Source of the DNA: a phage | Sequence record: PZ386972.1 | Reading direction: 5' to 3' (one strand) | Length of the DNA: 64,000 nt | Part shown: positions 1 to 64,000 of the stretch, in pieces | Position numbering within the stretch: the stretch's first letter is position 1 | Layout of the letters: each line of letters opens with the position of its first letter | Program-made: the position numbers and the translations under genes | The notes under the pieces: model-generated | Told to the model about the DNA's origin: nothing | Seen by the model: only the letters and a program-made list of their open reading frames with translations | Databases searched by the model: none

Positions 1-2476
1 GCATCTTATGAAAGAATGCAGCTCTATCATTCGGTTTATCTTTGATATATTGTTCAACATGCTCAACCGTTACATCTTTAATAGACTCAAGATGATAATA
101 GCGAACAAGAAGTAGTTTAGCTTCATACGCATCTGCATGGCGGGGGGCACAATAATCAGGAGTTGAGTACAAAATGGCTTTGATTCGCTCTTCTGTATAC
201 TCTTTACCTGCACCTTCGATAGTTCCCCAGCTTTCACTGAAAATATCAATAGTTGCACCCTGATCAAGCAAGTAATAACGTAAAGTACTAGTATAGTTCC
301 TAGACTCCAGCTCCCTGCGACGTGCGTATAATTGCTGTGCTAACTCCAGCCAACCCTCATCAATGTTATATTGTTCAGAACCTGCGGAAAATCCACTCGT
401 AGATTTATCAATAAAATAATAAATGTTCTGAGCGCCACGGTCGCGCCTGATTGCTTGAAAACGCATGTTTGGCGCTTGGTTACTAGTTCTAGTAATAACG
501 AATACGTTATCAAAATAGTTGAAGTCAACACCACTCGTTACGGATGGACTACATAATAAGCAATCAATTTGTTGGTCAATTAGCTCATTAGTTGTGTAAT
601 CCAGAATACGTCGAATATCCACATCAGACGTAGAGTTTGAGTGGATTTCCTTAACTAACGCACCCGTATTACGACGCAATGCCATGCCCTTCTCATTCAG
701 TTCATCCGGACCACAGTCAGATACTAGGATAGATTTCTCACCCATCTCTAGGGAAGTCTGAAGTGCAACCCAAATACTGGATTCATCAGGGAACTCATAA
801 GCATGAGCTTTTGACAGCATTTTACGATGATGATTATAAAATGCAACCGGTTTATCAAACTCAATCAAAGAACCATATGCTTCAATTGTTTCTGCACTAA
901 TATCCCCATCAGATAATATAATGATTTTTGCAGTTGCAAGAATATCCCGAAGAACCTGAATGCACTCGCGACGTTGTTTAACAACCGGGGCGAATAATAG
1001 GTCATTCATTACTGCATCACATTCATCAATAAAGATTGCATCAATTTGACCAATAAAACTCTTGAACTTATGCAAAGAGTGAATAGTTGTGGACATACGG
1101 TCAATAGCACCACGCTTAAAATTAAGCATATCTACAGACTTATCATATTGTCCTGCGCTAAATTTCTTAGCGTTTGAAGATACCAGCGCTCTAGTATTTG
1201 TAACTGCTAAGAAATTACCTTTAATAACTCCTGAATCTAACCAACGCACAACCGCCGTGGTTTTACCTGTACCTAGACTTGCTTTTACAAAAGTCATATA
1301 ACCTTCTGGCGGTACAGTATTTAATTTCAAAAAGTTATCAGTTTCTAGGGAATTAGTTTCTAGCTTTTTAAGTGGAATACCTTTTAAAACATCAGGTATA
1401 TCACGTTTAGAATTATTAACAAACGCTTTCAGAGCCTGTTTACGACCGTTATTAAAGTAATCTTGAATATTACGACTATTATCTTTAGTTGCAATATATT
1501 CTGATAAGGCTGGACGGATTTCTTTTTCTAGCCATGCAAAATCAACACCATCCTCTAAAGCTCTGTGATAGAGTTTAGGTATGATACGTAGATACACTCC
1601 ATCCTCAGCTTCTTCTAGTTCGCTGATAGTTTCCTCTACTTTATCAGAGGCAGCTTTTTTACCTTTAATTTGATCGAGTAAAGAGTAAAACTCCTCCTTA
1701 AACTCACCTCTAGTTGTTTCATAGTCAACCAGATTATTAGGTAAATTTACTTTAGAACCCTTAACAAATACCAGACGTGAAGCACCCTCCGCCTTAAACG
1801 GATCTACTATACCATCAGTAAATAACGGATCTGCAAAATAATGGAGCTGTACGGAAGAGTAATAAGCTAAGTCGGCAATATCAAAGCCATACTTTTGTCT
1901 ACTACTTTCGTTGATAGATGTAAATAAGAATTTGATTTGACCCTGAGTTACTTTAACATTAGATTCTAGTATTAGGTGCATTCGGATACCTGGTTTTAGC
2001 CCAGCCGAAGACGATGCATGAGCGATAAACCCTGCATCGAGAGGAAACATGTCCTCACTAATACTATTTAACATTCTAATAATATGTCGAGCCATGCCAA
2101 CAAGATCAAACTTGTTACAACCACCTGTATCTACAATACCATCCACGTCCATTGCAATTATATGACTTGGATTAGATACATTAAAGTTGCCCTTCTTACG
2201 CCGCACATTATTTTTAGGTGCAAGACATCGACCTCGTACCGCAACGATATGAGGATCAGACGTTAAACGTCTCATAAGAGGGAGCATTTCTACTAGGGTT
2301 TGAGGATCAACTTCATCAATTACATCAAACTTGAAGGGCATTGAAGCTGGTTTACCTTCAGAATGCTTTGAGGAAAATCTTTTAGCAAAAAGATAGTCTT
2401 CTGCTTTAACTTCTCGCCAAATGCCTGTGGCTAAATCGCGATGAAATCCTGCATGACCTTGTAGGATTGAGAACAC
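1..2476 (-). CDS. SF2-type helicase/ATPase with large N-terminal domain (possible replication initiator or origin-binding helicase); 3' end runs past window start
   Basis: Uninterrupted minus-strand frame from GTG at about 2474-2476 (AGGAG 7 nt upstream) to position 1; translation shows Walker A GTGKTT and Walker B FIDECD; absent from ORF track because no stop lies inside the window. Confidence 0.55.
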   Translation of the reverse strand, partial: MFSILQGHAGFHRDLATGIWREVKAEDYLFAKRFSSKHSEGKPASMPFKFDVIDEVDPQTLVEMLPLMRRLTSDPHIVAVRGRCLAPKNNVRRKKGNFNVSNPSHIIAMDVDGIVDTGGCNKFDLVGMARHIIRMLNSISEDMFPLDAGFIAHASSSAGLKPGIRMHLILESNVKVTQGQIKFLFTSINESSRQKYGFDIADLAYYSSVQLHYFADPLFTDGIVDPFKAEGASRLVFVKGSKVNLPNNLVDYETTRGEFKEEFYSLLDQIKGKKAASDKVEETISELEEAEDGVYLRIIPKLYHRALEDGVDFAWLEKEIRPALSEYIATKDNSRNIQDYFNNGRKQALKAFVNNSKRDIPDVLKGIPLKKLETNSLETDNFLKLNTVPPEGYMTFVKASLGTGKTTAVVRWLDSGVIKGNFLAVTNTRALVSSNAKKFSAGQYDKSVDMLNFKRGAIDRMSTTIHSLHKFKSFIGQIDAIFIDECDAVMNDLLFAPVVKQRRECIQVLRDILATAKIIILSDGDISAETIEAYGSLIEFDKPVAFYNHHRKMLSKAHAYEFPDESSIWVALQTSLEMGEKSILVSDCGPDELNEKGMALRRNTGALVKEIHSNSTSDVDIRRILDYTTNELIDQQIDCLLCSPSVTSGVDFNYFDNVFVITRTSNQAPNMRFQAIRRDRGAQNIYYFIDKSTSGFSAGSEQYNIDEGWLELAQQLYARRRELESRNYTSTLRYYLLDQGATIDIFSESWGTIEGAGKEYTEERIKAILYSTPDYCAPRHADAYEAKLLLVRYYHLESIKDVTVEHVEQYIKDKPNDRAAFFHKM

Positions 2477-3095
2477 AACAATACTCCTGTGTTGGAAATG
2501 AAATAAGTTTTCTTTAGGACTATTCAGAAAGAATAGAACAACTGTTACTGTCAATTTCTCAACAAATTAATTGCAAATACTGAAGTGGGGTGGCAACTTC
2601 CACTTTCACGCTGCGCTGCTGCTTTGCTATATCGCACAAATCCTTGAGGATGGCCGCTAAGCCAGATTTGCTCACCTAATGCTTCATATACTAGCTCATA
2701 CTAGATGCAATATAACTTACAGAATCACGTCTCGGAGTTTTTCACTCCTCCCGTCTCACTTCACAACCACCTCTATCTAGGTTGCTTCGAGGCCTTACCA
2801 GGGTTCCTACGGGACGCAGATCGCTAAGTATTCTATTAACTATTTGTTTAAAAACTAACACGTAACAGTTAAAACAACCCTTAATGTGGCAGCCTAACTG
2901 TTCCGTATCGCGGATTGTAAACAAGAAAAATTAGCAAAATCAATTTTTACTAATGTCTCTCAATTCAATATAAATATTATACCAAGATTTTGGGCATCAT
3001 GCAAGTAAAATTTTCCGGATGGTGCTATCATTGGTCTTAAGTACGGATAAAACCGAGCCAAAATGACTCGGTAATCAGAGTTCAGCTAATAAAAA
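2477..3095. other. about 620 nt non-coding spacer, GC-richer than flanks, no ORF of 60 aa or more
   Basis: Only short ORFs in six-frame track; several local inverted repeats visible. Confidence 0.4.
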
Positions 3096-3488
3096 TCATT
3101 CATCATTTAATCCTGGAACATAGATCCCAACACGATTTAATTGTTCTTTAGCTTCTGCGAGAATATCTGGAGTGTACTCCCAAATATCGTCTTCCACCTG
3201 TAAAAGATGGGAAGAACAACCATCATGCGGCACACGACATATGGCCAAACCACGTGGATGGAACAAAGAGAAATTTAGGGCAACAATTAAACCCATAGCA
3301 GACAACTCATTCCAATCCAACTCCCATTCCCCCGCGTAGCCGGATAGGAAAACACCAACACAGGGATCATCTATTTGCTGCTCCGGAAAAGTGAAGGAGG
3401 CTTGTCTTACCCCCAACCAACGTTGTAGCAGCTTCTCCGCACGTTTCACCAAACTAGGATCAATCTGACGCCAATATACTTGTTCCAT
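3096..3488 (-). CDS. hypothetical protein, paralog of the adjacent 3498..3926 gene
   Basis: ORF track; shares DDP/EAPC-G, MGL-ALN-LF-P and PGL motifs with neighbour. Confidence 0.5.
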   Translation of the reverse strand: MEQVYWRQIDPSLVKRAEKLLQRWLGVRQASFTFPEQQIDDPCVGVFLSGYAGEWELDWNELSAMGLIVALNFSLFHPRGLAICRVPHDGCSSHLLQVEDDIWEYTPDILAEAKEQLNRVGIYVPGLNDE

Positions 3489-3497
3489 TCTGCCTCC

Positions 3498-3926
3498 TTA
3501 AGCAGTTAAACCTGGGATCATATACCCGAAACGTCGAAGTTTCTGAATCCCATCATTTACTTCTTCCGGTGAGTAAGACCAACCGTAACGTTCATTAACC
3601 TGAAAACCAGGAGATTCACTAGTTTTATAGTTAACAACAAGGCGATGCTTAGCAGGCATAAACAGCTTATAGTTTAACGCAAAAACTAAGCCCATTTCAT
3701 CTAACTCTTTCCAGCCGACAATTTCTTCAAGACCCTCCTCTACCTGAACAATTAAACCAATACAGGGAGCCTCATCAATATCATCTTTAAAAGCAAAGGA
3801 GATTTCGTTATTCTCACACCATATTTTCAAAGAGTTAATAGCCTCATTATATAGGCTAGCTGGGAGAGTACGCCAAAAGTTAACCAAAATTGGGTTAGCT
3901 TCTTTAGAGAATACATTATTGAACAT
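3498..3926 (-). CDS. hypothetical protein, paralog of 3096..3488
   Basis: ORF track; tandem arrangement with 10 nt spacing; shared motifs with neighbour. Confidence 0.5.
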   Translation of the reverse strand: MFNNVFSKEANPILVNFWRTLPASLYNEAINSLKIWCENNEISFAFKDDIDEAPCIGLIVQVEEGLEEIVGWKELDEMGLVFALNYKLFMPAKHRLVVNYKTSESPGFQVNERYGWSYSPEEVNDGIQKLRRFGYMIPGLTA

Positions 3927-3928
3927 AT

Positions 3929-4435
3929 TTACACCTTAAATTGCTGTAAGGATTTACACATTTCAAGATCCGGACTAAATTCTAGCATATAGCTAACAGC
4001 TTTTAAATCTTGAAGATTTATCCCAGTCCTACCGTTGACTATAACCGTTGGATACTGATACATCATAGCACCCGCATCATCAAGCACACACCAATGTTTG
4101 AGCTTATGCTTTTCAACGAAGCGAAGAACAGAATTACCCCTAGATAATCCACCTCCAGTAAAATCCGTTGTACCAAGAAAGCGATCGATAAGACCTAATC
4201 CGGTCATAATCTGAACGTTCTCCATCTCATTTCTAACAGAGAACCAAGATGATACCCCAACAATCATTATTGGGGAAGGACGAATAAAGTCCTGAAAAGC
4301 CTTGAGAAGTGGTTTGAAAACCCAGTCACTTCCAAAGAAAATCTTTTCATCATCAGGTGCATGATGGTGGGAGATGCTCGAATTGAGCACCCCATCAATA
4401 TCTAGAAAAATAATTGGAGTATTACTTATTTCCAT
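3929..4435 (-). CDS. HAD-superfamily phosphatase (nucleotidase-like)
   Basis: N-terminal FLDIDGVL motif (DxDxV/T) typical of HAD hydrolases. Confidence 0.5.
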   Translation of the reverse strand: MEISNTPIIFLDIDGVLNSSISHHHAPDDEKIFFGSDWVFKPLLKAFQDFIRPSPIMIVGVSSWFSVRNEMENVQIMTGLGLIDRFLGTTDFTGGGLSRGNSVLRFVEKHKLKHWCVLDDAGAMMYQYPTVIVNGRTGINLQDLKAVSYMLEFSPDLEMCKSLQQFKV

Positions 4436-4604
4436 TTTTGTTCCTTTCTAAGAACGTATCATACTCAACCGTATCAACATATATAACACCATAGTCATCG
4501 GATTTATAGTCCATTTCCCACAGCTCACAGCGATAGCACCAACTACCATCAGCCCATACAAATATATCATCGGGATGTGTATAAACAGATTTAACTATGG
4601 ACAT
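4422..4604 (-). CDS. small hypothetical protein with WCYR motif
   Basis: ORF track; motif DIFVWADGSWCYR shared with next ORF. Confidence 0.35.
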   Translation of the reverse strand: MSIVKSVYTHPDDIFVWADGSWCYRCELWEMDYKSDDYGVIYVDTVEYDTFLERNKNGNK

Positions 4605-4780
4605 ACCTGTTTCTCCTCATCTCCAGAGGAGAACCACATATTATCCGTAGTATAGATAATTTTATATGTGTATCCCAACCGTTTTCTTACACTAGGAAAC
4701 CTGTAGGCAAACCTATAACACCAAGTGCCAGACTCAGTTATAAAAATATCCCATTCATTATTTCTTGCTTCTCGACACAT
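4595..4780 (-). CDS. small hypothetical protein with WCYR motif (paralog of 4422..4604)
   Basis: ORF track; motif DIFITESGTWCYR. Confidence 0.35.
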   Translation of the reverse strand: MCREARNNEWDIFITESGTWCYRFAYRFPSVRKRLGYTYKIIYTTDNMWFSSGDEEKQVCP

Positions 4781-5576
4781 AAGGTCTACCCTCTAAATGA
4801 GCTTCTACACGAGCAATAAAATCAGGATCACTGAAAGCATCTACCGCACCCTTACTCCAATAAGGGATACTACGTTCTTCCAGCTGGTACATCTCACTAC
4901 GAGTCATACCCTGATAGCCTGGCTCCGCTGCTAGGGCACTATCATAGTAGTTAACTACCATAAATTTCGCAGCAGTCCTATTAAGAACAGGAAATAATTC
5001 CCAGTAGAAGTTAATTACTTGGTTAGAGCAACCAACCACAACGATCATATCTTGGCTGGTAATACCATCAAAAACATTGTACATTTCTGCATATGCTGGA
5101 GCATGCTCTCCAAAGAAGATTACATTAGGTTTAACCCATTTATAATCATCTGGATCAATAGAAGTATATCCTACATCAATAACCAGTTTATTGCTACTAT
5201 TGTAGCTATCAGCTACAACAACCTCTTTTAAATATCCGTGAATGTGCAGAATGTCACTATGTGGAACGCCAGCACGCTCAATAAGGTCATCGACGTTGGT
5301 AGTCAAGTTTACTACTTGACCTGGATATTGTTTATACCATTCACCAATACGCAAATGCGCAAGATTGGGTTCAACAGTTTTTAGCTCTTCACGACGCTTG
5401 TTGTAAAACATATGGGTTTTATGATAAAAATTACCACGAAAGGCATGAATATTACATACTTCTTCTAGATCATAATCATCCCACAATGCTTTACCACTAG
5501 CAGTATCAGTACGAAAAGCTCGTACACCACTTTCAACACTCAAACCTGCACCGCTAATAATAATTAATCTACGCAT
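4758..5576 (-). CDS. Sir2-family NAD-dependent deacylase/ADP-ribosyltransferase-like protein
   Basis: N-terminal IISGAGLSVESGVRAFR matches the sirtuin GAGxSxxSGIxxFR NAD-binding signature. Confidence 0.65.
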   Translation of the reverse strand: MRRLIIISGAGLSVESGVRAFRTDTASGKALWDDYDLEEVCNIHAFRGNFYHKTHMFYNKRREELKTVEPNLAHLRIGEWYKQYPGQVVNLTTNVDDLIERAGVPHSDILHIHGYLKEVVVADSYNSSNKLVIDVGYTSIDPDDYKWVKPNVIFFGEHAPAYAEMYNVFDGITSQDMIVVVGCSNQVINFYWELFPVLNRTAAKFMVVNYYDSALAAEPGYQGMTRSEMYQLEERSIPYWSKGAVDAFSDPDFIARVEAHLEGRPYVSRSKK

Positions 5577-5790
5577 TTTTCACCTGTTCTCTGAAGTTTT
5601 GCCCAATACTGTCTAATAGCTCAGCTAATTCTTTATTGCCTTTCTCCGTTAAGGTATTAGCAATAACTTCTAGCATAGTAGCGCAGGATTCAACACCGTC
5701 CTTATAGCCAGCTTCCCATTGCTGCATTAATGCGTTTTCCAAAGCAGCGTTTAAACCCTTATCTGGTAGCATCGGCTTCGAGAATGCCAT
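5569..5790 (-). CDS. hypothetical protein
   Basis: ORF track, overlaps start of Sir2 gene by 8 nt (operon-like). Confidence 0.35.
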   Translation of the reverse strand: MAFSKPMLPDKGLNAALENALMQQWEAGYKDGVESCATMLEVIANTLTEKGNKELAELLDSIGQNFREQVKNA

Positions 5791-5977
5791 AAAGTTTCTC
5801 CTCTAGTTCCATAACACGATTTTCATAAGAGGCACGCAACTTTTCAATTGCCAGCGCACGCACTGTAACCTCATTAGAGTTAATAGCTAATTGGGCCAGA
5901 TCTTCTGTTTCCATACGTCCGTTGTAAATTAAGCGATATTTAAGATGTTTTACATTCTTCATAGTTTCTCCTCTCAA
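5759..5977 (-). CDS. hypothetical protein
   Basis: ORF track, RBS-like GGAGA upstream. Confidence 0.35.
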   Translation of the reverse strand: MRGETMKNVKHLKYRLIYNGRMETEDLAQLAINSNEVTVRALAIEKLRASYENRVMELEEKLYGILEADATR

Positions 5978-6060
5978 ATTTATAAATCAATTATACATAA
6001 GTTTTAGCTCGAAAGCAAATAAAATAAAAGCCAGGTCGACTAGCAACCCGGCTGATTAGC

Positions 6061-7935
6061 TTATTTAGCTCGAATATCCTGATGTTTCACCCTACCCATA
6101 ACTTCATGTTGTTTGCCGGGGTTAAATGGACGAGCACCCGGATTTCCAAGATACCCACAAACTCGACGAGTTACTTCAAGAGTTTCTGGGTCATGATTAC
6201 CACAGATAGGGCACTTAAATCCATCTTCGGATGCTATTGTTTCACCTAAGAATCCACATTTACCACAAGAATCTACTGGAGTATTAATACCGAAGTAATG
6301 AACCTTACTAGCAGCATAATTAATAACCCATTCGAGTGCATCTGGGAATCGTTTCATATCCGGTAGTTCTACATAGGAAATACACCCACCAGAAGCAATC
6401 GGAGTAAAGTTAGATTCATAATCAAATTTCACGTTAGGAGCAACTTTACGTTCTACATCAAGGTGATGCGAGTTAGTATAGTATCCTTTGGACAGAATAT
6501 CTTCATGCTCCGGGAAATATTCACGATCTAGACGACAAAAACGGTCACATAGGGACTCTGATGGTGTAGCATACAGGCTATAACCTAACTTAGTTTCTTC
6601 CTTCTTCTGATCTACCCTATCCCGCATGTACTGCAGTACACGCTGAACAAACTTGATGCAGGTCTCGGACATTGTGTCTATATCTTTGCCAAACATGAAC
6701 TGTAGCATTTCATGGCAACCAATATACCCTAGAGATACAGAAGCACGGTTATAGAAATGATCGAATACGTATTCATCAGGCTCCAAGCGCAGTCCAAAGG
6801 CTCCTGACATATAGAGGATGGGTGCAGCTTTAGCTTGAATGTATTTTAAGCGATCAACTCTCCACTCCAATGCTTTTAACGCTGTATCCACACGTAGCTC
6901 AAGCAAATCAAAGAATAGGTCAATATTTCCTTCAGCTTCGATAGCAATTCTAGGCAAGTTTACAGAAACAACACCTAAGTTATTACGACCGGCAGTTTCA
7001 CCATCTTCTGTAGCAGCTAGGAATGAACGGCAGCCCATAGAAACTTTGTAGTCTCCAGTAACTTCTACAACTTTGTCATAGCTGATATAATCTGGATACA
7101 TACGTTCAGCAGTACATTTCATAGCTAACTTCTTGATGTCATAATTAACATCTCCTGGTTTCATATTTACGCCATCACGAAGCACAAATACCAGTTTCGG
7201 GAAGATAGCTGTACGTTTATTGATACCTAAACCATCCATGCGTACTTTCAGTATTGCTTTCTGTACTAGACGTGCTTCCCAAGAAGTTCCTAGACCAAAA
7301 CCAAAGGTAATAAATGGACTCTGACCATTAGAGTTGAACATCGTATTGATTTCATACTCTAGACCCTGACAAGCATCATAGACTTCTTTTTCAGTCATCT
7401 CCGTAGCCATTACTGATGCTTTGGCTTCATCCTTAGTCCAACGTTTTGCAAAGGCATGATTTTTGTCATAGGATTTACGAACATAAGGAGCTAATACCTC
7501 ATCTAATCGGTCTACAGAAGTACCACCATACTGATGGGAGCTAACCTGTGTGATAATCTGAGCTGTAATAGCCGCCGCAGTAGTAATAGAGTTTGGAGTA
7601 CTAATTTCAGCATTACCAACCTTCATACCATTCTTCAACATATCTTCCAGAGCTACCAGACAACAATTAGTCATGCCTAATGCAGCATAATCAGCATCAT
7701 GGAAATGAATATCCCCAATCATATGAGCATTTCGAATCTGAATTGGCATTTCTTCTAGAATCAGATACTTACTCAATTCACCTGCAAGCATATCCCTCTG
7801 TGTAGGGAAACGTTCTGAGGGTTTATTGGCATTATTAAACAGCAGCTCTTCATCTGCTGACCCTTCGATAATCTCTTTGCAGTTTCTAATTAACGCCTGC
7901 ATTTCTTTATACTTTAGTTCTTCATTGCGATTCAT
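6061..7935 (-). CDS. nrdD: anaerobic ribonucleoside-triphosphate reductase (class III RNR)
   Basis: 624 aa; C-terminal glycyl-radical motif RVCGYLG and Cys-rich CxxC...CxxC zinc ribbon; overall NrdD-like sequence. Confidence 0.85.
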   Translation of the reverse strand: MNRNEELKYKEMQALIRNCKEIIEGSADEELLFNNANKPSERFPTQRDMLAGELSKYLILEEMPIQIRNAHMIGDIHFHDADYAALGMTNCCLVALEDMLKNGMKVGNAEISTPNSITTAAAITAQIITQVSSHQYGGTSVDRLDEVLAPYVRKSYDKNHAFAKRWTKDEAKASVMATEMTEKEVYDACQGLEYEINTMFNSNGQSPFITFGFGLGTSWEARLVQKAILKVRMDGLGINKRTAIFPKLVFVLRDGVNMKPGDVNYDIKKLAMKCTAERMYPDYISYDKVVEVTGDYKVSMGCRSFLAATEDGETAGRNNLGVVSVNLPRIAIEAEGNIDLFFDLLELRVDTALKALEWRVDRLKYIQAKAAPILYMSGAFGLRLEPDEYVFDHFYNRASVSLGYIGCHEMLQFMFGKDIDTMSETCIKFVQRVLQYMRDRVDQKKEETKLGYSLYATPSESLCDRFCRLDREYFPEHEDILSKGYYTNSHHLDVERKVAPNVKFDYESNFTPIASGGCISYVELPDMKRFPDALEWVINYAASKVHYFGINTPVDSCGKCGFLGETIASEDGFKCPICGNHDPETLEVTRRVCGYLGNPGARPFNPGKQHEVMGRVKHQDIRAK

Positions 7936-7964
7936 TATACTCTCCTTCTCTAACTAAGACTACT

Positions 7965-7993
7965 ATTATAACTCATTCGAGGGCGGATGTCAA
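7965..7993 (-). promoter_or_regulatory. sigma70 consensus promoter (TTGACA-17-TATAAT on minus strand) driving nrdD
   Basis: Reverse complement of the plus strand reads TTGACA, 17 nt spacer, TATAAT. Confidence 0.6.
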
Positions 7994-8044
7994 CAATATT
8001 TTACTATAAAGTTCTGTAACATGATCTGAGTCAAAAAATTTTAT

Positions 8045-8073
8045 TTGCCAATTTCTATTAAAAATTGTATAAT
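8045..8073 (+). promoter_or_regulatory. promoter TTGCCA-17-TATAAT followed by palindrome CACGCACTCGTGCACGCG
   Basis: Seen in sequence upstream of phoH. Confidence 0.5.
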
Positions 8074-8186
8074 CACGCACTCGTGCACGCGATATAAAAT
8101 GATTATCTAGTATCACACATCTCACGTTAAAAGCAAGCAAATTTTTTATTTAAATGCAATATCATAGGCTTATTTAAAATTGTAGT

Positions 8187-8214
8187 TGCTTTTTACTGTA
8201 TATATTGGTATAAT
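8187..8214 (+). promoter_or_regulatory. T5-type early promoter (TTGCTT-16-TATAAT)
   Basis: Member of the dispersed promoter module family. Confidence 0.55.
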
Positions 8215-8287
8215 ATATTTGTAAGTTGATAAACAAGATCTTTTTGTTGATCCTCTGTTAGCGAAGTACACTATAGGAGTGTTATTT

Positions 8288-9040
8288 ATGGGAAAAGCAC
8301 GTCAAAAAAGAGAGAACCGCAATGGTTCAAGAAAGCGTGGCAACAAATATGAGAATAACGTAATTCAGGCTGATTTTTCTAATGATTACGCTAACCCAGT
8401 TGCTAAATCCCTAGTAGGTAAAAACCGCGAGCAAAAATCATATATCAATATGATCAAGAACAACACAGTGACTGTGGGTATCGGTGAGCCAGGTACTGGT
8501 AAAACCTTTATTCCGTCCGTTCTTGCAGCTCAGGAACTCGTAGACATTCACTCAGATATTGAGCAAGTGATCCTCGTACGTCCTAATGAACCTCTAGGTA
8601 AGTCTCTTGGTATGCTTCCTGGTGATCTAGCAGAAAAGCTAGAGCCTTGGTTGGAGCCAATAGCTGATGGTATGAAATGGGCCATCGGCGAACATGCCTA
8701 TAAGGGATATGTCGAACGTCAGAAAATTAAATTTTTGGCTATCGAACATGCTCGTGGCAGAACTTTCAACAACTCCTATGTAATTGTCGATGAAGCTCAG
8801 AATATTTCCGTTGAGGCAATGATTTGTCTCCTAACTCGTGTAGGACAAGACTGCCGTTTAATTATCTGCGGAGATATAGCTCAGAAAGACATTAAAGGTG
8901 ACTCAGGTCTAGCACTCCTTATGGAAGTCTATGAGAAATACGAAAATGCCCCATTCTCAATGATCGAATTGATTGATAACGTTCGTTCTGTTGAGTCTAA
9001 AGCATTCTATGACATCTTTAAAGACATGGGGAAGGTGTAA
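8288..9040 (+). CDS. phoH: PhoH-like ATPase
   Basis: Walker A GEPGTGKTF and PhoH-like body; start moved to ATG 8288 with AGGAG RBS (track gives GTG 8279). Confidence 0.8.
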   Translation: MGKARQKRENRNGSRKRGNKYENNVIQADFSNDYANPVAKSLVGKNREQKSYINMIKNNTVTVGIGEPGTGKTFIPSVLAAQELVDIHSDIEQVILVRPNEPLGKSLGMLPGDLAEKLEPWLEPIADGMKWAIGEHAYKGYVERQKIKFLAIEHARGRTFNNSYVIVDEAQNISVEAMICLLTRVGQDCRLIICGDIAQKDIKGDSGLALLMEVYEKYENAPFSMIELIDNVRSVESKAFYDIFKDMGKV

Positions 9041-9041
9041 T

Positions 9042-9263
9042 ATGGGAAACGTCGTTCATCTGAGCCGTAAAACTAAAATACATCGTACTTCACTGAGTGC
9101 TGCTAATATGATTACACGTAAGGAAGGGGAAGAAAGTCCTAAGACAACCCTAGCGTGGAAAATTGTAACCTCAAATCCAAATAAACCATTCAATTATAAC
9201 GAGCTGAGCACCTCCATAGATATTCTATTAAAAGAAGTAGCTAGAGCTAAAGTAATTGAATAA
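9042..9263 (+). CDS. hypothetical protein
   Basis: ORF track 8973..9263; internal ATG 9042 preferred because it avoids overlap with phoH. Confidence 0.35.
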   Translation: MGNVVHLSRKTKIHRTSLSAANMITRKEGEESPKTTLAWKIVTSNPNKPFNYNELSTSIDILLKEVARAKVIE

Positions 9264-9405
9264 GCTAAAAAGCTAGACTGGTAATATACAGGGCCTGGGT
9301 ATGAAAATACTCGGGCCTTTTCTATCAGAAAATTTTATTTGCCTAATGACCGATAATAAAGTAGAATATTCCTTAAATCCTGATAACTATAAAAAGGAAA
9401 GCCAA

Positions 9406-11736
9406 ATGAGCCATCGCATTGAAAAAGTAATTAAACGTGACGGTACTGTAGAAGACTTTGCTCCTGAAAAACTCAATGGTTGGGCAGAGTATGGTTGCAA
9501 AACAGTTGATGTAAGTTGGTCCGCCATTACTATGGCTGCTCAAAAAACGCTACCTAAAGGGGTTGTAGATTCCGACACTCTGATGGACGCATTAATTAAA
9601 GCTGCTGAAAGTCTTATCAAAGATAACCCAGCATACGATGTGCCAGCAAAGGAATTACGTCTTGCGCAAATGCGTAAACGCCTTTATGACTCTTTCGAAC
9701 CGCCTTCTCTACGCTTCTTCCATGACCACATGGTTAGCGTAGGTGCATGGGAAGACATGAGTGCATGGATTACCGATGAGCAATTTGAAGCTCTGAATCA
9801 GGTTATCGACCATGATCGTGACCGTCTTTTTACTAGTGGTGGGCTGAAGCAGTTCTTTGATAAGTATTCCCGTCGTAACATAGCCACTGGTGAAATTTAC
9901 GAAACTCCGCAGTTTGCCTACATGGGTATGGCAATGGCGATGCTATCTCAACCTAACTGGACAATTCTAGATGCAATCGACCTCTACAACGCAATGTCAC
10001 TCCACAAAATCAACGTTCCTACGCCGCCACTGGTTGGTCTGCGCTCTAGTGACCGTGGATTTGCTAGTTGCTGCCTCGTGGATTCCACTGACACGTTGGA
10101 TTCAATCGACACCGCCGAGCACATCGTCTTCAAAATGGTCGCAGCCAGAGCGGGAATCGGGTATCATCTTGAAAGCCGATCAATTGCTGATCCGGTGCGA
10201 AATGGGGCATTCCCGCATTCCGGAAAACTGCCATATTATCGACACATTGACCGCTCAGTAAAGGCCAATACTCAGCAAACTCGTGGTGGTTCTGCTACAG
10301 TATCTTATCCATACTTCGACCCTGAAATCATTCAATTGATGCAGGTTAAGCAACAACGTGCTACAGATGAGAATAAAATCGATAAGATGGATTATTCTCT
10401 GAGCTTTAACAACCTTTTGTTAAAACGTTATCTTAAAAACGAAGATATTACGCTAATGTCATACTTCTATGCTCCAGAAGTTCATGAAGCGTTTTATAGT
10501 GATGACGAGGCTAAATTTGAAGAAATCTACGTGGCAGCGGAGAAACGTGTGGCATCTCTTACAAAGATCGACCACGAAGGAAAAACAGTTCCTGCAGCTC
10601 CTAAAGTCTCTGCAAAAGAAATCCTAGATACTTGGCTACGTATCCGAATGGAAACAGGACGTATGTATGCTCACCACATTGGAGAATCTAATCGTCACGG
10701 TAACTTCCTTGATCCGATCCGTATGACAAACCTTTGTGTTGAAATTACTCAGCCTACACGCCCGTTCCATCACATTACAGAGCTGTACAAGACAAAAGAG
10801 CAGCTTGATCAAATGAAGCCGGAGGATATTGGTGAAGTATCTCTGTGTAACTTAGGTGGTGTTGTACTTGGACGCATGGAATCTCTGGCTGAGTGGGAAA
10901 AAACTTGCTACATCCTTCTGAAATTTGTTGACACAATTATTGAAATTCAGGATTATCCGTTCCCAACTATGGAATATACGGCTAAGAAACGTCGTAATGT
11001 TGGTATTGGCCTGATGAACGCAGCGGGTGCAATGGCAGCAGAAGGTCTGGCTTACGAAGGTATTGAAGCCCGTAACTGGATTCACCGTGAGGCTGAAAAA
11101 CTGTCTTACTTCCTGCATAAAGCCTCTGTACGCCTGGCTAAAGAACAGGGTGCATGTGAGTGGTTTGATCGTACTAAACCATCTAAAGGAATTCTAGTAA
11201 TCGACACGTATAAGAAAACTGTTGATGAACTGGTATCCGTAGGTCTAGAAATGGATTGGGAGTCTCTACGTGCAGATATTCTGAAATATGGTATGCGTAA
11301 CTCTGTTCTGACTGCTCAGATGCCGGGAGAAAGTTCTTCTGTTCTGCTAGGAGTTACTAACTCTATTGAACCGCCTCGTAAGATTGTATCTATCAAGGGT
11401 AGTGCAGTGAATAAAGTAATTGCAATTGCTCCGGGTGCAACCGATTGGGAAACGTTAATGAGCTATAAACTGGCTTATGATGTAGATCGTATCGAGTGGA
11501 TCAAATGGGTAGCAACTATGCAAAAATTCTTCAGTCAGTCTATCAGTACGAATATGTACTATGACTACACCAAGTTTGAGAATGAAATCATTCCTGGCCC
11601 AGTAGTAGTTCGTGATTTCATGACTGCTGTTAAGTATGGGTGGAAAACTTTCTACTATGCAAACTTCAATACCGCAAATGGTGGAGGTGCTGGAGAAGAA
11701 GCAGCCGGTTGTGCATCCGGTGGTTGTACTATTTAA
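9406..11736 (+). CDS. nrdA: ribonucleoside-diphosphate reductase alpha subunit (class Ia)
   Basis: ATP-cone N-terminus, NLCVEI active-site region, C-terminal CASGGC; start at ATG 9406 with AAGGAAAG RBS (track start 9301 probably too early). Confidence 0.9.
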   Translation: MSHRIEKVIKRDGTVEDFAPEKLNGWAEYGCKTVDVSWSAITMAAQKTLPKGVVDSDTLMDALIKAAESLIKDNPAYDVPAKELRLAQMRKRLYDSFEPPSLRFFHDHMVSVGAWEDMSAWITDEQFEALNQVIDHDRDRLFTSGGLKQFFDKYSRRNIATGEIYETPQFAYMGMAMAMLSQPNWTILDAIDLYNAMSLHKINVPTPPLVGLRSSDRGFASCCLVDSTDTLDSIDTAEHIVFKMVAARAGIGYHLESRSIADPVRNGAFPHSGKLPYYRHIDRSVKANTQQTRGGSATVSYPYFDPEIIQLMQVKQQRATDENKIDKMDYSLSFNNLLLKRYLKNEDITLMSYFYAPEVHEAFYSDDEAKFEEIYVAAEKRVASLTKIDHEGKTVPAAPKVSAKEILDTWLRIRMETGRMYAHHIGESNRHGNFLDPIRMTNLCVEITQPTRPFHHITELYKTKEQLDQMKPEDIGEVSLCNLGGVVLGRMESLAEWEKTCYILLKFVDTIIEIQDYPFPTMEYTAKKRRNVGIGLMNAAGAMAAEGLAYEGIEARNWIHREAEKLSYFLHKASVRLAKEQGACEWFDRTKPSKGILVIDTYKKTVDELVSVGLEMDWESLRADILKYGMRNSVLTAQMPGESSSVLLGVTNSIEPPRKIVSIKGSAVNKVIAIAPGATDWETLMSYKLAYDVDRIEWIKWVATMQKFFSQSISTNMYYDYTKFENEIIPGPVVVRDFMTAVKYGWKTFYYANFNTANGGGAGEEAAGCASGGCTI

Positions 11737-11745
11737 TAAAAACAA

Positions 11746-11769
11746 GGAGATCTTCGGGTCTCCTTTTTC
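11746..11769 (+). terminator. rho-independent terminator after nrdA
   Basis: GGAGATC-TTCG-GGTCTCC hairpin followed by TTTTTC. Confidence 0.6.
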
Positions 11770-11782
11770 TTTGAAATTTTAC

Positions 11783-11811
11783 TTGCTAATCGCTACCAGA
11801 TTTGCTATAAT
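11783..11811 (+). promoter_or_regulatory. T5-type promoter (TTGCTA-17-TATAAT) immediately upstream of HNH gene
   Basis: Seen in sequence. Confidence 0.5.
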
Positions 11812-11817
11812 ATTTAT

Positions 11818-12315
11818 ATGAAATTAACACAGAGTAGATTAAAAGAGCTAATCTCCTATGATCCTGAAACTGGTGAATTTACCTGGCTTCCAAGAAAAAA
11901 TTTAGCAAAGCATTTATGGAACGCTAAAGCAGGAACCTACGATAAGCTAGGGTATCTTCGTATAAAAGTGGAAGGAGTTCAATACTTAGCTCATCGCCTA
12001 GCCTTCTTGTATATGACTGGAGAAATACCAGAAGGAAAAATTGACCATAAAGATACTAATCCGTCCAATTGTGCCTGGAATAATCTACGTGAAGCCACGA
12101 GTTCCCAAAATTCTATGAACTCATGCGCAAGAGTGGATAACCAGCTTGGAATGAAAAATATTCGTGTAAAAGGCAATTCATTTCAGGTTAGGATAGGCAA
12201 AGACGGTAAATCTTATACAAAAACTTTAAAAACCATAGAAGAAGCTATAGAGTGGAGAGATACCAAACTACTAGAACTTCATGGGGACTTTGCAAACAAC
12301 GGAGAAGCTAAATGA
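11818..12315 (+). CDS. HNH homing endonuclease inserted between nrdA and nrdB
   Basis: 165 aa; HNH-like KDTNPSNCAWNNLREATSSQNSMN region; overlaps nrdB start by 4 nt. Confidence 0.7.
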   Translation: MKLTQSRLKELISYDPETGEFTWLPRKNLAKHLWNAKAGTYDKLGYLRIKVEGVQYLAHRLAFLYMTGEIPEGKIDHKDTNPSNCAWNNLREATSSQNSMNSCARVDNQLGMKNIRVKGNSFQVRIGKDGKSYTKTLKTIEEAIEWRDTKLLELHGDFANNGEAK

Positions 12316-13457
12316 CTACTTTACTTAACTTAGAATGGGATCATACTAACGCTGATCTTTTCCTCGGTGATTCTTTGGGTATCGCAGATTATGTGCGTGT
12401 GGCACATCCCGAACTGGAGCGATTAGCTCTGTTGCAGCGTTCCCAATTCTGGACTGAAACTGAAATTAGTCTTGAAGCTGATAAAAAGCAGTGGGGTAAT
12501 CTCCCGCGTGAAATTCAGGAAATTACACTCCTGAACTTAGCATGGCAAACTCAAACTGATTCCTTTATCAGTCGTGCCCCTGAAGCAGCTATTATGCCGC
12601 TTGTAAGTCGTCCAGAATTGGAAGGTATGCTCAAGCAGTGGAGCTACTTCGAAGATCTGCATAGCCGTGCATATAGTAATATTATTCGTAATGTGCTGAC
12701 TGATCCAGCAGAATTTATTGATTCTGTAACCAAAAACCAGGAAGCATTCGCACGCATCGCTGATTCTGTTGAACTATTCGATGAACTGTATCAGTTAGGT
12801 CAGTATTTCATCGCAGTACGCGATCATCGTGGTGACAATACATATCCAGAAACTGAGTTCCCTGAAGTTAAACGTGAAACTCAGGCTAAACTATTAGACG
12901 CTTACTTTGCGATCTATGGTCTGGAAGCAATGCAGTTTTACGCATCCTTTGCATGTACCTTTGCATTAGCAGAGAACGATATTCTGCAAGGTATTGCTAA
13001 AAATCTGCAATTAATCGCTAAAGATGAAGCTCTGCACACTCAGATGTCCAAAGCAATCATCCAGATTATGTTCCAGCAGTTTGACAAAGATCTGGTGAAT
13101 GAAGCAGTGGCTAAAGCACCAGCACAGCTCCTGAAAACTCTGAAAACTGAAATTGAATGGGGTCATTTCATTTTCAAAGGTCGTAGTCTGATTGGCTTGA
13201 ATGCAGAACTTCTAGAAGAATATCTGTACTTTGTGGGGCGTAATGCATTTATGCACATCGGTGTAGAATGGCCTAGTCATTTACCAGTAATCACCAAGAA
13301 CCCCATTCCGTGGATCATGAACTGGCTGGATACCACTTCTTTACAGCCTGCTCCACAAGAAATCCAGATTGGTGCAGCATATCGTGTAGGTCAGGTAACT
13401 GAGACCTCTACTGATACTCTGAAAGATCTGGGTAATGAATTTGGAGATTTCTTATGA
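12312..13457 (+). CDS. nrdB: ribonucleoside-diphosphate reductase beta subunit
   Basis: 381 aa ferritin-like R2 protein, position directly after nrdA. Confidence 0.85.
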   Translation: MTTLLNLEWDHTNADLFLGDSLGIADYVRVAHPELERLALLQRSQFWTETEISLEADKKQWGNLPREIQEITLLNLAWQTQTDSFISRAPEAAIMPLVSRPELEGMLKQWSYFEDLHSRAYSNIIRNVLTDPAEFIDSVTKNQEAFARIADSVELFDELYQLGQYFIAVRDHRGDNTYPETEFPEVKRETQAKLLDAYFAIYGLEAMQFYASFACTFALAENDILQGIAKNLQLIAKDEALHTQMSKAIIQIMFQQFDKDLVNEAVAKAPAQLLKTLKTEIEWGHFIFKGRSLIGLNAELLEEYLYFVGRNAFMHIGVEWPSHLPVITKNPIPWIMNWLDTTSLQPAPQEIQIGAAYRVGQVTETSTDTLKDLGNEFGDFL

Positions 13458-13987
13458 TTACAGCAATGTATGCAGTTGGGCCGAATGGAGAGTTCGGCCT
13501 CCGCGGTAAACTTCCCTGGGGTTCCTTCAAAGAAGAACTAGATGCCTTCTATTCTCAACTGGACGTGTTGAATCCAGATAACATCATCATTGGTGCTGGT
13601 ACTTATTTAGCTCTTCCATACGCCGTTAGGGAACGTATGATTGGAGCTTCTGATCTATTTATTCGTGCTGATCGTCCACTGCCAGACGATATTACGCATG
13701 ATATTTACACCCCAATTTCAAAGATTGGGGATACATTACCTACTTTTCTAAAAGATCAGCAAACAGTAGTTCTAGGTGGAGCTAATCTTCTTCTAGAAAT
13801 GTACCAACATGGGCATATAGAAAGTGCTTTTGTATCTACAATCTTTAGCGAACAGAAGCTAGAGGCAGATATACACCTAGATAGTATGATACTGGATTAT
13901 AACTATGAATCCACCCGATTAGTCTATGCAGTTGGCGCAAACAGTGATAACAGCCTGCGATTTGTACAGGAATTGGTTACTTATTAA
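13454..13987 (+). CDS. dihydrofolate reductase
   Basis: 177 aa; N-terminal AVGPNGEFGLRGKLPW matches the DHFR NADPH/folate-binding region. Confidence 0.75.
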   Translation: MITAMYAVGPNGEFGLRGKLPWGSFKEELDAFYSQLDVLNPDNIIIGAGTYLALPYAVRERMIGASDLFIRADRPLPDDITHDIYTPISKIGDTLPTFLKDQQTVVLGGANLLLEMYQHGHIESAFVSTIFSEQKLEADIHLDSMILDYNYESTRLVYAVGANSDNSLRFVQELVTY

Positions 13988-14826
13988 TGCAACAATATTT
14001 AAAAATTTTGACAGATGTAATTTTACTAGGTGAACCCCGTAATGACCGTACAGGAACAGGCACAGTTTCAATTTTTGATTCCTATGCTAAGTTCGACCTA
14101 CGTGAAGGGTTCCCGGCTGTAACTACCAAACGCCTGGCCTGGAAATCAGTAGTAGGAGAACTTTTATGGTTCTTGTCTGGTTCCACAAATCTTCATGATC
14201 TACGTGTATTCACATTCGGTCGTGACGAAGGACAGTGGACCATCTGGACTCCAAATTATGAAGACCAAGCCATAAGTATGGGGTATGATAAGGGTAATCT
14301 AGGACCAGTATATGGTAAACAGTGGCGTAACTTTGGTGGGCGAGATCAGATTCTAGAACTTATTGAAGGACTCAAGAATAATCCTCATGGCCGCAGACAT
14401 CTAGTTTCTGCATGGAACGTAGCTGAACTTGATAAAATGGCATTACCACCCTGTCACTACGGCTTCCAGTGCTATGTAAGTAACGAGGGATACCTAGACC
14501 TTAAATGGACACAACGTTCTGTAGATTGTTTCCTCGGTTTACCTTTCAATATTGCTAGTTATGCTTTATTAACGCATATATTAGCAAAACTGACAGGGTT
14601 AAAACCTCGTTATCTTATCTTTAGTGGCGGTGATACTCATATCTATAATGACCACATGGAACAGGTAGAAGAACAGGTAAAACGTAAACCTCGTGCTTTA
14701 CCTACTCTAGTAATGCCAGAGTTTGTAGATCTTTACGATTTATTAGAAAATAATACAGCAGCTTGGTCCTTCCAGCTTGAAGGATATGATCCGCATCCGG
14801 CTCTTAAAGCTAAAATGTCCTCTTAA
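13987..14826 (+). CDS. thyA: thymidylate synthase
   Basis: 279 aa; ThyA motifs WFLSG and active-site PCHYGFQCYV. Confidence 0.9.
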   Translation: MQQYLKILTDVILLGEPRNDRTGTGTVSIFDSYAKFDLREGFPAVTTKRLAWKSVVGELLWFLSGSTNLHDLRVFTFGRDEGQWTIWTPNYEDQAISMGYDKGNLGPVYGKQWRNFGGRDQILELIEGLKNNPHGRRHLVSAWNVAELDKMALPPCHYGFQCYVSNEGYLDLKWTQRSVDCFLGLPFNIASYALLTHILAKLTGLKPRYLIFSGGDTHIYNDHMEQVEEQVKRKPRALPTLVMPEFVDLYDLLENNTAAWSFQLEGYDPHPALKAKMSS

Positions 14827-14832
14827 CTTAAA

Positions 14833-14856
14833 TAGCCCTTCGGGGCTATTATATTT
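14833..14856 (+). terminator. rho-independent terminator after thyA
   Basis: AGCCC-TTCG-GGGCT hairpin followed by AT-rich run. Confidence 0.55.
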
Positions 14857-14865
14857 AAATTTCAT

Positions 14866-14894
14866 TTGCTTATTTAGTGAAATCTAAATATAAT
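14866..14894 (+). promoter_or_regulatory. T5-type early promoter
   Basis: TTGCTT-17-TATAAT inside conserved module. Confidence 0.6.
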
Positions 14895-14919
14895 ATATTT
14901 TATAAATTGGAGGTATACA

Positions 14920-15201
14920 ATGATTTCAGCCAAAGAAGCTCAAGAACTTGCAGGATTAACAGAAGTACCCGCATTTCTAAAGTTTATAGAAGAAAAGATT
15001 GTAGAAGCTGCTAAGTCTGGAAATACAGAAGTAATTATTCGAGATAATCCTTACGCTAGGTGGCTATATAATCCTAGAGAAATGCCAGGAGCAGCTAAAT
15101 CGGTACTAAAAACCTTATCGGATAAGGGGTATCATCTCTCACAATACTACCGAGAAGCCGCCTTTGTAGACATGGGTCTTAAAATTAGTTGGGAGGTATA
15201 A
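14920..15201 (+). CDS. hypothetical protein
   Basis: ORF track, RBS GGAGG upstream. Confidence 0.45.
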   Translation: MISAKEAQELAGLTEVPAFLKFIEEKIVEAAKSGNTEVIIRDNPYARWLYNPREMPGAAKSVLKTLSDKGYHLSQYYREAAFVDMGLKISWEV

Positions 15202-15677
15202 TGTCGGTTTTCCACATTTATACAGATGGTGCTTGTAAGTCTAATCCAGGTCCAGGTGCTTGGGGTTTTATTGTCTATGATGATAACGACGATCGTTTAG
15301 GTTCTAAATCTGGATATAGTCCTAAAACTACAAATAATGAGATGGAACTCACGGCTATTGTAGAAGCTCTACGTTGGTCTGTTAAAAAAGATAATAGACC
15401 AATTGCTATCTATACTGACTCTGCTTATTGCAAAAATGGCATGGAAAGTTGGATGTTTTCTTGGCAAAGGAAAGGCTGGAAGAAAGCAGATGGTGAAGTC
15501 CCTCTTAATCTAGAACTTTGGCAGGAAGCATTTAAATTAACACAGCAGTATATCAACTTTCACAATACTAATCCTACCTTTATTAAGGTTAAAGGACATT
15601 CTGGTATTAGTGGTAATGAAGCTGTAGATGCATTGTGTAACACAGTTATTACTGAGGCTGAAATGGCCGAGATGTGA
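15201..15677 (+). CDS. rnh: ribonuclease H
   Basis: HIYTDGACKSNPGPGAWGF and later DSAYC/HSG motifs typical of RNase HI; start taken at ATG 15201 with GGAGG RBS. Confidence 0.8.
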   Translation: MSVFHIYTDGACKSNPGPGAWGFIVYDDNDDRLGSKSGYSPKTTNNEMELTAIVEALRWSVKKDNRPIAIYTDSAYCKNGMESWMFSWQRKGWKKADGEVPLNLELWQEAFKLTQQYINFHNTNPTFIKVKGHSGISGNEAVDALCNTVITEAEMAEM

Positions 15678-15697
15678 TAAATAAATTAAAAATTTTC

Positions 15698-15726
15698 TTG
15701 CTTAAAGCCACCTAATTTAGTATAAT
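15698..15726 (+). promoter_or_regulatory. T5-type early promoter
   Basis: TTGCTT-17-TATAAT. Confidence 0.6.
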
Positions 15727-15753
15727 ATTCGTATTGAAAGTGAGGAGGGCTTT

Positions 15754-16038
15754 ATGCGAATTTATAACTCAAATTCATTAGGATTTAAACCATTGAGAAA
15801 ACGTGCACAATCACCTCGTCAAATAAGAAAGGCTAATATTGGTGAGCCAGAAACACGTCTTCCACCTCCTCCAGAACAACGTTTAGTTTATCTGGACGAA
15901 GAATTAGCTGAACGCGAAAGAAAAGCTCAAGAAGAGATTGAGCGTAAGAAAATGTGTACTGCCCCAGCCTACTCCAAAGGGGCTTATCAGTATATCTATA
16001 CAGCCGAAGAGGCCAAAGATGCGGGGCGTAAAAAATGA
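15754..16038 (+). CDS. hypothetical protein
   Basis: ORF track, RBS GAGGAGGG upstream. Confidence 0.45.
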   Translation: MRIYNSNSLGFKPLRKRAQSPRQIRKANIGEPETRLPPPPEQRLVYLDEELAERERKAQEEIERKKMCTAPAYSKGAYQYIYTAEEAKDAGRKK

Positions 16039-16484
16039 AGATTACTGAATTTAAAGGTGCTTATAGTTTCTTATCTAACTTTTATTTATCACCAATTACT
16101 TTCGAATATCTGAATGAAATATGGCATGCTGATACTGTAGAACATGCTTTTCAGGCTATGAAATCCGACCAAAAAGATGATGTAGCTCATGTACTACGCT
16201 CCCTAAATGCAGGAGTTGCTAAACGTAGAGGACGTAAATTAATTCTACGCTCTGACTGGGATAAGGTAAAAGATGATGTAATGTTAGAGCTTTTACGGTT
16301 AAAGTTTGCAATCCCTGATTTGAGAGACAAACTGTTAGCAACAGAAAATGCAACTTTGATTGAAGGAAATACCTGGGGGGATACATATTGGGGTGTTTGC
16401 CGAGGCATCGGGGATAATACTTTAGGAGTTCTTTTGATGCAGGTAAGGTCTGAAATTAAAAGAAGCTTACAGTTAATAAATTAA
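16035..16484 (+). CDS. NADAR-domain (YbiA-like) protein
   Basis: FLSNFY...EHAFQAMK motifs characteristic of the NADAR/DUF1768 fold. Confidence 0.55.
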   Translation: MKITEFKGAYSFLSNFYLSPITFEYLNEIWHADTVEHAFQAMKSDQKDDVAHVLRSLNAGVAKRRGRKLILRSDWDKVKDDVMLELLRLKFAIPDLRDKLLATENATLIEGNTWGDTYWGVCRGIGDNTLGVLLMQVRSEIKRSLQLIN

Positions 16485-16492
16485 AAATTCAT

Positions 16493-16521
16493 TTGCTAAA
16501 CGCTTCAAATTCTCGTATAAT
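16493..16521 (+). promoter_or_regulatory. T5-type early promoter
   Basis: AAAAATTCATTTGCTAAA...TATAAT...CATAAATTGA module. Confidence 0.65.
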
Positions 16522-16559
16522 ATACTTCATAAATTGATAAACAAAAAGGAAAATAAATA

Positions 16560-17075
16560 ATGGCTAAGCAGAAAAACGCAAAAACTCAAGCAGCTCCGGC
16601 AGTTAAAACTTTCCCCCAGACTGAGGCTAACCGCAAAGCTCGTCTGGAACGCCACCTGCGTAAGCATCCTACCGATGCTCAGGCTGCGCAAGCACTGAAT
16701 AATCCGGCTCCGATTCGTCAAAAGCCGAAGGCTAAGAACGCTACTCGTTCTGTAGCCCGCCTTGTGACCTATGTACAGGGTTACGGTCACAAATCTGTTC
16801 CCGTAGCACTGAGTTTCAATGCTGGAGCAGAATTGTTCCCTCGTAATGGCATGGCCATGAAAGATTATGAGAAAGCAGTTAACCAGAAACGCAAACCAAC
16901 GGCAGATGTATTGCGTGATACTCGTGGACAGTTTGGTTCTGTTAAGCCAAATATCTTTGGCGTAGAGTATAGTAAAGATAATGTTCGTGCTCTGTGTTAC
17001 GGTGTAGGCATTAAGTTCACGGGTGATTCTGCTCGTAAATCTGCTAAACCAGCTCGTAAACGTAAAGAGAAGTAA
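16560..17075 (+). CDS. basic hypothetical protein (possible nucleic-acid binding)
   Basis: 171 aa, Lys/Arg-rich termini. Confidence 0.45.
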   Translation: MAKQKNAKTQAAPAVKTFPQTEANRKARLERHLRKHPTDAQAAQALNNPAPIRQKPKAKNATRSVARLVTYVQGYGHKSVPVALSFNAGAELFPRNGMAMKDYEKAVNQKRKPTADVLRDTRGQFGSVKPNIFGVEYSKDNVRALCYGVGIKFTGDSARKSAKPARKRKEK

Positions 17076-17138
17076 TAGATAAATAGGGGCTTCTGCCCCT
17101 AGAATCTACTAATTCTCTAACTAATCAAGGATATTTTT

Positions 17139-17354
17139 ATGTTCTCTAAGAAACCACGTTCTGTTACTGAAATCGTTGCTTCCTTTACCACTATCACTGA
17201 TGAGCTTCAAGCTCGTATTGAGGCTGATCAAAAAATTGCTGCGGATATTCAGAAACAGCAGGAAGAACTCGCTTTAAAGTTGGCTGAAACCAACAAGAGT
17301 GAAAAATCTGCCCAAACTATTATGGAAAATATCCTTAAACTGCTGGGCAAGTGA
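17139..17354 (+). CDS. hypothetical protein
   Basis: ORF track. Confidence 0.4.
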   Translation: MFSKKPRSVTEIVASFTTITDELQARIEADQKIAADIQKQQEELALKLAETNKSEKSAQTIMENILKLLGK

Positions 17355-17363
17355 TTTAAATCA

Positions 17364-17388
17364 GGGGGCGAAAGCCCCTCTTATTTGG
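17364..17388 (+). terminator. rho-independent terminator
   Basis: AGGGGGC-GAAA-GCCCCT hairpin then CTTATTTGG. Confidence 0.55.
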
Positions 17389-17395
17389 AGAAACT

Positions 17396-17632
17396 ATGCG
17401 TAATTTTGTAGCAAAGAATGATTTTAACCGTGCTAGCACCCATAAGTCAGCTAGGGATTATACACGACTTTCTAGTCATGAGGTAATGGATGCCTGTTAT
17501 GAAGAGCTGGAAGGTAGCTGGAATGAATGGCCCGACTTCTCTATGGAAGAGAACTGGGATGTCAGTGAGGATATGCTTCCTGGTTTTAAAGACCCCAAGA
17601 AGTGGGAGTCTATTAAAGAGACAGCTCTTTAA
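17396..17632 (+). CDS. hypothetical acidic protein
   Basis: ORF track. Confidence 0.4.
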   Translation: MRNFVAKNDFNRASTHKSARDYTRLSSHEVMDACYEELEGSWNEWPDFSMEENWDVSEDMLPGFKDPKKWESIKETAL

Positions 17633-17660
17633 TAGTTTTCTACACAATAAAGGATAGATT

Positions 17661-18362
17661 ATGAAAGTAAAACCATTTGGTATGCTAGATATTGAATCTC
17701 TAGGAACTCCAGGAGATTGTGGTACTACTCATATCGCAATGCCTTCTTTCGCTTTTGTGGCTATGCATGGGATTGATAAAGACCCTGACTTAGTATTTGT
17801 TACTTTGGATGTGCAGGATCAGCTTAATTCTGGTGCCAAAGTTACAGCATCTACTCTAGCATTCTGGATGGATCAAGCTAAAAATAGCCCCTCTGCTATT
17901 CACATAATGGAAGCTATGAAGGAACGTAATCCAAAACTGATTGCCTTCCAAAATGGTAAACATCATTGCACTAATAAATTAGGCTCAAACTATGCTGCCT
18001 TCTCTATGGCGCAAAATATTATGGAGTTGGCTCTAGGCGAAAATGCTTTGTATTATGGCAATGGCCCAGAGTTTGATATGACTATCTACTCTGCAAACAC
18101 GTTCCATGCTGGAACCAATGAAGAGGTAGTTCCGTGGAAATTCTGGAATTTAGGCAATGTTCGATCTCTTCGTAATCTCTGGATGCAAGCTGGTTATAGT
18201 TACAAAGATCTAGAGGCTGAAGGTATTAGCTGGGCAAAAGCTAAAATGGAAAAGATGGACACCATTCGTTATGGGATCTATCCGGTTAAGCACGACCCAG
18301 CATTCGATGCCCTAGTTGAGGGCTATTGTGTTGCAGCTATGATCGAAAAAATGAAAATTTGA
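17661..18362 (+). CDS. DEDDh-type 3'-5' exonuclease (DnaQ-like)
   Basis: N-terminal MLDIESLG (DxE) and C-terminal HDPAFDA (H-x4-D) motifs. Confidence 0.5.
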   Translation: MKVKPFGMLDIESLGTPGDCGTTHIAMPSFAFVAMHGIDKDPDLVFVTLDVQDQLNSGAKVTASTLAFWMDQAKNSPSAIHIMEAMKERNPKLIAFQNGKHHCTNKLGSNYAAFSMAQNIMELALGENALYYGNGPEFDMTIYSANTFHAGTNEEVVPWKFWNLGNVRSLRNLWMQAGYSYKDLEAEGISWAKAKMEKMDTIRYGIYPVKHDPAFDALVEGYCVAAMIEKMKI

Positions 18363-18363
18363 T

Positions 18364-18392
18364 TTGCTTCCGGCTCCAAAATTCTGTATAAT
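18364..18392 (+). promoter_or_regulatory. T5-type early promoter
   Basis: TTGCTT-17-TATAAT. Confidence 0.6.
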
Positions 18393-18432
18393 ATATTCAT
18401 AAATTTGAGAAAACAATAAAAGGAAAACAAAT

Positions 18433-18615
18433 ATGCCAGTATCTAAAAATGTTCGTAAAAATGGTAAGAAAGCTACTCGTAATCTTGGTATCCGTCGTAT
18501 GGCTGAACGTCAATCAGGTATCCAGAAAATCTTTGATCTGCTAAATCGTGCTAATCCTAAAATTGATAACAGTAACGATACTGTTCTGCGCACTCTGCTG
18601 GCAATTGGTCTGTAA
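18433..18615 (+). CDS. small basic hypothetical protein
   Basis: ORF track, RBS AAGGAAA. Confidence 0.4.
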   Translation: MPVSKNVRKNGKKATRNLGIRRMAERQSGIQKIFDLLNRANPKIDNSNDTVLRTLLAIGL

Positions 18616-18668
18616 TAGACCAAGTTTAAACAAATTCAAATCTCAAACTTCATATAAGGAAGCAAATA

Positions 18669-19307
18669 ATGACTACTCGTATTTCTAAAACTCGTGCTCT
18701 GGCAACCATCAAATCTCTGGAAGCTAAAATCCGTAAAGCTACTGAACAACAGCTCCTGATCGCTGTTGGTGAAGGTAAGGATAAAAATAAGGTTGTAGTT
18801 GGCGCTGCAATCGAAGTAGACGATCTATCTGCTCGTATTAAGGCAGATTTCCAATCTCTCCTAGATATGATGTCCCAGCGTGATCGTATAAAAGCTGCTC
18901 TGATTAAGAGCAATGCGGAAACAGTAGTTGAGATTGGTTCTCGTAAGATGACTGTTGCGGAAGCAATTGAAGCTAAGCGTTCTATGGAACTTAAAGCTCA
19001 ACTGCTGGCTAACATGCGTAAACAGTTCCATGCCGCTACGGTTAAGTTTAATACGCAGAAAGCACAGTTTGATGCTAAATATGAGCGTCTGCAGGATAGC
19101 ATGGCTACCCGCGATAAGAAAACTTCCGAAGATGAAGTTAAAATGCAGCTCAACCTGCTGGAACTCAAGAATACTCCATTCTTGATTGATCCGCTGGAAC
19201 TGGAAAAGCTGATTAAGCAGCATGACGAGGAATATCAGGACTTTGCAACAAATGTTGACTTTGTTCTGTCCGAGTCTAACGCCTCTACCTTCATTGAAGT
19301 AGAGTAA
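18669..19307 (+). CDS. coiled-coil hypothetical protein
   Basis: ORF track; heptad-rich sequence. Confidence 0.45.
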   Translation: MTTRISKTRALATIKSLEAKIRKATEQQLLIAVGEGKDKNKVVVGAAIEVDDLSARIKADFQSLLDMMSQRDRIKAALIKSNAETVVEIGSRKMTVAEAIEAKRSMELKAQLLANMRKQFHAATVKFNTQKAQFDAKYERLQDSMATRDKKTSEDEVKMQLNLLELKNTPFLIDPLELEKLIKQHDEEYQDFATNVDFVLSESNASTFIEVE

Positions 19308-19690
19308 TAATTTAAAAGCTAGTAAATCGGTAGACGAAAGCCCAAGCATCTTACCTCGCAGCAGCGGTTGAAATACGAGGTTAAATAAGACCGCTGACCA
19401 TACTATAAAGTATAATCTATTGGAGATTATGTTTATTACACCAGCCTTTTAAGCTGACACGTAAGAACAAAGCGTCGTTGATATTACCGACACAACTTCA
19501 AAGATCAACATTTAAGTATGAAAGCTGAAAAGTTTAAAGAACTCAAACTTCTAAACTTCTAAAGCTAAAAGATGCAAAGTATTCGTTGATGATTCAAACC
19601 CTAGATCAAAGGTACATGGCTTATAAGATATGGCCTGTGGCGCCTCTAGGCTGTTTATCGGTTTACTAGTTTCACAATTTAAAAATGTAT

Positions 19691-19719
19691 TTGCTAATTT
19701 ACTAAGTTATTTGTATAAT
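19691..19719 (+). promoter_or_regulatory. T5-type early promoter
   Basis: TTGCTA-17-TATAAT. Confidence 0.6.
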
Positions 19720-19749
19720 ATATTTTTAAATTGATGAAACGAGGCTATT

Positions 19750-20067
19750 ATGACTTTTCATATTTTGATTGATGATGTGCGTAATCTTCACGGAATGGAC
19801 ATTATCATTCGAACCCCAGAAGCCGCTGTAGAGTTTCTGAATAAAACTGATACCACAGGCCACTTCGTTTATATGGATAATGACTTGGCTGTAGATGGTA
19901 TGGAAGGTTATCAAATTCTTCGTTTACTATTAGAATTTGGGCAGAGACCAAAGAAAGTGGTACTAGTAACCTCGAACCCAGTAGCTAAGCAAAATATGCG
20001 TAATGATTTGCTTGACTTAGGGTATAAAGAAAATCCCAATCGTGTTGAATATGATTGGCAGGAGTAA
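19750..20067 (+). CDS. hypothetical protein
   Basis: ORF track. Confidence 0.45.
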   Translation: MTFHILIDDVRNLHGMDIIIRTPEAAVEFLNKTDTTGHFVYMDNDLAVDGMEGYQILRLLLEFGQRPKKVVLVTSNPVAKQNMRNDLLDLGYKENPNRVEYDWQE

Positions 20068-20072
20068 AAAGA

Positions 20073-20522
20073 ATGAAGGCAGCTTTGCTTTTAGTAGCTG
20101 CCCTTACCTTCAGCTTTAGTAGTCAGGCATCGCACGATGCAAAAGAAATAGATTGCATTGCTAAAAATATCTATTTCGAGAGTCGTGGTGAGGGCATAAA
20201 GGGAATGACGGCGATAGCACATGTTACTAAAAACCGTGTAAACTCCGGTAAATTCCCAGATTCCTACTGTAAAGTAGTATATCAGTCTAACCAGTTCTCT
20301 TGGGTATCTAAGAGACCAAAAGTTGATAAAACTGATGAGGCTTGGCAAACCGCTAAGAATTTAGCTAGAGTGATATACTACGTTGATTTACCACAAGATC
20401 CTACACATGGAGCACTATACTTCCATAGTGGTAAAGATAAACCTTACTGGACAAAGAAGTTTAAGAAAACAACTAAGATTAAGGGACATACGTTTTATAA
20501 ACCTGTTGTCACTAAAACTTAA
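20073..20522 (+). CDS. secreted SleB-like cell-wall hydrolase
   Basis: Signal peptide MKAALLLVAALTFSFSSQA and NIYFESRGEG...AIAHVTKNRV resembling the SleB/Hydrolase_2 family. Confidence 0.55.
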   Translation: MKAALLLVAALTFSFSSQASHDAKEIDCIAKNIYFESRGEGIKGMTAIAHVTKNRVNSGKFPDSYCKVVYQSNQFSWVSKRPKVDKTDEAWQTAKNLARVIYYVDLPQDPTHGALYFHSGKDKPYWTKKFKKTTKIKGHTFYKPVVTKT

Positions 20523-20530
20523 AAATTTAC

Positions 20531-20559
20531 TTGCTTAAATACTTAAATTTCTGTATAAT
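20531..20559 (+). promoter_or_regulatory. T5-type early promoter
   Basis: TTGCTT-17-TATAAT. Confidence 0.6.
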
Positions 20560-20590
20560 ACTTTCATAAATTAATGAGAGGAAGCGAATT

Positions 20591-20760
20591 ATGAAATCAG
20601 TTGTAATTATTGGTGTTAACACTCGCGGTATTCGTACTACGAAAACTGTTAAAACTTCTAACGTTGCTGAAATCACTACGAACCCTAAAAAGTTTGATTT
20701 CGCCAAAGTCTCAGCAGTTATGACAGAACAATCTTTTAACCAAGCATTGGGGATGAAATA
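20591..20760 (+). CDS. small hypothetical protein (56 aa)
   Basis: ATG 20591 with GAGGAAG RBS; below ORF-track length cutoff. Confidence 0.3.
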
Positions 20761-21195
20761 ATGGGTACGAATATGCTTCGTGTGCTGCGAGAATTAATTG
20801 AAAAAGCTCGCAAACACGGTGATACTGTGTCAGTCAAGCACCTTAGTACGATTTTAGGCGACTTACAACGAATTGATAAAGATTGCGTATCTAGACTAGA
20901 GTTTACTAACTGGGTTAAATCACAGTTCAAAGCAATTGAGAATACAATGACTTCTGCTGCAAAAGCAAATATCGAATATACTCCAGATGCTGAATATCTC
21001 GACTTGTTAGCAGGTCTAGAGCATGAATATGCTCTGGAGCAGTTAACTGAAGTTCAGATTCGTGAGTATTTTGCAGAACTGGTTAAATTAAACCCAGGTA
21101 TTACCAAAGCTCTATTAATGAAAACTATTAAGGCAGAATTTCCTGGACGTTATGATGGTAAAACAACTGCTTTGATTGCTAGTGAATTTTTCTAA
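20761..21195 (+). CDS. hypothetical protein
   Basis: ORF track. Confidence 0.45.
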   Translation: MGTNMLRVLRELIEKARKHGDTVSVKHLSTILGDLQRIDKDCVSRLEFTNWVKSQFKAIENTMTSAAKANIEYTPDAEYLDLLAGLEHEYALEQLTEVQIREYFAELVKLNPGITKALLMKTIKAEFPGRYDGKTTALIASEFF

Positions 21196-21203
21196 AAATT
21201 CAT

Positions 21204-21232
21204 TTGCTAAATACTTATAAATTCTGTATAAT
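21204..21232 (+). promoter_or_regulatory. T5-type early promoter at head of tRNA region
   Basis: AAAAATTCATTTGCTAAA...TATAAT. Confidence 0.6.
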
Positions 21233-21239
21233 ATATTCA

Positions 21240-22029
21240 TAAATTAGGGAACAGCGAGCCGATTACGCTGAGTGCAGAATCCCAACCGGAGCGCATTGAA
21301 TAGAGTCGGTGGGTTAGTTGTAAAACTAGTACACAGGGGGCGGCAATCCCGGTTAGTGGCTAGAACGTGTAAAATGAGGCGTCTGAAACCTCTCCCCTAA
21401 ACTCTTCTCTGATTTATAAATAGTGGGGTGTGGAAATCACTTATGTAGTAACACTGCCGTCCTAGTATAATTGGTATTATCAAGCCGTAACTGGTGGAAG
21501 ATGTAGGTTCGAATCCTACGGTCGGTAAGAACTGGATAACTGATGCTTTTAACGTAAAAGCTTCCTAGGTTAGTTGCGCACTGCCTAAACCACGCGGTAG
21601 TTGGTTCCAGACTAACCAACCAGTCTGCTGAATAGTTTTATTACGATTTAACTATGTCCAGGCTAAAGAAGAACTTTAGAAGGTATTCTAGGATAGTGAA
21701 GTTCTTTCTCCATATCGGAGTAGTTTTTCAAGCTATCCACAAAGTGGGAAATGCTGACATGAGAGATGTCACTAATGGTGCACAATAGCACAGGTAATTC
21801 GCGATAACTCCTGTTGAGTAGCAGCAAAAGGTGGGAAGTCATGACCCCAAGCCTAACCGAGTCCTCAATATACCGCAGGACATAACCACTAAGTCACCCT
21901 GACTTAAACTGGAAAATAATAGACGTTACTGTATTTTGTCTTGAAATACTTAATGAGTGAGACTTATGACTCTCCCGGTATCGTCTGTATTTTTAAGAGT
22001 TTTTACGAGAGTTCTTAAAAATACTTAAA
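21240..22029 (+). ncRNA. about 790 nt structured non-coding transcript region (candidate stable RNAs)
   Basis: No ORF of 60 aa or more on plus strand; multiple hairpins such as AAGAACTT/AAGTTCTT and TTTTTAAGAGT/GAGTTCTTAAAAA; lies between promoter and first tRNA. Confidence 0.3.
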
Positions 22030-22101
22030 CGGGGTGTAGTCTAAGGGAGAGGCAGGAGTCTTCTAAATTCCTTTATGCAGGTTCGAATCCTGTCACCTCG
22101 G
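22030..22101 (+). tRNA. tRNA-Arg (anticodon TCT)
   Basis: Acceptor CGGGGTG/CACCTCG, anticodon loop CTTCTAA, T-arm GCAGG-TTCGAAT-CCTGT, encoded CCA. Confidence 0.7.
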
Positions 22102-22138
22102 CCAATTTTATTAACTGTAACTAAAACAAAGGAAATAT

Positions 22139-23086
22139 ATGTTTAATACTAAAAATATGAAAGAACTGACTTCTGAGCAGAAAGTAATTCGTACTATTAA
22201 ACGTTGGGGTATTGGTGCTGTAGTTGGTTTAGCAGGCTTGATTCTAGCCTTTAATTCATATACTATTGTTTCTGATGGTACGGTTAAAACTCAAACATTC
22301 CTGGGTAAAGTAGATCCTAATCCAGTATTGCCGGGTTTCCATCTTGTAAACCCGTTTGCATCTTTCGATACTTTTAGTACAAAAGATATTGCTGTAAAAT
22401 TAGATAAACTTCAGGTTCCTAGTCAGGATAAGTTTAAATCCACTGTTGACCTGACTGTTATGTTGCAATTTGATGGTTCTAAGGCACCGATTAACCGTAT
22501 TAACGCAGGTACTCAGGATCAGGCACTAGACAAGTATGTAACTGAAAAATTACTGTCTACTATTCGTGAGTTTGGTAAGTCTGTACCTAAAGCACAAGAT
22601 TTGTTTGATGCTAAAATTCAGGCTCAATTGCAAACTGCAATTCAACAGGAAGTTGAAGAGTATGCGCGCCCATATGGTTACACAGTTAAGCAGGTATTCC
22701 TTCAGGATATTACCTTGCCGCCAGTAATCATGGAACAGGTACAGAATACCAAAGTTCGTGAAGAGCAAGTTAATGCTGCGAAAGCTGAACTTGCTCGCGT
22801 TGAACAGGAAGCACAGCAAAAAGTTAAACAAGCAGAAGCAGATCGTGAAGCTCGTAACAACCAAGCTATTGCTAATGAACGTGACGCAGATGCTAAACTG
22901 TACGCAGCTAAGAAAGAAGCTGAAGCTAACGCCGCATTGCAACGTACCATTACTCCTGAAATGATTCGTTGGAAACAACTGGAAGTTGAAATGATCCGTG
23001 CTCAGAAGTATCAAGGTGGTGTACCTCAGACTGTGGTAGGTACTGGCTACGATGGTCAAATGATCATGGATATGCGTAATAAATAA
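22139..23086 (+). CDS. SPFH/band-7 (HflC/prohibitin-like) membrane protein
   Basis: N-terminal TM helix, SPFH-like core, C-terminal Ala/Glu-rich coiled coil. Confidence 0.55.
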   Translation: MFNTKNMKELTSEQKVIRTIKRWGIGAVVGLAGLILAFNSYTIVSDGTVKTQTFLGKVDPNPVLPGFHLVNPFASFDTFSTKDIAVKLDKLQVPSQDKFKSTVDLTVMLQFDGSKAPINRINAGTQDQALDKYVTEKLLSTIREFGKSVPKAQDLFDAKIQAQLQTAIQQEVEEYARPYGYTVKQVFLQDITLPPVIMEQVQNTKVREEQVNAAKAELARVEQEAQQKVKQAEADREARNNQAIANERDADAKLYAAKKEAEANAALQRTITPEMIRWKQLEVEMIRAQKYQGGVPQTVVGTGYDGQMIMDMRNK

Positions 23087-23110
23087 TACCCGCATGTAAC
23101 ATCTGAAGTA

Positions 23111-23146
23111 AGCCCTGCGTTTCCTGGAGAGCGCAGGGCTTTTCTA
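23111..23146 (+). terminator. rho-independent terminator
   Basis: AGCCCTGCG...CGCAGGGCT hairpin followed by TTTTC. Confidence 0.6.
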
Positions 23147-23182
23147 TATAATGTAATTATAAAACTAACTAGGAGATTAAAC

Positions 23183-23701
23183 ATGGGTGTTGATGAATTA
23201 ACACAGCATCTTCTATCTAGAGGATTTGATGCGGATAAATATCATTGCTGGTTAAGTCCGGAAGGATGGCTAACAGTCCCGTTGTATGATTTCTCTGGGA
23301 TGTTGAGGGGCTATCAAACTTATAATCCTTCTGCTCCAAAAGGTCATGGTAAGTGTCCCTTTGAAGCTAAATATTTTACCTATTCTACTACCCAGTGTGT
23401 ATGGGGATTAGAAACTCTCAATGGAGATGAAAAAGTAGTATTGATCGCTGAATCTGTATTTAAGGCAGTTGCGTTACATAATGCTGGTTATCCAGCCCTA
23501 GCAATGTTGGGTTCTTCTCCAGGAAAAGCGTTATTAAAGCAACTGAAATTATTACCTTTTAAATTGGTAGCTGTCGGGGATAACGATCCTGCGGGTGAAA
23601 AATTTGCTAGAAAATTAAACGGCTTTGTTTCTCCTGTAGATGTGGATGAGATGTCTACAGAAAACTTGAAAAATTTTCTTGCTATGAAGCTAAATTTCTA
23701 A
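23183..23701 (+). CDS. Toprim-domain protein
   Basis: Conserved acidic residues LIAESVFKA and VGDNDPAGEKFA resemble the Toprim E and DxD motifs. Confidence 0.4.
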   Translation: MGVDELTQHLLSRGFDADKYHCWLSPEGWLTVPLYDFSGMLRGYQTYNPSAPKGHGKCPFEAKYFTYSTTQCVWGLETLNGDEKVVLIAESVFKAVALHNAGYPALAMLGSSPGKALLKQLKLLPFKLVAVGDNDPAGEKFARKLNGFVSPVDVDEMSTENLKNFLAMKLNF

Positions 23702-23707
23702 TATAAT
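23679..23707 (+). promoter_or_regulatory. T5-type promoter overlapping the 3' end of the upstream CDS
   Basis: TTGCTA-17-TATAAT ending about 15 nt before tRNA-Ser. Confidence 0.5.
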
Positions 23708-23722
23708 ATATCTTATAAATTC

Positions 23723-23808
23723 GGAAGAATAGCATAACGGTATTGCAGCAGATTGCTAATCTGTCGGTTTGAAATATAGCCTTGTGGGTTCGATTCCCAC
23801 TTCTTCCA
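23723..23808 (+). tRNA. tRNA-Ser (anticodon GCT), class II
   Basis: Acceptor GGAAGAA/TTCTTCC, anticodon loop TTGCTAA, long variable arm, T-arm GTGGG-TTCGATT-CCCAC, CCA encoded. Confidence 0.8.
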
Positions 23809-23817
23809 CCAAATTCT

Positions 23818-23892
23818 GGTTCTCAAGCTCATATGGTATGAGCACCCGGCTCATAACCGGAAGGTACGTAGGTTCGAATCCTCGGGGAGCCA
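23818..23892 (+). tRNA. tRNA with CAT anticodon (Met or Ile2)
   Basis: Acceptor GGTTCTC/GGGAGCC with wobbles, D-arm GCTC...GAGC, anticodon loop CTCATAA, TTCGAAT T-loop (imperfect T stem), CCA encoded. Confidence 0.6.
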
Positions 23893-23914
23893 CCAAATTA
23901 AATAAGGACAACTA

Positions 23915-24103
23915 ATGGAATTATTCATAGTTTCTGTTAAATTTGCACAAGATAGAGAACGTTCGGATGAGTTTAAACAAGGGTACAGACTAGTAAAGGC
24001 TACATCTGAACTCCATGCTATGGACAAAGTAGTAGACTATATGTATAATGTAGAAGATGTTTACTACGTCAATGCTTTAGAAGCCTCAAAAGTAATTAAC
24101 TAG
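23915..24103 (+). CDS. hypothetical protein
   Basis: ORF track. Confidence 0.4.
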   Translation: MELFIVSVKFAQDRERSDEFKQGYRLVKATSELHAMDKVVDYMYNVEDVYYVNALEASKVIN

Positions 24104-24112
24104 GGAGACTAT

Positions 24113-24289
24113 ATGTCTAAGTTTCAAGAACTCAAGCAAGAGCTAGAAGAGTGTGCCTGCCCTGAGTGTAGGGGAATTGGTGAAAGTTCTGATGCAGAAG
24201 CAGGAGATACTTTTTGCAATATCTGGGTTTGCCCAAATTGCAGTGGTACAGGTATTAATCCTAACTGCGGTATTTCCCCTAGATATTGA
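24113..24289 (+). CDS. small Cys-rich (zinc-ribbon-like) protein, 58 aa
   Basis: ATG 24113; CxxC...CxxC pairs (CPECRG, CPNCSG); below track cutoff. Confidence 0.35.
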   Translation: MSKFQELKQELEECACPECRGIGESSDAEAGDTFCNIWVCPNCSGTGINPNCGISPRY

Positions 24290-24400
24290 ACGAGGGTAAC
24301 ACCTGTGAAACTAAAAGATTATTATATTGGTTGGTTTGTGGGACTAGTAGTAGGATTTTCACTAGGCTATAATATGTATCAACTAATAAACTGATTACAT

Positions 24401-24474
24401 GGGGGTGTAATCGAATTGGCATAGGTACTGGACTTAAAATTCAGGTTTTGTGGGTTCGAATCCCACCACCCCTA
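24401..24474 (+). tRNA. tRNA with TAA anticodon (Leu by anticodon) but class I architecture
   Basis: Acceptor GGGGGTG/CACCCCT, anticodon stem CTGGA/TTCAG, loop CTTAAAA, 5-nt variable loop, T-arm GTGGG-TTCGAAT-CCCAC, CCA encoded; weak D stem. Confidence 0.5.
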
Positions 24475-24652
24475 CCAACTTAAGGAAATAAGATGTATAG
24501 ACATCCACCTCCGCCAACACGTCGTTCTAGAGAAGTTATCCTCATGGAATTGACGAAAAACTTCAAGGCAACTCTTGAAGATAGAGATCTAGGCACGGAT
24601 GAAGACATTGATTTTATTTGTAGACTATTAAAGATGAAACTGGAGAAACAAC

Positions 24653-24859
24653 ATGGCTAATCCTGAAATTACCGCACAACGTTTCATGCTTAAAGGCATG
24701 ATTGCTGAGGCAGGTATGACCCAAGAGGTTGCAGACTTTCATAAGCAATTTCTTGATATTATAACTCTAGCTAAAGAGACAGGAGAAAGAGAACACGGAG
24801 CAGCAATTATGGCTATATCTCTTATTAGCCTAGACTTAGCTGAAGAATCTGGAGTTTAG
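24653..24859 (+). CDS. hypothetical protein
   Basis: ORF track. Confidence 0.4.
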   Translation: MANPEITAQRFMLKGMIAEAGMTQEVADFHKQFLDIITLAKETGEREHGAAIMAISLISLDLAEESGV

Positions 24860-24889
24860 CTCCTCCAAACAGAATTTTTAAAAATGTAC

Positions 24890-24919
24890 TTGCCTTTTGC
24901 TTTAAATTTCTGGTATAAT
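24890..24919 (+). promoter_or_regulatory. T5-type early promoter
   Basis: TTGCCT-18-TATAAT. Confidence 0.55.
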
Positions 24920-24949
24920 AGTTATATAAATTGATGAAGGAGTTAACGA

Positions 24950-25225
24950 ATGCAAAATCGTGTTATAGCAACTGGTATTGAAAGTGCAATCTGTAAATCC
25001 TGGGAAGGCTGGGAAGGTGAGATTGAATGGCTTTATTTCTACGATGTAGAACTTCTGCCGGAAGTTAAAGCTAAATGTGTTGAAGCTGGCATGGCTCCAG
25101 ATGCAAAAGCTGATATTGATATTTCAATGTCTGAACTTAAAGGTCGTGTAATTACTGTTAGTGATGAGGGCGAAGAAGTTTTCGAACTTCCATTCTCCTT
25201 AACTGTCGCTCCTAAGTTCGACTAA
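24950..25225 (+). CDS. hypothetical acidic protein
   Basis: ORF track. Confidence 0.4.
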   Translation: MQNRVIATGIESAICKSWEGWEGEIEWLYFYDVELLPEVKAKCVEAGMAPDAKADIDISMSELKGRVITVSDEGEEVFELPFSLTVAPKFD

Positions 25226-25261
25226 CTAATACAGCACTGAGCAAGTTCTTTAAAATTTGAC

Positions 25262-25290
25262 TTGCTCAGTGCCATAAAACTTGATATAAT
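25262..25290 (+). promoter_or_regulatory. T5-type promoter; its -35 lies in the 3' arm of a long terminator-like inverted repeat
   Basis: CAGCACTGAGCAAG...CTTGCTCAGTGC inverted repeat at about 25232-25273, then TTGCTC-17-TATAAT. Confidence 0.55.
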
Positions 25291-25353
25291 AGTTATCTAA
25301 TTTGGAAACATATCTAAAAGTGTTTAAACTAGTATTTGAATACTTTTAAATAT

Positions 25354-25438
25354 GGGCGTTTATTCCGTAGATGGTAGCGGAGGGGATTGTAAATCCCTGG
25401 TCATTGCGACTCGAGTGGTTCGACTCCATTAACGCCCA
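25354..25438 (+). tRNA. tRNA-Tyr (anticodon GTA), class II
   Basis: Acceptor GGGCGTT/AACGCCC, anticodon loop TTGTAAA, long variable arm, T-arm GTGG-TTCGACT-CCAT, CCA encoded. Confidence 0.8.
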
Positions 25439-25459
25439 CCAAATTTAAAGGTAAAATAT

Positions 25460-25942
25460 ATGTACACTGATAGAATTGTTCAAGAAGCTGCAAACAGAGG
25501 TCTTATTGATCTGGGATCACCAGTTGATATAACTAAAGAGCTAATAACAGAGAGCCTTACGTTTGGCACAGCTAACTTTGGCCGAGATAGTAACCGTCGG
25601 TATAGCTTGAAACTATCAGCATTATCTTTTATTAAGTACAATAAGAGTATTGGAGAAAAATCAAGTTGTGGTTTTATCTACGCGATAACTAATCCAGCTT
25701 GGACTGATTATGTAAAAATTGGCATGTCTTCTGACCCAAAAACAAGATTAGCCAATTACCAGACATATTCTCCACTACGTGACTATAAGTTAATACATTG
25801 GTCATTTTGGTTTAATGCTAGAGAAGCAGAGAAAATGCTTCATAATAGCTTTCCAAAAAGAATTAATGAATGGGTAGTTTTGGACAGAAGTGTAGATGAA
25901 ACACTTGCTGATTTTAATAAACTATCTAATAAACAATTTTAA
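25460..25942 (+). CDS. T5orf172/GIY-YIG-like domain protein (homing-endonuclease-like) embedded in tRNA cluster
   Basis: GFIYAITNPAWTDYVKIGMSSDPKTRLANYQT matches the GIY-YIG-related T5orf172 signature. Confidence 0.5.
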   Translation: MYTDRIVQEAANRGLIDLGSPVDITKELITESLTFGTANFGRDSNRRYSLKLSALSFIKYNKSIGEKSSCGFIYAITNPAWTDYVKIGMSSDPKTRLANYQTYSPLRDYKLIHWSFWFNAREAEKMLHNSFPKRINEWVVLDRSVDETLADFNKLSNKQF

Positions 25943-25943
25943 T

Positions 25944-26015
25944 GCACCTATCATCTATCGGTTAGGACATCAGGTTTTCAACCTGAGAAGCTTGGTTCGA
26001 TTCCGTGTGGGTGTA
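25944..26015 (+). tRNA. tRNA-Glu (anticodon TTC)
   Basis: Acceptor GCACCTA/TGGGTGT, anticodon stem TCAGG/CCTGA, loop TTTTCAA, TTCGATT T-loop, CCA encoded. Confidence 0.7.
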
Positions 26016-26026
26016 CCAAATTCTGC

Positions 26027-26100
26027 ATTCCTAGAGTGTTACTGGACAGCATGTCGGTCTCCAAAACCGTACGGTCTAGGTTCGAGTCCTAGTAGGTTTG
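26027..26100 (+). tRNA. tRNA-Trp (anticodon CCA)
   Basis: Anticodon loop CTCCAAA, T-arm CTAGG-TTCGAGT-CCTAG, CCA encoded; acceptor stem has two U-U mismatches. Confidence 0.55.
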
Positions 26101-26109
26101 CCAAAATTT

Positions 26110-26181
26110 GCACCTTTAGCTGAGATGGATTAGCGCTTGCCTGAAGAGCTTGAGAGGTTCGTTCGATACGAACAGGGTGCA
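26110..26181 (+). tRNA. tRNA-Phe (anticodon GAA), tentative
   Basis: Acceptor GCACCTT/AGGGTGC, loop CTGAAGA, T-arm GTTCG-TTCGATA-CGAAC, CCA encoded; anticodon stem weak. Confidence 0.5.
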
Positions 26182-26201
26182 CCAAATTGAGGGAGCTGCT
26201 G

Positions 26202-26474
26202 ATGCATCCTGAAAACTTCTTTATTTACTGCGCGGATAAGTTGCTGAAACGTAGAATTAACAAAGTCTATCATTATCGTGCTAGTCAACAGCCTTATGTA
26301 TACGCTTTTGACGGTGATCACATCCCATTAGAACAACTATCTTGTGATTACATGATATTGAAGAACTTTGACGAGACAAAGATCTCAAGCGTTCATAATC
26401 GACAGAATCCCTTAACGTGGAAATATAAGAAGAAAAAGAAAGGCATCAAATTCTTAAAAAATGTAGTTGCTTAG
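26202..26474 (+). CDS. hypothetical protein
   Basis: ORF track (TTG 26187); ATG 26202 with GAGGGAG RBS preferred. Confidence 0.4.
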   Translation: MHPENFFIYCADKLLKRRINKVYHYRASQQPYVYAFDGDHIPLEQLSCDYMILKNFDETKISSVHNRQNPLTWKYKKKKKGIKFLKNVVA

Positions 26475-26495
26475 TTTCCAAAAGTTCTGTATAAT
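26467..26495 (+). promoter_or_regulatory. T5-type early promoter
   Basis: TTGCTT-17-TATAAT. Confidence 0.6.
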
Positions 26496-26523
26496 AATTA
26501 CATAAATTGAACTGGAGAAGCAA

Positions 26524-26811
26524 ATGAAACGATTAGTTAGATTTAAGTGTTGTGGTTCTGAACATATTTTCACACATCTTCGTGAATTTAAAATGTGTGA
26601 TTGTGGTAAATCAGGCTATGACTCAGGAGATGGGTTCTACACCCGTACTCTAGGGAACTTCAATGATCTAGAATTTGAAGATCTCGAAAAACAAGAAAAA
26701 GAATTATGTATCTGTTATGAATGTGGTGATCAAGATTACTACTCTAAAACAGGTAAGAAAGTGTGTAGCAATTGTGGTTCCGATCATGTAGCTACACATT
26801 ATGAAAGATAA
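26524..26811 (+). CDS. zinc-ribbon protein with four CxxC pairs
   Basis: CCGSEH, CDCG, CICYECG, CSNCG motifs. Confidence 0.45.
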   Translation: MKRLVRFKCCGSEHIFTHLREFKMCDCGKSGYDSGDGFYTRTLGNFNDLEFEDLEKQEKELCICYECGDQDYYSKTGKKVCSNCGSDHVATHYER

Positions 26812-26816
26812 TAAAC

Positions 26817-26889
26817 CGACCGTTGGCTGAATGGCTTAGGCGAAGGATTGCAAATCCTTTTTATGTGAGTTCAAATCTCATGCGGTCGT
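26817..26889 (+). tRNA. tRNA-Cys (anticodon GCA)
   Basis: Acceptor CGACCGT/GCGGTCG, anticodon stem AAGGA/TCCTT, loop TTGCAAA, T-arm GTGAG-TTCAAAT-CTCAT, CCA encoded. Confidence 0.75.
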
Positions 26890-26892
26890 CCA

Positions 26893-27044
26893 ATTTGCTG
26901 AAAGAATTGTTAAATCAATTCAGGCACGCGTAGGAACACTGTCTCCGTAATTGAAAGATGAGACACGGTTTGGAGAGGTATGCCGCTACACGCTACGGTG
27001 CTAACTCCGTCTAGGTGAAAATCCTAGTCAGCAATATAAATTTA
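26893..27044 (+). ncRNA. about 150 nt structured spacer between tRNA-Cys and tRNA-Asn (candidate small RNA)
   Basis: Hairpins such as GTCTC...GAGAC; no ORF. Confidence 0.25.
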
Positions 27045-27124
27045 GGGTCGTTAGCCAAGCGGTTTGGCGGTGGACTGTTAATCCATGTCGAAAGACAACG
27101 TAGGTTCGAATCCTACACGGCCCG
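27045..27124 (+). tRNA. tRNA with GTT anticodon (Asn) and unusually long 13-nt variable arm
   Basis: Acceptor GGGTCGT/ACGGCCC, D-arm GCCA...TGGC, anticodon stem GTGGA/TCCAT, loop CTGTTAA, variable GTCGAAAGACAAC, TTCGAAT T-loop, CCA encoded. Confidence 0.65.
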
Positions 27125-27229
27125 CCAAATTCTGTGTAGAGTTAAGTAAACCGGTAGCCAACCAGCTATCATTGCTGACATCGAATTCAGCCACAGATAC
27201 CATTTTCATTAATAACTGAGGAAACAAGC

Positions 27230-27415
27230 ATGTCCAAGAATGTAATTGCACAGTTAGAAGTTCATCGTGATAACACAGCTAATAACATTAAGTGCCGACA
27301 AAAAGATATTGAAGCTCAAAAGGCTGATCTTTTAATGAGTATTCGAGAGCTTAATGTACGAAAAGAGTTTCTTAAAGAACTTAATGCAGCTATTGAAAAA
27401 CTCAAAGCTGAGTAA
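27230..27415 (+). CDS. small coiled-coil protein
   Basis: ORF track. Confidence 0.35.
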   Translation: MSKNVIAQLEVHRDNTANNIKCRQKDIEAQKADLLMSIRELNVRKEFLKELNAAIEKLKAE

Positions 27416-27424
27416 ATGAATTAT

Positions 27425-27498
27425 GCGACCGGGGCTGGCTTGGTAATGGTACTCCCCTGTCACGGGAGGGAATGTGGGTTCGAATCCCATCGGTCGCG
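27425..27498 (+). tRNA. tRNA-Asp (anticodon GTC)
   Basis: Acceptor GCGACCG/CGGTCGC, anticodon stem CTCCC/GGGAG, loop CTGTCAC, T-arm GTGGG-TTCGAAT-CCCAT, CCA encoded. Confidence 0.8.
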
Positions 27499-27678
27499 CC
27501 AAATAAGGTAGGTTAGCTATGGAACGTAGGGAGTTTACTCCGGAAGAGATAGAGCAGATAAAAGAATCTGCTATGAAAAATGCTAGAATATCTCTGTCAC
27601 TGGAAGGTATCATTATAAGTGATGTAAACTTTGAAAAAATCAAAGCCATAGCTGATGAACTGGAAAAAGTAATTTAAT

Positions 27679-27751
27679 ACATCCATAGCTCAATGGTTAG
27701 AGCTACCGCCTCTTAAGCGGAGGGTTCTAGGTTCAAGTCCTAGTGGGTGTA
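27679..27751 (+). tRNA. tRNA-Lys (anticodon CTT)
   Basis: Acceptor ACATCCA/TGGGTGT, D-arm GCTC...GAGC, loop CTCTTAA, T-arm CTAGG-TTCAAGT-CCTAG, CCA encoded. Confidence 0.65.
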
Positions 27752-27780
27752 CCAAACTAAACTAGCACGAGAAATATGCT

Positions 27781-28128
27781 ATGATTAATGCTAAAGAAGA
27801 GTTGTTACTTGCCCTAAAGAATACTAAGTCTGAAGTTAAGTGTATTAAGATAGAATTCGGTTATTATGGGAACAAAGAAGTTTGGATATTACCCGTAGGT
27901 TATACAGAAAAAGATATTGAAGATTTTCTAAATAATCTAGACTTCAAATATGATTCTGGTTTCGGTGGACAATTGCTTTACGGTAACGTATGGTTTACTG
28001 ATGGAACTTGGTTAGAGCGTGGTGAATATGATGGTTCTGAATGGTGGGAGTATAAGACTACACCAGCAATCCCAGAAGAATGCCGAACAATTAATGGTGA
28101 AGTAGATCGTACTTTACTATTAAATTAA
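27781..28128 (+). CDS. hypothetical protein
   Basis: ORF track. Confidence 0.45.
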   Translation: MINAKEELLLALKNTKSEVKCIKIEFGYYGNKEVWILPVGYTEKDIEDFLNNLDFKYDSGFGGQLLYGNVWFTDGTWLERGEYDGSEWWEYKTTPAIPEECRTINGEVDRTLLLN

Positions 28129-28250
28129 CAAAATTTCAGTGCAGAACACGGAGCTAGCAATTCGGAAGTGCTGACTCATGATAGGCTGCCTATGTACTTG
28201 CGAAGCGGTCGTGTCCAAGACTCGGACTCTTGCACTGAAAACAATCAAAC

Positions 28251-28368
28251 ATTCTAGCGTGGTTGATGGGGAAACCAGCTTGGCTAGGGCAGAAGCTCGT
28301 TCGATTCGAGTGAAAGAATGGTTCTCGTAAGTCCGCACAAGTGATAACAGGTTCGAGTCCTGTCTAGA
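28251..28368 (+). ncRNA. 118-nt tRNA-like RNA: perfect 7-bp acceptor-like stem and canonical T-arm, no encoded CCA
   Basis: 5' ATTCTAG pairs with 3' CTAGAAT; T-arm ACAGG-TTCGAGT-CCTGT; internal second TTCGATT hairpin. Confidence 0.35.
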
Positions 28369-28383
28369 ATGACACTATAAAGT

Positions 28384-28494
28384 TTACTTATTATGTAGGT
28401 TCCGATAGATCGGCGGGTCTATTCTGGCATTTAAGAGAGGTCTCGCAAACTTCTTTGTCAGCCGTGGGGTTGATAGCCTCCAGGTGGCCTACAC
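28384..28494 (+). ncRNA. about 110-nt structured RNA closed by terminal helix
   Basis: 5' TGTAGGT pairs with 3' GCCTACA; internal hairpins; no ORF. Confidence 0.3.
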
Positions 28495-28520
28495 AATAAG
28501 TAAATTTATTAAAAATTCAT

Positions 28521-28549
28521 TTGCTATTCTGCTTAATTATCTGTATAAT
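28521..28549 (+). promoter_or_regulatory. T5-type early promoter
   Basis: TTGCTA-17-TATAAT. Confidence 0.6.
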
Positions 28550-28579
28550 ATATTTTATAAAGTGAGTTAACAAAATTAA

Positions 28580-28652
28580 CAGTGCGTAGCGCAGTTGGTA
28601 GCGTGGGAGCCTTGGATGCTTCGGGTCGCAGGTTCGAGTCCTGCCGCACTGA
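28580..28652 (+). tRNA. tRNA-Pro (anticodon TGG)
   Basis: Acceptor CAGTGCG/CGCACTG, D-arm GCGC...GCGT, loop CTTGGAT, T-arm GCAGG-TTCGAGT-CCTGC, CCA encoded. Confidence 0.75.
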
Positions 28653-28661
28653 CCAAACAAT

Positions 28662-28736
28662 TGCGGGTTAGATCTCTGGTAGAGATCGCTAGTCTCATAA
28701 GCTAGAAAGAGGTAGGTTCGATTCCTGCACCCGCTT
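28662..28736 (+). tRNA. tRNA with CAT anticodon (Met or Ile2)
   Basis: D-arm GATC...GATC, anticodon stem CTAGT/GCTAG, loop CTCATAA, TTCGATT T-loop, CCA encoded; 1-72 U-U mismatch. Confidence 0.6.
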
Positions 28737-28759
28737 CCATTTTAATAGAGGATTTCGAA

Positions 28760-28927
28760 ATGAAAGTATTTCGATTAGTAGTAAGTGACAAACGTTTAGG
28801 TAAGAATACCTCAAAATCCTTACTTGCTCATTATGGAAAAGATGAGAAAGAAGTAATGGCGGAGTTTGGGATTAATCACCCTTACTTGAAAGTTCACTCT
28901 ATTAAAGAAGTATATAATGGTTACTAA
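28760..28927 (+). CDS. small hypothetical protein (55 aa)
   Basis: ATG with GAGGA RBS between two tRNAs; below track cutoff. Confidence 0.3.
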   Translation: MKVFRLVVSDKRLGKNTSKSLLAHYGKDEKEVMAEFGINHPYLKVHSIKEVYNGY

Positions 28928-28928
28928 T

Positions 28929-29004
28929 AGATCGCTAGCTCAATAGGTTTAGTAGCATCCGACTTTTAATCGGAAGGTTCTGGGTTCGAGTCCCAGGCGA
29001 TCTA
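28929..29004 (+). tRNA. tRNA-Lys (anticodon TTT)
   Basis: Acceptor AGATCGC/GCGATCT, anticodon stem TCCGA/TCGGA, loop CTTTTAA, T-arm CTGGG-TTCGAGT-CCCAG, CCA encoded. Confidence 0.8.
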
Positions 29005-29026
29005 CCAATTTCAAGAAAAACGCAGT

Positions 29027-29054
29027 TGCTTGATGCTTAATTTCTTGTTATAAT
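29027..29054 (+). promoter_or_regulatory. T5-type early promoter
   Basis: TTGCTT-16-TATAAT. Confidence 0.55.
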
Positions 29055-29104
29055 ATTTATATAAATTGATGAGGATTTCTCCTCATCATAGTTCACTAAG
29101 GTAT

Positions 29105-29268
29105 TAGCTCGACCTAGGACTGGCTGCCAAAAAGCACGATCCCTACGATTCGGGAGAAGTTCTAGATTAGTCCACTAGATTCAGCGGCAACTGAATAGTG
29201 TATCGGGTTTGCGAGATGACGCGGTTCCTTCCGCTCGAAGCGAAGGTGCTGTAGTTACGCCGAGCTAA
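29105..29268 (+). ncRNA. about 165-nt structured RNA closed by TAGCTCG/CGAGCTA helix
   Basis: Long-range complementary 7-mers plus internal hairpins; no ORF. Confidence 0.3.
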
Positions 29269-29292
29269 TAGCCTTAGTAAACTAAAGAATTT

Positions 29293-29368
29293 GGGGAATG
29301 GGTCTGCATGGAGTGGACACCTCGCTTGCACCGAGGACATCAGAACGGTTCGATTCCGTTATTCTCCA
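29293..29368 (+). tRNA. tRNA-Ala (anticodon TGC)
   Basis: Acceptor GGGGAAT/ATTCTCC with G3-U70 wobble, anticodon stem CCTCG/CGAGG, loop CTTGCAC, T-arm AACGG-TTCGATT-CCGTT, CCA encoded. Confidence 0.75.
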
Positions 29369-29376
29369 CCAAATAC

Positions 29377-29450
29377 GCGTGATTGATGGAATTGGCATAC
29401 ATACCGTCCTTAGAAGTCGGGTTTTGAGGGTTCGAATCCCTTGTCACGCA
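29377..29450 (+). tRNA. tRNA with TAG anticodon (Leu by anticodon) but class I architecture
   Basis: Acceptor GCGTGAT/GTCACGC, loop CTTAGAA, 5-nt variable loop, T-arm GAGGG-TTCGAAT-CCCTT, discriminator A, CCA encoded; weak D stem. Confidence 0.5.
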
Positions 29451-29453
29451 CCA

Positions 29454-29565
29454 AATTTGATGGTCAGAGTAAATTAAACCTACTATCTCGGTTGAGCTGT
29501 TTTAATGGGTTCGAATCCCAGCGAGGCGTAACTGCCTGGCGTGATAGAGGCATCATCTTATTATT
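29454..29565 (+). ncRNA. about 110-nt segment containing an orphan T-arm-like hairpin (tRNA-like fragment or small RNA)
   Basis: TGGG-TTCGAAT-CCCA hairpin with no matching acceptor stem or CCA; AGGCGTAACTGCCT hairpin. Confidence 0.25.
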
Positions 29566-29653
29566 GGAAGAGCAAATCGAATTGGCGACGAAAACCGCTT
29601 GGAAAGTGGCTGACTGGTAAAACGGCTTGAGAGTTCAAATCTCTCCTCTTCCG
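29566..29653 (+). tRNA. tRNA-Ser (anticodon GGA), class II
   Basis: Acceptor GGAAGAG/CTCTTCC, loop TTGGAAA, long variable arm, T-arm GAGAG-TTCAAAT-CTCTC, CCA encoded. Confidence 0.7.
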
Positions 29654-29668
29654 CCAAACAATTTATAT

Positions 29669-29760
29669 GGTAGGTCAATCCAATGGCTGGCGCTGGACTC
29701 CGACTTGAAATCGGTTGATCGTAGTGATACGGTGTAAGGGTTCGATCCCCTTACCTACCT
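29669..29760 (+). tRNA. tRNA-Ser (anticodon TGA), class II
   Basis: Acceptor GGTAGGT/ACCTACC, loop CTTGAAA, long variable arm, T-arm AAGGG-TTCGATC-CCCTT, CCA encoded. Confidence 0.7.
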
Positions 29761-29764
29761 CCAA

Positions 29765-29910
29765 GTCTTGAAGTATGCCGGAATCGGTAGACGGGGCTGC
29801 CTAAAAGGTTTATAGGGAACATCCACTCCCTACAACATACCTCATAAAGCGGCTGAGATAAATGGTCTATCTCGTGAAGGTTCAAGTCCTTCTGCTTCTT
29901 GATACATCTA
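29765..29910 (+). ncRNA. about 145-nt structured segment with D-arm-like and T-arm-like hairpins but no complete cloverleaf
   Basis: GAGATA-AATGGTC-TATCTC and GAAGG-TTCAAGT-CCTTC hairpins; no CCA. Confidence 0.25.
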
Positions 29911-30014
29911 TGGCTCAAAGTGTAACGGTGCTATTTGATGCTCTTAGTAAGACTTTCCCGACATGCGTTCGGGAGTAAGCTGCTAAGGCTAGAATAGAAG
30001 AGTTTCTGAGAGCC

Positions 30015-30134
30015 GCCACAATTGAAAATTCGTACTCGTCTTGAGCTGCGTGCAATAGGAGATAACTTGATTAGTATTCTAGAACATGCTAATTGAGGAT
30101 GGTTTCGCTAACCCTGCGAGTTTTCAATTGTGGC
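30015..30134 (+). ncRNA. structured element closed by a perfect 14-bp helix whose 3' strand overlaps the 5' end of tRNA-His
   Basis: GCCACAATTGAAAA at about 30015-30028 is the exact reverse complement of TTTTCAATTGTGGC at about 30121-30134. Confidence 0.4.
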
Positions 30135-30203
30135 TATATCATAATTGGTTAATGATCCTGATTGTGAATCAGGCCTATGTGGATTCGAATTCCACTAGCC
30201 ACC
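30130..30203 (+). tRNA. tRNA-His (anticodon GTG)
   Basis: Acceptor GTGGCTA/TAGCCAC, anticodon stem CCTGA/TCAGG, loop TTGTGAA, T-arm GTGGA-TTCGAAT-TCCAC, discriminator C, CCA encoded. Confidence 0.8.
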
Positions 30204-30231
30204 CCAAATTAACTTAAATAGGAAATAAAAT

Positions 30232-30429
30232 ATGGCTGATTTCTGCAAACAATGCTCCATTGATATGTGGGGCAGAGATACTGGTGATCTTTCTGGTTTG
30301 ATTACAGAAGCTGAGGTCAAAGAAGGTTATGGTGCAGTTGTGATTTGCGAAGGATGCGGAGTTATTCGAGTAGATCATGAAGGCAAACGTTTAGAAGAAC
30401 AGGAAAACTTAGGAGAAACAAATGAGTAA
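30232..30429 (+). CDS. small Cys-containing protein
   Basis: ORF track. Confidence 0.4.
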   Translation: MADFCKQCSIDMWGRDTGDLSGLITEAEVKEGYGAVVICEGCGVIRVDHEGKRLEEQENLGETNE

Positions 30430-30658
30430 TGCTTTAATTAGTGAAATTATGTTAACACGTCTTGCAGAACTGCAAACTCTTCGAGATGAATCTCAGAATA
30501 ACTTAGCCTACCATAAACAGATGGTAGATACTCTTACTACTCGTATTGATACTTACGAGCGTGATATTGCAGCATTACAAGCTCTTTTCTCTGTATCAGC
30601 ACCAGATACGTTAGAACAGCCTGCTGTATCTCAGCCAGTAGAAACAGCATCTAGCTAA
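30422..30658 (+). CDS. hypothetical coiled-coil protein
   Basis: ORF track; overlaps upstream stop. Confidence 0.4.
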   Translation: MSNALISEIMLTRLAELQTLRDESQNNLAYHKQMVDTLTTRIDTYERDIAALQALFSVSAPDTLEQPAVSQPVETASS

Positions 30659-30667
30659 TAGCATTCT

Positions 30668-30740
30668 TGGGATGTAGATCAATTGGCAGATCGTCGGCCT
30701 CTGACTCCGAAGGTTCCACGTTCGATCCGTGGCATCCCAG
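30668..30740 (+). tRNA. tRNA-Gln (anticodon CTG)
   Basis: Acceptor TGGGATG/CATCCCA, D-arm GATC...GATC, loop CTCTGAC, T-arm CCACG-TTCGATC-CGTGG, discriminator G, CCA encoded. Confidence 0.7.
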
Positions 30741-30749
30741 CCAAACAAT

Positions 30750-30822
30750 TGGAGAGTAGTGTAACGGTTAGCACAACGGCCTTTGACTCCGTTAATGGTA
30801 GGTTCGATTCCTCCTTCTCCAG
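30750..30822 (+). tRNA. tRNA-Gln (anticodon TTG)
   Basis: Acceptor TGGAGAG/TTCTCCA, loop CTTTGAC, TTCGATT T-loop, discriminator G, CCA encoded. Confidence 0.65.
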
Positions 30823-30833
30823 CCAAGTAATAA

Positions 30834-30906
30834 GCGGTTAAGCACACGGGTTGTGTCGCAGGCCTTCCAAGCCTCGCTGAGTAGGGTTCGATTCCCTCTA
30901 GCCGCT
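30834..30906 (+). tRNA. tRNA-Gly (anticodon TCC)
   Basis: Acceptor GCGGTTA/TAGCCGC, loop CTTCCAA, TTCGATT T-loop, CCA encoded. Confidence 0.6.
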
Positions 30907-30925
30907 CCAACTTTAAGGAAACATT

Positions 30926-31177
30926 ATGCACGTTTTTGAGTTTCGTAATAAAAGTACCGATAAACGAGTTATTGTTATTGGAGAAACATACCGAGCATAC
31001 GAACAAACTGACGGCTCTGTTATCCTAAACGATGAGAAAGGAGGTTTTAGCTTTTATCCAGAAGAACCTTATGAAGAGTTTCGAAAACAATTTAACCTAG
31101 ACTGGAGAAAGCATTTAAACACTGTTGCTTCATCTGTAGTATTGCCAACTACCAGTACTGTACTCTCTAATGGCTGA
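30926..31177 (+). CDS. hypothetical protein
   Basis: ORF track. Confidence 0.4.
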   Translation: MHVFEFRNKSTDKRVIVIGETYRAYEQTDGSVILNDEKGGFSFYPEEPYEEFRKQFNLDWRKHLNTVASSVVLPTTSTVLSNG

Positions 31178-31342
31178 TAACCTAAAAGTCAAGATCGATA
31201 AACAAAAGAAACGTGTAGAAGTAGAGATTGGTGAAGAACGTGTAGCCTTCACCTTTGAATTTCTACAACAAATGGCAATGGCGGTTATGACTGATAAGTC
31301 TCCTGTTATTGAAAAAGAAATCCCGTTGAAATAACGGGTTCT

Positions 31343-31426
31343 GCTGGGTTGGCAGAATGGTTGAATGCACCTGATTTGTAATCAGGAGGAGTAATCCCGT
31401 TGCAGGTTCGAATCCTGTGCCCAGCA
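31343..31426 (+). tRNA. tRNA with TGT anticodon (Thr) and long 15-nt variable arm
   Basis: Acceptor GCTGGGT/GCCCAGC, anticodon stem CCTGA/TCAGG, loop TTTGTAA, T-arm GCAGG-TTCGAAT-CCTGT, CCA encoded. Confidence 0.55.
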
Positions 31427-31611
31427 CCAACTTAAGGACTATTATGTTTAAATTATTAGTAGTTATCTGGTATAGTCAATCAAATAGAGCGAATACCTCC
31501 CACGTTATAGACTTTAATACTAAAAATGAAGCTGAAAAAGCATATTCTAATTTAATAGAACGTAATAAAGAATCTCGTAGTATAGTTTATGAAGTGACTA
31601 AACTTTATTAA
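31417..31611 (+). CDS. small hypothetical protein (track start overlaps tRNA 3' end; true start probably the internal ATG)
   Basis: ORF track. Confidence 0.3.
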   Translation: MPSTNLRTIMFKLLVVIWYSQSNRANTSHVIDFNTKNEAEKAYSNLIERNKESRSIVYEVTKLY

Positions 31612-31619
31612 AAATTCAT

Positions 31620-31648
31620 TTGCTTTCTCTCTTATTTATTGTTATAAT
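31620..31648 (+). promoter_or_regulatory. T5-type early promoter
   Basis: TTGCTT-17-TATAAT. Confidence 0.6.
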
Positions 31649-31678
31649 ATTTATATAAATTAATGAGAGGGAAGCCAA

Positions 31679-31972
31679 ATGAAACGTTATCTTTCTGTTG
31701 TGTTCCAAACTGGTGGTCAACGCTATACCTATGAATTTCCTGGCTCTTGGAAGATCAAAGAGGGTGATCAAGTAGTAGTGTTAACACCGCGTGAGGGTTT
31801 CAAGGTAGTAACGGTTAAGCAAGTATTTCCAAAAGAGCATGAACCAGCTAAAGGCATTCGCTATAAGATGATTCATGGTGTAGTTCGTCAAGTACCACGA
31901 GCGGAAGTCGAAATCAAAGTAGATAAAGATGGTAGACTTAAATATACCTCTTGCTTAGATGAGCTGCTATAA
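31679..31972 (+). CDS. hypothetical protein
   Basis: ORF track, GAGGGAAG RBS. Confidence 0.45.
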   Translation: MKRYLSVVFQTGGQRYTYEFPGSWKIKEGDQVVVLTPREGFKVVTVKQVFPKEHEPAKGIRYKMIHGVVRQVPRAEVEIKVDKDGRLKYTSCLDELL

Positions 31973-32178
31973 TGAGGATTACTTTCACAGAAAAGATCAT
32001 GAGTAATGGTGTTATGATCATTACTGCATGGGATGGCAATCAGTGGTGTAGTGTTTCAGGTATTAAGCCTGAAGAACAAACACTAGAAAATATCTCAAAG
32101 ATTAAGCGAAGAATGGCAGAACGTGCACGACTTCCAGGTGCACCTAGAAATGGCAAACGTTCTGCTGCAAAATGTTAA
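31972..32178 (+). CDS. hypothetical protein
   Basis: ORF track, ATGA start-stop overlap with upstream gene. Confidence 0.4.
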   Translation: MRITFTEKIMSNGVMIITAWDGNQWCSVSGIKPEEQTLENISKIKRRMAERARLPGAPRNGKRSAAKC

Positions 32179-32179
32179 T

Positions 32180-32253
32180 GCTTCGGTAGCTTAGCGATCT
32201 AAAGCACTCGGCTGATAACCGAGAGATCGGGGGTTTAAATCCCTCCCGGAGTA
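32180..32253 (+). tRNA. tRNA-Ile (anticodon GAT) with atypical TTTAAAT T-loop
   Basis: Acceptor GCTTCGG/CCGGAGT, anticodon stem CTCGG/CCGAG, loop CTGATAA, T-arm GGGGG-TTTAAAT-CCCTC, CCA encoded. Confidence 0.7.
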
Positions 32254-32352
32254 CCAAATTTAGGAATTAAGACTATGCGTCCAGGAAAGTTTAAAAAAGC
32301 TAATTGGTCTAAAGAGTATAAAGAATACTTACTTAGTCTAGTAAAACATAAC

Positions 32353-32425
32353 AGTTAGTTGGCAGAGTGGTTATGCACCTCCTTCATACGGAGCGACTAC
32401 AGTGGTTCAAATCCACTACTAACTA
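32353..32425 (+). tRNA. tRNA with CAT anticodon (Met or Ile2)
   Basis: Acceptor AGTTAGT/ACTAACT, loop TTCATAC, T-arm AGTGG-TTCAAAT-CCACT, CCA encoded. Confidence 0.65.
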
Positions 32426-32465
32426 CCATTAAAAGAGCTAGAGATAGCTAAATTTAGGAGCAGCT

Positions 32466-32660
32466 ATGTTAACAATTAAAATAATGTCAGCCAAGAATGG
32501 TGAACATATCCATACAGGCAAAAGTGTGAGCTTTAATCCTAGAAATAAAAGATTGGCTATAGTTGGAGTAGACCAAGCCATCTTTTTAAAAGAAGATGAA
32601 GTAGCATATGTCATGAACCAAACTGGTAAGACAGTTTCCGTATACTATGGAAAAGTATAA
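32466..32660 (+). CDS. hypothetical protein
   Basis: ORF track. Confidence 0.4.
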   Translation: MLTIKIMSAKNGEHIHTGKSVSFNPRNKRLAIVGVDQAIFLKEDEVAYVMNQTGKTVSVYYGKV

Positions 32661-32702
32661 AGAATAAATAGCTGAGCCAAATTCTAACATCTGGGAGATC
32701 TA

Positions 32703-33071
32703 ATGAAAGCATATCAAAATCTTAAATCTGGCGTAATTAACCTTGTTCATGAAAATCAGATTATTCAGCTATACTCCGACAACGGTGAACTTAAACAGAA
32801 AGTTCTAGTTGAAGATCTAGAAGGTATCACACCACAATTCGATCCCGAAGCCTTCCGTGAAGTCAAAGTGGAAGTCGCCCCTCAAATCGAAGGTGGTCAG
32901 CACCTAAATGTCAATGTGTTAAGCCGTGATCAGCTTTTGGATGCGCAGAAACATCCTGAAAAATATCCTCAGTTGACCATCCGTGTCTCTGGCTACGCTG
33001 TTCGATTTAACGCACTGACTCGTGAACAACAGAACGACGTTATTAGTCGTACATTTACTCAGGCGATGTAA
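32703..33071 (+). CDS. autonomous glycyl-radical cofactor protein (GrcA/YfiD-like)
   Basis: C-terminal [27 protein letters not shown] matches the glycyl-radical domain signature of PFL/GrcA. Confidence 0.6.
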
Positions 33072-33152
33072 TGGGGTTTGGGTACGATTTCTCCGAACTA
33101 CGTGAGGTAGTCGAGCAAACTCCATTTATCTCCCAAGTTTTAGGAGAAATGT

Positions 33153-33467
33153 GTGGATCGAGCATTAAGACGCCATCACCGGCAACGTGTGAAGAACAAC
33201 CGCAGGAAGTATTGGACAGTCTTCCCACATGAAGAAAGCCCTAAGCGGTTAGGTATTATCACTACTACTCCTTGCATCTGTTCTTGTTGGATGTGTGGGA
33301 ACCCTCGCAAATACTATAAGAATAGTAAAGCAGGCATGAAAATTTCGGAGATTAGAAAAATGGAAGCAATGATTATGGGCATCTCAAATGATGAATTTGA
33401 TGGCTTTGTAGGATTCGGAGAAGGAATCAGCTCAAGCTGTTTCGAAGATGAACGCCCCGATCTGTGA
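33153..33467 (+). CDS. hypothetical Arg-rich/Cys-rich protein (alternative overlapping small ORFs exist in the other two frames)
   Basis: ORF track (GTG start); see findings for the overlapping coupled ORFs. Confidence 0.3.
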   Translation: MDRALRRHHRQRVKNNRRKYWTVFPHEESPKRLGIITTTPCICSCWMCGNPRKYYKNSKAGMKISEIRKMEAMIMGISNDEFDGFVGFGEGISSSCFEDERPDL

Positions 33468-33476
33468 TTAATAACA

Positions 33477-33512
33477 AACCCCAGCTATTGAATAAGTAGT
33501 CTGGGGTTTTTC
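33477..33512 (+). terminator. rho-independent terminator
   Basis: AAACCCCAG...CTGGGGTTTTT hairpin. Confidence 0.65.
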
Positions 33513-33588
33513 TGTATATAGGTAAATAATTTATGTATAACAAAATTCATCCACATTAGGTTAATTTAAAAGACTTAATGGAGGTAAT

Positions 33589-33936
33589 ATGAGCCGTACT
33601 TATCGTAAACAATCTGGTGATCAGTGGTGGAAGTCTAAAGAACAATTCTCTCAAGAATATTCTTTCTTCAAAGAAAATGGCTACTGGATTCGTGTTATTT
33701 ATGCTAAATCCTGGGATGATATAAGACAGGAAATGAAGGAAGCAACCATTCGTAATGAGAAAAAGGATGGTTATAACTGGAATTCTATTAGTAAGAATGT
33801 TAAGTGGCATTCTAATAAAATGGTTCGTCAAGGGAATCGTCAAGAACTCCACCGCGTGATGAAAGATCCAGAAAATTACGACTATAATCGCGATCATGAC
33901 ATGCGTAAGCGTGGATTATGGTGGTGCTATGACTAA
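33589..33936 (+). CDS. hypothetical protein
   Basis: ORF track, GGAGG RBS. Confidence 0.45.
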   Translation: MSRTYRKQSGDQWWKSKEQFSQEYSFFKENGYWIRVIYAKSWDDIRQEMKEATIRNEKKDGYNWNSISKNVKWHSNKMVRQGNRQELHRVMKDPENYDYNRDHDMRKRGLWWCYD

Positions 33937-33953
33937 ATTCTGAAATAATTCAT

Positions 33954-33982
33954 TTGCTAAACCTCTCTTTTCTTGATATAAT
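33954..33982 (+). promoter_or_regulatory. T5-type early promoter
   Basis: TTGCTA-17-TATAAT. Confidence 0.6.
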
Positions 33983-34012
33983 ATATTTATAAATTGATGA
34001 GAGAGGTTTGAA

Positions 34013-34294
34013 ATGAAAAATCGCCTAGACTGTGCTGTTCATGTTCTTGAACATGATGTTGTGGGAACCTGTATGTCTTACCATGAAGCAGGTCGTTTAA
34101 TTAAAGAACGTGTGGCAGATGTGTGCGGGTTGAAGATTACTGCTGAGGAAGCTGATGATCTCTTAGGTCAAGCACTGGAGAAAACCGAAATGTTCCTCTG
34201 CGATTCTTGTTCTTGGTGGTGTGAAGCTCACGAACGTTCTTTCAACGATTATGATGTATGTCGTGATTGTAGCGGGGAGGATGAAGATGAATAA
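34013..34294 (+). CDS. Cys-rich hypothetical protein
   Basis: ORF track. Confidence 0.45.
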   Translation: MKNRLDCAVHVLEHDVVGTCMSYHEAGRLIKERVADVCGLKITAEEADDLLGQALEKTEMFLCDSCSWWCEAHERSFNDYDVCRDCSGEDEDE

Positions 34295-34586
34295 GTTTAT
34301 TATTGCACTGATGATCTCCGCAGTTAGTTTCGGTTCTCTGGCATCTACCAAAGTTTCTATGAAAAATGGTAATGTTAAAGTCCAACAGAACGGCATTATT
34401 ACTGAATATGGTAAAGTTCGTGATGTTAAGGAACGTAATGGTAAAGTAGAAATATATACTAATAAAAACTTCTCTACTCCAGCCGTTACTATTAGCAAAC
34501 GCGGTGAAATAACCACTCAACGTACTAATAGCTCTAGTTCTTTTACTTGTCGTTATGATTGCGACTTTGAAGGTGAAGATGAATAA
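34287..34586 (+). CDS. secreted small protein with signal peptide
   Basis: MNKFIIALMISAVSFGSLAST signal sequence; ATG 34287 with GGAGG RBS preferred over track start 34221. Confidence 0.45.
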   Translation: MNKFIIALMISAVSFGSLASTKVSMKNGNVKVQQNGIITEYGKVRDVKERNGKVEIYTNKNFSTPAVTISKRGEITTQRTNSSSSFTCRYDCDFEGEDE

Positions 34587-34998
34587 TTTAGACCCTAGAA
34601 TTAAATTTGCAATTACAGAAATCCAAGATCAAATTGATGAGGACTTCACTGTTTGGTCAAGGTCTGGTAATGGAGAATATTGCCAGCTTTATAGCATGAA
34701 AATGGGTATCTCAATTGAGCTTAATATCAACTCTGAAGGTAGAGTAGAAGCCCAACCCATGTTCAGTGTTCCAGGCTTCTCTGGATTTGTTTCAGGTATA
34801 AAATTGTGTCTACCAAATAACCATCTTCATCGAGTTATTTGTCAGCTAGAGACTATCAAGCATTTCTTGCCAGAAGATAACATTAATGACTACTACCACG
34901 AAGTTATAGCAGCTCATATGATGAAAGAATGTAAACGTCGGAGAGAAGAACGTGAAAAGGCTAAACATCAACAGCACGGTGCAGATTCCAGCAACTAA
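34555..34998 (+). CDS. hypothetical protein
   Basis: ORF track. Confidence 0.45.
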   Translation: MIATLKVKMNNLDPRIKFAITEIQDQIDEDFTVWSRSGNGEYCQLYSMKMGISIELNINSEGRVEAQPMFSVPGFSGFVSGIKLCLPNNHLHRVICQLETIKHFLPEDNINDYYHEVIAAHMMKECKRRREEREKAKHQQHGADSSN

Positions 34999-35248
34999 GG
35001 ATATTTTAACATTCCTACGTAGTGAGAATACCCAGTTTTGGCATGACTATATTCAGGAAAATAAAAATAATCCAGATATAGTTGCTTTTGCCAAGAAACG
35101 TATTGGGGAGTATAAAGATCCAGAGATTAAAGATGGGATGATTACTATGCAGTTATGGATAGCTATGAAAACCTTTGGACCCACTATGAGTCTAGGATTT
35201 ACTCCACTGTTTACTGATATTCTAATTAATGAAAAGGATCTGAAATGA
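34952..35248 (+). CDS. hypothetical protein
   Basis: ORF track. Confidence 0.4.
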   Translation: MKRLNINSTVQIPATKDILTFLRSENTQFWHDYIQENKNNPDIVAFAKKRIGEYKDPEIKDGMITMQLWIAMKTFGPTMSLGFTPLFTDILINEKDLK

Positions 35249-35529
35249 TTATCTCTCCCTTTGCTCTTTGGTTCGTCATCGGGTCTGTGGTTGCTATTTA
35301 CAGCTTGATTGATGATCTATATATTTCTAAGAATAAAGATGTAATATTATACGTTATACATAAAACCCGACCATTAGACCTACCACCTCTTGATGATAAA
35401 ACATTACTCAGGTGTGCTAGATCTATGATATTTATTATGGATATTCTTTTAGGGCCAGCATCTGTACTTTTCTTTTATAGAAAAACTCGTAATATGAAAA
35501 AGTTTAAAGCTGAAATGCGGAATATTTAA
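35245..35529 (+). CDS. small membrane protein
   Basis: ORF track; hydrophobic N-terminal helix. Confidence 0.4.
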   Translation: MIISPFALWFVIGSVVAIYSLIDDLYISKNKDVILYVIHKTRPLDLPPLDDKTLLRCARSMIFIMDILLGPASVLFFYRKTRNMKKFKAEMRNI

Positions 35530-35603
35530 AGAACTCGCGTAGGACCGAGTTGCGTCACCTGCAACTGTTACGGATAAGGGAGTCGTGCCCCTTAGTGCGG
35601 TAA

Positions 35604-35984
35604 GTGGTGAGGTGGCTGCTAGCCATAACTGGAGATGATATGACTATATTACTAATTCTTGTTACAACTTGGTTTTTAATTGGTGCTGGATATGCGATAG
35701 CTATTATTAGACATTTGGACGAATATTCTGCTGAATGGTTTGTTAAGTATCTACGTATTGATGATCAGGAACATGAATTTAAGGATGAAAAGCAGAAAAA
35801 GGCAGTAGAGAAAATGACAGGCAAAGAATGTTTATTCTACATGCGTATTGTAGGATTCTTTGGGTTATTAATTGCTGGCCCAATTGGTTCTACTATTGCT
35901 CCGTACAAAGAAACAGTTGCTGACATCAAATTATGGAGAAATGCAGGGGTACTACGCAAAGCTAGAGAAACTAATATCACATAA
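35604..35984 (+). CDS. membrane protein (2-3 TM helices)
   Basis: ORF track; hydrophobic segments. Confidence 0.4.
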   Translation: MVRWLLAITGDDMTILLILVTTWFLIGAGYAIAIIRHLDEYSAEWFVKYLRIDDQEHEFKDEKQKKAVEKMTGKECLFYMRIVGFFGLLIAGPIGSTIAPYKETVADIKLWRNAGVLRKARETNIT

Positions 35985-36028
35985 GATTGACACTAAGTCA
36001 ACTTACTAGCAAAAGCAAATAATGACAA

Positions 36029-36064
36029 AGCCCAGCCTGCACTTTTGCGACTGGGCTATTTTTG
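36029..36064 (+). terminator. rho-independent terminator
   Basis: AAGCCCAG...CTGGGCT hairpin then ATTTTTG. Confidence 0.6.
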
Positions 36065-36078
36065 TAATAAAATTTTAG

Positions 36079-36107
36079 TTGCATAGATGCCCGAACTTTT
36101 GTATAAT
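36079..36107 (+). promoter_or_regulatory. T5-type early promoter
   Basis: TTGCAT-17-TATAAT. Confidence 0.55.
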
Positions 36108-36138
36108 ATATTCATAGATTGAGGCAAGAGGATTAAAT

Positions 36139-36837
36139 ATGAGGATTATTTCTAAATTCGCAGATGTATATGATTTGCAGAACAGTTTGTTTGATCCCGA
36201 TCGTGTTTGGGAGCGTAAAACTGAAGAGTTACTGGTTAAAGTAACTGATGATGCAGAAAAGAACATCGTGCATAGTCGCCAGGTATTTCGTGAAGATTCA
36301 CTATCTTTCCGTGGAGACTTCGAATACTTTGTAAATCCATTGTTCGTTGCAGGTGAAGTTTACTGGTTACACGAGCTGTACTGCTGGCATCCAGAGTTTA
36401 GCTTCAAAACGTTCGACCTCGACACTATGTTCGATAAAATGGAAGAGATGGGATTGCATGCTCGCTCTTACTTAATGGATAAGAGTCGTGGAGATGTTCG
36501 TGAAACAATGCGTGATTTGCTCGTTGAAGCAAAACCTAAAGCAGAACGTATCTTGTCCGAACTGCGTGTACCGATTGCATATGTGAAAGGTATCAAGAAG
36601 AACGATAACGATGATGTTCGTAACTTCGTGATTCAGACTAACATTCGTTTCCATCAGTCAGGTATTCCGTGGCAGGAAATTGAAAGTAACTTATACCGTT
36701 TACACCAAGTTCTCGAACAGTATATCTTCGGTGTACTAGGAACTGGTGAGCCTGATATGATTAAAGTATCAGATAAAGATAGGTTAGCAGCGCATGGATT
36801 TGATACAAAAACTTCTTTCAGGAATATGGCATGGTAA
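36139..36837 (+). CDS. hypothetical protein
   Basis: ORF track. Confidence 0.5.
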   Translation: MRIISKFADVYDLQNSLFDPDRVWERKTEELLVKVTDDAEKNIVHSRQVFREDSLSFRGDFEYFVNPLFVAGEVYWLHELYCWHPEFSFKTFDLDTMFDKMEEMGLHARSYLMDKSRGDVRETMRDLLVEAKPKAERILSELRVPIAYVKGIKKNDNDDVRNFVIQTNIRFHQSGIPWQEIESNLYRLHQVLEQYIFGVLGTGEPDMIKVSDKDRLAAHGFDTKTSFRNMAW

Positions 36838-37243
36838 GTGGTATATCCTGGGAGCAGGTCTAGCGATAGGCATCGGATTCGGTGCTTATCACTTAGTAGA
36901 TAAAGTGGAGACTTTAGCGGGAGATCTTGCAGTAGCTACTAAAAAGATCTCTTCTCTAGAGACTTCCCTTAATAAGGTGAAAGCTGAAAGCGAACTTCGT
37001 GAGACTAGAATGAATCAGTATTTCACGATGAATAATATTTCTCAAGCAGATCTAGACAAAAAGATTAAGCAGCTAGATAAAGCTCTTAGTCGTCAAGATG
37101 TTATCGCTGCAAAACCTGGATTGGTAACATTAATTGCTAAAAAGCAGAATAAAGAGTTCGAGGAAAGATTAGCGTGTTTAACTGGAAACTTGGAGTACTG
37201 CTCGCAGCCACAATCACAATCACAGGCTGTGCAGAAGAAATAA
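36794..37243 (+). CDS. i-spanin-like protein (N-terminal TM helix plus periplasmic coiled coil)
   Basis: TM segment WYILGAGLAIGIGFGAY followed by heptad-rich region; 3' end overlapped by lipoprotein gene in another frame. Confidence 0.4.
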   Translation: MDLIQKLLSGIWHGKWYILGAGLAIGIGFGAYHLVDKVETLAGDLAVATKKISSLETSLNKVKAESELRETRMNQYFTMNNISQADLDKKIKQLDKALSRQDVIAAKPGLVTLIAKKQNKEFEERLACLTGNLEYCSQPQSQSQAVQKK

Positions 37244-37527
37244 AACCAGAGCCATCTCATGAGTTAAAGCAAGCTCATGTAGATTGGCCTAAAGGACTTC
37301 AACCTTGTAGCTTTGACTTTAAATTTGAAAAGAAATTAGCTACAAATGGGGAAGATGGCGTAGTAGTTGTTATACCATACAAAGATTGGAATGCAAAAGC
37401 AAAATGTGAGGAAGCAGTTTACTCTTACATTTCACGACTGACTGGTATGGTCTGCTTTTATCGTCAAGATTTACAAGAAAAACGTTGCTTAGTTTACTAT
37501 CCACCAATTAACAATAGGAAAGATTAA
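37174..37527 (+). CDS. outer-membrane lipoprotein (o-spanin-like), start embedded in the previous gene
   Basis: Signal peptide with lipobox LLAATITITGC; embedded/overlapping arrangement typical of Rz/Rz1 pairs. Confidence 0.4.
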   Translation: MFNWKLGVLLAATITITGCAEEIKPEPSHELKQAHVDWPKGLQPCSFDFKFEKKLATNGEDGVVVVIPYKDWNAKAKCEEAVYSYISRLTGMVCFYRQDLQEKRCLVYYPPINNRKD

Positions 37528-38279
37528 TGTCAGTATTAGTCGGTTTACATGGTGAAGCTGGTTCGGGAAAAGATACCGTTGCAAAATTAATTATCGATTG
37601 GTGTAATGACACGTATCCAACGTGTTTATCTCGTCGTTATAGTTTTGCTAAGCCCGTTTATGAACTTGCATCCGTAATCCTCGGTGTAACTCCAGAGTTT
37701 CTAGGAGAGCGCAGGGGGAAAGAGATTGACCAATGGTTTACGGTCACACAATCTCAGTTGGAACGAGCCAGGGATGTGTGGTTTAAGTACGGTATCGATA
37801 AGTTTGAAGACTTCTCGTACGTTTGGCCTATTTTTGAGGAAAAATATCTTAATCCTCAACAACTTATCTCAGAGAATAAAGAAGACGGACTTTATAGTTT
37901 ATTTATTTCTCCGAGAAAAATGTTACAGCTCGTAGGGACAGAGCTAGGAAGGCAGCTGGTGCATGAACGCATTTGGCTCATAATTCTGGAGCAATCCATC
38001 GCTAAAGACGACCCAGACGTCGCCGTAATAACAGATGTTAGATTCCCCAATGAAGGAGAGCTACTCAGAGAAACAAACCATTTAGATATGGATTCTTTGA
38101 TAGTAAATGTAGTACCCGCTGAGCAGAAGTTTACTATTAAATCAGATCATCCATCTGAAAGTGGTATTCCTGCAAAATATATTACCCACGAATTAGTTAA
38201 TAAATTCGATGGTATCAATAACCTTAAACTAGAAGTTTATAACTTCTGTGACTTAGAGCTAGAACCACTAGTTGAATAA
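37527..38279 (+). CDS. deoxynucleoside monophosphate kinase
   Basis: 250 aa; P-loop GLHGEAGSGKDT at N-terminus; T5-type dNMP kinase size and position. Confidence 0.6.
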   Translation: MSVLVGLHGEAGSGKDTVAKLIIDWCNDTYPTCLSRRYSFAKPVYELASVILGVTPEFLGERRGKEIDQWFTVTQSQLERARDVWFKYGIDKFEDFSYVWPIFEEKYLNPQQLISENKEDGLYSLFISPRKMLQLVGTELGRQLVHERIWLIILEQSIAKDDPDVAVITDVRFPNEGELLRETNHLDMDSLIVNVVPAEQKFTIKSDHPSESGIPAKYITHELVNKFDGINNLKLEVYNFCDLELEPLVE

Positions 38280-38291
38280 TCAAGGATCGCT

Positions 38292-38891
38292 ATGACTAAT
38301 AAAAAAGAAGAAAAGACTAACCTGTTTCACTCCATTCGCCAATCTAATGAGTATACCTTTTTCTTTGATGAAGAATTAGGCCCGCCGGATGAATACCGTG
38401 ATTTATCAATGGTACTTATGCAGGCAAATGAGGACGACGAAATTAATCTGATGATTAATGGCCCGGGTGGTTATGTTGATACTGCTGCACAGTTATCTAA
38501 CTTAATTGCTAATTGCCGTGGAACAGTTATAGGACATCTGGTTGGTCCTAGTGCTTCTGCTTACTGCACAATTTTCCTATCCTGTCATGGATGGGTGGTA
38601 CATCCACATGCTACGCTAATGGGACACACGTTCTCTGGCGGATTCTGTGAGAAAGGTCAAGAAATCAAGAAAGCCTATGAATCTTACAACAAGTTCGTAG
38701 AAGATATGATGCTAGATGTCTACTATCCGTTCTTCTCAATAGATGAAATCGACGAGATGGTAAAAGACAACAAAAATATCTATCTAGATAGCAAGGAAAT
38801 CCATAAGCGTATTGAAATCTTGGCAAAATATCGATCTGAGCAATATAATAAAGCCCATTTACCTAAATCCGAGAAGCACAACGAAGAGTAA
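38292..38891 (+). CDS. ClpP-like serine peptidase
   Basis: MINGPGGYVDTAAQL resembles the ClpP INSPGG motif; GPSASAY and MGHTFSGG around candidate Ser/His. Confidence 0.5.
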   Translation: MTNKKEEKTNLFHSIRQSNEYTFFFDEELGPPDEYRDLSMVLMQANEDDEINLMINGPGGYVDTAAQLSNLIANCRGTVIGHLVGPSASAYCTIFLSCHGWVVHPHATLMGHTFSGGFCEKGQEIKKAYESYNKFVEDMMLDVYYPFFSIDEIDEMVKDNKNIYLDSKEIHKRIEILAKYRSEQYNKAHLPKSEKHNEE

Positions 38892-38900
38892 GTAATTTTA

Positions 38901-38934
38901 AGCCAGGGTTTAACGACCCTGGCTTTTCTTTTAT
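38901..38934 (+). terminator. rho-independent terminator
   Basis: AGCCAGGG...CCCTGGCT hairpin then TTTCTTTT. Confidence 0.65.
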
Positions 38935-38994
38935 CTAAAATTCTTCTTGACAACGACAAAATTTTATGCTCCAGAAGTGATCTTTAAAAACACA

Positions 38995-39023
38995 TTGTAA
39001 TTTTCCTCCAAAATTAGTATAAT
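38995..39023 (+). promoter_or_regulatory. candidate promoter upstream of holin (TTGTAA-17-TATAAT)
   Basis: Seen in sequence; weaker -35. Confidence 0.35.
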
Positions 39024-39047
39024 GGTAATGGTTAGAGGAGGTTACAA

Positions 39048-39704
39048 TTGGAAAAGTTCTTACAATTATTAACAGTACTGCTCCAAGAAGCGAAAGATCC
39101 AGCATCGCTTCTTAAACGTCTGCTAACTATCTTAGTTGCTGTCATTATTTTCTTATTTGTTAGTAATACTAGCGAGGTGATGTCATTCTTAAAGACTTTC
39201 TCCACGTCTGCGGTTCTACAGGATGTTCAAACTCAAAGGATAGATAACTTTCCCAATGTAGCTAGAGAAAAGAGCATGGTACTCTTTTCTCAAACGGGTG
39301 CGGATGCTGTTTTTGTCGTCAAGTATAAACCCGATGCCATTAATGATTATTCTAACATTATTGCATGGGAAAGCAATGCGCAATTAGATAGGGCTGACTT
39401 GGCCGATAAAGCGGTAAATAAAACGTCTGAGCTATATAGACGTCACTTGGAAGGCTTTAACTACGCATCGGATTTAAGTGTAAAAGTAAATAAATACATG
39501 GGGTTAAATATACCTGCGTTTAAGAACGTTACTTTTAATTACATATACACTTGTCCGTATTTCAATCTAAACAATATCTATGCTGGATATATTGGTATTG
39601 CTTGGAAAGATAATCCTGTAGATGCGGCCGATTCTGAGAAATTTAACGAGTATTTAACAAAGCTCTGTTCTCCACAACAGAGATCTTTAGGTAGATCAAT
39701 ATGA
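39048..39704 (+). CDS. putative holin
   Basis: TTG start with GAGGAGG RBS; TM segment LLTILVAVIIFLFV; immediately upstream of and overlapping the endolysin start. Confidence 0.5.
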   Translation: MEKFLQLLTVLLQEAKDPASLLKRLLTILVAVIIFLFVSNTSEVMSFLKTFSTSAVLQDVQTQRIDNFPNVAREKSMVLFSQTGADAVFVVKYKPDAINDYSNIIAWESNAQLDRADLADKAVNKTSELYRRHLEGFNYASDLSVKVNKYMGLNIPAFKNVTFNYIYTCPYFNLNNIYAGYIGIAWKDNPVDAADSEKFNEYLTKLCSPQQRSLGRSI

Positions 39705-40114
39705 GTTTTAAATTTGGTAAAAATAGCGAAAAACAATTAGCTACCGTTAAGCCAGAGCTACAAAAAGTAGCTCGTAGAGCTTTAGAATTATCTCCATATG
39801 ATTTCACGATCGTACAGGGTATTCGTACAGTAGCACAAAGTGCCCAGAATATTGCTAATGGTACTTCATTTTTAAAAGATCCTAGTAAAAGCAAGCATAT
39901 TACTGGGGATGCCCTTGATTTTGCTCCATACATTAATGGCAAAATTGATTGGAATGATTTAGAAGCATTTTGGGCAGTTAAAAAGGCTTTTGAACAAGCT
40001 GGTAAAGAACTGGGCATTAAACTTCGTTTTGGTGCTGATTGGAATGCTTCGGGAGATTATCACGACGAAATAAAACGTGGTACCTATGATGGTGGTCATG
40101 TCGAACTAGTTTAA
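39701..40114 (+). CDS. lys: endolysin, M15-family L-alanyl-D-glutamate peptidase
   Basis: 137 aa; VanY/M15-like H...D...H zinc-binding pattern (SKHITGDALDF, DGGHVE); matches T5-type endolysin size. Confidence 0.75.
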   Translation: MSFKFGKNSEKQLATVKPELQKVARRALELSPYDFTIVQGIRTVAQSAQNIANGTSFLKDPSKSKHITGDALDFAPYINGKIDWNDLEAFWAVKKAFEQAGKELGIKLRFGADWNASGDYHDEIKRGTYDGGHVELV

Positions 40115-40124
40115 TTAATAACTG

Positions 40125-40148
40125 AGGCGGGGATATTCCCGCCTTTTT
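40125..40148 (+). terminator. rho-independent terminator after endolysin
   Basis: AGGCGGGG...CCCGCCT hairpin then TTTTT. Confidence 0.65.
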
Positions 40149-40191
40149 AGGCAAAGGGGGCTTTAATAATTTTTGAAGATAGGAGAAAGCC

Positions 40192-40608
40192 ATGTTTGCA
40201 GAACTATTCACTATGATGCTGCTAGGTATCTGGAAAATAAGTCTAGTAGTATTCGTTTTAATGATAGTCTTTACTATCATTGCATTAACTACCCGAAATA
40301 GCTTATTAATAAAGGTTATTCACGGACTAGAGTATATAATTATGGGTTCATTCGGCGTTTGTAAATGCAATTGCCATAGAGATACGAAATATTGTTGGTT
40401 ATGGATGGAACTAGAGAATCCTATATCCATAGCTTTGGCTGTTTCATTCGGTATGATTCTTATGGCCCTTACTCTAGCATTAATACCTTTGATGTTAGCT
40501 GGGGGAGTTACAGCGTATTTCACCCTTTTCTCCCCGATACTTATGTACTCAATTTACCCAATAACTATGTATCTAGTTAGGAAAAAATTTATACATACAG
40601 TAGATTAA
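40192..40608 (+). CDS. multi-pass membrane protein
   Basis: ORF track; 3-4 hydrophobic helices. Confidence 0.45.
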   Translation: MFAELFTMMLLGIWKISLVVFVLMIVFTIIALTTRNSLLIKVIHGLEYIIMGSFGVCKCNCHRDTKYCWLWMELENPISIALAVSFGMILMALTLALIPLMLAGGVTAYFTLFSPILMYSIYPITMYLVRKKFIHTVD

Positions 40609-40621
40609 GATAAAAAAGTAG

Positions 40622-40650
40622 TTGACTTTTAGCCCTAGTTATTATATAAT
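40622..40650 (+). promoter_or_regulatory. promoter TTGACT-17-TATAAT
   Basis: Seen in sequence. Confidence 0.55.
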
Positions 40651-40683
40651 ATATACATAAATTAGTTAAGAGAGGTATATATT

Positions 40684-41115
40684 ATGTCTGATCGTTTCTA
40701 TACTCAAATGGCGGAACATTTTCGTATACCACATTACGAGCTAAACATTGCACTCCGTGATCATGACTCTCCTGAGTACAAAAAGCTCGAAAAGAAAGCG
40801 GAAAAATCTATTGATACAAAGGTAGGTGCATCTATGTCTAAGGGCAAAAAGTTAACTCGTCTTGATCTTAATAAAATTTTAACTGAACTTTTGGGTACTG
40901 ATATTGAAGGTGCTAAATTACCGCTTCTTGTATTAGAGACTATGATTAAAAAGGTCAAAAATAAAGAATATAAGAAGGTAGAAGTGCCAGAAGGCAGATT
41001 AAAGGCTCCTTATCAGGAAGCATTAACCGAGTGTTTGGGTGTAAATCTTGATCTGAGCACCGCAACCGTAAAAACTATGAAAAACTTCTTAGAGGCCATT
41101 AATAACTATGAGTAA
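40684..41115 (+). CDS. hypothetical protein
   Basis: ORF track. Confidence 0.45.
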   Translation: MSDRFYTQMAEHFRIPHYELNIALRDHDSPEYKKLEKKAEKSIDTKVGASMSKGKKLTRLDLNKILTELLGTDIEGAKLPLLVLETMIKKVKNKEYKKVEVPEGRLKAPYQEALTECLGVNLDLSTATVKTMKNFLEAINNYE

Positions 41116-41398
41116 ACTAGTATATCTATTGAAAGGTTCCACTTGCAATCCTTGCAAAATGTTTGAGCCAGTATTTGATAAAGTAGTCAATGACTATAAT
41201 TTGGAAATCCATAAAGAGACTGATAACACAGAATTAATGCAGAAATTTGGTGTGCGCCAAGTTCCTGTAGTAGTTCTGGCGGATCGCTTACCTAATGGTC
41301 GAGTAGAAGCTAATCATATTCTGATTGGACGTCAGCTTCGTAAAGAAACTATGCACGAAGCTATTAAAAATTTCCTGGATGATAATCCAGAGGACTAA
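41108..41398 (+). CDS. thioredoxin/glutaredoxin-like redoxin
   Basis: CNPC active-site-like CxxC motif near N-terminus, about 96 aa. Confidence 0.5.
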   Translation: MSKLVYLLKGSTCNPCKMFEPVFDKVVNDYNLEIHKETDNTELMQKFGVRQVPVVVLADRLPNGRVEANHILIGRQLRKETMHEAIKNFLDDNPED

Positions 41399-41403
41399 TA
41401 AAC

Positions 41404-41437
41404 AAAGCCTGATCTTAGCGGATCAGGCTTTTATTTT
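41404..41437 (+). terminator. rho-independent terminator
   Basis: AAGCCTGATC...GATCAGGCTT hairpin then TTATTTT. Confidence 0.65.
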
Positions 41438-41439
41438 AC

Positions 41440-41468
41440 TTGCTTTTTGCTAAAAATTTTGGTATAAT
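41440..41468 (+). promoter_or_regulatory. T5-type early promoter
   Basis: TTGCTT-17-TATAAT. Confidence 0.6.
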
Positions 41469-41495
41469 ATTTATATAAATTGACCGGAGGATTAA

Positions 41496-41741
41496 ATGTT
41501 AGCGGAACAGGCAAAACGTTTAGCCAGAATAAATAGAGCTGCACTTCTTAAAAGCAGAAAGAAACAATATAAGTATGTTAAAAAGAGAATAGTTTCTTCT
41601 GTGGGGATTGGAGGTTCTTTTGTACAGTTTAATCGTGATGAAATTAGTTATGAAGCTATAAAAGCCCTCTATAAAGAGGGTTATACCCTCCAACTATCTA
41701 ATGATTATGGTACAACTATTTTAACTGTTATTTGGGAATAA
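41496..41741 (+). CDS. hypothetical protein
   Basis: ORF track. Confidence 0.4.
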   Translation: MLAEQAKRLARINRAALLKSRKKQYKYVKKRIVSSVGIGGSFVQFNRDEISYEAIKALYKEGYTLQLSNDYGTTILTVIWE

Positions 41742-42607
41742 TTATGAAAAAAGAATTTAATGTACATAAAACTCTAGTAGTGCCGGATGATGCCAACTTG
41801 TTTTTCGTTGGTGATATTCATGGATGCAACGATTTGCTAGAAGATGCGTTGAAATTAGCTGGGTATAATAGCAAAAAAGATTGCGTAGTATGTGTTGGTG
41901 ATTTAATTGACCGAGGCACGCAAAACCTACAAGTTTTAGCCAAATTCCTGTATAATCCACGCTTTATCAGTGTCCGTGGTAATCATGACCAATTTATGAT
42001 TGTGGGAGATTGGGCTAATTGGATGTATAATGGCGGTATGTGGGCCATGAATGAACTAGATGCAGACACCATTAAAAATATTGCCGAAGATATGGCTGAA
42101 AAAATGCCAGTATTCCTAACTGTTAGACATCGTGGTAAGAAGTTTGGTGTTGTTCATGGTGGTGTACCTTTTACATACAAAGAATGTGGTAATGAAGTAG
42201 AAACCCCAGTATGGGATAATCTTATTGCACAAGTAGAAGCAACTAAGGAAGACCCACATGACCATCCGGGATACCATGTTGAACCATATTTATGGGATCG
42301 AGATGTAATCCAAGAAATAGGCTTCTACTTGTCCAAAAATGGTGAGGAACACCCATATTTCCAGCGTTATGCAGGATTTAAAGAAAAATACATGGTAGAA
42401 GTGCCAGAAGTTAAAGGGGTAGATTTCGTATTTCACGGGCATACTGGGGTCCCTTACCCGCTTCTTTATAAAAACCGTGTTTATCTTGATACTGGCGGTG
42501 TTTTCAACGGGCAGTTGACGGTTGCGCAGGTTAATGATGAAACGGGCAAAATCACCACATTTACTACACTCCGGGAAGATAGCTGTGGTGTACAGAGGAT
42601 TCTTTAA
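41732..42607 (+). CDS. Ser/Thr protein phosphatase-like metallophosphoesterase
   Basis: GDIHG, GDLIDRG and GNHD motifs of the calcineurin-like phosphoesterase fold. Confidence 0.65.
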   Translation: MGIIMKKEFNVHKTLVVPDDANLFFVGDIHGCNDLLEDALKLAGYNSKKDCVVCVGDLIDRGTQNLQVLAKFLYNPRFISVRGNHDQFMIVGDWANWMYNGGMWAMNELDADTIKNIAEDMAEKMPVFLTVRHRGKKFGVVHGGVPFTYKECGNEVETPVWDNLIAQVEATKEDPHDHPGYHVEPYLWDRDVIQEIGFYLSKNGEEHPYFQRYAGFKEKYMVEVPEVKGVDFVFHGHTGVPYPLLYKNRVYLDTGGVFNGQLTVAQVNDETGKITTFTTLREDSCGVQRIL

Positions 42608-42906
42608 TGAATGATAGAATGAAAGAAGTACGAGAAGAATTACGAGCAATGCGTATTGATGCCCTTCGTTGGAGGGCATTAGTTAATGCTTTCGTCAAAG
42701 GAGATACTGGGGTAATATATTCTGGGATAGCAGTCAATTTTTGTTTTAATTCTCCTACTGAAATAGAGGTAGAAACAAGGCTTACTACCTATCTTAATGA
42801 GGTAGACCTTAAGGAAGGAGAGACTTCCGAGGAGTTTAAAACCAAAGTGTTAACCTCTTGGGTTGATAGTTTAATACAGAATAAGGAAAAGAGTAATGAA
42901 AGTTAA
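42607..42906 (+). CDS. hypothetical protein
   Basis: ORF track. Confidence 0.4.
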   Translation: MNDRMKEVREELRAMRIDALRWRALVNAFVKGDTGVIYSGIAVNFCFNSPTEIEVETRLTTYLNEVDLKEGETSEEFKTKVLTSWVDSLIQNKEKSNES

Positions 42907-43486
42907 ATTCTGGTCAGACTTGCACCTAGACCACCCTGGAGCGTTACGTTTCCGTCCGTGGTTTAAGAACATGAAGGAGCACGATGAGTATATTCTAGAC
43001 ACTTTGTCCAAGCATATTGGTAAACGAACAAAACTTATTTTGCTAGGGGATATTGCAGTAGGTCGTGAAGGTCTGGCCAAATTAAAGTCGGTTATCCACA
43101 ATGTTCCTAACCAACTTATAATGGGCAACCACGATGCGGAACGTCAAGGACTGAGTATTAGGGACTTAGCAGAAGTTTATGACGATATTCAGGCTCTAGG
43201 TAAACAGACTGGAGGCGGCAAAAAGTTTTGGCTATCTCACTGCCCTTTGCACCATAATGAACTTCGTGGCAAACTAAATATTCACGGACACGTACATACT
43301 ACTTCTCTACGTGATCCACGTTATATCAATGTCTCATTTGAAATGAGTAAAACTCCAATTCCACTAGAAGATATTGTGTCTGGTAAGTTTACTAGTTATG
43401 ATAGAGTAGTTAATTGTACTACCGGCGAGGTATTACAAATAGGGGAAGACGTAGCTGCTGTATTGCGTGGTGATATAAATGTCTGA
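42896..43486 (+). CDS. second calcineurin-like metallophosphoesterase
   Basis: SDLHLD, GDIAVG, GNHD and GHVH motifs. Confidence 0.55.
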   Translation: MKVKFWSDLHLDHPGALRFRPWFKNMKEHDEYILDTLSKHIGKRTKLILLGDIAVGREGLAKLKSVIHNVPNQLIMGNHDAERQGLSIRDLAEVYDDIQALGKQTGGGKKFWLSHCPLHHNELRGKLNIHGHVHTTSLRDPRYINVSFEMSKTPIPLEDIVSGKFTSYDRVVNCTTGEVLQIGEDVAAVLRGDINV

Positions 43487-43594
43487 GTATATAGCTGAGG
43501 CTATTATTAAACGAATTATACAAGCGGTAGCAATACTTATAATCATTTGTATTGCTATTGGCACAGGATTAGGCATTTTAATTAAAAGTTTTAT

Positions 43595-43623
43595 TTGCTA
43601 AAATGCTTAAGTTTCTGTATAAT
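43595..43623 (+). promoter_or_regulatory. T5-type early promoter
   Basis: TTGCTA-17-TATAAT. Confidence 0.6.
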
Positions 43624-43653
43624 TACTTTATAAATTGATGAGAAGGAATCAAA

Positions 43654-44082
43654 ATGAACAAAGTTGATAAAGCTCTAGTTTTCGCAGCAGCAGATAAGTT
43701 TGAACAAGTTAAGGCAACTTTCCGAACCTTGTTCCAGTCTTACGTTCAGGATAAGTCTAACCCTATCTCTGAACGTTTGATGGTCTGGGAATGTTACGCA
43801 ACTGATGCCCTATTAATGGCAGATTACAGAGGTGAGGCAGACGAAGAGATCGAAGAACTCTTTGCTGAAGAAGCACCACGTTACCAGGCAGTTTATTTCC
43901 AGGATCTAGCTGAACGCATCATTCCTGATGATCTTTGGGACAAATACTATGGCAATCCTGAAGATGATGGAATGACACCAGAAGCGTGTATTGAGCTGAT
44001 CTGCAAAGATCATCCTGAAATCGCAGAAAAATTTGAGCAAGTATTGGCTTCTGAGTTTTCAGGTTTCGTTAACGATTGGTAA
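43654..44082 (+). CDS. acidic hypothetical protein
   Basis: ORF track. Confidence 0.45.
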   Translation: MNKVDKALVFAAADKFEQVKATFRTLFQSYVQDKSNPISERLMVWECYATDALLMADYRGEADEEIEELFAEEAPRYQAVYFQDLAERIIPDDLWDKYYGNPEDDGMTPEACIELICKDHPEIAEKFEQVLASEFSGFVNDW

Positions 44083-44099
44083 GTAATTAAAAAATTCAG

Positions 44100-44128
44100 T
44101 TGCTTTAAGCCTTAAAATTCTGTATAAT
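44100..44128 (+). promoter_or_regulatory. T5-type early promoter
   Basis: TTGCTT-17-TATAAT. Confidence 0.6.
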
Positions 44129-44142
44129 AAGTTCATAAATTA

Positions 44143-44412
44143 ATGAGAGAGGAAATTCTAATGGAAAACATGACTAAAAATGAAATGGCTAACGTTCTGG
44201 CAATTCTCCTCGACATGCAGGGTTTTGAGGGCCAGCTCATGAAGATGTCTATTCCGGCAATGAAAAAGATGTATGATTCCCTGAATAAGAATGCTATGGC
44301 GTTCAACCTCGCAAAACAGGAAGCACGTTTTGCGAAAGAACATCAGGCGACTGCCGAACGCCGTGCAGCATCTTTTGAGCGTGAAGTTAAGCAACTGAAA
44401 GGTAAGAAATAA
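44143..44412 (+). CDS. hypothetical protein
   Basis: ORF track. Confidence 0.4.
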   Translation: MREEILMENMTKNEMANVLAILLDMQGFEGQLMKMSIPAMKKMYDSLNKNAMAFNLAKQEARFAKEHQATAERRAASFEREVKQLKGKK

Positions 44413-44575
44413 TGGAAAGAGTATCAATTTCAATACTGTCATTCCTTATAGGAGTACTAATATATAATATGGTTGCTCTTAACATACACTTAACTGAAGT
44501 AGACAAGTCTCTTCATGAGCTAAATGTAGAGATTTGCAAAGTAACTCCAAATAACGAAAAATGTAAGGGTATTTA

Positions 44576-44857
44576 ATGTTAATTGAAATTCTTATTGGAC
44601 TGCTAGTGCTTATGACACTAGCAGCGATTGGTGGAATTATTGGTATTGTAAGCATACGAAAAAATATGGAAGGTATGCTCATTACTAACAGCGGATTGCA
44701 CCACCGTTTACTAGAGCAAGAACAAGATATTGAACTGGCCCAAAGACGCTCAGATATTCTTAAAGAAAAGTTAAATAATATTGAAGTAATAGTTGGAAAT
44801 AATAAATTACCTGCTAAAGTAATGCGTGCGCAGATAATTACGGAGATTAAAAAATGA
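44576..44857 (+). CDS. membrane-anchored coiled-coil protein
   Basis: ORF track; N-terminal TM helix. Confidence 0.4.
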   Translation: MLIEILIGLLVLMTLAAIGGIIGIVSIRKNMEGMLITNSGLHHRLLEQEQDIELAQRRSDILKEKLNNIEVIVGNNKLPAKVMRAQIITEIKK

Positions 44858-45099
44858 TGATGTTTATTCTCGCATTTTATTTAGTTGTGGTTGGTGTACT
44901 AGTTACTAAATACCACACATGGACACCAAAGAATGTAGCTAAGGTAGCTTTATTTGTTATTCCAGTACCTTTTATTATCTTCTCTATGTTACTGGTAATG
45001 CTAATTGGTAAAGTAACAAAAACCGATGTTAAACGTATTGCTGATGAATTGCAACAGTCTTGTGATATGGTAGAGGATATTATTAAAGATGAAGCTTAA
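44854..45099 (+). CDS. small membrane protein (2 TM)
   Basis: ORF track. Confidence 0.4.
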   Translation: MMMFILAFYLVVVGVLVTKYHTWTPKNVAKVALFVIPVPFIIFSMLLVMLIGKVTKTDVKRIADELQQSCDMVEDIIKDEA

Positions 45100-45415
45100 T
45101 TTTAATGAATTAAATACCTTACATGAGATATTACAGTTTGTGAATAATAATATTAGTATTCCGGATGATACAGTAGAAGTTCTCAAGATAATTGAGAAAA
45201 AAGTAGGAATTGAGATTGAGGACTCCTGGAAGCCACTTTCTGTATTAACACCTCTTAATATGAAAGTGATAGTTAAAAATATTGATACTGGTGAAGAATG
45301 TGAAATGATTCGTAAAGAACTAGCTGATAGCTATTCACCAAAGTCTGTAGTAATGTACCATGATGATACCGCTAAGATTCTACAGACAGCTAATTACGTA
45401 TGGCGTCTCCCATGA
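45089..45415 (+). CDS. hypothetical protein
   Basis: ORF track. Confidence 0.4.
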   Translation: MKLNFNELNTLHEILQFVNNNISIPDDTVEVLKIIEKKVGIEIEDSWKPLSVLTPLNMKVIVKNIDTGEECEMIRKELADSYSPKSVVMYHDDTAKILQTANYVWRLP

Positions 45416-45514
45416 TTGATTTAGTACCAATTACTGCGGGGCTAATAGCACTATTAGTGCTCGCAGTTTTTATTATTGTGGAGCAGGCCAAAGTAATAAG
45501 GAGACTTAAAAACA

Positions 45515-45715
45515 ATGATTGATTTTTATAACCCTAACATTCCCACAGCAGCAACAGAGTATTGTGTATTGCTCCCTTTTGCCGCTCTGTTAGCAGCACT
45601 CTTTAATATAGTTTTTAAAACAATAGGTCTAGATGTTCCTCCATATTATATTTCTGACCTCATTCCTTATATGTATGAGATGCTTCCAGTAGCGTTTAAT
45701 GGAGTTCGTAAATGA
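45515..45715 (+). CDS. small membrane protein
   Basis: ORF track. Confidence 0.35.
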   Translation: MIDFYNPNIPTAATEYCVLLPFAALLAALFNIVFKTIGLDVPPYYISDLIPYMYEMLPVAFNGVRK

Positions 45716-46173
45716 CAGCACTACAACAACTACAGAATTACTGGTTTGATAATCAATTTAACGATCTCTTTATCCAGTTATTTGTCGAAACGAACGGACG
45801 CTTCAACTACCGATTCTTTAATAAGTTTCACGAAACAAAATTCTCTCATACAGAAATTAATGCAGCGATCCAAGACCTAACGGGTTCTAAAGTAATTCAG
45901 TATCGTGAAGTAGACTTCACACCAGATTGTTTTGGGTTTGAATTGTTTAAGAAAGCGTATAAATTTGGTAAGTTTGAGGATGCTCGTCAATGGGTTCACG
46001 ATTTCTGGTACAACACTGATATTGTTCCTAGTCGTGTACTGATTCTTAACTGGATTGCTAAACAACATCCACCTAAAATGCAGTCATCCTTCTTACCAAC
46101 TGACACAGGAAACCTCTACCATGACAGAAAAGAAAAATCCATTGCTGGAGCAGATGAAGGAATGGGAGAGTAA
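45712..46173 (+). CDS. hypothetical protein
   Basis: ORF track. Confidence 0.45.
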   Translation: MTALQQLQNYWFDNQFNDLFIQLFVETNGRFNYRFFNKFHETKFSHTEINAAIQDLTGSKVIQYREVDFTPDCFGFELFKKAYKFGKFEDARQWVHDFWYNTDIVPSRVLILNWIAKQHPPKMQSSFLPTDTGNLYHDRKEKSIAGADEGMGE

Positions 46174-46492
46174 TATTGAATCTGGTCTAGTAGACGGAGA
46201 AGATATTGTTAACTCTATGCTAGAAATAACAATAGATAATGTTAACCCTATCTTGGCCAGTGAAACCTCAGATCTTATAGGACTTTCTAGTACTTTCGAT
46301 TCTTTAGCTAAATTAGCTTTAGATAATGAAGAGATAACCAAAGAAGATCTCGCCTCAGCTATGAATATGGCTATTAACGCTTACATTGGCAAACGTACCG
46401 ATGAACTTGACAAACAAATCAAAAAGCGTGATACAACGTTAAATCTTATGGAAACGGCCACTATTTTAAGAAGTGGTAAACAACTTCATTAA
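46121..46492 (+). CDS. acidic hypothetical protein
   Basis: ORF track 46055..46492; internal ATG 46121 preferred. Confidence 0.4.
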   Translation: MTEKKNPLLEQMKEWESNIESGLVDGEDIVNSMLEITIDNVNPILASETSDLIGLSSTFDSLAKLALDNEEITKEDLASAMNMAINAYIGKRTDELDKQIKKRDTTLNLMETATILRSGKQLH

Positions 46493-46498
46493 TTTTAG

Positions 46499-46530
46499 AG
46501 GCCAGGACTTAATTGTTCTGGCCTTTTGTG
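46499..46530 (+). terminator. rho-independent terminator
   Basis: AGGCCAGGA...TCTGGCC hairpin then TTTTGTG. Confidence 0.6.
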
Positions 46531-46750
46531 TTTCAAGGAACTTCAAATGCAAGTATATGTCCTTACTAGAGATATAAATGAGTATAATCAGGATGGTGAG
46601 TATTTTGTAAAAGTATTCGCTGAAAAGCCAAGTAAACAACAATTATTAGATGCTGGAGTACCAGAAGACCAGGCTAAGTGTATACTACAAGATAAAGAGT
46701 TTACTGGTGATGCTTACGAATGTTTCTACCTTAGCTGTGAGAATATCTAA
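46526..46750 (+). CDS. hypothetical protein
   Basis: ORF track. Confidence 0.4.
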   Translation: MCFKELQMQVYVLTRDINEYNQDGEYFVKVFAEKPSKQQLLDAGVPEDQAKCILQDKEFTGDAYECFYLSCENI

Positions 46751-47192
46751 TATGAGAGAAAAAGTAAATGAATTACTAATCAAGGAAGCTAACAACTTTC
46801 CAATAAATAGATTCATCAAATCGGATGGATCTATTAATAGAACTAAGATTAAGCAGCTACATCCCGACTTTCAACAAGAAGCACTAAACCTTATATTTAT
46901 CAAGAAAGCTGTTGCAGCTCATGGAGCTTTCTTTGGGTATGAGCGTGTAAATTACAAAACAATGCAACAGCAAGTAGAAATCTATTGTCCAGATCATGAA
47001 GGATATTACTGGCAAACTGCTAGATCTCATTTAGAAGGGCACGGTTGTCGACTGTGTGCACACAAGGTTGTGCAGCGTGTCACGGATTATGGAACTTATA
47101 CCGTACCAGCATGTTATCATAAATTTGTAATTGACGATAATCACATAGTTTGGTATAATAAGTTTTCAAAGTTAAGAATGGAGATAAAATAA
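46751..47192 (+). CDS. hypothetical Cys/His-rich protein (possible nuclease or DNA-binding)
   Basis: Internal start of track ORF 46650..47192; CPDHEG...HGCRLCAH cluster. Confidence 0.35.
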
Positions 47193-47377
47193 TGGAAACT
47201 CTTTTTATTTTAATGCTAGTAGGTTCCTTGCTAGTTATACTAGCACTTCTATTTATTTGCAGTCTTCTTAATAAAGAGAACCTAGAGTTAAAGTGTGAGA
47301 ACCAAATCCTTAATCGTGAACTTGAACAATATAACCTAGCAGCCCATAAACTGTTAGACAAACTGGAGAATAAATAA
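47192..47377 (+). CDS. small membrane protein
   Basis: ORF track. Confidence 0.4.
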   Translation: METLFILMLVGSLLVILALLFICSLLNKENLELKCENQILNRELEQYNLAAHKLLDKLENK

Positions 47378-47982
47378 TGACTTTTAATGCACAACAATCT
47401 ATTCAAGTAGTACCGGATCATGAATTGAATACGTGGGATTATAGCTTTAAAGATTTAACTGCTACTGTACAATTCAAATCTATGAAGCTAACATTTGCAC
47501 ACGCTGACATTAGCGCCTGTAAAGATCTTGAAAGTAAGCTCGAAGATGCTCGTAAGATTTTTGGTACGGCTCGCATCCCCGCTGATAACCTGATTAATGC
47601 ACTGATCGATGCAGGGTACAAACTCGTGAAGACCGAGGTGAACCGCCCTAGTACTCCAGTGACTATTAGAGATCCGTGGCAATCAGGGTCAATCGCACTG
47701 TTAAATAAATCATCGGATTTGCACAATATTCCATGCGGTGGTACGCTGTCATCTAACCAATCCTATCGAGTTGGGGAAGATTATGGCCCTTCTGTACAGT
47801 TGAAACATACTCAAGAAGCTTTTGAATCTGATATGCGAAGCGTAGCACCTGCGGATGCTGGAGTTTCTAGGAGTTCTGTTTGTACTATTCATTTTAATAA
47901 TCCTGGTAAACATGGAAGTTTAGAGGATGCTATTATGGAGGCGTTGGGAGCTGCTATTAACGAGAGTAAAAAAGATCAATAA
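47377..47982 (+). CDS. hypothetical protein
   Basis: ORF track. Confidence 0.45.
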   Translation: MTFNAQQSIQVVPDHELNTWDYSFKDLTATVQFKSMKLTFAHADISACKDLESKLEDARKIFGTARIPADNLINALIDAGYKLVKTEVNRPSTPVTIRDPWQSGSIALLNKSSDLHNIPCGGTLSSNQSYRVGEDYGPSVQLKHTQEAFESDMRSVAPADAGVSRSSVCTIHFNNPGKHGSLEDAIMEALGAAINESKKDQ

Positions 47983-48054
47983 AGATCGTTAACTAATTTA
48001 TAGGTCTACGCCTCTCCAGACCTTTTATTAGGGGAGGCACATTAGGAGAATAAT

Positions 48055-48438
48055 ATGTTACATTACACAATCGCATTAAATCGTCAAATAACTAGTCAAA
48101 CTCGTGTTATCATTCGTGAGCTGGATGCAAATAGAGTCCATCCAGAAGAGGAGGGAATAATCATAGAAGTATCTTTAGTTACTAATGGAGTGGATGAAGT
48201 AATCTATGAATCTCAAGCCTTAGCTGTACATCAGGTTGAAGATGCAAAAAAGATCCTAGAGATTTTGGTAGAAGAAATCATAAAGCTCAAACCTAATCGT
48301 AAGATCTTCAAAGAGTCTTTTATTAATGAACTGCGTTATATCCAGAATACTGCTGATTACTTAAGTTTTGAGTTCTTTACTGCTCACTACAATTCACTAG
48401 AAGATTTCTATCCGGCAGACAAAGTTCAGGAGGCTTAA
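48055..48438 (+). CDS. hypothetical protein
   Basis: ORF track. Confidence 0.45.
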   Translation: MLHYTIALNRQITSQTRVIIRELDANRVHPEEEGIIIEVSLVTNGVDEVIYESQALAVHQVEDAKKILEILVEEIIKLKPNRKIFKESFINELRYIQNTADYLSFEFFTAHYNSLEDFYPADKVQEA

Positions 48439-48439
48439 T

Positions 48440-49171
48440 ATGAGTATTAGTGAGAATTTAAAGACTATTATTAAGCTGGCTAAGAATGCAGACGGCAAAT
48501 GTGTTTCTGAACTAACTCCTGATGAAGCTCATGCAGTAGCATTCTGTTCTGAGTTTCATCCCGCAGCTTATACAGAAGCTGGAATTGTTAAATATAATAA
48601 AGAAGAAAAATTCGTAACTCTATCTCCTTCTTATATTGCAATGAGAAAGATCATCAATTCTGTTGGTGATAAGATTGTAGGGTTCAAGGCAGATTCATAT
48701 CATGTCTTTGCAGATCAGGAACTTCCAGTATTTAAAGAAGGAAATGTTAGAGTTGCACTAGAATTATATCCCGAGGAAAAGTTCATTCCACCTAAACGTT
48801 GTGAATATGATCATCTTCCTAGACTCCAAAGAAAAGATACTGGATTCCCTTATACAAAAGATGAAGTGTTGCTAGGGATTGCTTCTACGATTGCGCAGGT
48901 TCATCTATGTCTCGAAAAGAACCTAGAGATGCCATTAATCTTACAGTCTGCACATAAAGCAATGTTAAATGACTGGGATCAATTCTTTAAGATTATAGGA
49001 GCTGTCGGATTAGCACGTTTACTTCCTGCATTTGAGAACTCTGAAGTATTTGGCGAAGGTTCTTTCGGAACTGTAGATTATGATGCGCTAAAATCCCCAC
49101 ACTCCTATCTTGCAACTTTTCTCTTCATGGTCTCGAAGGGTATCGTTCTCAAATACAAGCGGAAGGAATAA
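48440..49171 (+). CDS. hypothetical protein
   Basis: ORF track. Confidence 0.45.
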   Translation: MSISENLKTIIKLAKNADGKCVSELTPDEAHAVAFCSEFHPAAYTEAGIVKYNKEEKFVTLSPSYIAMRKIINSVGDKIVGFKADSYHVFADQELPVFKEGNVRVALELYPEEKFIPPKRCEYDHLPRLQRKDTGFPYTKDEVLLGIASTIAQVHLCLEKNLEMPLILQSAHKAMLNDWDQFFKIIGAVGLARLLPAFENSEVFGEGSFGTVDYDALKSPHSYLATFLFMVSKGIVLKYKRKE

Positions 49172-49188
49172 ACGTTAACAAAATCTTC

Positions 49189-49218
49189 TTGACAACTCAT
49201 TAAGGTACATGTTATAAT
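49189..49218 (+). promoter_or_regulatory. promoter TTGACA-18-TATAAT directed into the gene-poor repeat locus
   Basis: Consensus hexamers; downstream 1.3 kb has no convincing plus-strand ORF. Confidence 0.5.
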
Positions 49219-49254
49219 AATCTCATAGATTAAAAACAACTTCTGTTTTTAGCT

Positions 49255-49536
49255 CTAGGCAACAAGATTATTGCTATCCCAACTCGAAGAGTACACCAGA
49301 GCCCCTGGCGCTAGGATGTATTCTGCAGCAGTTTTCACGGGATTAGCATACAGATCTTGAACGCCTAGAGCAGCAGACTTACGAGATTGGGGGATCTTAT
49401 ATTTAAAATAAAAGTAAAACTTTTGACCACATAATTTACATTCAAGATGATACACCTGTTGCCGCTCATCTGCTAGGATGGCACAACACTTTCCTAGAAA
49501 CTCCAGAGTTCTCACGAAATAATCACGAGATACCAC
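49255..49536 (-). CDS. small hypothetical protein (possible Zn-binding regulator), doubtful
   Basis: ORF track; CKLCGQKF motif; sits antisense to a promoter-driven region, so may be spurious. Confidence 0.3.
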   Translation of the reverse strand: MVSRDYFVRTLEFLGKCCAILADERQQVYHLECKLCGQKFYFYFKYKIPQSRKSAALGVQDLYANPVKTAAEYILAPGALVYSSSWDSNNLVA

Positions 49537-49544
49537 TCTTTCTA

Positions 49545-49625
49545 GGGCGGTTCTCCTAAGTTTCTAGGAACATATACTAGGCGGTTTAATACAGGGCGGT
49601 TATTGGGAGGGCGGTTATTTCTAGG
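49545..49625 (+). repeat. short direct repeats GGGCGGTT (x4) interleaved with TTTCTAGG(A) (x3)
   Basis: Seen in sequence. Confidence 0.6.
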
Positions 49626-49660
49626 AGACATTTTTTGAAAACACATTTCCAGAAATTACT

Positions 49661-50260
49661 GTCGGATTTGCACATTGTGTTTCTAGAAATTTATGGTCGG
49701 ATTTGCACAATCGCCTAAGTTTTTAGGAACATATAATCTCTTGAAAATGGCAGCATTATTTCGGGCCGAAGGCCCATGATTGCCTGAGTTTTTAGAGCCA
49801 CAAGAATTTTCACTTGTCAAGCTATTTTGCCCCATTTTGCTAATAAAATTTTACTTTATCTGCACTTATCTCAAATTAACCCAAATCTTCTCAACTCTTC
49901 TCCAAAATCCCCGCAAATCAGGTGCTCCGCACCAAACATGCGCCCCTCCCGCAGTTCCCCCAAATTTCTCTCGCTCTCTCAACTTCTCCCCAAACTCACA
50001 CAATCACACACCCTCTAATCGAAGTCACAAAAATCTTGTCGGATTCGCACATCTTAATCCTAGAAAAACCATGTCGGATTTGCACATACCCCACAGGATT
50101 CGAACGCAGTTCGTGATTGCTGGAGTTTTTAGGAAAATTCATTGTCGGATTTGCACACTATAAAAATTTTTCGGGTCGGATTTGCACACTACCAAAAATT
50201 GTCGGATTTGCACATACACGCCCCCGCGTAATCCATGGGGGCAAATGTCGGTTTTGCACA
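49661..50260 (+). repeat. array of 8 direct copies of the 14-mer GTCGGATTTGCACA (two with single substitutions), irregular spacing
   Basis: Copies at about 49661, 49696, 50038, 50073, 50144, 50175, 50201, 50247. Confidence 0.8.
49800..50035 (+). other. G-depleted, C/A-rich low-complexity tract on the plus strand
   Basis: About 235 nt with almost no G on the plus strand. Confidence 0.6.
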
Positions 50261-50285
50261 AAAGCGCAGGGCAATTGCCCTGCCC

Positions 50286-50450
50286 ACCTGAATGCAAATA
50301 AAAATGAGAATCGTTTGCATTTAAAAAGTGAAATGAGAATGATAATGATTCGCATTTAGAAAGTGAAATGATTCTCATTTAGAAAGTGGAATGATTCTCA
50401 TTTAGATAGTGAAATACAAATGATAATGATTCGCATTTAAGAACGGAAGT
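50286..50450 (+). repeat. iteron-like repeat cluster (ATGATTCTCATTTAGAAAGTG and GATAATGATTCGCATTTA units)
   Basis: Three to four tandem or inverted copies of about 20-bp units rich in AATGAGAAT/ATTCTCATT. Confidence 0.7.
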
Positions 50451-50470
50451 GAGAAACACTATTATTTAAG

Positions 50471-50479
50471 TTATCCACA
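50471..50479 (+). promoter_or_regulatory. DnaA box TTATCCACA
   Basis: Exact consensus 9-mer. Confidence 0.6.
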
Positions 50480-50543
50480 GACTTATTAACAGCACGATTT
50501 GACTTGACAGAATCCTAGCCATTTTGAGGCGTTATTAACAGAC

Positions 50544-50552
50544 TTATCCACA
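50544..50552 (+). promoter_or_regulatory. DnaA box TTATCCACA
   Basis: Exact consensus 9-mer; adjacent CTTATCCTA variant. Confidence 0.6.
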
Positions 50553-50945
50553 GCTTATCCTACTGTATAAATATACAGTATTCCTACGCAGTGAATAATT
50601 CTAATATAGCGTTAAAACGTCCTAGATCGCATTCTAACGCGTTTAATTTTGGTGGGGATACTAAAACAAGGGCAAAATTGGAGGAGGCTTGAAAATTAGT
50701 TAGCTCGCTAACGATCACACAAGGCGACACGTAACATCCTAATCATTAGCAGGCTAACCATCGCGGGCGCGGTCAAATAAGAATGATTCTCATTTGAGAA
50801 TTGGGGCACTTCCTGATAGTTGCGCCCCGTGATTATTACAGTAGTGGGCAACCGTTACGCTTTGCCCATTCCCGCCACTCATCTTGATGTCTAGACTTGC
50901 GACGGCGTACTAAAAACCGTTTATACCAGTGATTAAACCATCGTT

Positions 50946-51179
50946 TCATAAATCCTCCTCCGGTAGTCGATGCGTGATTTTTTCCTCCTCCCCATAGGAA
51001 TCCGCCAAATGCTGATAATAACCCTCGTGATCATAAATCACTTTATCATACTCGCCACGCTCGACCGCTTGCCGATTCTCTGGCGTATCGGGCACGTAAA
51101 AAACGTCTACCATCGTAGTAGTTTTGGTCACAATAATTTTATTGCTCATAGTAACTCCTAGTAAATATATTTTTGCCAA
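50946..51179 (-). CDS. hypothetical acidic protein
   Basis: ORF track; GGAGG RBS. Confidence 0.4.
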   Translation of the reverse strand: MAKIYLLGVTMSNKIIVTKTTTMVDVFYVPDTPENRQAVERGEYDKVIYDHEGYYQHLADSYGEEEKITHRLPEEDL

Positions 51180-51249
51180 TAGTGGCGAACGTTATCGCCA
51201 CCAGCGGAATCATTAGCTGCCTCAACATTACCAACGAAAATATATAATT

Positions 51250-51609
51250 TCATTGCGCCACCTTTCGAAACGCTGTTTCAATACTATCAGCCGTGGATTG
51301 AATATACGCGCCTTTCATTATCAGGCGCTCGGTGCATACCTTGCGGAAAATATTAATAAAATCCTCTTCATTTTCTGCAATCAATGCTTCCCCCATGACC
51401 TGAATATCACAAGATGCAAAGGTCAAAAATTGAAATGCTAGTTCACGGGCAACGACCGCATTGATTTTATAATGCGCCTTGCCCTCATAAATATTAATAA
51501 CGCCCTTGTAAGCTGGGGAAAGCTGATTTAAGTAATTTGCTAGTAATGCCGGACGGCAATTAGCAACAAAGCGATTGCCTTCATAAATTATCATTTGCAT
51601 AGCTCCCAA
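51250..51609 (-). CDS. hypothetical protein
   Basis: ORF track. Confidence 0.4.
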   Translation of the reverse strand: MGAMQMIIYEGNRFVANCRPALLANYLNQLSPAYKGVINIYEGKAHYKINAVVARELAFQFLTFASCDIQVMGEALIAENEEDFINIFRKVCTERLIMKGAYIQSTADSIETAFRKVAQ

Positions 51610-51836
51610 ATAGTTCCGCCGATGATCATTAGCTGACTAATAATTATCAGAATAAAACCAATTGAAGGCAGGACGCCCCAATATTGGAACGCCCTTTTAA
51701 TTTGTTGAATCATTTGTTAGCCTCCCAATCAGATAGCCAGATAAAAGCATAAAAATCCCCAATGAAAGGGGATCATTTTTAAATAAGGTGGCGGTAAAAC
51801 CGCCAACCATTGCAAGGATAATAATAATAACGCTTT

Positions 51837-52049
51837 TCATAGTACCCCACGAAAGGCCGCGTAAAAGGTGGCAAAGTGTTTAACCGTTTCAGCGATAACG
51901 TTGCCGCGCTTATCAAATTTCTTTTCTGTAACACGGAAGGCGTTTTTATTCCGCGCTACATATTCGATTTTACAATCAGGACGCTCAAACGTGTTTACAT
52001 CCACCAGCTTAAAGCCTTTCGAACGTGCAAGGGAAACGTTGCGAATCAT
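51837..52049 (-). CDS. hypothetical basic protein
   Basis: ORF track. Confidence 0.35.
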   Translation of the reverse strand: MIRNVSLARSKGFKLVDVNTFERPDCKIEYVARNKNAFRVTEKKFDKRGNVIAETVKHFATFYAAFRGVL

Positions 52050-52248
52050 TTTTTATTCTCCTTTACTAGTCATGCAGCCCAGCAGATAAGAAAATGCAGC
52101 GATACCCGCGCCAATAATAACCGCGTGGACACCGAAAGCTATTGCAAAAAGGGATAAAATAGCGCCCAAGATACCTGCTAGAATAGCTCGAAAAATAACC
52201 ATTTTCATTCTCCTAGTTAGTGGGGCGAAAGTAACGCCCCGTTATTAA

Positions 52249-52557
52249 TTACATTAAAACAATTTTAGCGGCTTGTTTTTTAGTACAGTGTTCCGCTTTC
52301 AGGGTATCCAGCAAAAAGCCCGCCGTTTGCTGATCGATTTTATCGGCATTATATAGTTCCTGAATGGTGTTATAGGTTTTAGCAATGCCGAACTCCTGCA
52401 CCATTTCATGAATGATGACGCGATTAGATACCCAACCTTGCGCGGTGAACAGATGACTAGCAGAAGAATAAGCAACCATTTTAAGCCTCCAAATTTTTGG
52501 GAAAATTTTTAATCCACCGTTTTGGTGTAAAGGCATTATAACAAAAAAGGCCACCAT
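52249..52557 (-). CDS. hypothetical protein (start uncertain, may be an internal ATG)
   Basis: ORF track; hairpin GGGGCG...CGCCCC just downstream. Confidence 0.35.
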   Translation of the reverse strand: MVAFFVIMPLHQNGGLKIFPKIWRLKMVAYSSASHLFTAQGWVSNRVIIHEMVQEFGIAKTYNTIQELYNADKIDQQTAGFLLDTLKAEHCTKKQAAKIVLM

Positions 52558-52584
52558 AAAAGGCGACCTTTACAAAACTTTACA

Positions 52585-53079
52585 TTAAACTACCTGTAAG
52601 GATTCAATATTGAAACATCGTTTCAATTCGTCATGCAAAACAGCATATTCCTCCCATCGGGTACTATCAGGAATATAAACAAGCTGTTTTAATCGGTTTG
52701 CATATATTACCGCTTTGTTATCGACTATCTCGACGCCGCCATATTTAATAATTAATTTCATGACGGAATTAATAGGATCTCCGCCGTTTACATATGTGCC
52801 GGATTTACTTAGCTGATAATGATAAAGGCTTGCATATACGTTTTCATTTTCATACCATTCGCCAGTTTCTTCGTCTTCATAGCCATCGCTACCAAAACGA
52901 GAAGCATTATCAACAGCCATTTCATGAGCAAAAGCGTCCAGATCCGTACCAGCAGGAACAAAATATTCCTCGGTATTCCCTTCCCCGCAATAGCCAGTAT
53001 GACAATCGACCAAAATGATCATATCATGTTTTGCCGTGCTCACTTCCCCTAGCGAGAAGCCGTATTTTTCCTCAGCCAT
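52585..53079 (-). CDS. hypothetical acidic protein
   Basis: ORF track, AGGAGG RBS. Confidence 0.45.
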   Translation of the reverse strand: MAEEKYGFSLGEVSTAKHDMIILVDCHTGYCGEGNTEEYFVPAGTDLDAFAHEMAVDNASRFGSDGYEDEETGEWYENENVYASLYHYQLSKSGTYVNGGDPINSVMKLIIKYGGVEIVDNKAVIYANRLKQLVYIPDSTRWEEYAVLHDELKRCFNIESLQVV

Positions 53080-53144
53080 TTATTAGCCTCCTATTAGTTA
53101 ACAAGGGAATAGTAGAGCGGGGAAATAATCCCCGCTAGTTATTA

Positions 53145-54155
53145 TTACTCGCTTTCGGTGCTAGTGGTAAAAGTAGAAATATCAATACCTTTTACCATTT
53201 CATCAATCATTTCAGCGATGTTAAAACTTTGCACCATTTCTAGCATTGCCGCCTCCATAGCTGCACCTGCCACCGCTTTCGCCTTTTGGTTAGTCGGGGC
53301 GTACTGGTCAACCGCTACACTTAGCAGGTTAGCGATCACTACACGACCAATCGGCGTATCAATATAACCTTTAATCATGAACGGCGCTTTTTTAGCCGCT
53401 ACTTTCGTGATTTGAGTCAGTGCAATTTTACCCGCTTCCAGTTTTGCAGCATTTACAACAGCGGATTTATTGGCGGCAACGATGTTAGCAATCTTGGTCA
53501 TGGTATTTTTTCCTTTGTTTTCAGTAGTTTGAGTGTTAACGCTTTGAGTGTTAGAATTTACATCATGTTTTTCTATATTGTCAATAGGCTGATTTTCATC
53601 TTTCCAGAAAGAAAAACCAGCGCTTTCAATATCTCCGTCATAAATATACGAGTATAGTTCCGAGGGTAACAAAAAATTACCATCGCCATCAAAAGCCATT
53701 ACAGCGGTATATTGAGATCCGTCATCATCCGGCTTATGCCACCCAGCGGGTAAATACTTCCAGATAACATTTAAAAATCCCTCAATACTAGAAAGTCCAT
53801 TTATCAGATCAAGTCCAATAAGCTCAAAACCATTTATATTAAATGATTGACGGCCTGAATTGCTATGATACGCAACAATATTATTGCCCTGCGCAATAAT
53901 AAAATCGGCATCCGGCCCCGCTCCCCTGCCTGTAAAGATATGGCAATCCCGATTATATAAAACTAACGTTGCCCCTTGCTTATATAGTGGTAGAAAACTA
54001 TCAATATCATAAGCGTCATAATCATCAAAAAAGTTTTGATGAATAGTTTCAGCCTTGTTAATAAAATGTTTAATACTGGTTGTCCTGCTACCGTCCAGCA
54101 GGTTGCGCAATGCACCTTTTAAAACGGTGGCATTATCAGGTTTATAAAGCCTCAT
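53145..54155 (-). CDS. hypothetical protein (336 aa), first gene of the minus-strand pre-early block
   Basis: ORF track, GAGGGAGG RBS; terminator-like hairpin GCGGGGA...TCCCCGC downstream. Confidence 0.5.
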   Translation of the reverse strand: MRLYKPDNATVLKGALRNLLDGSRTTSIKHFINKAETIHQNFFDDYDAYDIDSFLPLYKQGATLVLYNRDCHIFTGRGAGPDADFIIAQGNNIVAYHSNSGRQSFNINGFELIGLDLINGLSSIEGFLNVIWKYLPAGWHKPDDDGSQYTAVMAFDGDGNFLLPSELYSYIYDGDIESAGFSFWKDENQPIDNIEKHDVNSNTQSVNTQTTENKGKNTMTKIANIVAANKSAVVNAAKLEAGKIALTQITKVAAKKAPFMIKGYIDTPIGRVVIANLLSVAVDQYAPTNQKAKAVAGAAMEAAMLEMVQSFNIAEMIDEMVKGIDISTFTTSTESE

Positions 54156-54456
54156 TTGTTCGGCCTCCCTCGTTAATCGGTGAGTGAATGATATAGATAT
54201 TTTCTTTCTAGGGGCAAATATTATTTTACCTTTTTACCTTTTTATTTTCCTTGCCTAGCGCCTAGTTTTATGCTAACCGCGCAGCGGTGCAATAAAGAGC
54301 AAAACACGGCGAAGCCACCAGGGCGACGGGTGAAGGCTTTACTTTAATATTACTCCACCGCATTTAGCTCGTTAGAAAGCGTTTTAGGCCGCTTAAAATT
54401 GATTGCAGTTGTTAACACTACCTTTCTACCCTGTATATTTATACAGTAGAATAACC

Positions 54457-54465
54457 TGTGGATAA
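54457..54465 (-). promoter_or_regulatory. DnaA box (TGTGGATAA on plus strand)
   Basis: Exact consensus. Confidence 0.6.
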
Positions 54466-54468
54466 GTC

Positions 54469-54477
54469 TGTGGATAA
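54469..54477 (-). promoter_or_regulatory. DnaA box (TGTGGATAA on plus strand)
   Basis: Exact consensus, 12 nt from the previous box. Confidence 0.6.
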
Positions 54478-54529
54478 GTCTTTATATCGCCGCCTATCGT
54501 GTCAAATCATTTTGTGCTGTTAATAAACT

Positions 54530-54538
54530 TGTGGATAA
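54530..54538 (-). promoter_or_regulatory. DnaA box (TGTGGATAA on plus strand)
   Basis: Exact consensus. Confidence 0.6.
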
Positions 54539-54649
54539 CTTAAATGATAGTGGTTCTCACTTAGGCCGATAGTTTCTTATAGTTATTATTTCTCATTAAT
54601 TTATATGTATATTATATATCATGAAATAGTTAGTTGGCTAATGAGATTT

Positions 54650-54830
54650 TCCGTGATTAATAGTCTGCTAATAGTTTAAGCCGTTACAATCCACCAGCAT
54701 GATTATCATCCTAGCAATTATTAGTCTGCTATCTTTCCGATGCATACTAACAAATAAAAGTCAATTAATTTATTTCATAAAATAAGTAGTTATCCACTGG
54801 AAAATAAAAGTCAAGTGGATAACTAGGAAA
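54650..54830 (+). repeat. AT-rich control region with direct repeats (ATTAnTAGTCTGCTA x2, AATAAAAGTCAA x2) and two convergent DnaA-like boxes
   Basis: TTATCCACT at about 54790 and its inverse AGTGGATAA at about 54814. Confidence 0.55.
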
Positions 54831-55280
54831 ATTTCATTTTTGCTTTTGGGGATAAGTTATCAACAAGGCTAGAATGCGCCTAAAACGCCCTAGAATGCGA
54901 TGAAAGTTTTAGTCATGCCATTGCATTGCCTACCCTCGTTTATCGCTACCACGAGCTTTTTAGGTTTTGTCAAGTAGGGCAAAGCAAATATAAATGAAAA
55001 AATTACTTGCCTATCTGCTATGTTTTGTGGTATTCGCGCGCCCGTTTCTTTTAATTTTAGTGCGCCGCGCCCAGGTCGCCGCACGCCGTCCGGTGGATCG
55101 TGTCTTTACATTTCTTTACAAAATTAAGGTTGCGCCCTTTTCGGGAATCCCCTATTATTTATCACGTAGGGCGGCAATGACGAACTACACGGCGGGAAGT
55201 TTACCGCCGCGCTCTTTAAAAATTGGGTACATCTTAAAGCCTATCGGCGGTAAACTTATACATTATAAGGAATCGACGAT

Positions 55281-55484
55281 ATGAAACAAACTTTATTGAT
55301 CACTGGTAAACCTAGCAAGGCACTGGACAGCAAAACAAAAAATTTGTTGACAGTAGCGCAAAGATCGGTAAAATATCGATTTAAGCAGTACAAGAAAGGT
55401 CGCCAGCAAGGTCTGGAAATGATCTGGCGAAATATTATGATTGACCTGAAAGAAAATCATAAAAAATCTCAAAAAATTGTTTGA
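55281..55484 (+). CDS. small basic protein
   Basis: ORF track. Confidence 0.4.
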   Translation: MKQTLLITGKPSKALDSKTKNLLTVAQRSVKYRFKQYKKGRQQGLEMIWRNIMIDLKENHKKSQKIV

Positions 55485-55711
55485 CAACCTAGCCGATAGG
55501 TTTTAAGATGTACTCAGTTCGATAAGAGCGATAACTTGATAAAATTTGACGGTCGGTGCTTACCATAATGCATCCCGCCCCCTAACTGGGATATAGCGGC
55601 CTACGTGGAGTTCTTTAAATTGAATATACTGGCGAGCGGATTGTTACTTATTACCTGCTACTTTCTAGCAGGTAATGCGGAACAATCCCCAAATAACTAG
55701 GAGTTTATATT

Positions 55712-55963
55712 ATGCAAAACGTTATCACCGCGCCGAAAGTTGGTCAGTCTGTTTTTATTCCTTTCGTTACTAAAACGGATGAACTAACCGGAAAAGCCGA
55801 ACGTATTAAAGGTGCGGCGCTTATGCCGTTTGATACAATCGACGCGGTATATGCTGAAAATGAACGCAGTAACAACGGCAAAACCGTTTTTAGCGTTCGG
55901 GTTAAATCCGGCGATGTTGTAAAGGTTGTTCAACGCAACGAAAAATGGGAAGCTGTTTTATAA
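55712..55963 (+). CDS. hypothetical protein
   Basis: ORF track, AGGAG RBS. Confidence 0.45.
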   Translation: MQNVITAPKVGQSVFIPFVTKTDELTGKAERIKGAALMPFDTIDAVYAENERSNNGKTVFSVRVKSGDVVKVVQRNEKWEAVL

Positions 55964-56061
55964 TTTAGTGTTAACTTTATATACCCCAGTAGTTAGGGGT
56001 ATATAACGATTAACATTATGTTAATCTTATCCCTTAAATTAAACTAATAGGAGTTTTTACC

Positions 56062-56469
56062 ATGACTAACGTTAAAACCGCAAAATTCGCTTGGAATGAA
56101 GAAAACACCCAGAAAGCTGTTTCTATGTACCAGCAGTTAATCAATGAAAACGGTTTAGATTTCGCAAATAGTGACGGGCTGAAAGAGATTGCAAAAGCAG
56201 TAGGCGCGGCTTCTCCCGTGTCAGTTCGCTCAAAATTGACCAGTGCAAAAGCCTACCAAAAAAGCGATAAGCCTCGTAAAGTTGGCGGCGGTAGTTCTGT
56301 ACGCAAGGCGCATTATGTGCGCGTTATCGCTAAACACGCCATTGATTCCGGCATTATCAAAGACGCTGATGATCTGGCAAGTCTGGAAAGTGCAAAACTT
56401 GAAACGCTGGATGCGGTAGCGCAACTGTTAGGCGTTGCTGATGAAGTGAAACAAGCCGCAGGAGAATAA
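56062..56469 (+). CDS. hypothetical protein
   Basis: ORF track, AGGAG RBS. Confidence 0.45.
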   Translation: MTNVKTAKFAWNEENTQKAVSMYQQLINENGLDFANSDGLKEIAKAVGAASPVSVRSKLTSAKAYQKSDKPRKVGGGSSVRKAHYVRVIAKHAIDSGIIKDADDLASLESAKLETLDAVAQLLGVADEVKQAAGE

Positions 56470-56477
56470 TTATATAC

Positions 56478-56508
56478 CTTGCCCCCTTCTAGTGAGGGGG
56501 CAATAATA
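56478..56508 (+). terminator. rho-independent terminator
   Basis: CTTGCCCCC...GGGGGCAA hairpin. Confidence 0.55.
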
Positions 56509-56558
56509 TAACTGTTTAGCGATAGTTATTTTCTTCCCTTAAATCAGGAGTTTTAAAA

Positions 56559-56756
56559 ATGATTTTCTTTCCTACTGAATCCTTAATTCTAGGCTTGTTT
56601 ATTATGGCGGCCTCGTTATTGTTCGCTTATTTTCAAAATGATTTAGATTCGTATTATTTTAAACGTAAATCTAAGTTAGCAAAACGTTTGGGCTTGCTTT
56701 GTTTTATCGCTGCCGTTGCTTGTGGTGTTAGTTCTAGCCTTATGCCTTTAAATTAA
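56559..56756 (+). CDS. small membrane protein (2 TM)
   Basis: ORF track. Confidence 0.4.
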   Translation: MIFFPTESLILGLFIMAASLLFAYFQNDLDSYYFKRKSKLAKRLGLLCFIAAVACGVSSSLMPLN

Positions 56757-56846
56757 TGTTGCAAATTATAACGCCTATTATTCGAGGCGTTATATTTGGC
56801 AATATTGCCGTTATTAATCTAATCCCTTTAATGGAGTTTTATTATT

Positions 56847-58511
56847 ATGATTATTTCCGCAGAAAAACAAACCGTTATCCTGAAAATGGCCGCTGACTTT
56901 AATTTCTATGGTAAACGTCTGCGCGCCACTAAACTGGAGGTCTGCGACGATATATCAAAAGCGGTATATGATACTACAAAACACTCGACCGCTATCTGCG
57001 ACTGGCTGGAAGCAAATAAACCAGTTAAACCGAAAGCGGCGAAAGTAGCAAAAGCCATTAAAAACGATGAGCGTCCAGAAGCGGCGGGGATTGTTTCTAG
57101 CACGGTTGAACAGTGGGAAGTAAAACAAGGCAAACGCTTTATTATTACGTCGATTCAGAATAATACTTTCCCGCATAAAAACTTTTTAGCCTCATTGGAA
57201 AAATTCGCTGAATATATCGGTGCTGATTTGCTTGTTTCTAAGTATATTTATAATAAAAACGGCTTCCAAAATGGCGAGGGTGCGGATGGAATCAAATATG
57301 ATTCCGCGTTCGATAAATATATTTGCAGCAAAAACGTGTTTTTAAATAACCGCCGTTTTGCTTTCATGGCTGAAATTAACGTGTTACCAACCGCAGACTA
57401 TCCGCTTTCTGGATTCGCTGAAACTGCAACGGCGCTTAATCTGGAAGGTCTGGCAATCGGTCACGCTAAAATCACCGCTGAAAGCGTGCCAGCTCTCAAA
57501 GGTGAAGTAGTACGCCGTATGTATTCAACGGGCACGGCAACGCTCAAAAACTACATTCAGCAAAAAGCAGGGCAAAAAGCGGAGGCGCTTCATAACTTTG
57601 GTGCGCTGATTGTCGAGTTCGATGATGATGGTGAGTTTTTTGTGCGCCAGCTTGAAACAATGGATGAAAGCGGGGTGTTTTATGATCTGAATGTTTGCGC
57701 TACTCCCGCAGGATGCTATGAAACATCGGGGCATGTGCTAGGCTTGCAATATGGTGACATACACGCCGAAAAACTGGATGATGATTGTGCCGTTGCGTCA
57801 TGGGCTGGCGAAAATAGCTTGCTTGATATTCTTAAACCAAAATATCAGTTTATCCATGACGTGCATGATTTTACATCCCGCAATCATCATAATCGTGCAT
57901 CCGGTGTATTCCTAGCTAAACAATACGCCGCCGGACGTGATAAAGTTCTGGATGATCTTATCGATACTGGTCGCGTGCTGGAATCGATGGAACGTGATTT
58001 TAGTCAAACGATTATTGTGGAATCTAACCATGATTTAGCGTTATCCCGCTGGTTGGATGATCGTAATGCTAACATTAAAGACGATCCAGCAAACGCGGAA
58101 CTATATCACCGCCTGAATGCCGCGATTTACGGAGCTATTGCAGAAAAAGACGATACTTTCAACGTGCTAGATTATGCATTGCGCAAGGTTGCAGGTTGTG
58201 AGTTTAACGCCATTTTCCTAACAACTGACCAATCATTTAAAATTGCAGGCATCGAGTGTGGCGTACACGGTCACAACGGCATTAACGGCAGCCGTGGCAA
58301 TCCTAAACAATTTAAGAAATTGGGCAAATTGAACACCGGACACACTCACACCGCCAGCATTTACGGCGGGGTATATACCGCTGGCGTTGCTGGTAGTCTC
58401 GATATGGGTTACAACGTTGGCGCGTCAAGCTGGACGCAAACGCATTTAATTACCTATGCAAACGGGCAGCGCACTTTGATCGATTTTAAGAATGGTAAAT
58501 TCTTTGCGTAA
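56847..58511 (+). CDS. A1: A1-like pre-early protein, metallophosphoesterase-fold nuclease
   Basis: 554 aa; calcineurin-like motifs GDIHAE, ESNHD, GHTHT; size and placement beside dmp-like gene match T5 A1 (from memory). Confidence 0.6.
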   Translation: MIISAEKQTVILKMAADFNFYGKRLRATKLEVCDDISKAVYDTTKHSTAICDWLEANKPVKPKAAKVAKAIKNDERPEAAGIVSSTVEQWEVKQGKRFIITSIQNNTFPHKNFLASLEKFAEYIGADLLVSKYIYNKNGFQNGEGADGIKYDSAFDKYICSKNVFLNNRRFAFMAEINVLPTADYPLSGFAETATALNLEGLAIGHAKITAESVPALKGEVVRRMYSTGTATLKNYIQQKAGQKAEALHNFGALIVEFDDDGEFFVRQLETMDESGVFYDLNVCATPAGCYETSGHVLGLQYGDIHAEKLDDDCAVASWAGENSLLDILKPKYQFIHDVHDFTSRNHHNRASGVFLAKQYAAGRDKVLDDLIDTGRVLESMERDFSQTIIVESNHDLALSRWLDDRNANIKDDPANAELYHRLNAAIYGAIAEKDDTFNVLDYALRKVAGCEFNAIFLTTDQSFKIAGIECGVHGHNGINGSRGNPKQFKKLGKLNTGHTHTASIYGGVYTAGVAGSLDMGYNVGASSWTQTHLITYANGQRTLIDFKNGKFFA

Positions 58512-58564
58512 TTAAATTATTCCCTAGCGGCTTGAAATATAGCCGCTATCACAGGAGTCAAAAA

Positions 58565-58822
58565 ATGAAAGTTACATTACCCAAAACATTGGACGAAAAA
58601 GTATTCATTTCACCGGATGAAATGGAATCTGATAAAGTTTACAGCTTCGGGCCTATCCTAGCCGCCAAAACTAATACGGATGGTATTATTTCCGTCGATT
58701 CCCGTGATAACGATATTGTCCCTTTTGATGATGATGGTGCTTTTTATGAGTGGCTAAGCGATAATAATTTACCCGTAAACGGTGAATTAACGCCATACCA
58801 GATGCAGATTATTATCAAATAA
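58565..58822 (+). CDS. hypothetical acidic protein
   Basis: Internal ATG of track ORF 58532..58822 with GGAG RBS. Confidence 0.4.
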   Translation: MKVTLPKTLDEKVFISPDEMESDKVYSFGPILAAKTNTDGIISVDSRDNDIVPFDDDGAFYEWLSDNNLPVNGELTPYQMQIIIK

Positions 58823-58860
58823 ATTAAATCCATTATCAAACTAACTGGAGTTTTATAAAT

Positions 58861-59259
58861 ATGAAAAAGCAAAATATCCCATTCGATCGCGCTCAGTCCT
58901 CAATTGTTCTGGTTTATTCTAATGGCGAACGTTACCACGTCGAGGCGGGGCACGTTATTGATGACCTATTAGATTTCAATGACGCTTTGCAGGTTACTAC
59001 CTTTGCCTATACGCAAGGCAAACTAACCAGCCATATTAAGGCAAAAGGCGTTTATGTTGACACGGTGAAACAAGAAACGGTTATCATCGATGCCGTAAAA
59101 TCCGGCCTAGCCTTTGCAGTTGTCGCGCCTTGCCTCGCTTGCCTTGATGATCAATTGATTAGTGCAAAGGTCTACACATGTGCGGGGATTCGTTCTAGCG
59201 TATCCGGTGAGGATGTTAGTTTTATCGCTGATGCTCTCGCTTTTGGTCTGGCGTTCTAA
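58861..59259 (+). CDS. hypothetical protein (132 aa; possibly A2-like)
   Basis: ORF track; position between A1-like and dmp-like genes. Confidence 0.35.
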   Translation: MKKQNIPFDRAQSSIVLVYSNGERYHVEAGHVIDDLLDFNDALQVTTFAYTQGKLTSHIKAKGVYVDTVKQETVIIDAVKSGLAFAVVAPCLACLDDQLISAKVYTCAGIRSSVSGEDVSFIADALAFGLAF

Positions 59260-59273
59260 TAGTTAATTGAACA

Positions 59274-59306
59274 TAGCCCACTAATAAAATATAATTAGTG
59301 GGCTAG
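59274..59306 (+). terminator. hairpin, possible terminator
   Basis: AGCCCACTAAT...ATTAGTGGGCT inverted repeat, no clear U-run. Confidence 0.35.
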
Positions 59307-59346
59307 ATTGAATTAATCTAATCCCTTAAATGGAGAACGTAACAAA

Positions 59347-60081
59347 ATGAATCAAGTTAAAACGAATATTACCCGTAATTTCCCGCATATTTCCCGCGTC
59401 ATGATTTGGGATTTAGACGGCACTATCGTTAATTCCTTCCATCGTGTAGCGCCTTGCTTTGATAGCGAGGGCAATTTAGATTTAAATAAGTATAAAAATG
59501 AAGCCTGCAAACATCATTTAATAATGCAAGATACTTTATTGCCATTAGTTGAATATATGCGCCAGTGCATGAATGACGCAAATACTTTAAACATTATTTG
59601 CACCGCTCGACTAATGAGCAAGTCGGACTATTATTATTTGCGCAAACAAGGCTTGCGCGGTCGTGGTAATAGTAATATTCGCGTGTTTTCCCGTGATACA
59701 CTGCATAAATATTTTGAGGCTGATAAAGTTAGCGAAATATACCACAGCAAGGACGCAGTATATAAATCTTATTATTTTGAATTATTTAAACAACTATATC
59801 CGAACGCTGATTTTACAATGATTGATGATCATAAAGGCGTGCTATCAGCGGCAGCATCATACGGATTTAAAACGCTGGACGCGCAAGCCGTTAACGATAT
59901 TCTATCAATCGGCGTGACATTAATAGGTGAAACCTTTATTGATGAATCTCTCGACGATGATAATGATTATCAATTCCTAGCTGACCGCTTAAAGCTATGC
60001 TGGGAAGGTATGACCGAGGAAGAACGCGCAGAATATAGTTGCAGCCCGCAACAATATATCGAGAAATTAAAAGTTGCGTAA
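59347..60081 (+). CDS. dmp: HAD-type 5'-deoxyribonucleotidase (dmp-like)
   Basis: 244 aa with WDLDGTI HAD motif; size matches T5 dmp (from memory). Confidence 0.6.
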   Translation: MNQVKTNITRNFPHISRVMIWDLDGTIVNSFHRVAPCFDSEGNLDLNKYKNEACKHHLIMQDTLLPLVEYMRQCMNDANTLNIICTARLMSKSDYYYLRKQGLRGRGNSNIRVFSRDTLHKYFEADKVSEIYHSKDAVYKSYYFELFKQLYPNADFTMIDDHKGVLSAAASYGFKTLDAQAVNDILSIGVTLIGETFIDESLDDDNDYQFLADRLKLCWEGMTEEERAEYSCSPQQYIEKLKVA

Positions 60082-60099
60082 TAATTAAAGTTGAAATAG

Positions 60100-60136
60100 T
60101 TTCATCCTGCAATTAAAATGATTGCAGGATGAAACA
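60100..60136. terminator. bidirectional terminator hairpin between convergent gene blocks
   Basis: GTTTCATCCTGCAAT...ATTGCAGGATGAAAC perfect 15-bp inverted repeat. Confidence 0.65.
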
Positions 60137-60245
60137 ATTACCCTGCTAATAGTAACGGGGGTGGCGGTTAGCAGACTAAGTATTTTCGCCGGAGGCAGTG
60201 GACACACCTCCATGTGTAATCTTATGAAATTTGGCAAAAGTCAGA

Positions 60246-60491
60246 TTAGCGCATAGAAGGGTCATCAAACCGATGTTCAGGTCTAAACTCACGAAATCTC
60301 TTCCGCGACGCCCGAGATCCATCCGACCACTCCCGCTCAAACTCCACACGTTTCTCGTCAAACTTCCGCTCCCTTTCCGCAATCTCCCGCGTCACTCCCG
60401 CAATATATTCCCGATGTTTATTGATTGCCGCAGTTGTCCCGAAAACTCCCGCGAGTATCCCGATAATAAAAGCAATTATAATACTAAACAT
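60246..60491 (-). CDS. small single-pass membrane protein
   Basis: ORF track; N-terminal TM helix. Confidence 0.4.
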   Translation of the reverse strand: MFSIIIAFIIGILAGVFGTTAAINKHREYIAGVTREIAERERKFDEKRVEFEREWSDGSRASRKRFREFRPEHRFDDPSMR

Positions 60492-60681
60492 CTAATTCCT
60501 TCTCAATTTGCAGAATACGGGTGCTATCACAACGTTGCAGTAGTACTAGCTTTTCTAGAATAACTTGTTGTTGTTGTTTCACCTGAGCTTCTAGAGTTTT
60601 TAGGCGGAGATACACGACACGAGAGACAATGAGGATTACCCATACTAATATTACTATTAGTGTAACTGCCGCTTCCATCAT
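60484..60681 (-). CDS. small single-pass membrane protein (paralog family)
   Basis: ORF track; TM helix plus coiled-coil tail. Confidence 0.4.
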   Translation of the reverse strand: MMEAAVTLIVILVWVILIVSRVVYLRLKTLEAQVKQQQQVILEKLVLLQRCDSTRILQIEKELDV

Positions 60682-60784
60682 TTACGTTTCCCCGATAGTA
60701 AGGTTTCGATTCTAGCTAAGTGATTATCTAAAATACACTGCCCAATAATCACAATCCCCAGTAGTGCAATAATTACCCATTCCA

Positions 60785-60970
60785 TTATTTACGCTCCTCT
60801 AATAAAGTTTCAATTCTAGATAGTCTATTGCTCAACTGCATTAATTTAATTTCTGTTTGGGTTACAGAGGTATCTATTACACGTAAGCCTATAAAGAGAA
60901 GTATCAATAAGACGAATATGCCAATAATTACCCATTCCATTAAATCCACCCCGCCATAGCTGCTAACCAA
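60785..60970 (-). CDS. small single-pass membrane protein (paralog family, MEWVII N-terminus)
   Basis: ORF track; an unlisted 34-aa sibling MEWVIIALLGIVIIG... lies at about 60690-60790. Confidence 0.4.
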   Translation of the reverse strand: MVSSYGGVDLMEWVIIGIFVLLILLFIGLRVIDTSVTQTEIKLMQLSNRLSRIETLLEERK

Positions 60971-61015
60971 AAACCTACGAAAATTAGGAATAATACAAAA
61001 CCAAATCCGTAAATA

Positions 61016-61348
61016 TTAATCCACGCTTCGTACACTTCTCCGCGCCTGTTCTTTCTTTTGTTTGACATATCTTTCATGCTCCCGTAAATGTGGTATTTGG
61101 AATATTCTAGCAATTGCACGAACCATTATAACTGTTCCTATGAGATCCATCATTTCATCAAATCCAGATTCTTCTAGAAGAAATGATGTTCCCATTACAT
61201 CTTCCATAGTGTCTTGTATGACGTCCTGAATGATTTCATTAACTGCATTGTGAACCGCTTTTGCTCTAGGAGTCATCTCAAGTGGCATAGGTTCCTGGAA
61301 GGGCTTCTCATTTTCTTGCATAGTGTTTTCTGCCAGTACACCATCCAA
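61016..61348 (-). CDS. hypothetical protein
   Basis: ORF track. Confidence 0.4.
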   Translation of the reverse strand: MDGVLAENTMQENEKPFQEPMPLEMTPRAKAVHNAVNEIIQDVIQDTMEDVMGTSFLLEESGFDEMMDLIGTVIMVRAIARIFQIPHLREHERYVKQKKEQARRSVRSVD

Positions 61349-61395
61349 GAAATAAAAAATTTAGTTTACTTGGATGTCTTTTTGTTTTATACTAA

Positions 61396-61662
61396 TTACA
61401 GGTAATTAGATTGTTCTAGTTTAAATTTACAATTACCATATTTAAGGTCAAACTGACTGAGATCCCACCATCCAAACTTAGTACGGAGCTGTACTACTGG
61501 AAAGCGATCTCCCTTAATACGAACTTTTTGAACCTTGAGACCGTAATGTTCTTCTCCCGCACCACCAAAAGATTTTACAAATCCCGTACAAAATGGTTTG
61601 GGAGCAGGTGCACAACCAGATAACATAACTGCGGCAACTAGTGCAATCACAAACTTTTTCAT
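61396..61662 (-). CDS. llp: Llp-like lipoprotein (candidate receptor-blocking superinfection-exclusion protein)
   Basis: Signal peptide with lipobox LSGC; small size; divergent from the adjacent receptor-binding-protein-like gene, as for T5 llp/oad. Confidence 0.5.
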   Translation of the reverse strand: MKKFVIALVAAVMLSGCAPAPKPFCTGFVKSFGGAGEEHYGLKVQKVRIKGDRFPVVQLRTKFGWWDLSQFDLKYGNCKFKLEQSNYL

Positions 61663-61747
61663 ATTTATCTCTCCATTTCTAATTTATGAATCTATTATAG
61701 CAAAATAGAGGGATGAAAGCAAATACATTTTTATAATAGGAGATTAT

Positions 61748-63508
61748 ATGGGTTTTTTCGCTGGAAAATATAGTGATGGTAAAACTGTATTATCACTAAA
61801 TACTGCTAGTGGTGGAGATATTAATGCTCATAAAAACCCTAGTACTAATACTATTTTTCATTCTGATATGCCCTTCGTATTAGTAGAAAGCACTTATGAG
61901 AGTGCATTAAGTAGTGCTGGGAATGGTTTCTATGTATGCCAGATGCCTTCTGCAATAGCTAACTTAAAGAGTAATGATCCTGGTAGAGTTATACTAACAG
62001 CTATAGAAGTTAATGGTACTCATCGTGGTTTTTTGAATGGTACTCAATCTCAAGTTGGGCAGTTTCTTTCTTCTACTCAGGCCGATCCTTTTAGATCATT
62101 TGCTAGCTTAAGTCAAACTGCTGGATTTGCTTTTGGTAATAGTCTAGCTTCAGGTACTTATTCCTATAATAGTTCTCTAGGGCATGAAGAATCTATAGCT
62201 AGAAGTGGTACTGGCGGTACTGTACTACATAGTACTTATCATGGTGTTGTAAGACCAGGTGGTGGTGCACCTGTAGGTGCTACTGTAGCTGAAACTTTCA
62301 AACAACTAGGGTATCCTATAGGAAGTACTTCTGTTCCTATATCTTCAGGTGATACGTACTATTGGGATCCTAACTGGATGGCTCCAATGGGGGCTGGTAA
62401 ACGTGGCCATAACTGGTTTTATGTATGTAATTCTAATATTAGGGGGTATGCTGGATACAAACAAACAATCCCTAGCAATATAGTACAGCACTTTAGTGAT
62501 GGGGGGTATAGATATGTTTGTAGAGGTTCTACTACTAAGTTAGTAAGTCAATCAGCTAATACAAAAATAGTTCAAGATGGCTACGGAGTAACCCCTACAA
62601 AAGTTATATGGTATGTACTAAACCTAAGGTATTCTAATGGTGGTATGTCTGTTTCTAGCAATCCCTTTACAGGTTCTGACATAATAATTTCTCCGTCCAA
62701 CTTTACTATTAAGGGAGTTAAGTTATCTACTACTGGTTGGAAGTTTATTAATCAGAATGCTCTAGGGAATCTAAGTTCTCGTGCTGATATGGAGTATATT
62801 GGAGTAAACGCTGCGCATGGTGGAGTGTTTGGGGATACTACTGGAAGATGTGAATTTGTATGCTCTAACAAAGGATCTATATGGGCACCAGTCAACTATA
62901 GTGGTACAAGAGCACAACTTAGTATTTATAAGTTCTCTGCTAGTAAGACCTGGTATGTAAACTCTAATAATAATACTATTGGTAATGAGAATGGTGTTGT
63001 CTGGGGACCTTCATCAATACCTTTACGCCTATTATCCGGTAATGTGGCTAGTGCCTATATTGGTAATGATATTACTCCGACCTATCCGGGCACTGGTAAT
63101 GTTTATAAATCCCTAGCAACAGTTGGATTAGGCCTACCCAATAATAACTCTACTGTTATACTAACTAGTGAAATATTATCGGGTAACCTTAATGTTGCTG
63201 GGTTACCAGTAAATACGTGGAATGGTAGTGTTTTTCAGGTGCAAGGAAGAAAATCACAAAGTTATACAGGAGGAGATGCTATATTTCACCAAATTTTAGT
63301 TCTTCCTCCCGGAAAGTTAGTACCTTTCCACACTACCTCCGCCTATAAATATACTCCAGATAGCGGAGCTTTTAGTAGAAACAGTTTTATATATACAATA
63401 AAAAATCTTGGTAATGGTAATGCAGAATTAGGTGTTATACTACACGTTAGTTTAGGTTCCGCAGTTTTCTTACCGAGACTACGAGTAACAGTTCAACGCC
63501 TTACCTAA
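61748..63508 (+). CDS. receptor-binding tail protein (pb5/Oad-like), by synteny
   Basis: 586 aa, Gly/Ser/Thr/Asn-rich; adjacent and divergent to llp-like gene. Confidence 0.45.
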
Positions 63509-63518
63509 AGGAGGAAAT

Positions 63519-64000
63519 ATGGCAAATGATGTATTAGTACCAGATCTTATGTCCCCTGAAGGGATGGATGTGATTGAAGCTTATTTACAGTGTGGCAGCG
63601 ATGTGCCTTCTGCCGCACGTAGTCTTGGAATGTCCGAAATTGCTTTCCGAGATATTATGAATCGTAGTGAAGTTAAGAACTACTTAAACGATATTTTTAT
63701 GGAAAGTGGTTTCCGTAACAGAGACCGTTTGTTCGGTGTTCTAGATGAAGTTATTAAACGTAAGCTGGAGGAACTGGAAGAAACTGGCATGGGTTCTGAC
63801 CAGGATATTATGGATATTCTCTGGAAGGCACATAAAATGAAGATGGAAGAGATGAAAATGATGGTGGAGCTAGAAAAAGCTAAAGCTGCTGTCCGAGCTC
63901 CTGCTAGTCAGACCAATATCCAGAATAATATTATTGCTGGAGCTGGGGATCAAAACTACATGGACTTAATTACTTCCCTAGCTACTGGAGGTAAGAAGTA
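63519..64000 (+). CDS. HTH-containing protein (possible terminase small subunit or DNA-binding protein), 3' end beyond window
   Basis: Reading frame from ATG 63519 with GGAGG RBS runs to window end; [16 protein letters not shown] helix-turn-helix-like segment. Confidence 0.35.

What the first reader, a model, noticed from the sequence alone, without database searches (positions are those of the whole stretch)
38292..38891. ClpP-like peptidase encoded between dNMP kinase and the lysis cassette
An INGPGG motif and Ser/His candidates suggest a ClpP-family protease of about 200 aa in the early region, far from any head-morphogenesis genes, so it is unlikely to be the prohead protease. It could remodel host proteins or form mixed complexes with host ClpP.
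Basis: partly seen in the sequence, partly recalled or inferred. Interest (0 to 1): 0.4.

Follow-up and report, generated by a model that had tools for sequence, protein, structure and literature searches.

The report
T5.042-type phage ClpP-like protease
The ORF is real and is the already-annotated T5 gene T5.042, a ClpP-fold serine protease of unknown function from a large phage-only family; it is not a true ClpP, and T5-type phages have replaced the third catalytic residue (Asp to Asn).

Summary
Window 38292..38891 (+) encodes a 199-aa protein about 98% identical to proteins annotated "ATP-dependent (Clp) protease" in hundreds of T5-like phages; in reference T5 the gene is T5.042.

It is not a ClpP orthologue:
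- TIGR00493 scores 15.9 bits against a 308.6 cut-off.
- The N-terminal axial-loop/helix-A region has no detectable counterpart.
- The positions aligned with the ClpX/ClpA docking pocket are mostly polar.

It belongs to a phage-specific family (phrog_1827; 500 cluster representatives at E<1e-30). The homologues sampled in five other phage groups sit among early replication or nucleotide-metabolism genes, never beside capsid genes.

What seems new is that the T5 clade alone carries Asn162 in place of the catalytic Asp, always together with Glu120 in place of a near-invariant Gly. The gene is under strong purifying selection (dN/dS 0.04-0.10). Ser-His-Asn is the triad of Listeria ClpP1.

A published T5 knock-down screen scores T5.042 "Not Fit". 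Function remains unknown; mixed rings with host ClpP are possible but untested. The gene and its label are already known, so interest is low to moderate.

The parts
38292..38891 (+). CDS of the ClpP-like protease (199 aa, 22.9 kDa, pI 5.2); orthologue of T5.042 and BF23 ORF45
   Evidence: annotation; profiles; fold; mass
38282..38286 (+). Shine-Dalgarno-like AAGGA, 5 nt before the ATG
   Evidence: read directly from the sequence
38454..38471 (+). Codons for I55-N-G-P-G-G60, equivalent to ClpP INSPGG; G59 and G60 are invariant in 160 family representatives; G60 aligns with E. coli G68 (oxyanion hole)
38556..38558 (+). Ser89 codon (TCT), the nucleophile; aligns with ClpP Ser97; invariant 160/160
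38625..38627 (+). His112 codon (CAC), the general base; aligns with ClpP His122; invariant 160/160
38649..38651 (+). Glu120 codon (GAG); Gly in 148/160 family representatives; Glu only in the T5 clade; aligns with E. coli ClpP G130 at the start of the handle
38775..38777 (+). Asn162 codon (AAT) at the position of the catalytic Asp (E. coli D171); D/E in 152/160 representatives; Asn only in the T5 clade
38900..38935 (+). Intrinsic terminator (11-bp stem, 6 G-C pairs, then a T-rich tail) ending the T5.047-spanins-dnk-protease transcription unit
   Evidence: terminator annotated at the same place in T5
37527..38279 (+). dNMP kinase (dnk), the upstream gene with no annotated promoter or terminator in between, so presumably co-transcribed
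36794..37527 (+). Two overlapping Rz-like spanin genes (T5.045/T5.044 homologues) in the same transcription unit

Best explanation
This is the T5.042 orthologue of a T5-like phage (Tequintavirus). It is a soluble, non-structural ClpP-fold serine peptidase belonging to a large phage-specific family (phrog_1827).

Shown here:
- ClpP/crotonase fold with a handle helix (residues 124-144).
- Oxyanion loop INGPGG, nucleophile Ser89 and base His112, all invariant across the family.
- Strong purifying selection.
- Transcription-unit context: a promoter upstream of T5.047, then the spanins, dnk and the protease gene, then a terminator.
- No similarity to ClpP's N-terminal axial loop and helix A.
- Mostly polar residues at the positions of the hydrophobic pocket where the ClpX/ClpA IGF/IGL loops dock.

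Inferred: the protein assembles into ClpP-like rings through the retained handle and works as a self-compartmentalised peptidase. It does not itself bind a Clp ATPase, so the database label 'ATP-dependent' is unsupported. It cleaves particular host or phage proteins, or peptides, in the infected cell as an accessory function that is useful in nature but dispensable on laboratory E. coli.

In the T5 clade the triad acid has become Asn162, in strict association with Gly120 to Glu. By homology with ClpP, both positions map to the equatorial ring-ring coupling region. This probably re-tunes or gates activity, as in Listeria ClpP1, rather than abolishing it.
For: Identity: 98% DNA identity to T5-like phages that annotate it as a Clp protease; T5.042 in NC_005859.

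Fold and motifs.

Family size and invariance: 500 representatives at E<1e-30; G59, G60, S89 and H112 are 160/160; acid at position 162 in 152/160.

Selection: dN/dS 0.04-0.10, with synonymous variation at the Ser89, His112 and Asn162 codons.

Not a ClpP orthologue: TIGR00493 15.9 bits against a 308.6 cut-off; the best NCBIfam model is the ClpP-related head-maturation protease at 40.9 bits, also below its cut-off of 120.

N-terminus and pocket: hhalign aligns only residues 21-130 to E. coli ClpP 27-140; residues 1-10 have low pLDDT, no helix precedes strand 1, and residues 1-19 are variable in the family. Positions equivalent to E. coli L48, A52, Y60, F82 and M92 are mostly Q/E, T/N, N/H, N/E and E/D in the family.

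Non-structural context in PaoP5, Barba33A, RYC, PBES02 and D484.

Dispensability: T5.042 is 'Not Fit' in the CRISPRi-ART screen, 6 guides (PMC11879866 supplement). Core gene of 185 Tequintavirus genomes (PMC12639943).
Against: - No biochemical data exist for any family member in the searched literature.
- The Asp to Asn change could make the T5-clade protein inactive on its own: Listeria ClpP1 with Ser98-His123-Asn172 is an inactive heptamer alone (PMC9257651).
- Oligomeric state was not modelled.
- Model coordinates are not exposed by the tools, so active-site geometry and the position of Glu120 relative to His112 were not measured.
- The docking-pocket residue list comes from my memory of ClpP-ADEP/ClpX structures.
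- BF23 virion mass spectrometry detected the protein (3 peptides; PMC10644984), which hints at a virion-linked role.
- The CRISPRi-ART authors report a false-negative rate, so 'Not Fit' does not prove dispensability.
Confidence: 0.55

Rival explanations
1. Listeria ClpP1-like partner ring. A T5.042 heptamer, weak or inactive alone because of Asn162, stacks on a heptamer of host ClpP. The host ring supplies ClpX/ClpA docking and aligns the phage ring's triad, which changes the rate or specificity of host ClpXP/ClpAP during infection.
Against: Only 16-23% identity to cellular ClpPs. The family scores closer to phage head-maturation proteases than to cellular ClpP. Most of the family has a normal Asp and so needs no partner. 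The family occurs in phages of many host genera. LmClpP1 keeps Gly at the Glu120 position, so the T5 change is not the same solution. No interaction data exist.
Confidence: 0.15
2. Catalytically dead or near-dead pseudo-protease. It acts by binding: for example it caps or poisons host ClpP rings, or sequesters a substrate or adaptor, so that phage proteins are protected from host proteolysis.
For: Loss of the triad acid in the whole T5 clade. By my memory of Zeiler et al. 2013 (not held), the equivalent change inactivates canonical ClpP. Dispensable in the laboratory.
Against: Ser89, His112 and the oxyanion glycines stay strictly conserved under dN/dS below 0.1, even in the 57%-identical E/N-clade member, where dS is saturated. 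A pure binder would be expected to lose them. Ser-His-Asn is active in the LmClpP1/2 complex.
Confidence: 0.12
3. Accessory morphogenetic or virion-associated protease: packaged in low copy, or acting on a structural protein alongside the main prohead protease.
For: Detected in purified BF23 virions (3 peptides, intensity 2.8e7, similar to the tail terminator and tail completion proteins; PMC10644984). The best NCBIfam and several PHROG matches are head-maturation proteases. Some homologues carry acidic, helical, scaffold-like C-terminal tails.
Against: It sits in an early operon with dnk, far from the head genes; the window holds no head genes. T5-like phages have their own prohead protease. 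An early enzyme, DHFR, was also found in the same virion preparation, which suggests carry-over. Knock-down has no fitness effect. Homologues elsewhere sit in replication regions.
Confidence: 0.08
4. Lysis-linked protease that processes the holin, the spanins or a host envelope protein to time lysis.
For: The order spanins-dnk-protease-holin-endolysin is conserved in T5, Klebsiella SEL21, Providencia PR1 and a 57%-identical metagenomic phage; in Vibrio phage 70E37-3 the protease gene overlaps the endolysin gene. There are weak NfeD/SppA-type profile matches.
Against: No signal peptide or transmembrane segment (maximum Kyte-Doolittle 19-residue window 1.26). The Vibrio C-terminal extension is acidic, not hydrophobic. 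The synteny is confined to one generally syntenic phage family and is absent in five other groups. A terminator and a separate promoter separate it from the holin and endolysin genes.
Confidence: 0.05

Closest known systems
Phage T5 gene T5.042 / BF23 ORF45 / phrog_1827 ('ATP-dependent protease', 'Clp protease')
   Same: Same gene: about 98% identical at DNA and protein level, with the same neighbours and terminator; full-length PHROG match at E 1e-89; the predicted mass of 22.92 kDa equals that of BF23 ORF45, 22.927 kDa.
   Different: Nothing material. The database name 'ATP-dependent' is an inherited label with no supporting feature.
Bacterial ClpP (MEROPS S14; E. coli ClpP, PDB 1TYF)
   Same: Alpha/beta ClpP fold with a handle helix; INxPGG oxyanion loop; Ser and His at equivalent positions; the GG..G(Q/K)..(D/E) handle motif.
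   Different: 16-23% identity. TIGR00493 scores 15.9 bits against a 308.6 cut-off. No counterpart of the N-terminal axial loops or helix A. Docking-pocket positions are polar. Asp171 is replaced by Asn162. A long C-terminal helix (167-189) replaces the ClpP C-terminus. Family members match each other at TM 0.73-0.90 but cellular ClpP at only 0.58-0.67.
Listeria monocytogenes ClpP1 (PDB 4JCQ, 4RYF)
   Different: LmClpP1 is a cellular ClpP paralogue that works with ClpP2 encoded in the same genome, and it keeps Gly at the position of Glu120. T5.042 derives from a phage family whose other members have Asp. No partner ring is known.
ClpP-related phage head-maturation proteases (NCBIfam NF045542; phrog_1684, phrog_94)
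   Same: These are the best-scoring curated models for T5.042 and for all 120 family members tested, which suggests a shared phage ancestry.
   Different: The score is below the model's cut-off (40.9 against 120). The gene is not next to portal, scaffold or capsid genes, and T5-like and Barba phages carry a separate prohead protease.
SppA / NfeD (1510-N) membrane ClpP-class proteases (MEROPS S49)
   Different: Those are membrane-associated Ser-Lys dyad enzymes (from my knowledge of the family). T5.042 is soluble, has an invariant His and is closer to ClpP.

Membership tests
Pfam CLP_protease (PF00574) / ClpP-crotonase fold serine peptidases | Profile match above the gathering score | tested here: met
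   33.7 bits against 20.2, E 4.3e-8, but covering only profile positions 39-139 of 182; 117 of 120 family members match
Pfam CLP_protease (PF00574) / ClpP-crotonase fold serine peptidases | ClpP-type alpha/beta fold with a handle helix | tested here: met
Bacterial ClpP proper (TIGR00493 equivalog, MEROPS S14) | Equivalog model score above its cut-off | tested here: not met
   15.9 bits against a cut-off of 308.6; other ClpP subfamily models score 22.7 bits or less against cut-offs above 200
Bacterial ClpP proper (TIGR00493 equivalog, MEROPS S14) | Ser-His-Asp catalytic triad | tested here: not met
   Ser89 and His112 are present; the Asp171 position is Asn162
Bacterial ClpP proper (TIGR00493 equivalog, MEROPS S14) | Conserved N-terminal axial loop and helix A that gate the pore and contact the ATPase | tested here: not met
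   The profile-profile alignment starts at T5 residue 21 = E. coli residue 27; no helix precedes strand 1 and residues 1-10 have low pLDDT; residues 1-19 are variable and gapped in the family
Bacterial ClpP proper (TIGR00493 equivalog, MEROPS S14) | Hydrophobic surface pocket for the ClpX/ClpA IGF/IGL loops (E. coli L48, F49, A52, Y60, Y62, F82, I90, M92, F112, L114; list recalled from memory) | tested here: not met
   Y60 to N52, F82 to N74, I90 to H82, A52 to Q44; family-wide these positions are mostly polar or charged. Sequence-level test only.
Bacterial ClpP proper (TIGR00493 equivalog, MEROPS S14) | Heptameric rings stacked into a tetradecamer | not testable with these tools
   No multimer modelling and no model coordinates were available. 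The handle helix and the GK..E motif are retained.
phrog_1827 / T5.042 family of non-structural phage ClpP-like proteases | Full-length profile match | tested here: met
   E 1e-89, residues 1-198 against profile positions 5-201 of 202; family structures match at TM 0.73-0.90
phrog_1827 / T5.042 family of non-structural phage ClpP-like proteases | Location among early, replication or nucleotide-metabolism genes rather than head genes | tested here: met
ClpP-related head-maturation protease (NF045542) | Model score above its cut-off | tested here: not met
   40.9 bits against 120
ClpP-related head-maturation protease (NF045542) | Gene adjacent to portal, scaffold or major capsid genes | tested here: not met
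   Early region; separate prohead proteases in BF23 and in Barba phages
Listeria ClpP1-type conditionally active ClpP | Ser-His-Asn triad | tested here: met
Listeria ClpP1-type conditionally active ClpP | Forms a hetero-tetradecamer with a canonical ClpP that activates it | not testable with these tools
   Needs biochemistry or multimer modelling

The most novel reading that the evidence does not exclude
T5-type phages have converted an ordinary phage ClpP-like peptidase (Gly120/Asp162) into a gated Ser-His-Asn enzyme (Glu120/Asn162). Its activity would depend on ring-ring contacts, either with itself, with Glu120 supplying a carboxylate or salt bridge across the equatorial interface, or with a heptamer of host ClpP. 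In the second case the phage would plug its own proteolytic ring into host ClpXP/ClpAP and retarget it during infection.
Probability: 0.15. Interest if true: 0.7.

Novelty: already known. Interest (0 to 1): 0.3.

Why it matters
The gene is core to T5-like phages, and its family is widespread in large virulent phages of Vibrio, Pseudomonas, enterobacteria and others. It is under strong purifying selection, yet knock-down has no effect in the laboratory and no function is published. That profile fits host-takeover or counter-defence factors.

If the protease degrades a host defence or regulatory protein, or hijacks the host Clp machinery, it would be a new class of phage effector. The Glu120/Asn162 switch gives a concrete mutational handle for testing this.

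As a scan finding, though, it only re-discovers an existing annotation. [quoted passage not shown]

Tried and rejected
- Literature on function. Searches for T5 with Clp protease, 'phage-encoded ClpP', ClpP with Tequintavirus, T5.042, ClpP-like early gene, and AMG with ClpP found only annotation-level mentions. Zeiler et al. 2013 (PMC3710848) is not held, so the statement that D172N inactivates canonical ClpP rests on memory. The LmClpP1 facts come from PMC9257651 and PMC5361862.
- Captured host clpP: rejected. TIGR00493 scores 15.9 bits, identity is 16-23%, and the protein is closer to phage head-protease models.
- Prohead protease: rejected on location, on the separate prohead protease, and on the 'Not Fit' result.
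- Membrane or NfeD/SppA-like or lysis-coupled protease: no hydrophobic segment; the long Vibrio homologue has an acidic tail, not a transmembrane domain; synteny with lysis genes is limited to Demerecviridae.
- Overlapping minus-strand ORFs (38665..38826 and 38780..38959): short, and the plus frame is under strong purifying selection.
- Measuring Glu120-His112-Asn162 distances: not possible, because the tools do not expose model coordinates (one search shows no structure file).
- Intermediates (E120/D162 or G120/N162): none among the 160 representatives.

Full report
**What is there**

Window 38292..38891 (+) is an ATG-initiated ORF of 199 codons plus a stop. AAGGA lies 5 nt upstream of the ATG. 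A strong intrinsic terminator follows at 38900..38925, with an 11-bp stem and a T-rich tail.

The surrounding 3.5 kb is 98% identical to T5-like phages (Tequintavirus and relatives; 453 records). [quoted passage not shown] In reference T5 (NC_005859) the gene is T5.042, 'ATP-dependent protease'.

The T5 record annotates a promoter upstream of T5.047 and a terminator after T5.042. That gives one transcription unit: T5.047, (hegF), two Rz-like spanins, dnk and T5.042. The holin and endolysin follow from their own promoter. Pfam confirms the neighbours in the window: DNMK, Phage_holin_T at 8e-114, and a sub-threshold Peptidase_M15 match for the endolysin.

The one correction is that dnk and the protease gene lie inside a split lysis cluster.

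**Is it a ClpP-family protease?**

At the level of fold and superfamily, yes.
- Pfam CLP_protease scores 33.7 bits against a gathering score of 20.2, but only over profile positions 39-139.
- phrog_1827 matches the full length at 1e-89.
- A family profile hits ClpP crystal structures at 5e-18.
- An AF2 model built on 120 homologues has pLDDT 93.2.

I confirmed that my recalled E. coli ClpP sequence is identical to 1TYF chain A and that it places S97, H122 and D171 correctly. On that scale:
- INGPGG55-60 corresponds to INSPGG, with G60 equivalent to the oxyanion G68.
- Ser89 corresponds to S97.
- His112 corresponds to H122.
- Glu120 corresponds to G130.
- Asn162 corresponds to D171.

**It is not a ClpP orthologue**

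- The NCBIfam ClpP equivalog TIGR00493 gives 15.9 bits against a cut-off of 308.6. The best curated model is 'head maturation protease, ClpP-related' at 40.9 bits, also below its cut-off of 120. All 120 family members tested behave the same way.
- Profile-profile alignment to E. coli ClpP begins only at residue 21, which equals E. coli residue 27. There is therefore no detectable counterpart of the N-terminal axial loops and helix A.
- The model has no helix before strand 1, and residues 1-10 have low confidence. Residues 1-19 are variable across the family.
- The positions aligned with the hydrophobic ClpX/ClpA docking pocket (residue list from memory) are largely polar, both in T5.042 (N52, N74, H82, Q44) and family-wide.
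- The C-terminus is a long helix (167-189) that is absent from ClpP.
- In BFVD, family members match at TM 0.73-0.90. Other viral ClpP-like proteins match at TM 0.54-0.67 (most 0.60-0.66), and cellular ClpPs in the PDB search match at 0.58-0.67.

The adjective 'ATP-dependent' in the annotations therefore has no sequence support.

**The family**

An exhaustive profile search found 500 cluster representatives at E<1e-30 and 2,464 at E<1e-10. tblastn finds homologues in 1,332 phage records, from phages of Vibrio, Salmonella, Pseudomonas, Escherichia, Rheinheimera, Klebsiella and other hosts.

I sampled five groups outside Demerecviridae: Pakpunavirus PaoP5, Barbavirus, Vibrio phage RYC, Certrevirus PBES02 and the 252-kb Vibrio phage D484. 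In each, the gene lies among replication or nucleotide-metabolism genes. PhoH lies within about 2 kb upstream in three of the five (next gene in Barbavirus). The gene is never beside portal or capsid genes.

Barba phages and BF23 have separate prohead proteases.

**A clade-specific active-site change**

In 160 representatives, G59, G60, Ser89 and His112 are invariant. Position 162 is Asp in 135, Glu in 17, Asn in 6 and Thr in 2. Position 120 is Gly in 148 and Glu in 6.

The six Asn sequences are exactly the six Glu120 sequences. They are the window protein and its T5-type relatives, down to 57% identity. No intermediates were found.

Among the 27 most conserved columns, these are the only non-conservative departures of the clade. 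More distant Demerecviridae (Klebsiella SEL21, Providencia PR1, Vibrio 70E37-3) keep Gly and Asp.

The clade is under strong purifying selection, with pairwise dN/dS of 0.04-0.10. There is synonymous variation at the Ser89 (TCT/TCC), His112 (CAC/CAT) and Asn162 (AAT/AAC) codons. The Glu/Asn state is therefore maintained, not decay.

A Ser-His-Asn triad is known from Listeria ClpP1. That protein is an inactive heptamer alone, is activated when stacked on ClpP2, and cannot dock ClpX (PMC9257651). Its N172D mutant is tetradecameric (PMC5361862). LmClpP1 keeps Gly at the Glu120 position.

By homology, Glu120 sits at the junction of the handle strand and helix, and Asn162 sits next to the Arg/Lys 'oligomerisation sensor' position (Lys161). 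Both therefore lie in the equatorial ring-ring region. This placement is inferred from my knowledge of ClpP structures. I could not measure it, because model coordinates are not exposed.

**Functional data from the literature**

- BF23 virion proteomics detected the orthologue (ORF45, 22.927 kDa; the window protein computes to 22.92 kDa). The signal was 3 peptides at low intensity, and the authors state that its function is unknown. DHFR, another early enzyme, was also detected, so carry-over is possible (PMC10644984).
- The gene is one of the few core genes at over 80% identity across 185 Tequintavirus genomes (PMC12639943).
- In the transcriptome-wide CRISPRi-ART screen of T5, T5.042 ('putative ATP-dependent Clp protease') is 'Not Fit' (6 guides, p about 0.9). 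T5.047, the first gene of the same operon, is 'Fit' (PMC11879866 supplement).
- The combination of core, constrained and dispensable on laboratory E. coli points to an accessory, condition-dependent role.

**Best explanation and rivals**

The best-supported reading (confidence about 0.55 for the mechanism, above 0.95 for the fold and family assignment) is a soluble, early-transcribed, ring-forming ClpP-fold serine peptidase. It acts without directly docking a Clp ATPase and has an accessory role in the infected cell. In the T5 clade its activity is re-tuned or gated by the Glu120/Asn162 pair.

Rivals:
- ClpP1-like hetero-rings with host ClpP (0.15).
- A pseudo-protease or ClpP poison (0.12).
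- A virion or assembly protease (0.08).
- A lysis-linked protease (0.05).

None can be excluded without biochemistry. The decisive experiments are listed separately.

**Verdict**

The gene and its ClpP-like nature are already known from annotation, so as a discovery it ranks low.

The residual interest has two parts. First, the label overstates what the sequence shows: this is not a ClpP, it has no ATPase-docking features, and its triad is incomplete. Second, a widespread, conserved, non-structural phage protease family, with a clean clade-specific catalytic-site switch, still lacks a known function.

Noticed in passing
window 36794..37527 versus 39048..40114: The lysis genes are split. Two overlapping Rz-like spanin genes lie upstream of dnk and the protease gene, while the holin and endolysin follow after a terminator and their own promoter. 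This order is conserved in T5, Klebsiella SEL21, Providencia PR1 and a metagenomic relative.
   Followed up: partly
window 36139..36837: This is the homologue of T5.047 (232 aa, no Pfam match) and the first gene of the same operon. It is of unknown function but scored 'Fit' (p about 2e-4) in the T5 CRISPRi-ART screen, so it is arguably a more interesting target than the protease.
   Followed up: no
window 36794..36837: The HNH homing endonuclease hegF (T5.046), which lies between T5.047 and the spanins in reference T5, is absent here. The T5.047 homologue overlaps the first spanin gene directly.
   Followed up: no
window 41496..41741: The 81-aa ORF corresponding by position and size to T5.036 is labelled 'major head protein' in the RefSeq T5 record. 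That label is almost certainly wrong for an 81-aa early-region protein.
   Followed up: no
L006 3899..4861 (Vibrio phage 70E37-3): This Demerecviridae-like homologue is 320 aa, with a ~130-aa (about residues 190-320) highly acidic, probably helical C-terminal extension, and it overlaps the endolysin gene by 11 nt. Many family members are 250-320 aa with variable C-terminal tails.
   Followed up: partly
L003, L012, L013 (Barba33A, Vibrio RYC, Cronobacter PBES02): A PhoH-family gene lies immediately or closely upstream of the ClpP-like gene in three unrelated phage groups. This may be a recurrent gene pairing.
   Followed up: no
window 22030..32428: A cluster of 22 tRNA genes on the + strand, typical of T5-like phages.
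   Followed up: no
family alignment positions 121, 152, 173 (window nt 38652..38654, 38745..38747, 38808..38810): Lys121 (140/160), Glu152 (160/160) and Arg173 (158/160) are as conserved as the catalytic residues but have no assigned role. Lys121 aligns with the ClpP Gln131 position in the handle.
   Followed up: no

What the first reader, a model, noticed from the sequence alone, without database searches (positions are those of the whole stretch)
49189..61700. Terminal-repeat-like pre-early module lies in the middle of the window, joined to a late gene
Early genes run into the repeat locus and an A1-like/dmp-like module, and only about 1.3 kb after dmp the sequence continues into an llp/receptor-binding-protein pair. 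In a linear T5-type genome dmp sits near the physical left end, so this contiguity suggests a collapsed terminal redundancy, a circularly permuted assembly, a concatemer junction, or a genuinely different genome organisation. Base composition also looks GC-richer across 50.6-60 kb by eye.
Basis: inference. Interest (0 to 1): 0.55.

Follow-up and report, generated by a model that had tools for sequence, protein, structure and literature searches.

The report
Collapsed T5-type terminal repeat in assembly
The window is part of a T5-like phage genome written with only one copy of its roughly 10.4-kb terminal repeat, which is the usual way short-read assemblies and most GenBank entries show these phages, so the gene order is ordinary.

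Summary
Early genes end at 49171. A 1.75-kb untranslated repeat locus follows, then the pre-early module: A2 at 56062-56469, A1 at 56847-58511 and dmp at 59347-60081. The llp/pb5 pair starts 1.3 kb after dmp.

The window is a Tequintavirus in reverse orientation relative to T5. T5's left physical end aligns to window 60204 and its right physical end to window 49795. BF23 and MM-1 map to the same two points. BF23's ends were set by PhageTerm, and MM-1 has an annotated right repeat. Both junction sequences are conserved base for base.

The predicted terminal repeat is therefore 49795-60204, or 10,410 bp. It is present once. The LTR-to-early-gene junction lies on one side and the late-region-to-RTR junction on the other. 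This layout is the signature of a collapsed, arbitrarily opened assembly. It is also the same sequence as a concatemer junction.

In T5 virion DNA the right-repeat copy of dmp already lies about 1 kb from llp, so that adjacency is native. About 83% of GenBank T5-like records carry A1 only once. The GC excess is marginal: 40.5% against 38.8%.

Verdict: already known, low interest.

The parts
48440..49171 (+). Last early-region ORF (243 aa) before the repeat. It belongs to the unique DNA that adjoins the inner end of the left terminal repeat in T5-type genomes.
   Evidence: ORF list. PHROG 8993. 33% identity to BF23_00019, the first gene after the BF23 left repeat.
49189..49218 (+). Consensus sigma-70 promoter (TTGACA, 18 nt, TG-TATAAT) pointing into the untranslated repeat region. 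It is conserved in T5-like phages.
   Evidence: 12 of 12 hexamer matches with TG. Alignment with T5, BF23, BB1 and a Logan contig.
49795..60204 (-). Predicted terminal repeat (10,410 bp), present once in the window. In T5 orientation, window 60204 is the left physical end and RTR start. Window 49795 is the right physical end and LTR end.
   Evidence: BLASTN of T5, BF23 and MM-1 termini. Base-level junction comparison. T5 repeat annotation is 10,219 bp, MM-1 RTR 10,407 bp, BF23 9,743 bp. No second copy in the window.
49661..50260 (+). Array of eight GTCGGATTTGCACA repeats (DRD type) in the injection-stop-signal region. Two copies lie just outside the repeat boundary, as in T5.
   Evidence: 11 matches in the window against about 0.3 expected; eight lie here. 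Davison describes Repeat Region 3 overrunning the LTR by 270 bp.
50418..50578 (.). Arm of the long inverted repeat (equivalent to IRD'-spacer-IRC') with two consensus DnaA boxes. It is the core of the injection stop signal.
   Evidence: Inverted repeat I1. TTATCCACA at 50471 and 50544. Homology to T5 around 9411-9542. Davison preprint.
54431..54591 (.). Partner arm of the inverted repeat (equivalent to IRC-spacer-IRD) with three consensus DnaA boxes, 3,852 nt from the first arm.
   Evidence: The reported range of arm spacing in T5-like phages is 1,851-4,258 bp.
50946..54155 (-). Pre-early ORF block homologous to T5.011-T5.017. It includes DUF7566 (53145-54155) and a 164-aa ORF (52585-53079) that BF23 has and T5 lacks.
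   Evidence: Gene calls on related contigs.
56062..56469 (+). A2, a DNA-binding protein required for second-step DNA transfer.
   Evidence: PHROG 1725. 98.5% identical to T5 A2.
56847..58511 (+). A1, the DNA transfer protein.
   Evidence: PHROG 1745, E = 1.9e-244. 95% identical to T5 A1 and 97% to BF23 A1.
59347..60081 (+). dmp, deoxynucleoside-5'-monophosphatase. It is the gene closest to the terminus within the repeat.
   Evidence: 97% identical to T5 Dmp. In T5, dmp lies at 124-858 from the left end.
60099..60135 (.). Perfect 16-bp-stem hairpin between the dmp stop and the predicted terminus.
   Evidence: z = -5.4 for the 123-nt stretch 60082-60204.
60246..60970 (-). Small membrane-protein ORFs homologous to T5.162-T5.159. 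This is unique DNA that precedes the right terminal repeat in T5.
   Evidence: T5 annotation.
61396..61662 (-). llp, the receptor-blocking lipoprotein, of BF23 type.
   Evidence: PHROG 1119 and LPAM_1. 98.9% identical to BF23 Llp.
61748..63508 (+). pb5 (oad), the receptor-binding tail protein.
   Evidence: PHROG 4815, E = 8.6e-255. 30% identical to T5 pb5. DNA across 60922-64000, which includes pb5, is 97.9% identical to phage BB1.

Best explanation
The window comes from a T5-like (Tequintavirus) genome sequence in which the two identical long direct terminal repeats of the virion DNA have been merged into one copy. The resulting circle-like contig was then opened at an arbitrary point.

The single repeat copy is window 49795-60204. 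It carries the pre-early first-step-transfer genes (dmp, A1, A2 and others) and the injection-stop-signal repeats. On its low-coordinate side it continues into the early genes, which is the LTR/unique junction. On its high-coordinate side it continues into the T5.162-159 homologues, llp and pb5, which is the unique/RTR junction.

In the virion, the DNA would start at window 60204, reading towards lower coordinates. It would end with a second copy of the repeat that finishes at the sequence of window 49795.

Shown here: homology of both boundaries, gene content, and a single copy within the window. Inferred: that this phage's virion DNA really carries the repeat twice.
For: - T5 position 1 aligns to window 60204 and T5 position 121750 to window 49795. 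The T5 alignments from either end stop exactly there, while the alignments from the internal junctions run straight through.
- At base level, both terminus sequences and both flanks are conserved: TGTCCACTGCCTCCGGCG... on one side and ...TTGTGGCTC on the other.
- BF23's ends, set independently by PhageTerm, and MM-1's annotated RTR map to the same two coordinates within 4 nt.
- Records of 118-119 kb that carry both repeats (MM-1, MM-2, TUMS_E3) match the query only from position 607, which is window 49795. Records of 105-113 kb span both junctions in one piece.
- An A1 query finds 454 records but only 533 places, so about 83% of deposits have a single repeat copy. A1 often lies in mid-record.
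- PMC10783031 reports that T5-like assemblies give one double-coverage segment in a circular topology, with PFGE showing the larger true size.
- The first ~70 bp inside the 49795 boundary is the only part of that query still detectable in distant Klebsiella T5-like phages. This fits a functional terminal sequence.
Against: - No reads, coverage or end-mapping data are available, so duplication of the repeat in this phage's virion is inferred from homology only.
- Only 64 kb of the genome is visible, so I cannot show that the rest of the record lacks a second copy.
- One published record, chee24, annotates repeat limits 100-200 bp away from these positions, so annotated boundaries in the family are not all consistent.
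Confidence: 0.9

Rival explanations
1. The sequence was read from a replicative form: a concatemer junction, or the intracellular circle that contains the genome minus one terminal repeat. It would then be a true molecule rather than an assembly collapse.
For: The unique-repeat-unique arrangement is exactly what a concatemer junction or a circle would contain. Davison notes that circles seen by electron microscopy equal the T5 genome minus one repeat.
Against: The sequence alone cannot separate this from assembly collapse. Phage genomes are normally sequenced from virion DNA, and collapse is the documented routine outcome. This rival changes where the contig came from. It does not change the biology.
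Confidence: 0.06
2. This phage has a genuinely different genome organisation. It would have no long terminal repeats, for example headful packaging with circular permutation or ends elsewhere, so the pre-early module would be internal in the virion DNA.
For: Nothing positive. It is simply not excluded without read data.
Against: - Both T5, BF23 and MM-1 terminus sequences are conserved at the homologous positions.
- The first-step-transfer gene set, the injection-stop repeats and the DnaA-box inverted repeats are all intact. They only make sense if this segment enters the cell first.
- The small terminase subunit gene begins just after pb5, as in T5-type relatives. DNA there is 94-95% identical to T5 and to a related contig.
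Confidence: 0.02
3. A chimeric misassembly joined unrelated parts of the genome, or two different phages, at the repeat.
For: The region is mosaic in its best matches. For example, 60922-64000 is 97.9% identical to BB1, while the repeat is closest to phB7 at 93.5%.
Against: Both junctions reproduce native T5 junctions base for base. The same contiguity occurs in more than 100 independent records and in metagenome contigs. Mosaicism of the receptor module is normal in this family.
Confidence: 0.02

Closest known systems
Escherichia phage T5 terminal repeats (NC_005859 / AY543070; LTR 1-10219, RTR 111532-121750)
   Same: - Both boundary sequences match.
- Gene order is the same: dmp, T5.002, T5.003, A1, T5.005, A2, T5.007, T5.008, then T5.011-017, then the injection stop signal.
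- The unique flanks match: T5.162-159, llp and pb5 on one side, early genes on the other.
- dmp, A1 and A2 proteins are 95-98% identical.
   Different: - The repeat is present once in the window, not twice.
- It is 10,410 bp against 10,219 bp.
- It lacks the hegG HNH endonuclease insertion of T5.
- It has an extra 164-aa ORF (52585-53079).
- The llp/pb5 module is not of T5 (FhuA) type.
Escherichia phage BF23 (OR083247; 9,743-bp repeats determined with PhageTerm, PMC10644984)
   Same: Its termini map to window 60200-60204 and 49795. It has the 164-aa ORF. Its Llp is 98.9% identical.
   Different: BF23's record shows both repeat copies. Its repeat is about 670 bp shorter.
GenBank T5-like records deposited with one repeat copy and an arbitrary start (for example phB7 OQ680479, ECOP18 MT080103, BB1 MT843274)
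   Same: They show the same early-genes, repeat, llp/pb5 contiguity in a single alignment of 12 kb at 92-93.5% identity. Record lengths are 105-113 kb.
   Different: None in architecture. There is only sequence divergence and small insertions and deletions.
Concatemer junctions of phages with long direct terminal repeats, and the T5 intracellular circle (genome minus one repeat)
   Same: One repeat copy lies between the right-end and left-end unique sequences (the general model is from my own knowledge).
   Different: These are real replication intermediates. Here the arrangement most likely arises in silico.

Membership tests
T5-type genome with long direct terminal repeats (Demerecviridae, Markadamsvirinae) | The same ~10-kb sequence is present at both physical ends of virion DNA. 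| not testable with these tools
   Only one copy exists in the 64-kb window. No reads or end data are available.
T5-type genome with long direct terminal repeats (Demerecviridae, Markadamsvirinae) | The repeat boundaries are homologous to determined termini of family members. | tested here: met
   T5, BF23 and MM-1 termini map to window 60204 and 49795. The junction sequences are conserved.
T5-type genome with long direct terminal repeats (Demerecviridae, Markadamsvirinae) | The repeat carries the pre-early first-step-transfer genes dmp, A1 and A2. | tested here: met
   PHROG hits and 95-98% protein identity to T5.
T5-type genome with long direct terminal repeats (Demerecviridae, Markadamsvirinae) | An untranslated injection-stop-signal region lies at the inner end of the repeat, with direct repeats and a long inverted repeat bearing DnaA boxes. 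| tested here: met
   Eight DRD-type repeats. Inverted repeat 50418-50578 / 54431-54591 with five consensus TTATCCACA boxes. It matches the description in 10.1101/866236.
T5-type genome with long direct terminal repeats (Demerecviridae, Markadamsvirinae) | Unique-region flanks: early genes and the tRNA cluster next to the LTR inner end; llp, pb5 and terminase next to the RTR start. | tested here: met
Collapsed-repeat assembly artefact | A single repeat copy is flanked by both unique junctions. | tested here: met
Collapsed-repeat assembly artefact | About twofold read depth over the repeat, with sharp read-start peaks at its limits. | not testable with these tools
   No read data. Reported for related phages in PMC10783031.

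The most novel reading that the evidence does not exclude
This phage packages DNA without duplicating the 10.4-kb segment, so the first-step-transfer module is internal in the virion. That would mean a T5-like phage had given up terminal repeats and two-step injection while keeping all the cis and trans parts.

A milder novel reading concerns the conserved promoter at 49189 and the invariant non-coding block at about 49441-49494, just outside the repeat. They could make an undescribed transcript or packaging signal that reads across the repeat boundary.
Probability: 0.03. Interest if true: 0.45.

Novelty: already known. Interest (0 to 1): 0.07.

Why it matters
It matters mainly for bookkeeping. 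If the assembly is a collapsed form, as about 83% of deposited T5-like genomes are, the record would understate the virion genome by about 10.4 kb. It would also place the physical ends arbitrarily. The true ends can be predicted at window 60204 and 49795. No new biology is implied.

Tried and rejected
- I looked for a second repeat copy in the window with the repeat finder and a self-BLAST. There is none.
- I looked for the source record. The best matches are only 93-97% identical, so it is not in the phage collection.
- Contigs that encode the identical A1 protein come from other phages, but they show the same layout.
- The Rfam scan of 48.5-62.5 kb gave only chance-level microRNA hits.
- The local Pfam copy lacks the T5-specific families, so dmp, A1, A2 and pb5 gave no Pfam hit. 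Their identities rest on PHROGs and on direct comparison with T5 and BF23.
- The GC shift was tested and rejected as a meaningful signal.
- chee24's annotated repeat limits do not coincide with the others. I treated them as imprecise, since T5, BF23 and MM-1 agree with one another.
Full report
**What is there**

The window is a T5-like siphovirus genome (Tequintavirus, Demerecviridae). It lies in the opposite orientation to the T5 reference.

The flagged 12.5 kb matches 499 phage records. In 120 of them a single alignment covers at least 80% of it. The best match is Salmonella phage phB7 at 93.5%.

On the + strand, an early-gene block carries about 20 copies of the T5 early-promoter motif and 22 tRNA genes. 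It ends with the ORF at 48440-49171.

A stretch of about 1.75 kb with no credible ORF follows. It holds eight GTCGGATTTGCACA repeats at 49661-50260; the window has 11 such matches against about 0.3 expected by chance. It also holds further direct repeats and one arm of a 161-nt inverted repeat, whose partner lies 3.85 kb away.

Next come minus-strand ORFs homologous to T5.017-T5.011. Plus-strand ORFs follow, ending in A2 (56062-56469), A1 (56847-58511) and dmp (59347-60081). PHROGs identifies them. They are 98.5%, 95% and 97% identical to the T5 proteins.

After dmp come:
- four small membrane-protein ORFs on the - strand, homologues of T5.162-159;
- llp at 61396-61662 on the - strand;
- pb5 at 61748-63508 on the + strand;
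- the start of the terminase genes.

**Where the repeat limits are**

I aligned the two ends of T5 (NC_005859; repeats annotated at 1-10219 and 111532-121750) to the window.
- T5 position 1 aligns to window 60204, and the alignment stops there.
- T5 position 121750 aligns to window 49795, and the alignment stops there.
- The alignment across the LTR/unique junction (T5 9317-10661) runs through 49795 without a break.
- The alignment across the unique/RTR junction runs through 60204 without a break.

At base level both terminus sequences are conserved, as are their outside flanks.

Two further phages map to the same two points within 4 nt:
- BF23 has 9,743-bp repeats that were determined with PhageTerm.
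- MM-1 has an annotated 10,407-bp RTR.

chee24's annotated limits are offset by 100-200 bp. I take that as imprecise annotation.

The predicted repeat is therefore window 49795-60204, or 10,410 bp. There is no second copy in the window.

**What it means**

In authentic T5 virion DNA the left repeat runs into the early genes. The right repeat is preceded by pb5, llp and T5.159-162. The right-hand copy of dmp is therefore only about 990 nt from llp. A 1.6-kb T5 record of that junction is also in the collection (X75922). So the dmp-llp adjacency is native and not surprising.

What cannot occur in one virion molecule is a single repeat copy carrying both junctions. That is what the window shows. 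It is the form obtained when identical terminal repeats are merged by an assembler and the circle-like contig is opened arbitrarily. It is also the sequence of a concatemer junction, or of the intracellular circle lacking one repeat.

The databases show how common this is:
- Records of 105-113 kb span both junctions in a single alignment.
- Records of 118-119 kb with both repeats (MM-1, MM-2, TUMS_E3) match only from query position 607, which is window 49795.
- An A1 query hits 454 records but only 533 places, so roughly 83% of records hold one copy. A1 is often far from either record end.
- PMC10783031 describes exactly this for T5-like Salmonella phages. It reports one segment at more than twice the coverage in a circular assembly, PhageTerm repeats, and PFGE confirming the larger genome.
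- Contigs encoding the identical A1 protein show the same layout, including a 109-kb Logan contig.

**The repeat locus**

The untranslated region matches published descriptions of the T5 injection-stop-signal region (Davison, bioRxiv 10.1101/866236):
- The direct repeats overrun the repeat boundary into unique DNA. Here two DRD-type copies lie at 49661 and 49696, outside 49795.
- A pair of long inverted repeats carries DnaA boxes, with arms 1.9-4.3 kb apart in different phages. Here the arms are 50418-50578 and 54431-54591. They carry five consensus TTATCCACA boxes.

Only the first ~70 bp inside the 49795 boundary is still detectable by BLASTN in distant Klebsiella T5-like phages. That is consistent with a functional terminal sequence.

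**Base composition**

The repeat is 40.5% GC, against 38.8% for the rest of the window. The contrast seen by eye comes mostly from the AT-rich 12 kb just upstream (36.9%). The stretch 9-19.4 kb reaches the same value as the repeat. I do not treat this as a signal.

**Alternatives**
- A true replicative molecule cannot be separated from assembly collapse by sequence. It would not change the biology.
- A genuinely different organisation is unlikely. Both terminus sequences, the full pre-early gene set and the injection-stop architecture are intact.
- A chimeric join is unlikely, because both junctions reproduce native T5 junctions and recur in many independent records.

**Verdict**

The feature is already known and is best treated as an annotation issue. 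The predicted physical ends are at window 60204 and 49795. Confirming them needs read-depth or end-mapping data, which I do not have.

Noticed in passing
window 49189-49800: A perfect sigma-70 promoter (TTGACA, 18 nt, TG-TATAAT) sits at 49189-49218 on the + strand, 18 nt after the last early ORF. It is conserved in T5, BF23, BB1 and a metagenome contig, and it points into the untranslated region. Downstream lie a block of about 54 nt that is invariant in all five phages (about 49441-49494), GGGCGGTT repeats, and a GGGCCGAAGGCCC hairpin just before the repeat boundary. There is no ORF and no Rfam match. It could be an undescribed transcript or a cis-acting packaging element.
   Followed up: partly
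window 49789-49863: In the 501-nt query 49400-49900, only the first ~70 bp inside the predicted right-terminus boundary is still found by BLASTN in distant Klebsiella T5-like phages. This suggests a deeply conserved terminal sequence.
   Followed up: partly
window 60099-60135: A perfect 16-bp-stem hairpin (GTTTCATCCTGCAATT / AATTGCAGGATGAAAC) lies between the dmp stop codon and the predicted left terminus, 69 bp from the end. The 123-nt stretch 60082-60204 that contains it folds with z = -5.4. It may be a terminator or an end-proximal element.
   Followed up: partly
window 61396-63508: The receptor module is not of T5 type. Llp is 98.9% identical to BF23 Llp and has no detectable similarity to T5 Llp. 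pb5 is only 30% identical to T5 pb5, while the DNA across 60922-64000 is 97.9% identical to phage BB1. This suggests a BtuB-type rather than a FhuA-type receptor, and a mosaic join near 60.9 kb.
   Followed up: partly
window 52585-53079 and around 54.2-55.0 kb: The repeat carries a 164-aa ORF (PHROG 6741) that BF23 has and T5 lacks. It also lacks the hegG HNH endonuclease that splits the repeat regions in T5.
   Followed up: partly
L006 (Logan SRR26367184 contig) and L008 (Logan SRR14630113 contig): Two metagenome contigs carrying the identical A1 protein break close to the predicted repeat limits. One starts at window-equivalent 49805 and one ends at 60153. This may reflect graph breaks or read ends near the physical termini.
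   Followed up: no
window 8176-44141: About 20 copies of a T5-type early promoter motif (A-rich upstream element, TTGCT, then TATAAT and ATAAATT) lie on the + strand, with 22 tRNA genes at 22.0-32.4 kb.
   Followed up: no

What the first reader, a model, noticed from the sequence alone, without database searches (positions are those of the whole stretch)
49540..50270. Eight-copy 14-bp direct-repeat array (GTCGGATTTGCACA) in a 1.3 kb gene-free locus fed by a consensus promoter
Eight near-identical 14-mers lie in one orientation at irregular spacing, next to GGGCGGTT and TTTCTAGG repeats and a 235-nt tract almost devoid of G. A TTGACA-18-TATAAT promoter at 49189-49218 points into the locus, yet no credible plus-strand ORF follows. 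The pattern fits a protein-binding array at the inner boundary of a T5-type terminal repeat (injection-stop or replication-control locus, or a non-coding transcript) rather than coding sequence. The specific 14-mer is not something I can place in described biology from memory.
Basis: partly seen in the sequence, partly recalled or inferred. Interest (0 to 1): 0.8.

Follow-up and report, generated by a model that had tools for sequence, protein, structure and literature searches.

The report
T5 "direct repeat D" array
The eight 14-base repeats are the already-annotated "direct repeat D" array of the phage T5 injection-stop locus, a conserved non-coding set of probable protein-binding sites that flanks the inner end of the phage's long terminal repeat and whose function is still unknown.

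Summary
In detail: eight copies of GTCGGATTTGCACA (at most 1 mismatch), all on the + strand, lie at 49661-50260 (chance expectation 0.3). The window is a T5-like phage (Demerecviridae). The array is the "direct repeat D" (DRD) annotated in T5 record AY587007, inside "Repeat Region 3", the injection-stop-signal (iss) locus. It is therefore already described, although the literature up to 2026 gives it no function.

- The terminal-repeat (TR) end maps to window 49795, in the gap between two outer and six inner copies. Six phages with independently annotated repeats show the same placement.
- The motif is family-wide (T[A/C]G[A/G]A-TYYGCAC, one strand only, 6-11 copies), reaching Vibrio phages whose A1 protein is only about 33% identical. 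Proteus and Aeromonas relatives lack it.
- A strong promoter pointing into the array is conserved.
- The pre-early DNA-binding protein A2 models as a Myb/homeodomain-like protein. Some of its residues change in step with the motif, but the small terminase subunit shows a similar signal.

Best reading: a binding array for a phage protein. A2, acting in second-step DNA transfer, is favoured (about 0.4). Terminase recognition of the genome end is a close rival (about 0.3).

The parts
49189..49218 (+). Sigma-70 consensus promoter (TTGACA-18-TATAAT, extended -10 TG) directly after the last early gene, reading toward the array and the terminal repeat
   Evidence: 12/12 matches. A promoter at the same position and orientation is found in Klebsiella phage Roth50 (12/12), Pectobacterium phage My1 (11/12) and Vibrio phage Noelle (10/12).
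49537..49630 (+). Block of GGCGGTT (x4) and TTTCTAGG (x3) short repeats on the unique-DNA side of the array
49661..49709 (+). Outer DRD pair (copies at 49661-49674 and 49696-49709), outside the terminal repeat; equivalent to T5 DRD copies 8 and 7
49763..49775 (.). Nearly invariant GC hairpin GGGCCGAAGGCCC just outside the repeat end
49777..49794 (+). Element TGATTGCCTGAGTTTTTA (T5 strand: TAAAAACTCAGGCAATCA) that abuts the terminal-repeat end. Related copies lie at 49708 and 50114, and a similar element lies next to T5 major nick 2.
49795..60204 (-). The terminal repeat (about 10.4 kb, single collapsed copy, reverse-complemented relative to T5). Position 49795 corresponds to the T5 right (inner) TR end and 60204 to T5 position 1.
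   Evidence: eight records with defined termini stop at query position 696, which is window 49795; boundary sequence identical in T5, BF23, Sepoy and SPC35.
49800..50035 (+). G-depleted, C-rich spacer (7.6% G) between the two DRD blocks, highly conserved among T5-like phages
50038..50260 (+). Inner DRD block of six copies (50038, 50073, 50144, 50175, 50201, 50247), inside the terminal repeat; equivalent to T5 DRD copies 6 to 1
50264..50283 (.). GCGCAGGG (reverse complement of the T5 major-nick motif CCCTGCGC; T5's 7.9% nick) 3 nt after the innermost DRD unit, overlapping hairpin GCAGGGCAATTGCCCTGC (T5 palindrome J), which is terminator-like on the - strand
50299..50452 (+). AATGATTCTCATTT-type repeats (T5 direct repeat C and palindromes E-I)
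50471..50580 (+). T5 IRD'-spacer-IRC' segment: DnaA boxes TTATCCACA at 50471 and 50544, and a LexA-box-like palindrome TACTGTATAAATATACAGTA at 50561-50580. Its inverted partner lies at 54431-54562.
56062..56469 (+). Gene A2 (135 aa), a pre-early DNA-binding protein and the favoured candidate reader of the array
56847..58511 (+). Gene A1 (554 aa), the partner of A2 and required for second-step transfer

Best explanation
Shown: this is the direct-repeat-D (DRD) array of the T5-type injection-stop locus. It is a non-coding set of asymmetric 12-14 bp units, all in one orientation. The units form two blocks (2 outer, 6 inner) that flank the inner end of the roughly 10.4 kb terminal repeat, and the innermost unit abuts the conserved 7.9% nick motif. 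The unit is conserved as T(A/C)G(A/G)A-TYYGCAC across most Demerecviridae, while the DNA between units is not alignable between subfamilies.

Inferred: each unit is a binding site for one phage-encoded sequence-specific DNA-binding protein. I take this to be A2, the essential pre-early protein that is the known DNA-binding partner of A1. Its model shows a Myb/homeodomain-like head plus a second helical domain, which suits an asymmetric bipartite site.

Proposed mechanism (inferred): first-step transfer halts with roughly the leftmost 8% of the genome inside the cell. The array is then the first DNA that must move inward. Newly made A2, together with membrane-associated A1, loads onto successive units as they become accessible. 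This holds or ratchets the DNA so that second-step transfer restarts. The same complex may also mark or pair the repeat ends.
Against: No binding data exist. The covariation rests on six lineages and residues examined after the fact. TerS gives an equally ranked signal in the same test. An earlier, stricter column test with a cruder motif classification showed no excess. A2 is retained at about 35-44% identity in the two lineages that lack the array, so it must have another target or role there. The A2 model does not by itself explain why the repeat end falls inside the array in every phage checked, or why T5 keeps two extra copies inside gene D13. The position of the transfer stop is known only approximately from shear experiments.
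Confidence: 0.4

Rival explanations
1. Terminase recognition array. The units are binding sites for the small terminase subunit (TerS), in the manner of lambda cosB or the SPP1 pacL/pacR sites. They position the large subunit to cut the concatemer at the inner repeat end, between the two blocks. Because the left end is injected first, the right end is presumably packaged first, so packaging would start there with the six-copy block on the packaged side.
For: The repeat end lies in the gap between the blocks in T5, BF23 (PhageTerm), Sepoy (PhageTerm), SPC35, My1 and Noelle. In the four T5-type records the boundary sequence is identical...GTGG(A/C)TC|TAAAAACTCAGG. The same pair-gap-cluster layout appears in valsw3, with a 361-bp gap. 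The stretch around the cut is almost invariant. T5-like phages encode a TerS (PHROG 3802). The TerS covariation test ranks the array-less pair first: G15, E20, P128, N136. A conserved strong promoter reads toward the cut site. From my own knowledge, not tested here, this recalls the transcription requirement at the T7 concatemer junction.
Against: The TerS helix-turn-helix segment is not conserved between T5 and Vibrio phage Noelle, although both carry the identical 12-mer TCGGATTTGCAC. No DRD unit lies near the other repeat boundary at 60204. TerS is 51% identical in Proteus phage 2, which has no array anywhere in its 102 kb. Two conserved DRD units sit mid-genome in gene D13, where a packaging signal would be harmful. 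The nearest units are 86 and 243 bp from the cut.
Confidence: 0.3
2. Host DnaA sites. The units are weak DnaA boxes (ATTTGCACA against TTWTNCACA) that extend the DnaA-box cluster Davison proposed to tether incoming DNA to membrane-bound DnaA and so stop injection.
For: The last 9 nt match the relaxed DnaA consensus at 8 of 9 positions, and the copy at 50247 (TTTTGCACA) matches 9 of 9. Consensus DnaA boxes lie about 210 bp away at 50471 and 50544. Davison's DnaA model is described in bioRxiv 10.1101/866236.
Against: The 5' half, TCGGA/TAGAA, is as conserved as the 3' half and is not part of any DnaA box. In Vibrio lineages the unit becomes TTCGCACATAG or TCCGCACTCAC, moving further from the DnaA consensus even though DnaA specificity is the same in those hosts. 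Spacing is irregular (15-81 bp), unlike oriC low-affinity arrays. Davison himself did not count the DRD units as DnaA boxes.
Confidence: 0.07
3. Part of a non-coding transcript. The conserved promoter at 49189 drives an RNA that carries the eight units as repeated RNA motifs, acting as a sponge or regulator.
For: The consensus promoter is conserved in four lineages and points into the array. No intact ORF follows it.
Against: No Rfam family matches; the best hit has E 0.88. In Noelle, predicted terminators lie before the first unit. In My1, a strong terminator lies after only two units. The units continue across the physical genome end, so in virion DNA the right-hand copy of the inner block is separated from the promoter. 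No + strand terminator is predicted in the window.
Confidence: 0.06
4. Iterons of a replication or recombination origin, bound by a phage replication initiator.
For: The layout is iteron-like: direct repeats, irregular spacing, neighbouring DnaA boxes and AT-rich repeats. T5-like phages encode a protein annotated 'replication origin binding protein' (window 2476-2, minus strand).
Against: That protein resembles herpesvirus UL9 only in the helicase N-terminus (Pfam profile positions 51-197 of 820). It is 67% identical in the array-less Proteus phage. According to Davison, citing earlier EM work, T5 origins were mapped near the genome centre.
Confidence: 0.05

Closest known systems
T5 'direct repeat D' (DRD) in Repeat Region 3, the injection stop signal (iss) locus (GenBank AY587007 and AY692264; Davison, bioRxiv 10.1101/866236)
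   Same: The 14-mer is identical, on the same strand relative to A1/A2 and with the same order of copies. The neighbours match too: nick motif, palindrome J, direct repeat C, and the IRD'-spacer-IRC' segment with DnaA boxes. The position at the inner end of the terminal repeat is also the same.
   Different: The window has 8 copies where T5 has 9; T5's outermost copy falls in a segment not shared with the window. The window is about 85% identical to T5 across the locus and about 92% to Salmonella phages PK7 and PK8.
Terminase recognition arrays such as lambda cosB (R sites) and SPP1 pacL/pacR
   Same: Several short asymmetric sites lie within a few hundred bp of, and on both sides of, the site where the genome end is cut. 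The description of cosB and pac comes from my own knowledge.
   Different: TerS binding is untested. The motif is conserved where the TerS HTH segment is not. The second repeat boundary has no such sites.
Bipartite Myb/homeodomain-type site readers (Rap1 at telomeric repeats, Reb1 at Ter sites, Tc3 transposase)
oriC-type DnaA box clusters
   Same: The 3' part of the unit resembles a DnaA box, and true DnaA boxes are adjacent.
   Different: The conserved 5' half, the irregular spacing and the lineage-specific drift do not fit DnaA recognition.

Membership tests
T5 DRD array / Repeat Region 3 (iss locus) | The genome is a T5-like phage (Demerecviridae) with dmp, A1 and A2 in the terminal repeat | tested here: met
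   dmp 59347-60081, A1 56847-58511, A2 56062-56469.
T5 DRD array / Repeat Region 3 (iss locus) | The unit sequence equals the T5 DRD consensus | tested here: met
   the nine annotated T5 DRD copies are GTCGGATTTGCACA with at most 1 mismatch; the window has eight such copies.
T5 DRD array / Repeat Region 3 (iss locus) | Located in the untranslated gap between pre-early and early genes, overlapping the inner end of the terminal repeat, with the same flanking landmarks | tested here: met
T5 DRD array / Repeat Region 3 (iss locus) | Acts in cis to stop first-step transfer | not testable with these tools
   This needs infection experiments. The literature itself treats the DRD role as unknown.
DnaA box array | 9-mer matching TTWTNCACA | tested here: not met
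   Only the copy at 50247 matches 9/9. The other seven have A at position 1, and one of them (50038) also has C in place of T at position 4. The conserved TCGGA half lies outside the box.
DnaA box array | The motif stays stable across hosts that share DnaA specificity | tested here: not met
   The unit drifts to TTCGCACATAG and TCCGCACTCAC in Vibrio phage lineages.
Terminase recognition site (cosB/pac type) | Sites lie next to the terminase cut that forms the genome end | tested here: met
   The repeat end lies between the two blocks in six phages.
Terminase recognition site (cosB/pac type) | Bound by the small terminase subunit | not testable with these tools
   Indirect evidence only: the covariation signal equals that of A2, but the TerS HTH segment is not conserved where the motif is.
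Replication-origin iterons | A cognate initiator whose specificity tracks the repeats | tested here: not met
   The UL9-like protein matches only the helicase region of the Pfam family and is conserved in the array-less phage.
Structured non-coding RNA | Match to a described RNA family, or a transcript that spans the array | tested here: inconclusive
   No Rfam match. A promoter is present, but predicted terminators precede most units in My1 and Noelle. No expression data were examined.

The most novel reading that the evidence does not exclude
The DRD array is the missing cis-acting target of A2. A Myb-like pre-early protein would load directionally on the units that straddle the terminal-repeat end and, with A1, restart DNA entry. 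Because the terminase cut lies within the same array, genome-end formation and two-step injection would be mechanistically coupled through one conserved nucleoprotein site across Demerecviridae.
Probability: 0.2. Interest if true: 0.7.

Novelty: already known. Interest (0 to 1): 0.4.

Why it matters
How T5 stops DNA entry after about 8% of the genome and then restarts it has been an open question since the 1960s. Papers from 2020 to 2026 still call the mechanism unknown. The array itself is not a discovery. What this analysis adds is three concrete, testable points: the unit is a family-wide motif that varies by lineage, it always brackets the terminal-repeat end, and there are two specific candidate readers, A2 and TerS. 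Simple binding assays and repeat-scrambling mutants could separate the two candidates.

Tried and rejected
1. I recalled that HSV UL9 box I (CGTTCGCACTT) resembles the DRD variant GGATTCGCACA. The window does encode the protein (2476-2, minus strand). However, the Pfam match covers only the helicase N-terminus, and the protein is 67% identical in the array-less Proteus phage. Rejected.

2. DRD as part of nick-site recognition. T5 major nicks 1-3 share CCCTGCGC, but nicks 2 and 3 have no DRD beside them, and nick 4 is about 370 bp from DRD copies 11/12. Rejected.

3. The abutting genes are not homologous across lineages: 16-31% identity, with PHROG 8993 only in enteric phages. Rejected.

4. Presence/absence profiling of pre-early genes. 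Only A1, A2 and dmp are universal, and none is restricted to array-bearing lineages. Uninformative.

5. Arrays of GGATTTGCAC in non-T5 viral contigs. These turned out to be unrelated elements: sigma-54-like TGGCAT-N5-TTGCA, GGTGCA..TGCACC palindromes, and coding repeats. Rejected.

6. My first split into motif-positive and motif-negative lineages used a 10-mer with at most 1 mismatch and was too strict. The A2 'YQK..RKxHYVR' association built on it failed a column-level control. It was replaced by the revised classification and test.

8. Davison's 2015 review could not be retrieved.

Full report
**1. The observation**

The 14-mer GTCGGATTTGCACA occurs eight times with at most one mismatch between 49661 and 50260. 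Every copy is on the + strand. Dinucleotide-preserving shuffles of the window give 0.30 matches at up to 2 mismatches, against 11 observed.

- A 12/12 sigma-70 promoter with an extended -10 at 49189-49218.
- GGGCGGTT and TTTCTAGG repeats at 49539-49625.
- A G-depleted spacer. It is 7.6% G rather than 'almost devoid'.

The only sizeable + strand ORF (49780-50163) is interrupted in 14 of 18 close relatives even though the DNA is about 95% identical. The locus is therefore non-coding.

**2. What it is**

The locus matches 457 phage records, all T5-like. The best are Salmonella phages PK7 and PK8 at 92% identity.

The window's + strand is the reverse complement of the conventional T5 orientation. 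T5 position 1 maps to window 60204, and the sequence continues directly into T5's right-end unique genes. The window therefore holds a single, collapsed copy of the terminal repeat (TR) with both boundaries present.

T5 record AY587007 annotates nine 'direct repeat D' (DRD) copies at 9672-10409, and these are the same 14-mer. The neighbours also match:
- The 7.9% major nick.
- Palindrome J.
- Direct repeat C.
- The IRD'-spacer-IRC' segment with DnaA boxes.

T5 record AY692264 labels 9140-10144 'injection stop signal'. Davison's analysis of 25 T5-like phages describes this 'Repeat Region 3', lists the nine DRD copies, and states that his model assigns no role to these repeats. Papers from 2026 still describe the stop and restart mechanism as unknown.

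The array is therefore an already-described feature whose function is undescribed.

**3. Anatomy relative to the genome end**

T5 (as annotated in AY587007), BF23 (PhageTerm), Sepoy (PhageTerm) and SPC35 all place the inner TR end at the same sequence...GTGG(A/C)TC|TAAAAACTCAGG. Eight IMG/VR records with defined ends stop at the same point.

In the window this puts the first TR base at 49795. Two DRD copies (49661, 49696) lie outside the repeat, and six (50038-50247) lie inside it. The cut falls in the conserved 342-bp gap (start to start) between the blocks.

The same placement holds in two distant phages:
- Pectobacterium phage My1: 6 copies inside, 3 outside.
- Vibrio phage Noelle: the boundary lies within the array.

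The innermost unit is followed 3-4 nt later by GCGC, the nick core, in the window, T5, Roth50, BF23, Noelle and pVp-1. However, T5's other major nicks share only CCCTGCGC and have no DRD beside them. DRD is therefore not the nick signal.

**4. Conservation**

Across 18 T5-like loci the layout is fixed: 8-9 copies, never inverted. DRD columns are more conserved than the rest of the region (96.6% versus 88.6%; 64 of 5000 permutations reach this). The whole block 49590-50580 is under strong constraint.

Far beyond T5, the unit persists as T(A/C)G(A/G)A-TYYGCAC with a lineage-specific 3' flank:

| Phage | Unit | Copies |
|---|---|---|
| My1 | TCGGATTTGCACT | 9 |
| Klebsiella phage Roth50 | T5-type | 8-10 |
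| Vibrio phage Noelle | T5-type core, 3' C | 6-8 |
| Vibrio phage pVp-1 | T5-type core, 3' C | 11 |
| Vibrio phages 70E37-3 and D254 | TTCGCACATAG | 6 each |
| Vibrio phage valsw3 | TAGAATCCGCACTCAC | 7 (spacing 27/361/17/17/19/15) |

In every case the copies sit on one strand, the A1/A2 coding strand, in the gap between early and pre-early genes. Each array has 6-11 copies on that strand versus 0-1 on the other, against about 0.1-0.2 per kb elsewhere.

Proteus phage 2 (whole genome checked) and Aeromonas phage AhSzq-1 (the region upstream of A2 checked) have no such array.

A scan of IMG/VR found the TCGGATTTGCAC-type array only in Demerecviridae. Other contigs that share the 10-mer are unrelated elements.

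A strong promoter reading from the last early gene toward the array is conserved in the window, Roth50, My1 and Noelle.

**5. Who reads it**

A motif that drifts by lineage argues for a co-evolving phage protein rather than a host factor. For this reason I rate DnaA low, despite the 8/9 resemblance to a DnaA box. The conserved TCGGA/TAGAA half is also unexplained by DnaA.

Only A1, A2 and dmp are shared by all lineages.

The case for A2:
- It matches a PHROG 'DNA binding protein' family.
- It models confidently (pLDDT 86) as an N-terminal three-helix domain, a basic linker and a second helical domain.

I ran a controlled covariation test. For each of the 15 possible pairs among six lineages, I counted the columns that are invariant in the other four lineages and changed in both members of the pair. 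The results:
- A2: the array-less pair (Proteus + Aeromonas) ranks first, with A19, S57, Y85 and R87. The two TYCGCAC lineages rank second, with R81 and V86.
- A1: that pair scores zero in 603 columns, so shared ancestry does not explain the A2 result.
- TerS: the same pair also ranks first, with G15, E20, P128 and N136.

The test therefore does not separate the two candidates.

Two considerations tip me toward A2:
- Its predicted recognition helix (SVRSKL) is invariant wherever GCAC is invariant.
- The TerS helix-turn-helix segment differs freely between T5 and Noelle, which share the identical 12-mer.

One consideration tips toward TerS: only a terminase model explains directly why the cut site always lies inside the array.

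**6. Verdict**

- The feature is real, non-coding and under selection.
- It is already known as T5's DRD array in the injection-stop locus.
- Its function is open.
- I commit to a phage-protein binding array. A2-mediated restart of second-step transfer is the most likely role (0.4). Terminase recognition of the right genome end is a close rival (0.3). DnaA, RNA and origin models are minor.
- Interest is moderate. The finding is not new, but it bears on a long-standing question, and the analysis yields a simple decisive experiment.

Noticed in passing
window 50561-50580 and 54429-54448: Near-consensus LexA (SOS) box TACTGTATAAATATACAGTA, matching the 20-mer consensus at 19 of 20 positions, inside T5 'palindrome D'. 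A weaker copy (3 mismatches) lies in the inverted partner region. Only three CTGT-N8-ACAG sites occur in the whole 64 kb window.
   Followed up: partly
window 50335-50353, 59953-59977: Fur-box-like sequences: GAGAATGATAATGATTCGC with 4 mismatches of 19, and GACGATGATAATGATTATC with 3 mismatches. They lie in first-step-transfer DNA of a phage group that uses iron-regulated outer-membrane receptors. Significance was not tested.
   Followed up: no
L048 (Vibrio phage 70E37-3) 9900-11400: The non-coding DNA upstream of A2 holds at least 4 LexA-box-like palindromes, 2 CRP-like TGTGATCTnnGTCAC sites and DnaA boxes. Host-factor-type sites therefore look like a recurring feature of pre-early non-coding DNA in this family.
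   Followed up: no
window 49777-49795 and 60196-60204; T5 L050 751-790: The repeat ends look related. The TR begins TGTCCACTG and ends CTGTGG(A/C)TC, an imperfect inverted repeat matching at 6 of 9 positions. The element just outside the inner end (TAAAAACTCAGG) resembles the sequence following T5 major nick 2 (CTAGAAACTCTGG). This hints that end-cutting and nicking share recognition elements. The DT571/2 record calls TerS 'probable sciB protein', i.e. the nick gene.
   Followed up: partly
T5 AY587007 79019-79048 (L111 620-649); outside the window: Two further DRD units 16 bp apart (annotated copies 11 and 12) lie inside gene D13, about 370 bp from major nick 4, with an inverted near-copy about 320 bp away. 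They were found by exact match in 18 T5-like genomes. No model explains them.
   Followed up: partly
L113 9714-10190 (Aeromonas phage AhSzq-1) and L047 5077-5553 (Akh-2): The TerS genes of both Aeromonas phages contain 5-6 in-frame TAG codons at otherwise conserved positions. This probably explains the fragmented annotation of these genomes. It could reflect amber read-through or recoding, or sequence errors.
   Followed up: no
L042 9064-9160 (Noelle), L048 6839-6999 (70E37-3), L113 3534-3742 (AhSzq-1), L040 6935-7073 (Proteus phage 2): Just inside the DRD-type array, or in its place in Proteus and Aeromonas phages, there is a tandem array with a period of about 15-18 bp and a lineage-specific unit such as CTTCTATCCATC or TTCTATTATTC. 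It occupies the position held by the AATGATTCTCATTT repeats in the window.
   Followed up: no
window 47712-47725 and 49004-49017: Two outlying DRD-like copies on the same strand lie inside early ORFs: ATCGGATTTGCACA within 47377-47982, and GTCGGATTAGCACG within 48440-49171.
   Followed up: no
window 2-2476 (minus strand): This encodes the first ~824 residues of a ~925-aa 'replication origin binding' helicase (PHROG 3712) that is cut off by the window start. Its Pfam similarity to herpesvirus UL9 is limited to the helicase N-terminus.
   Followed up: yes
L001 (chee24) 3889: The chee24 record annotates its left terminal repeat as ending at 9968, inside the G-poor spacer and roughly 200 bp short of the boundary sequence shared by T5, BF23, Sepoy and SPC35. 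This is probably an annotation difference rather than biology.
   Followed up: no
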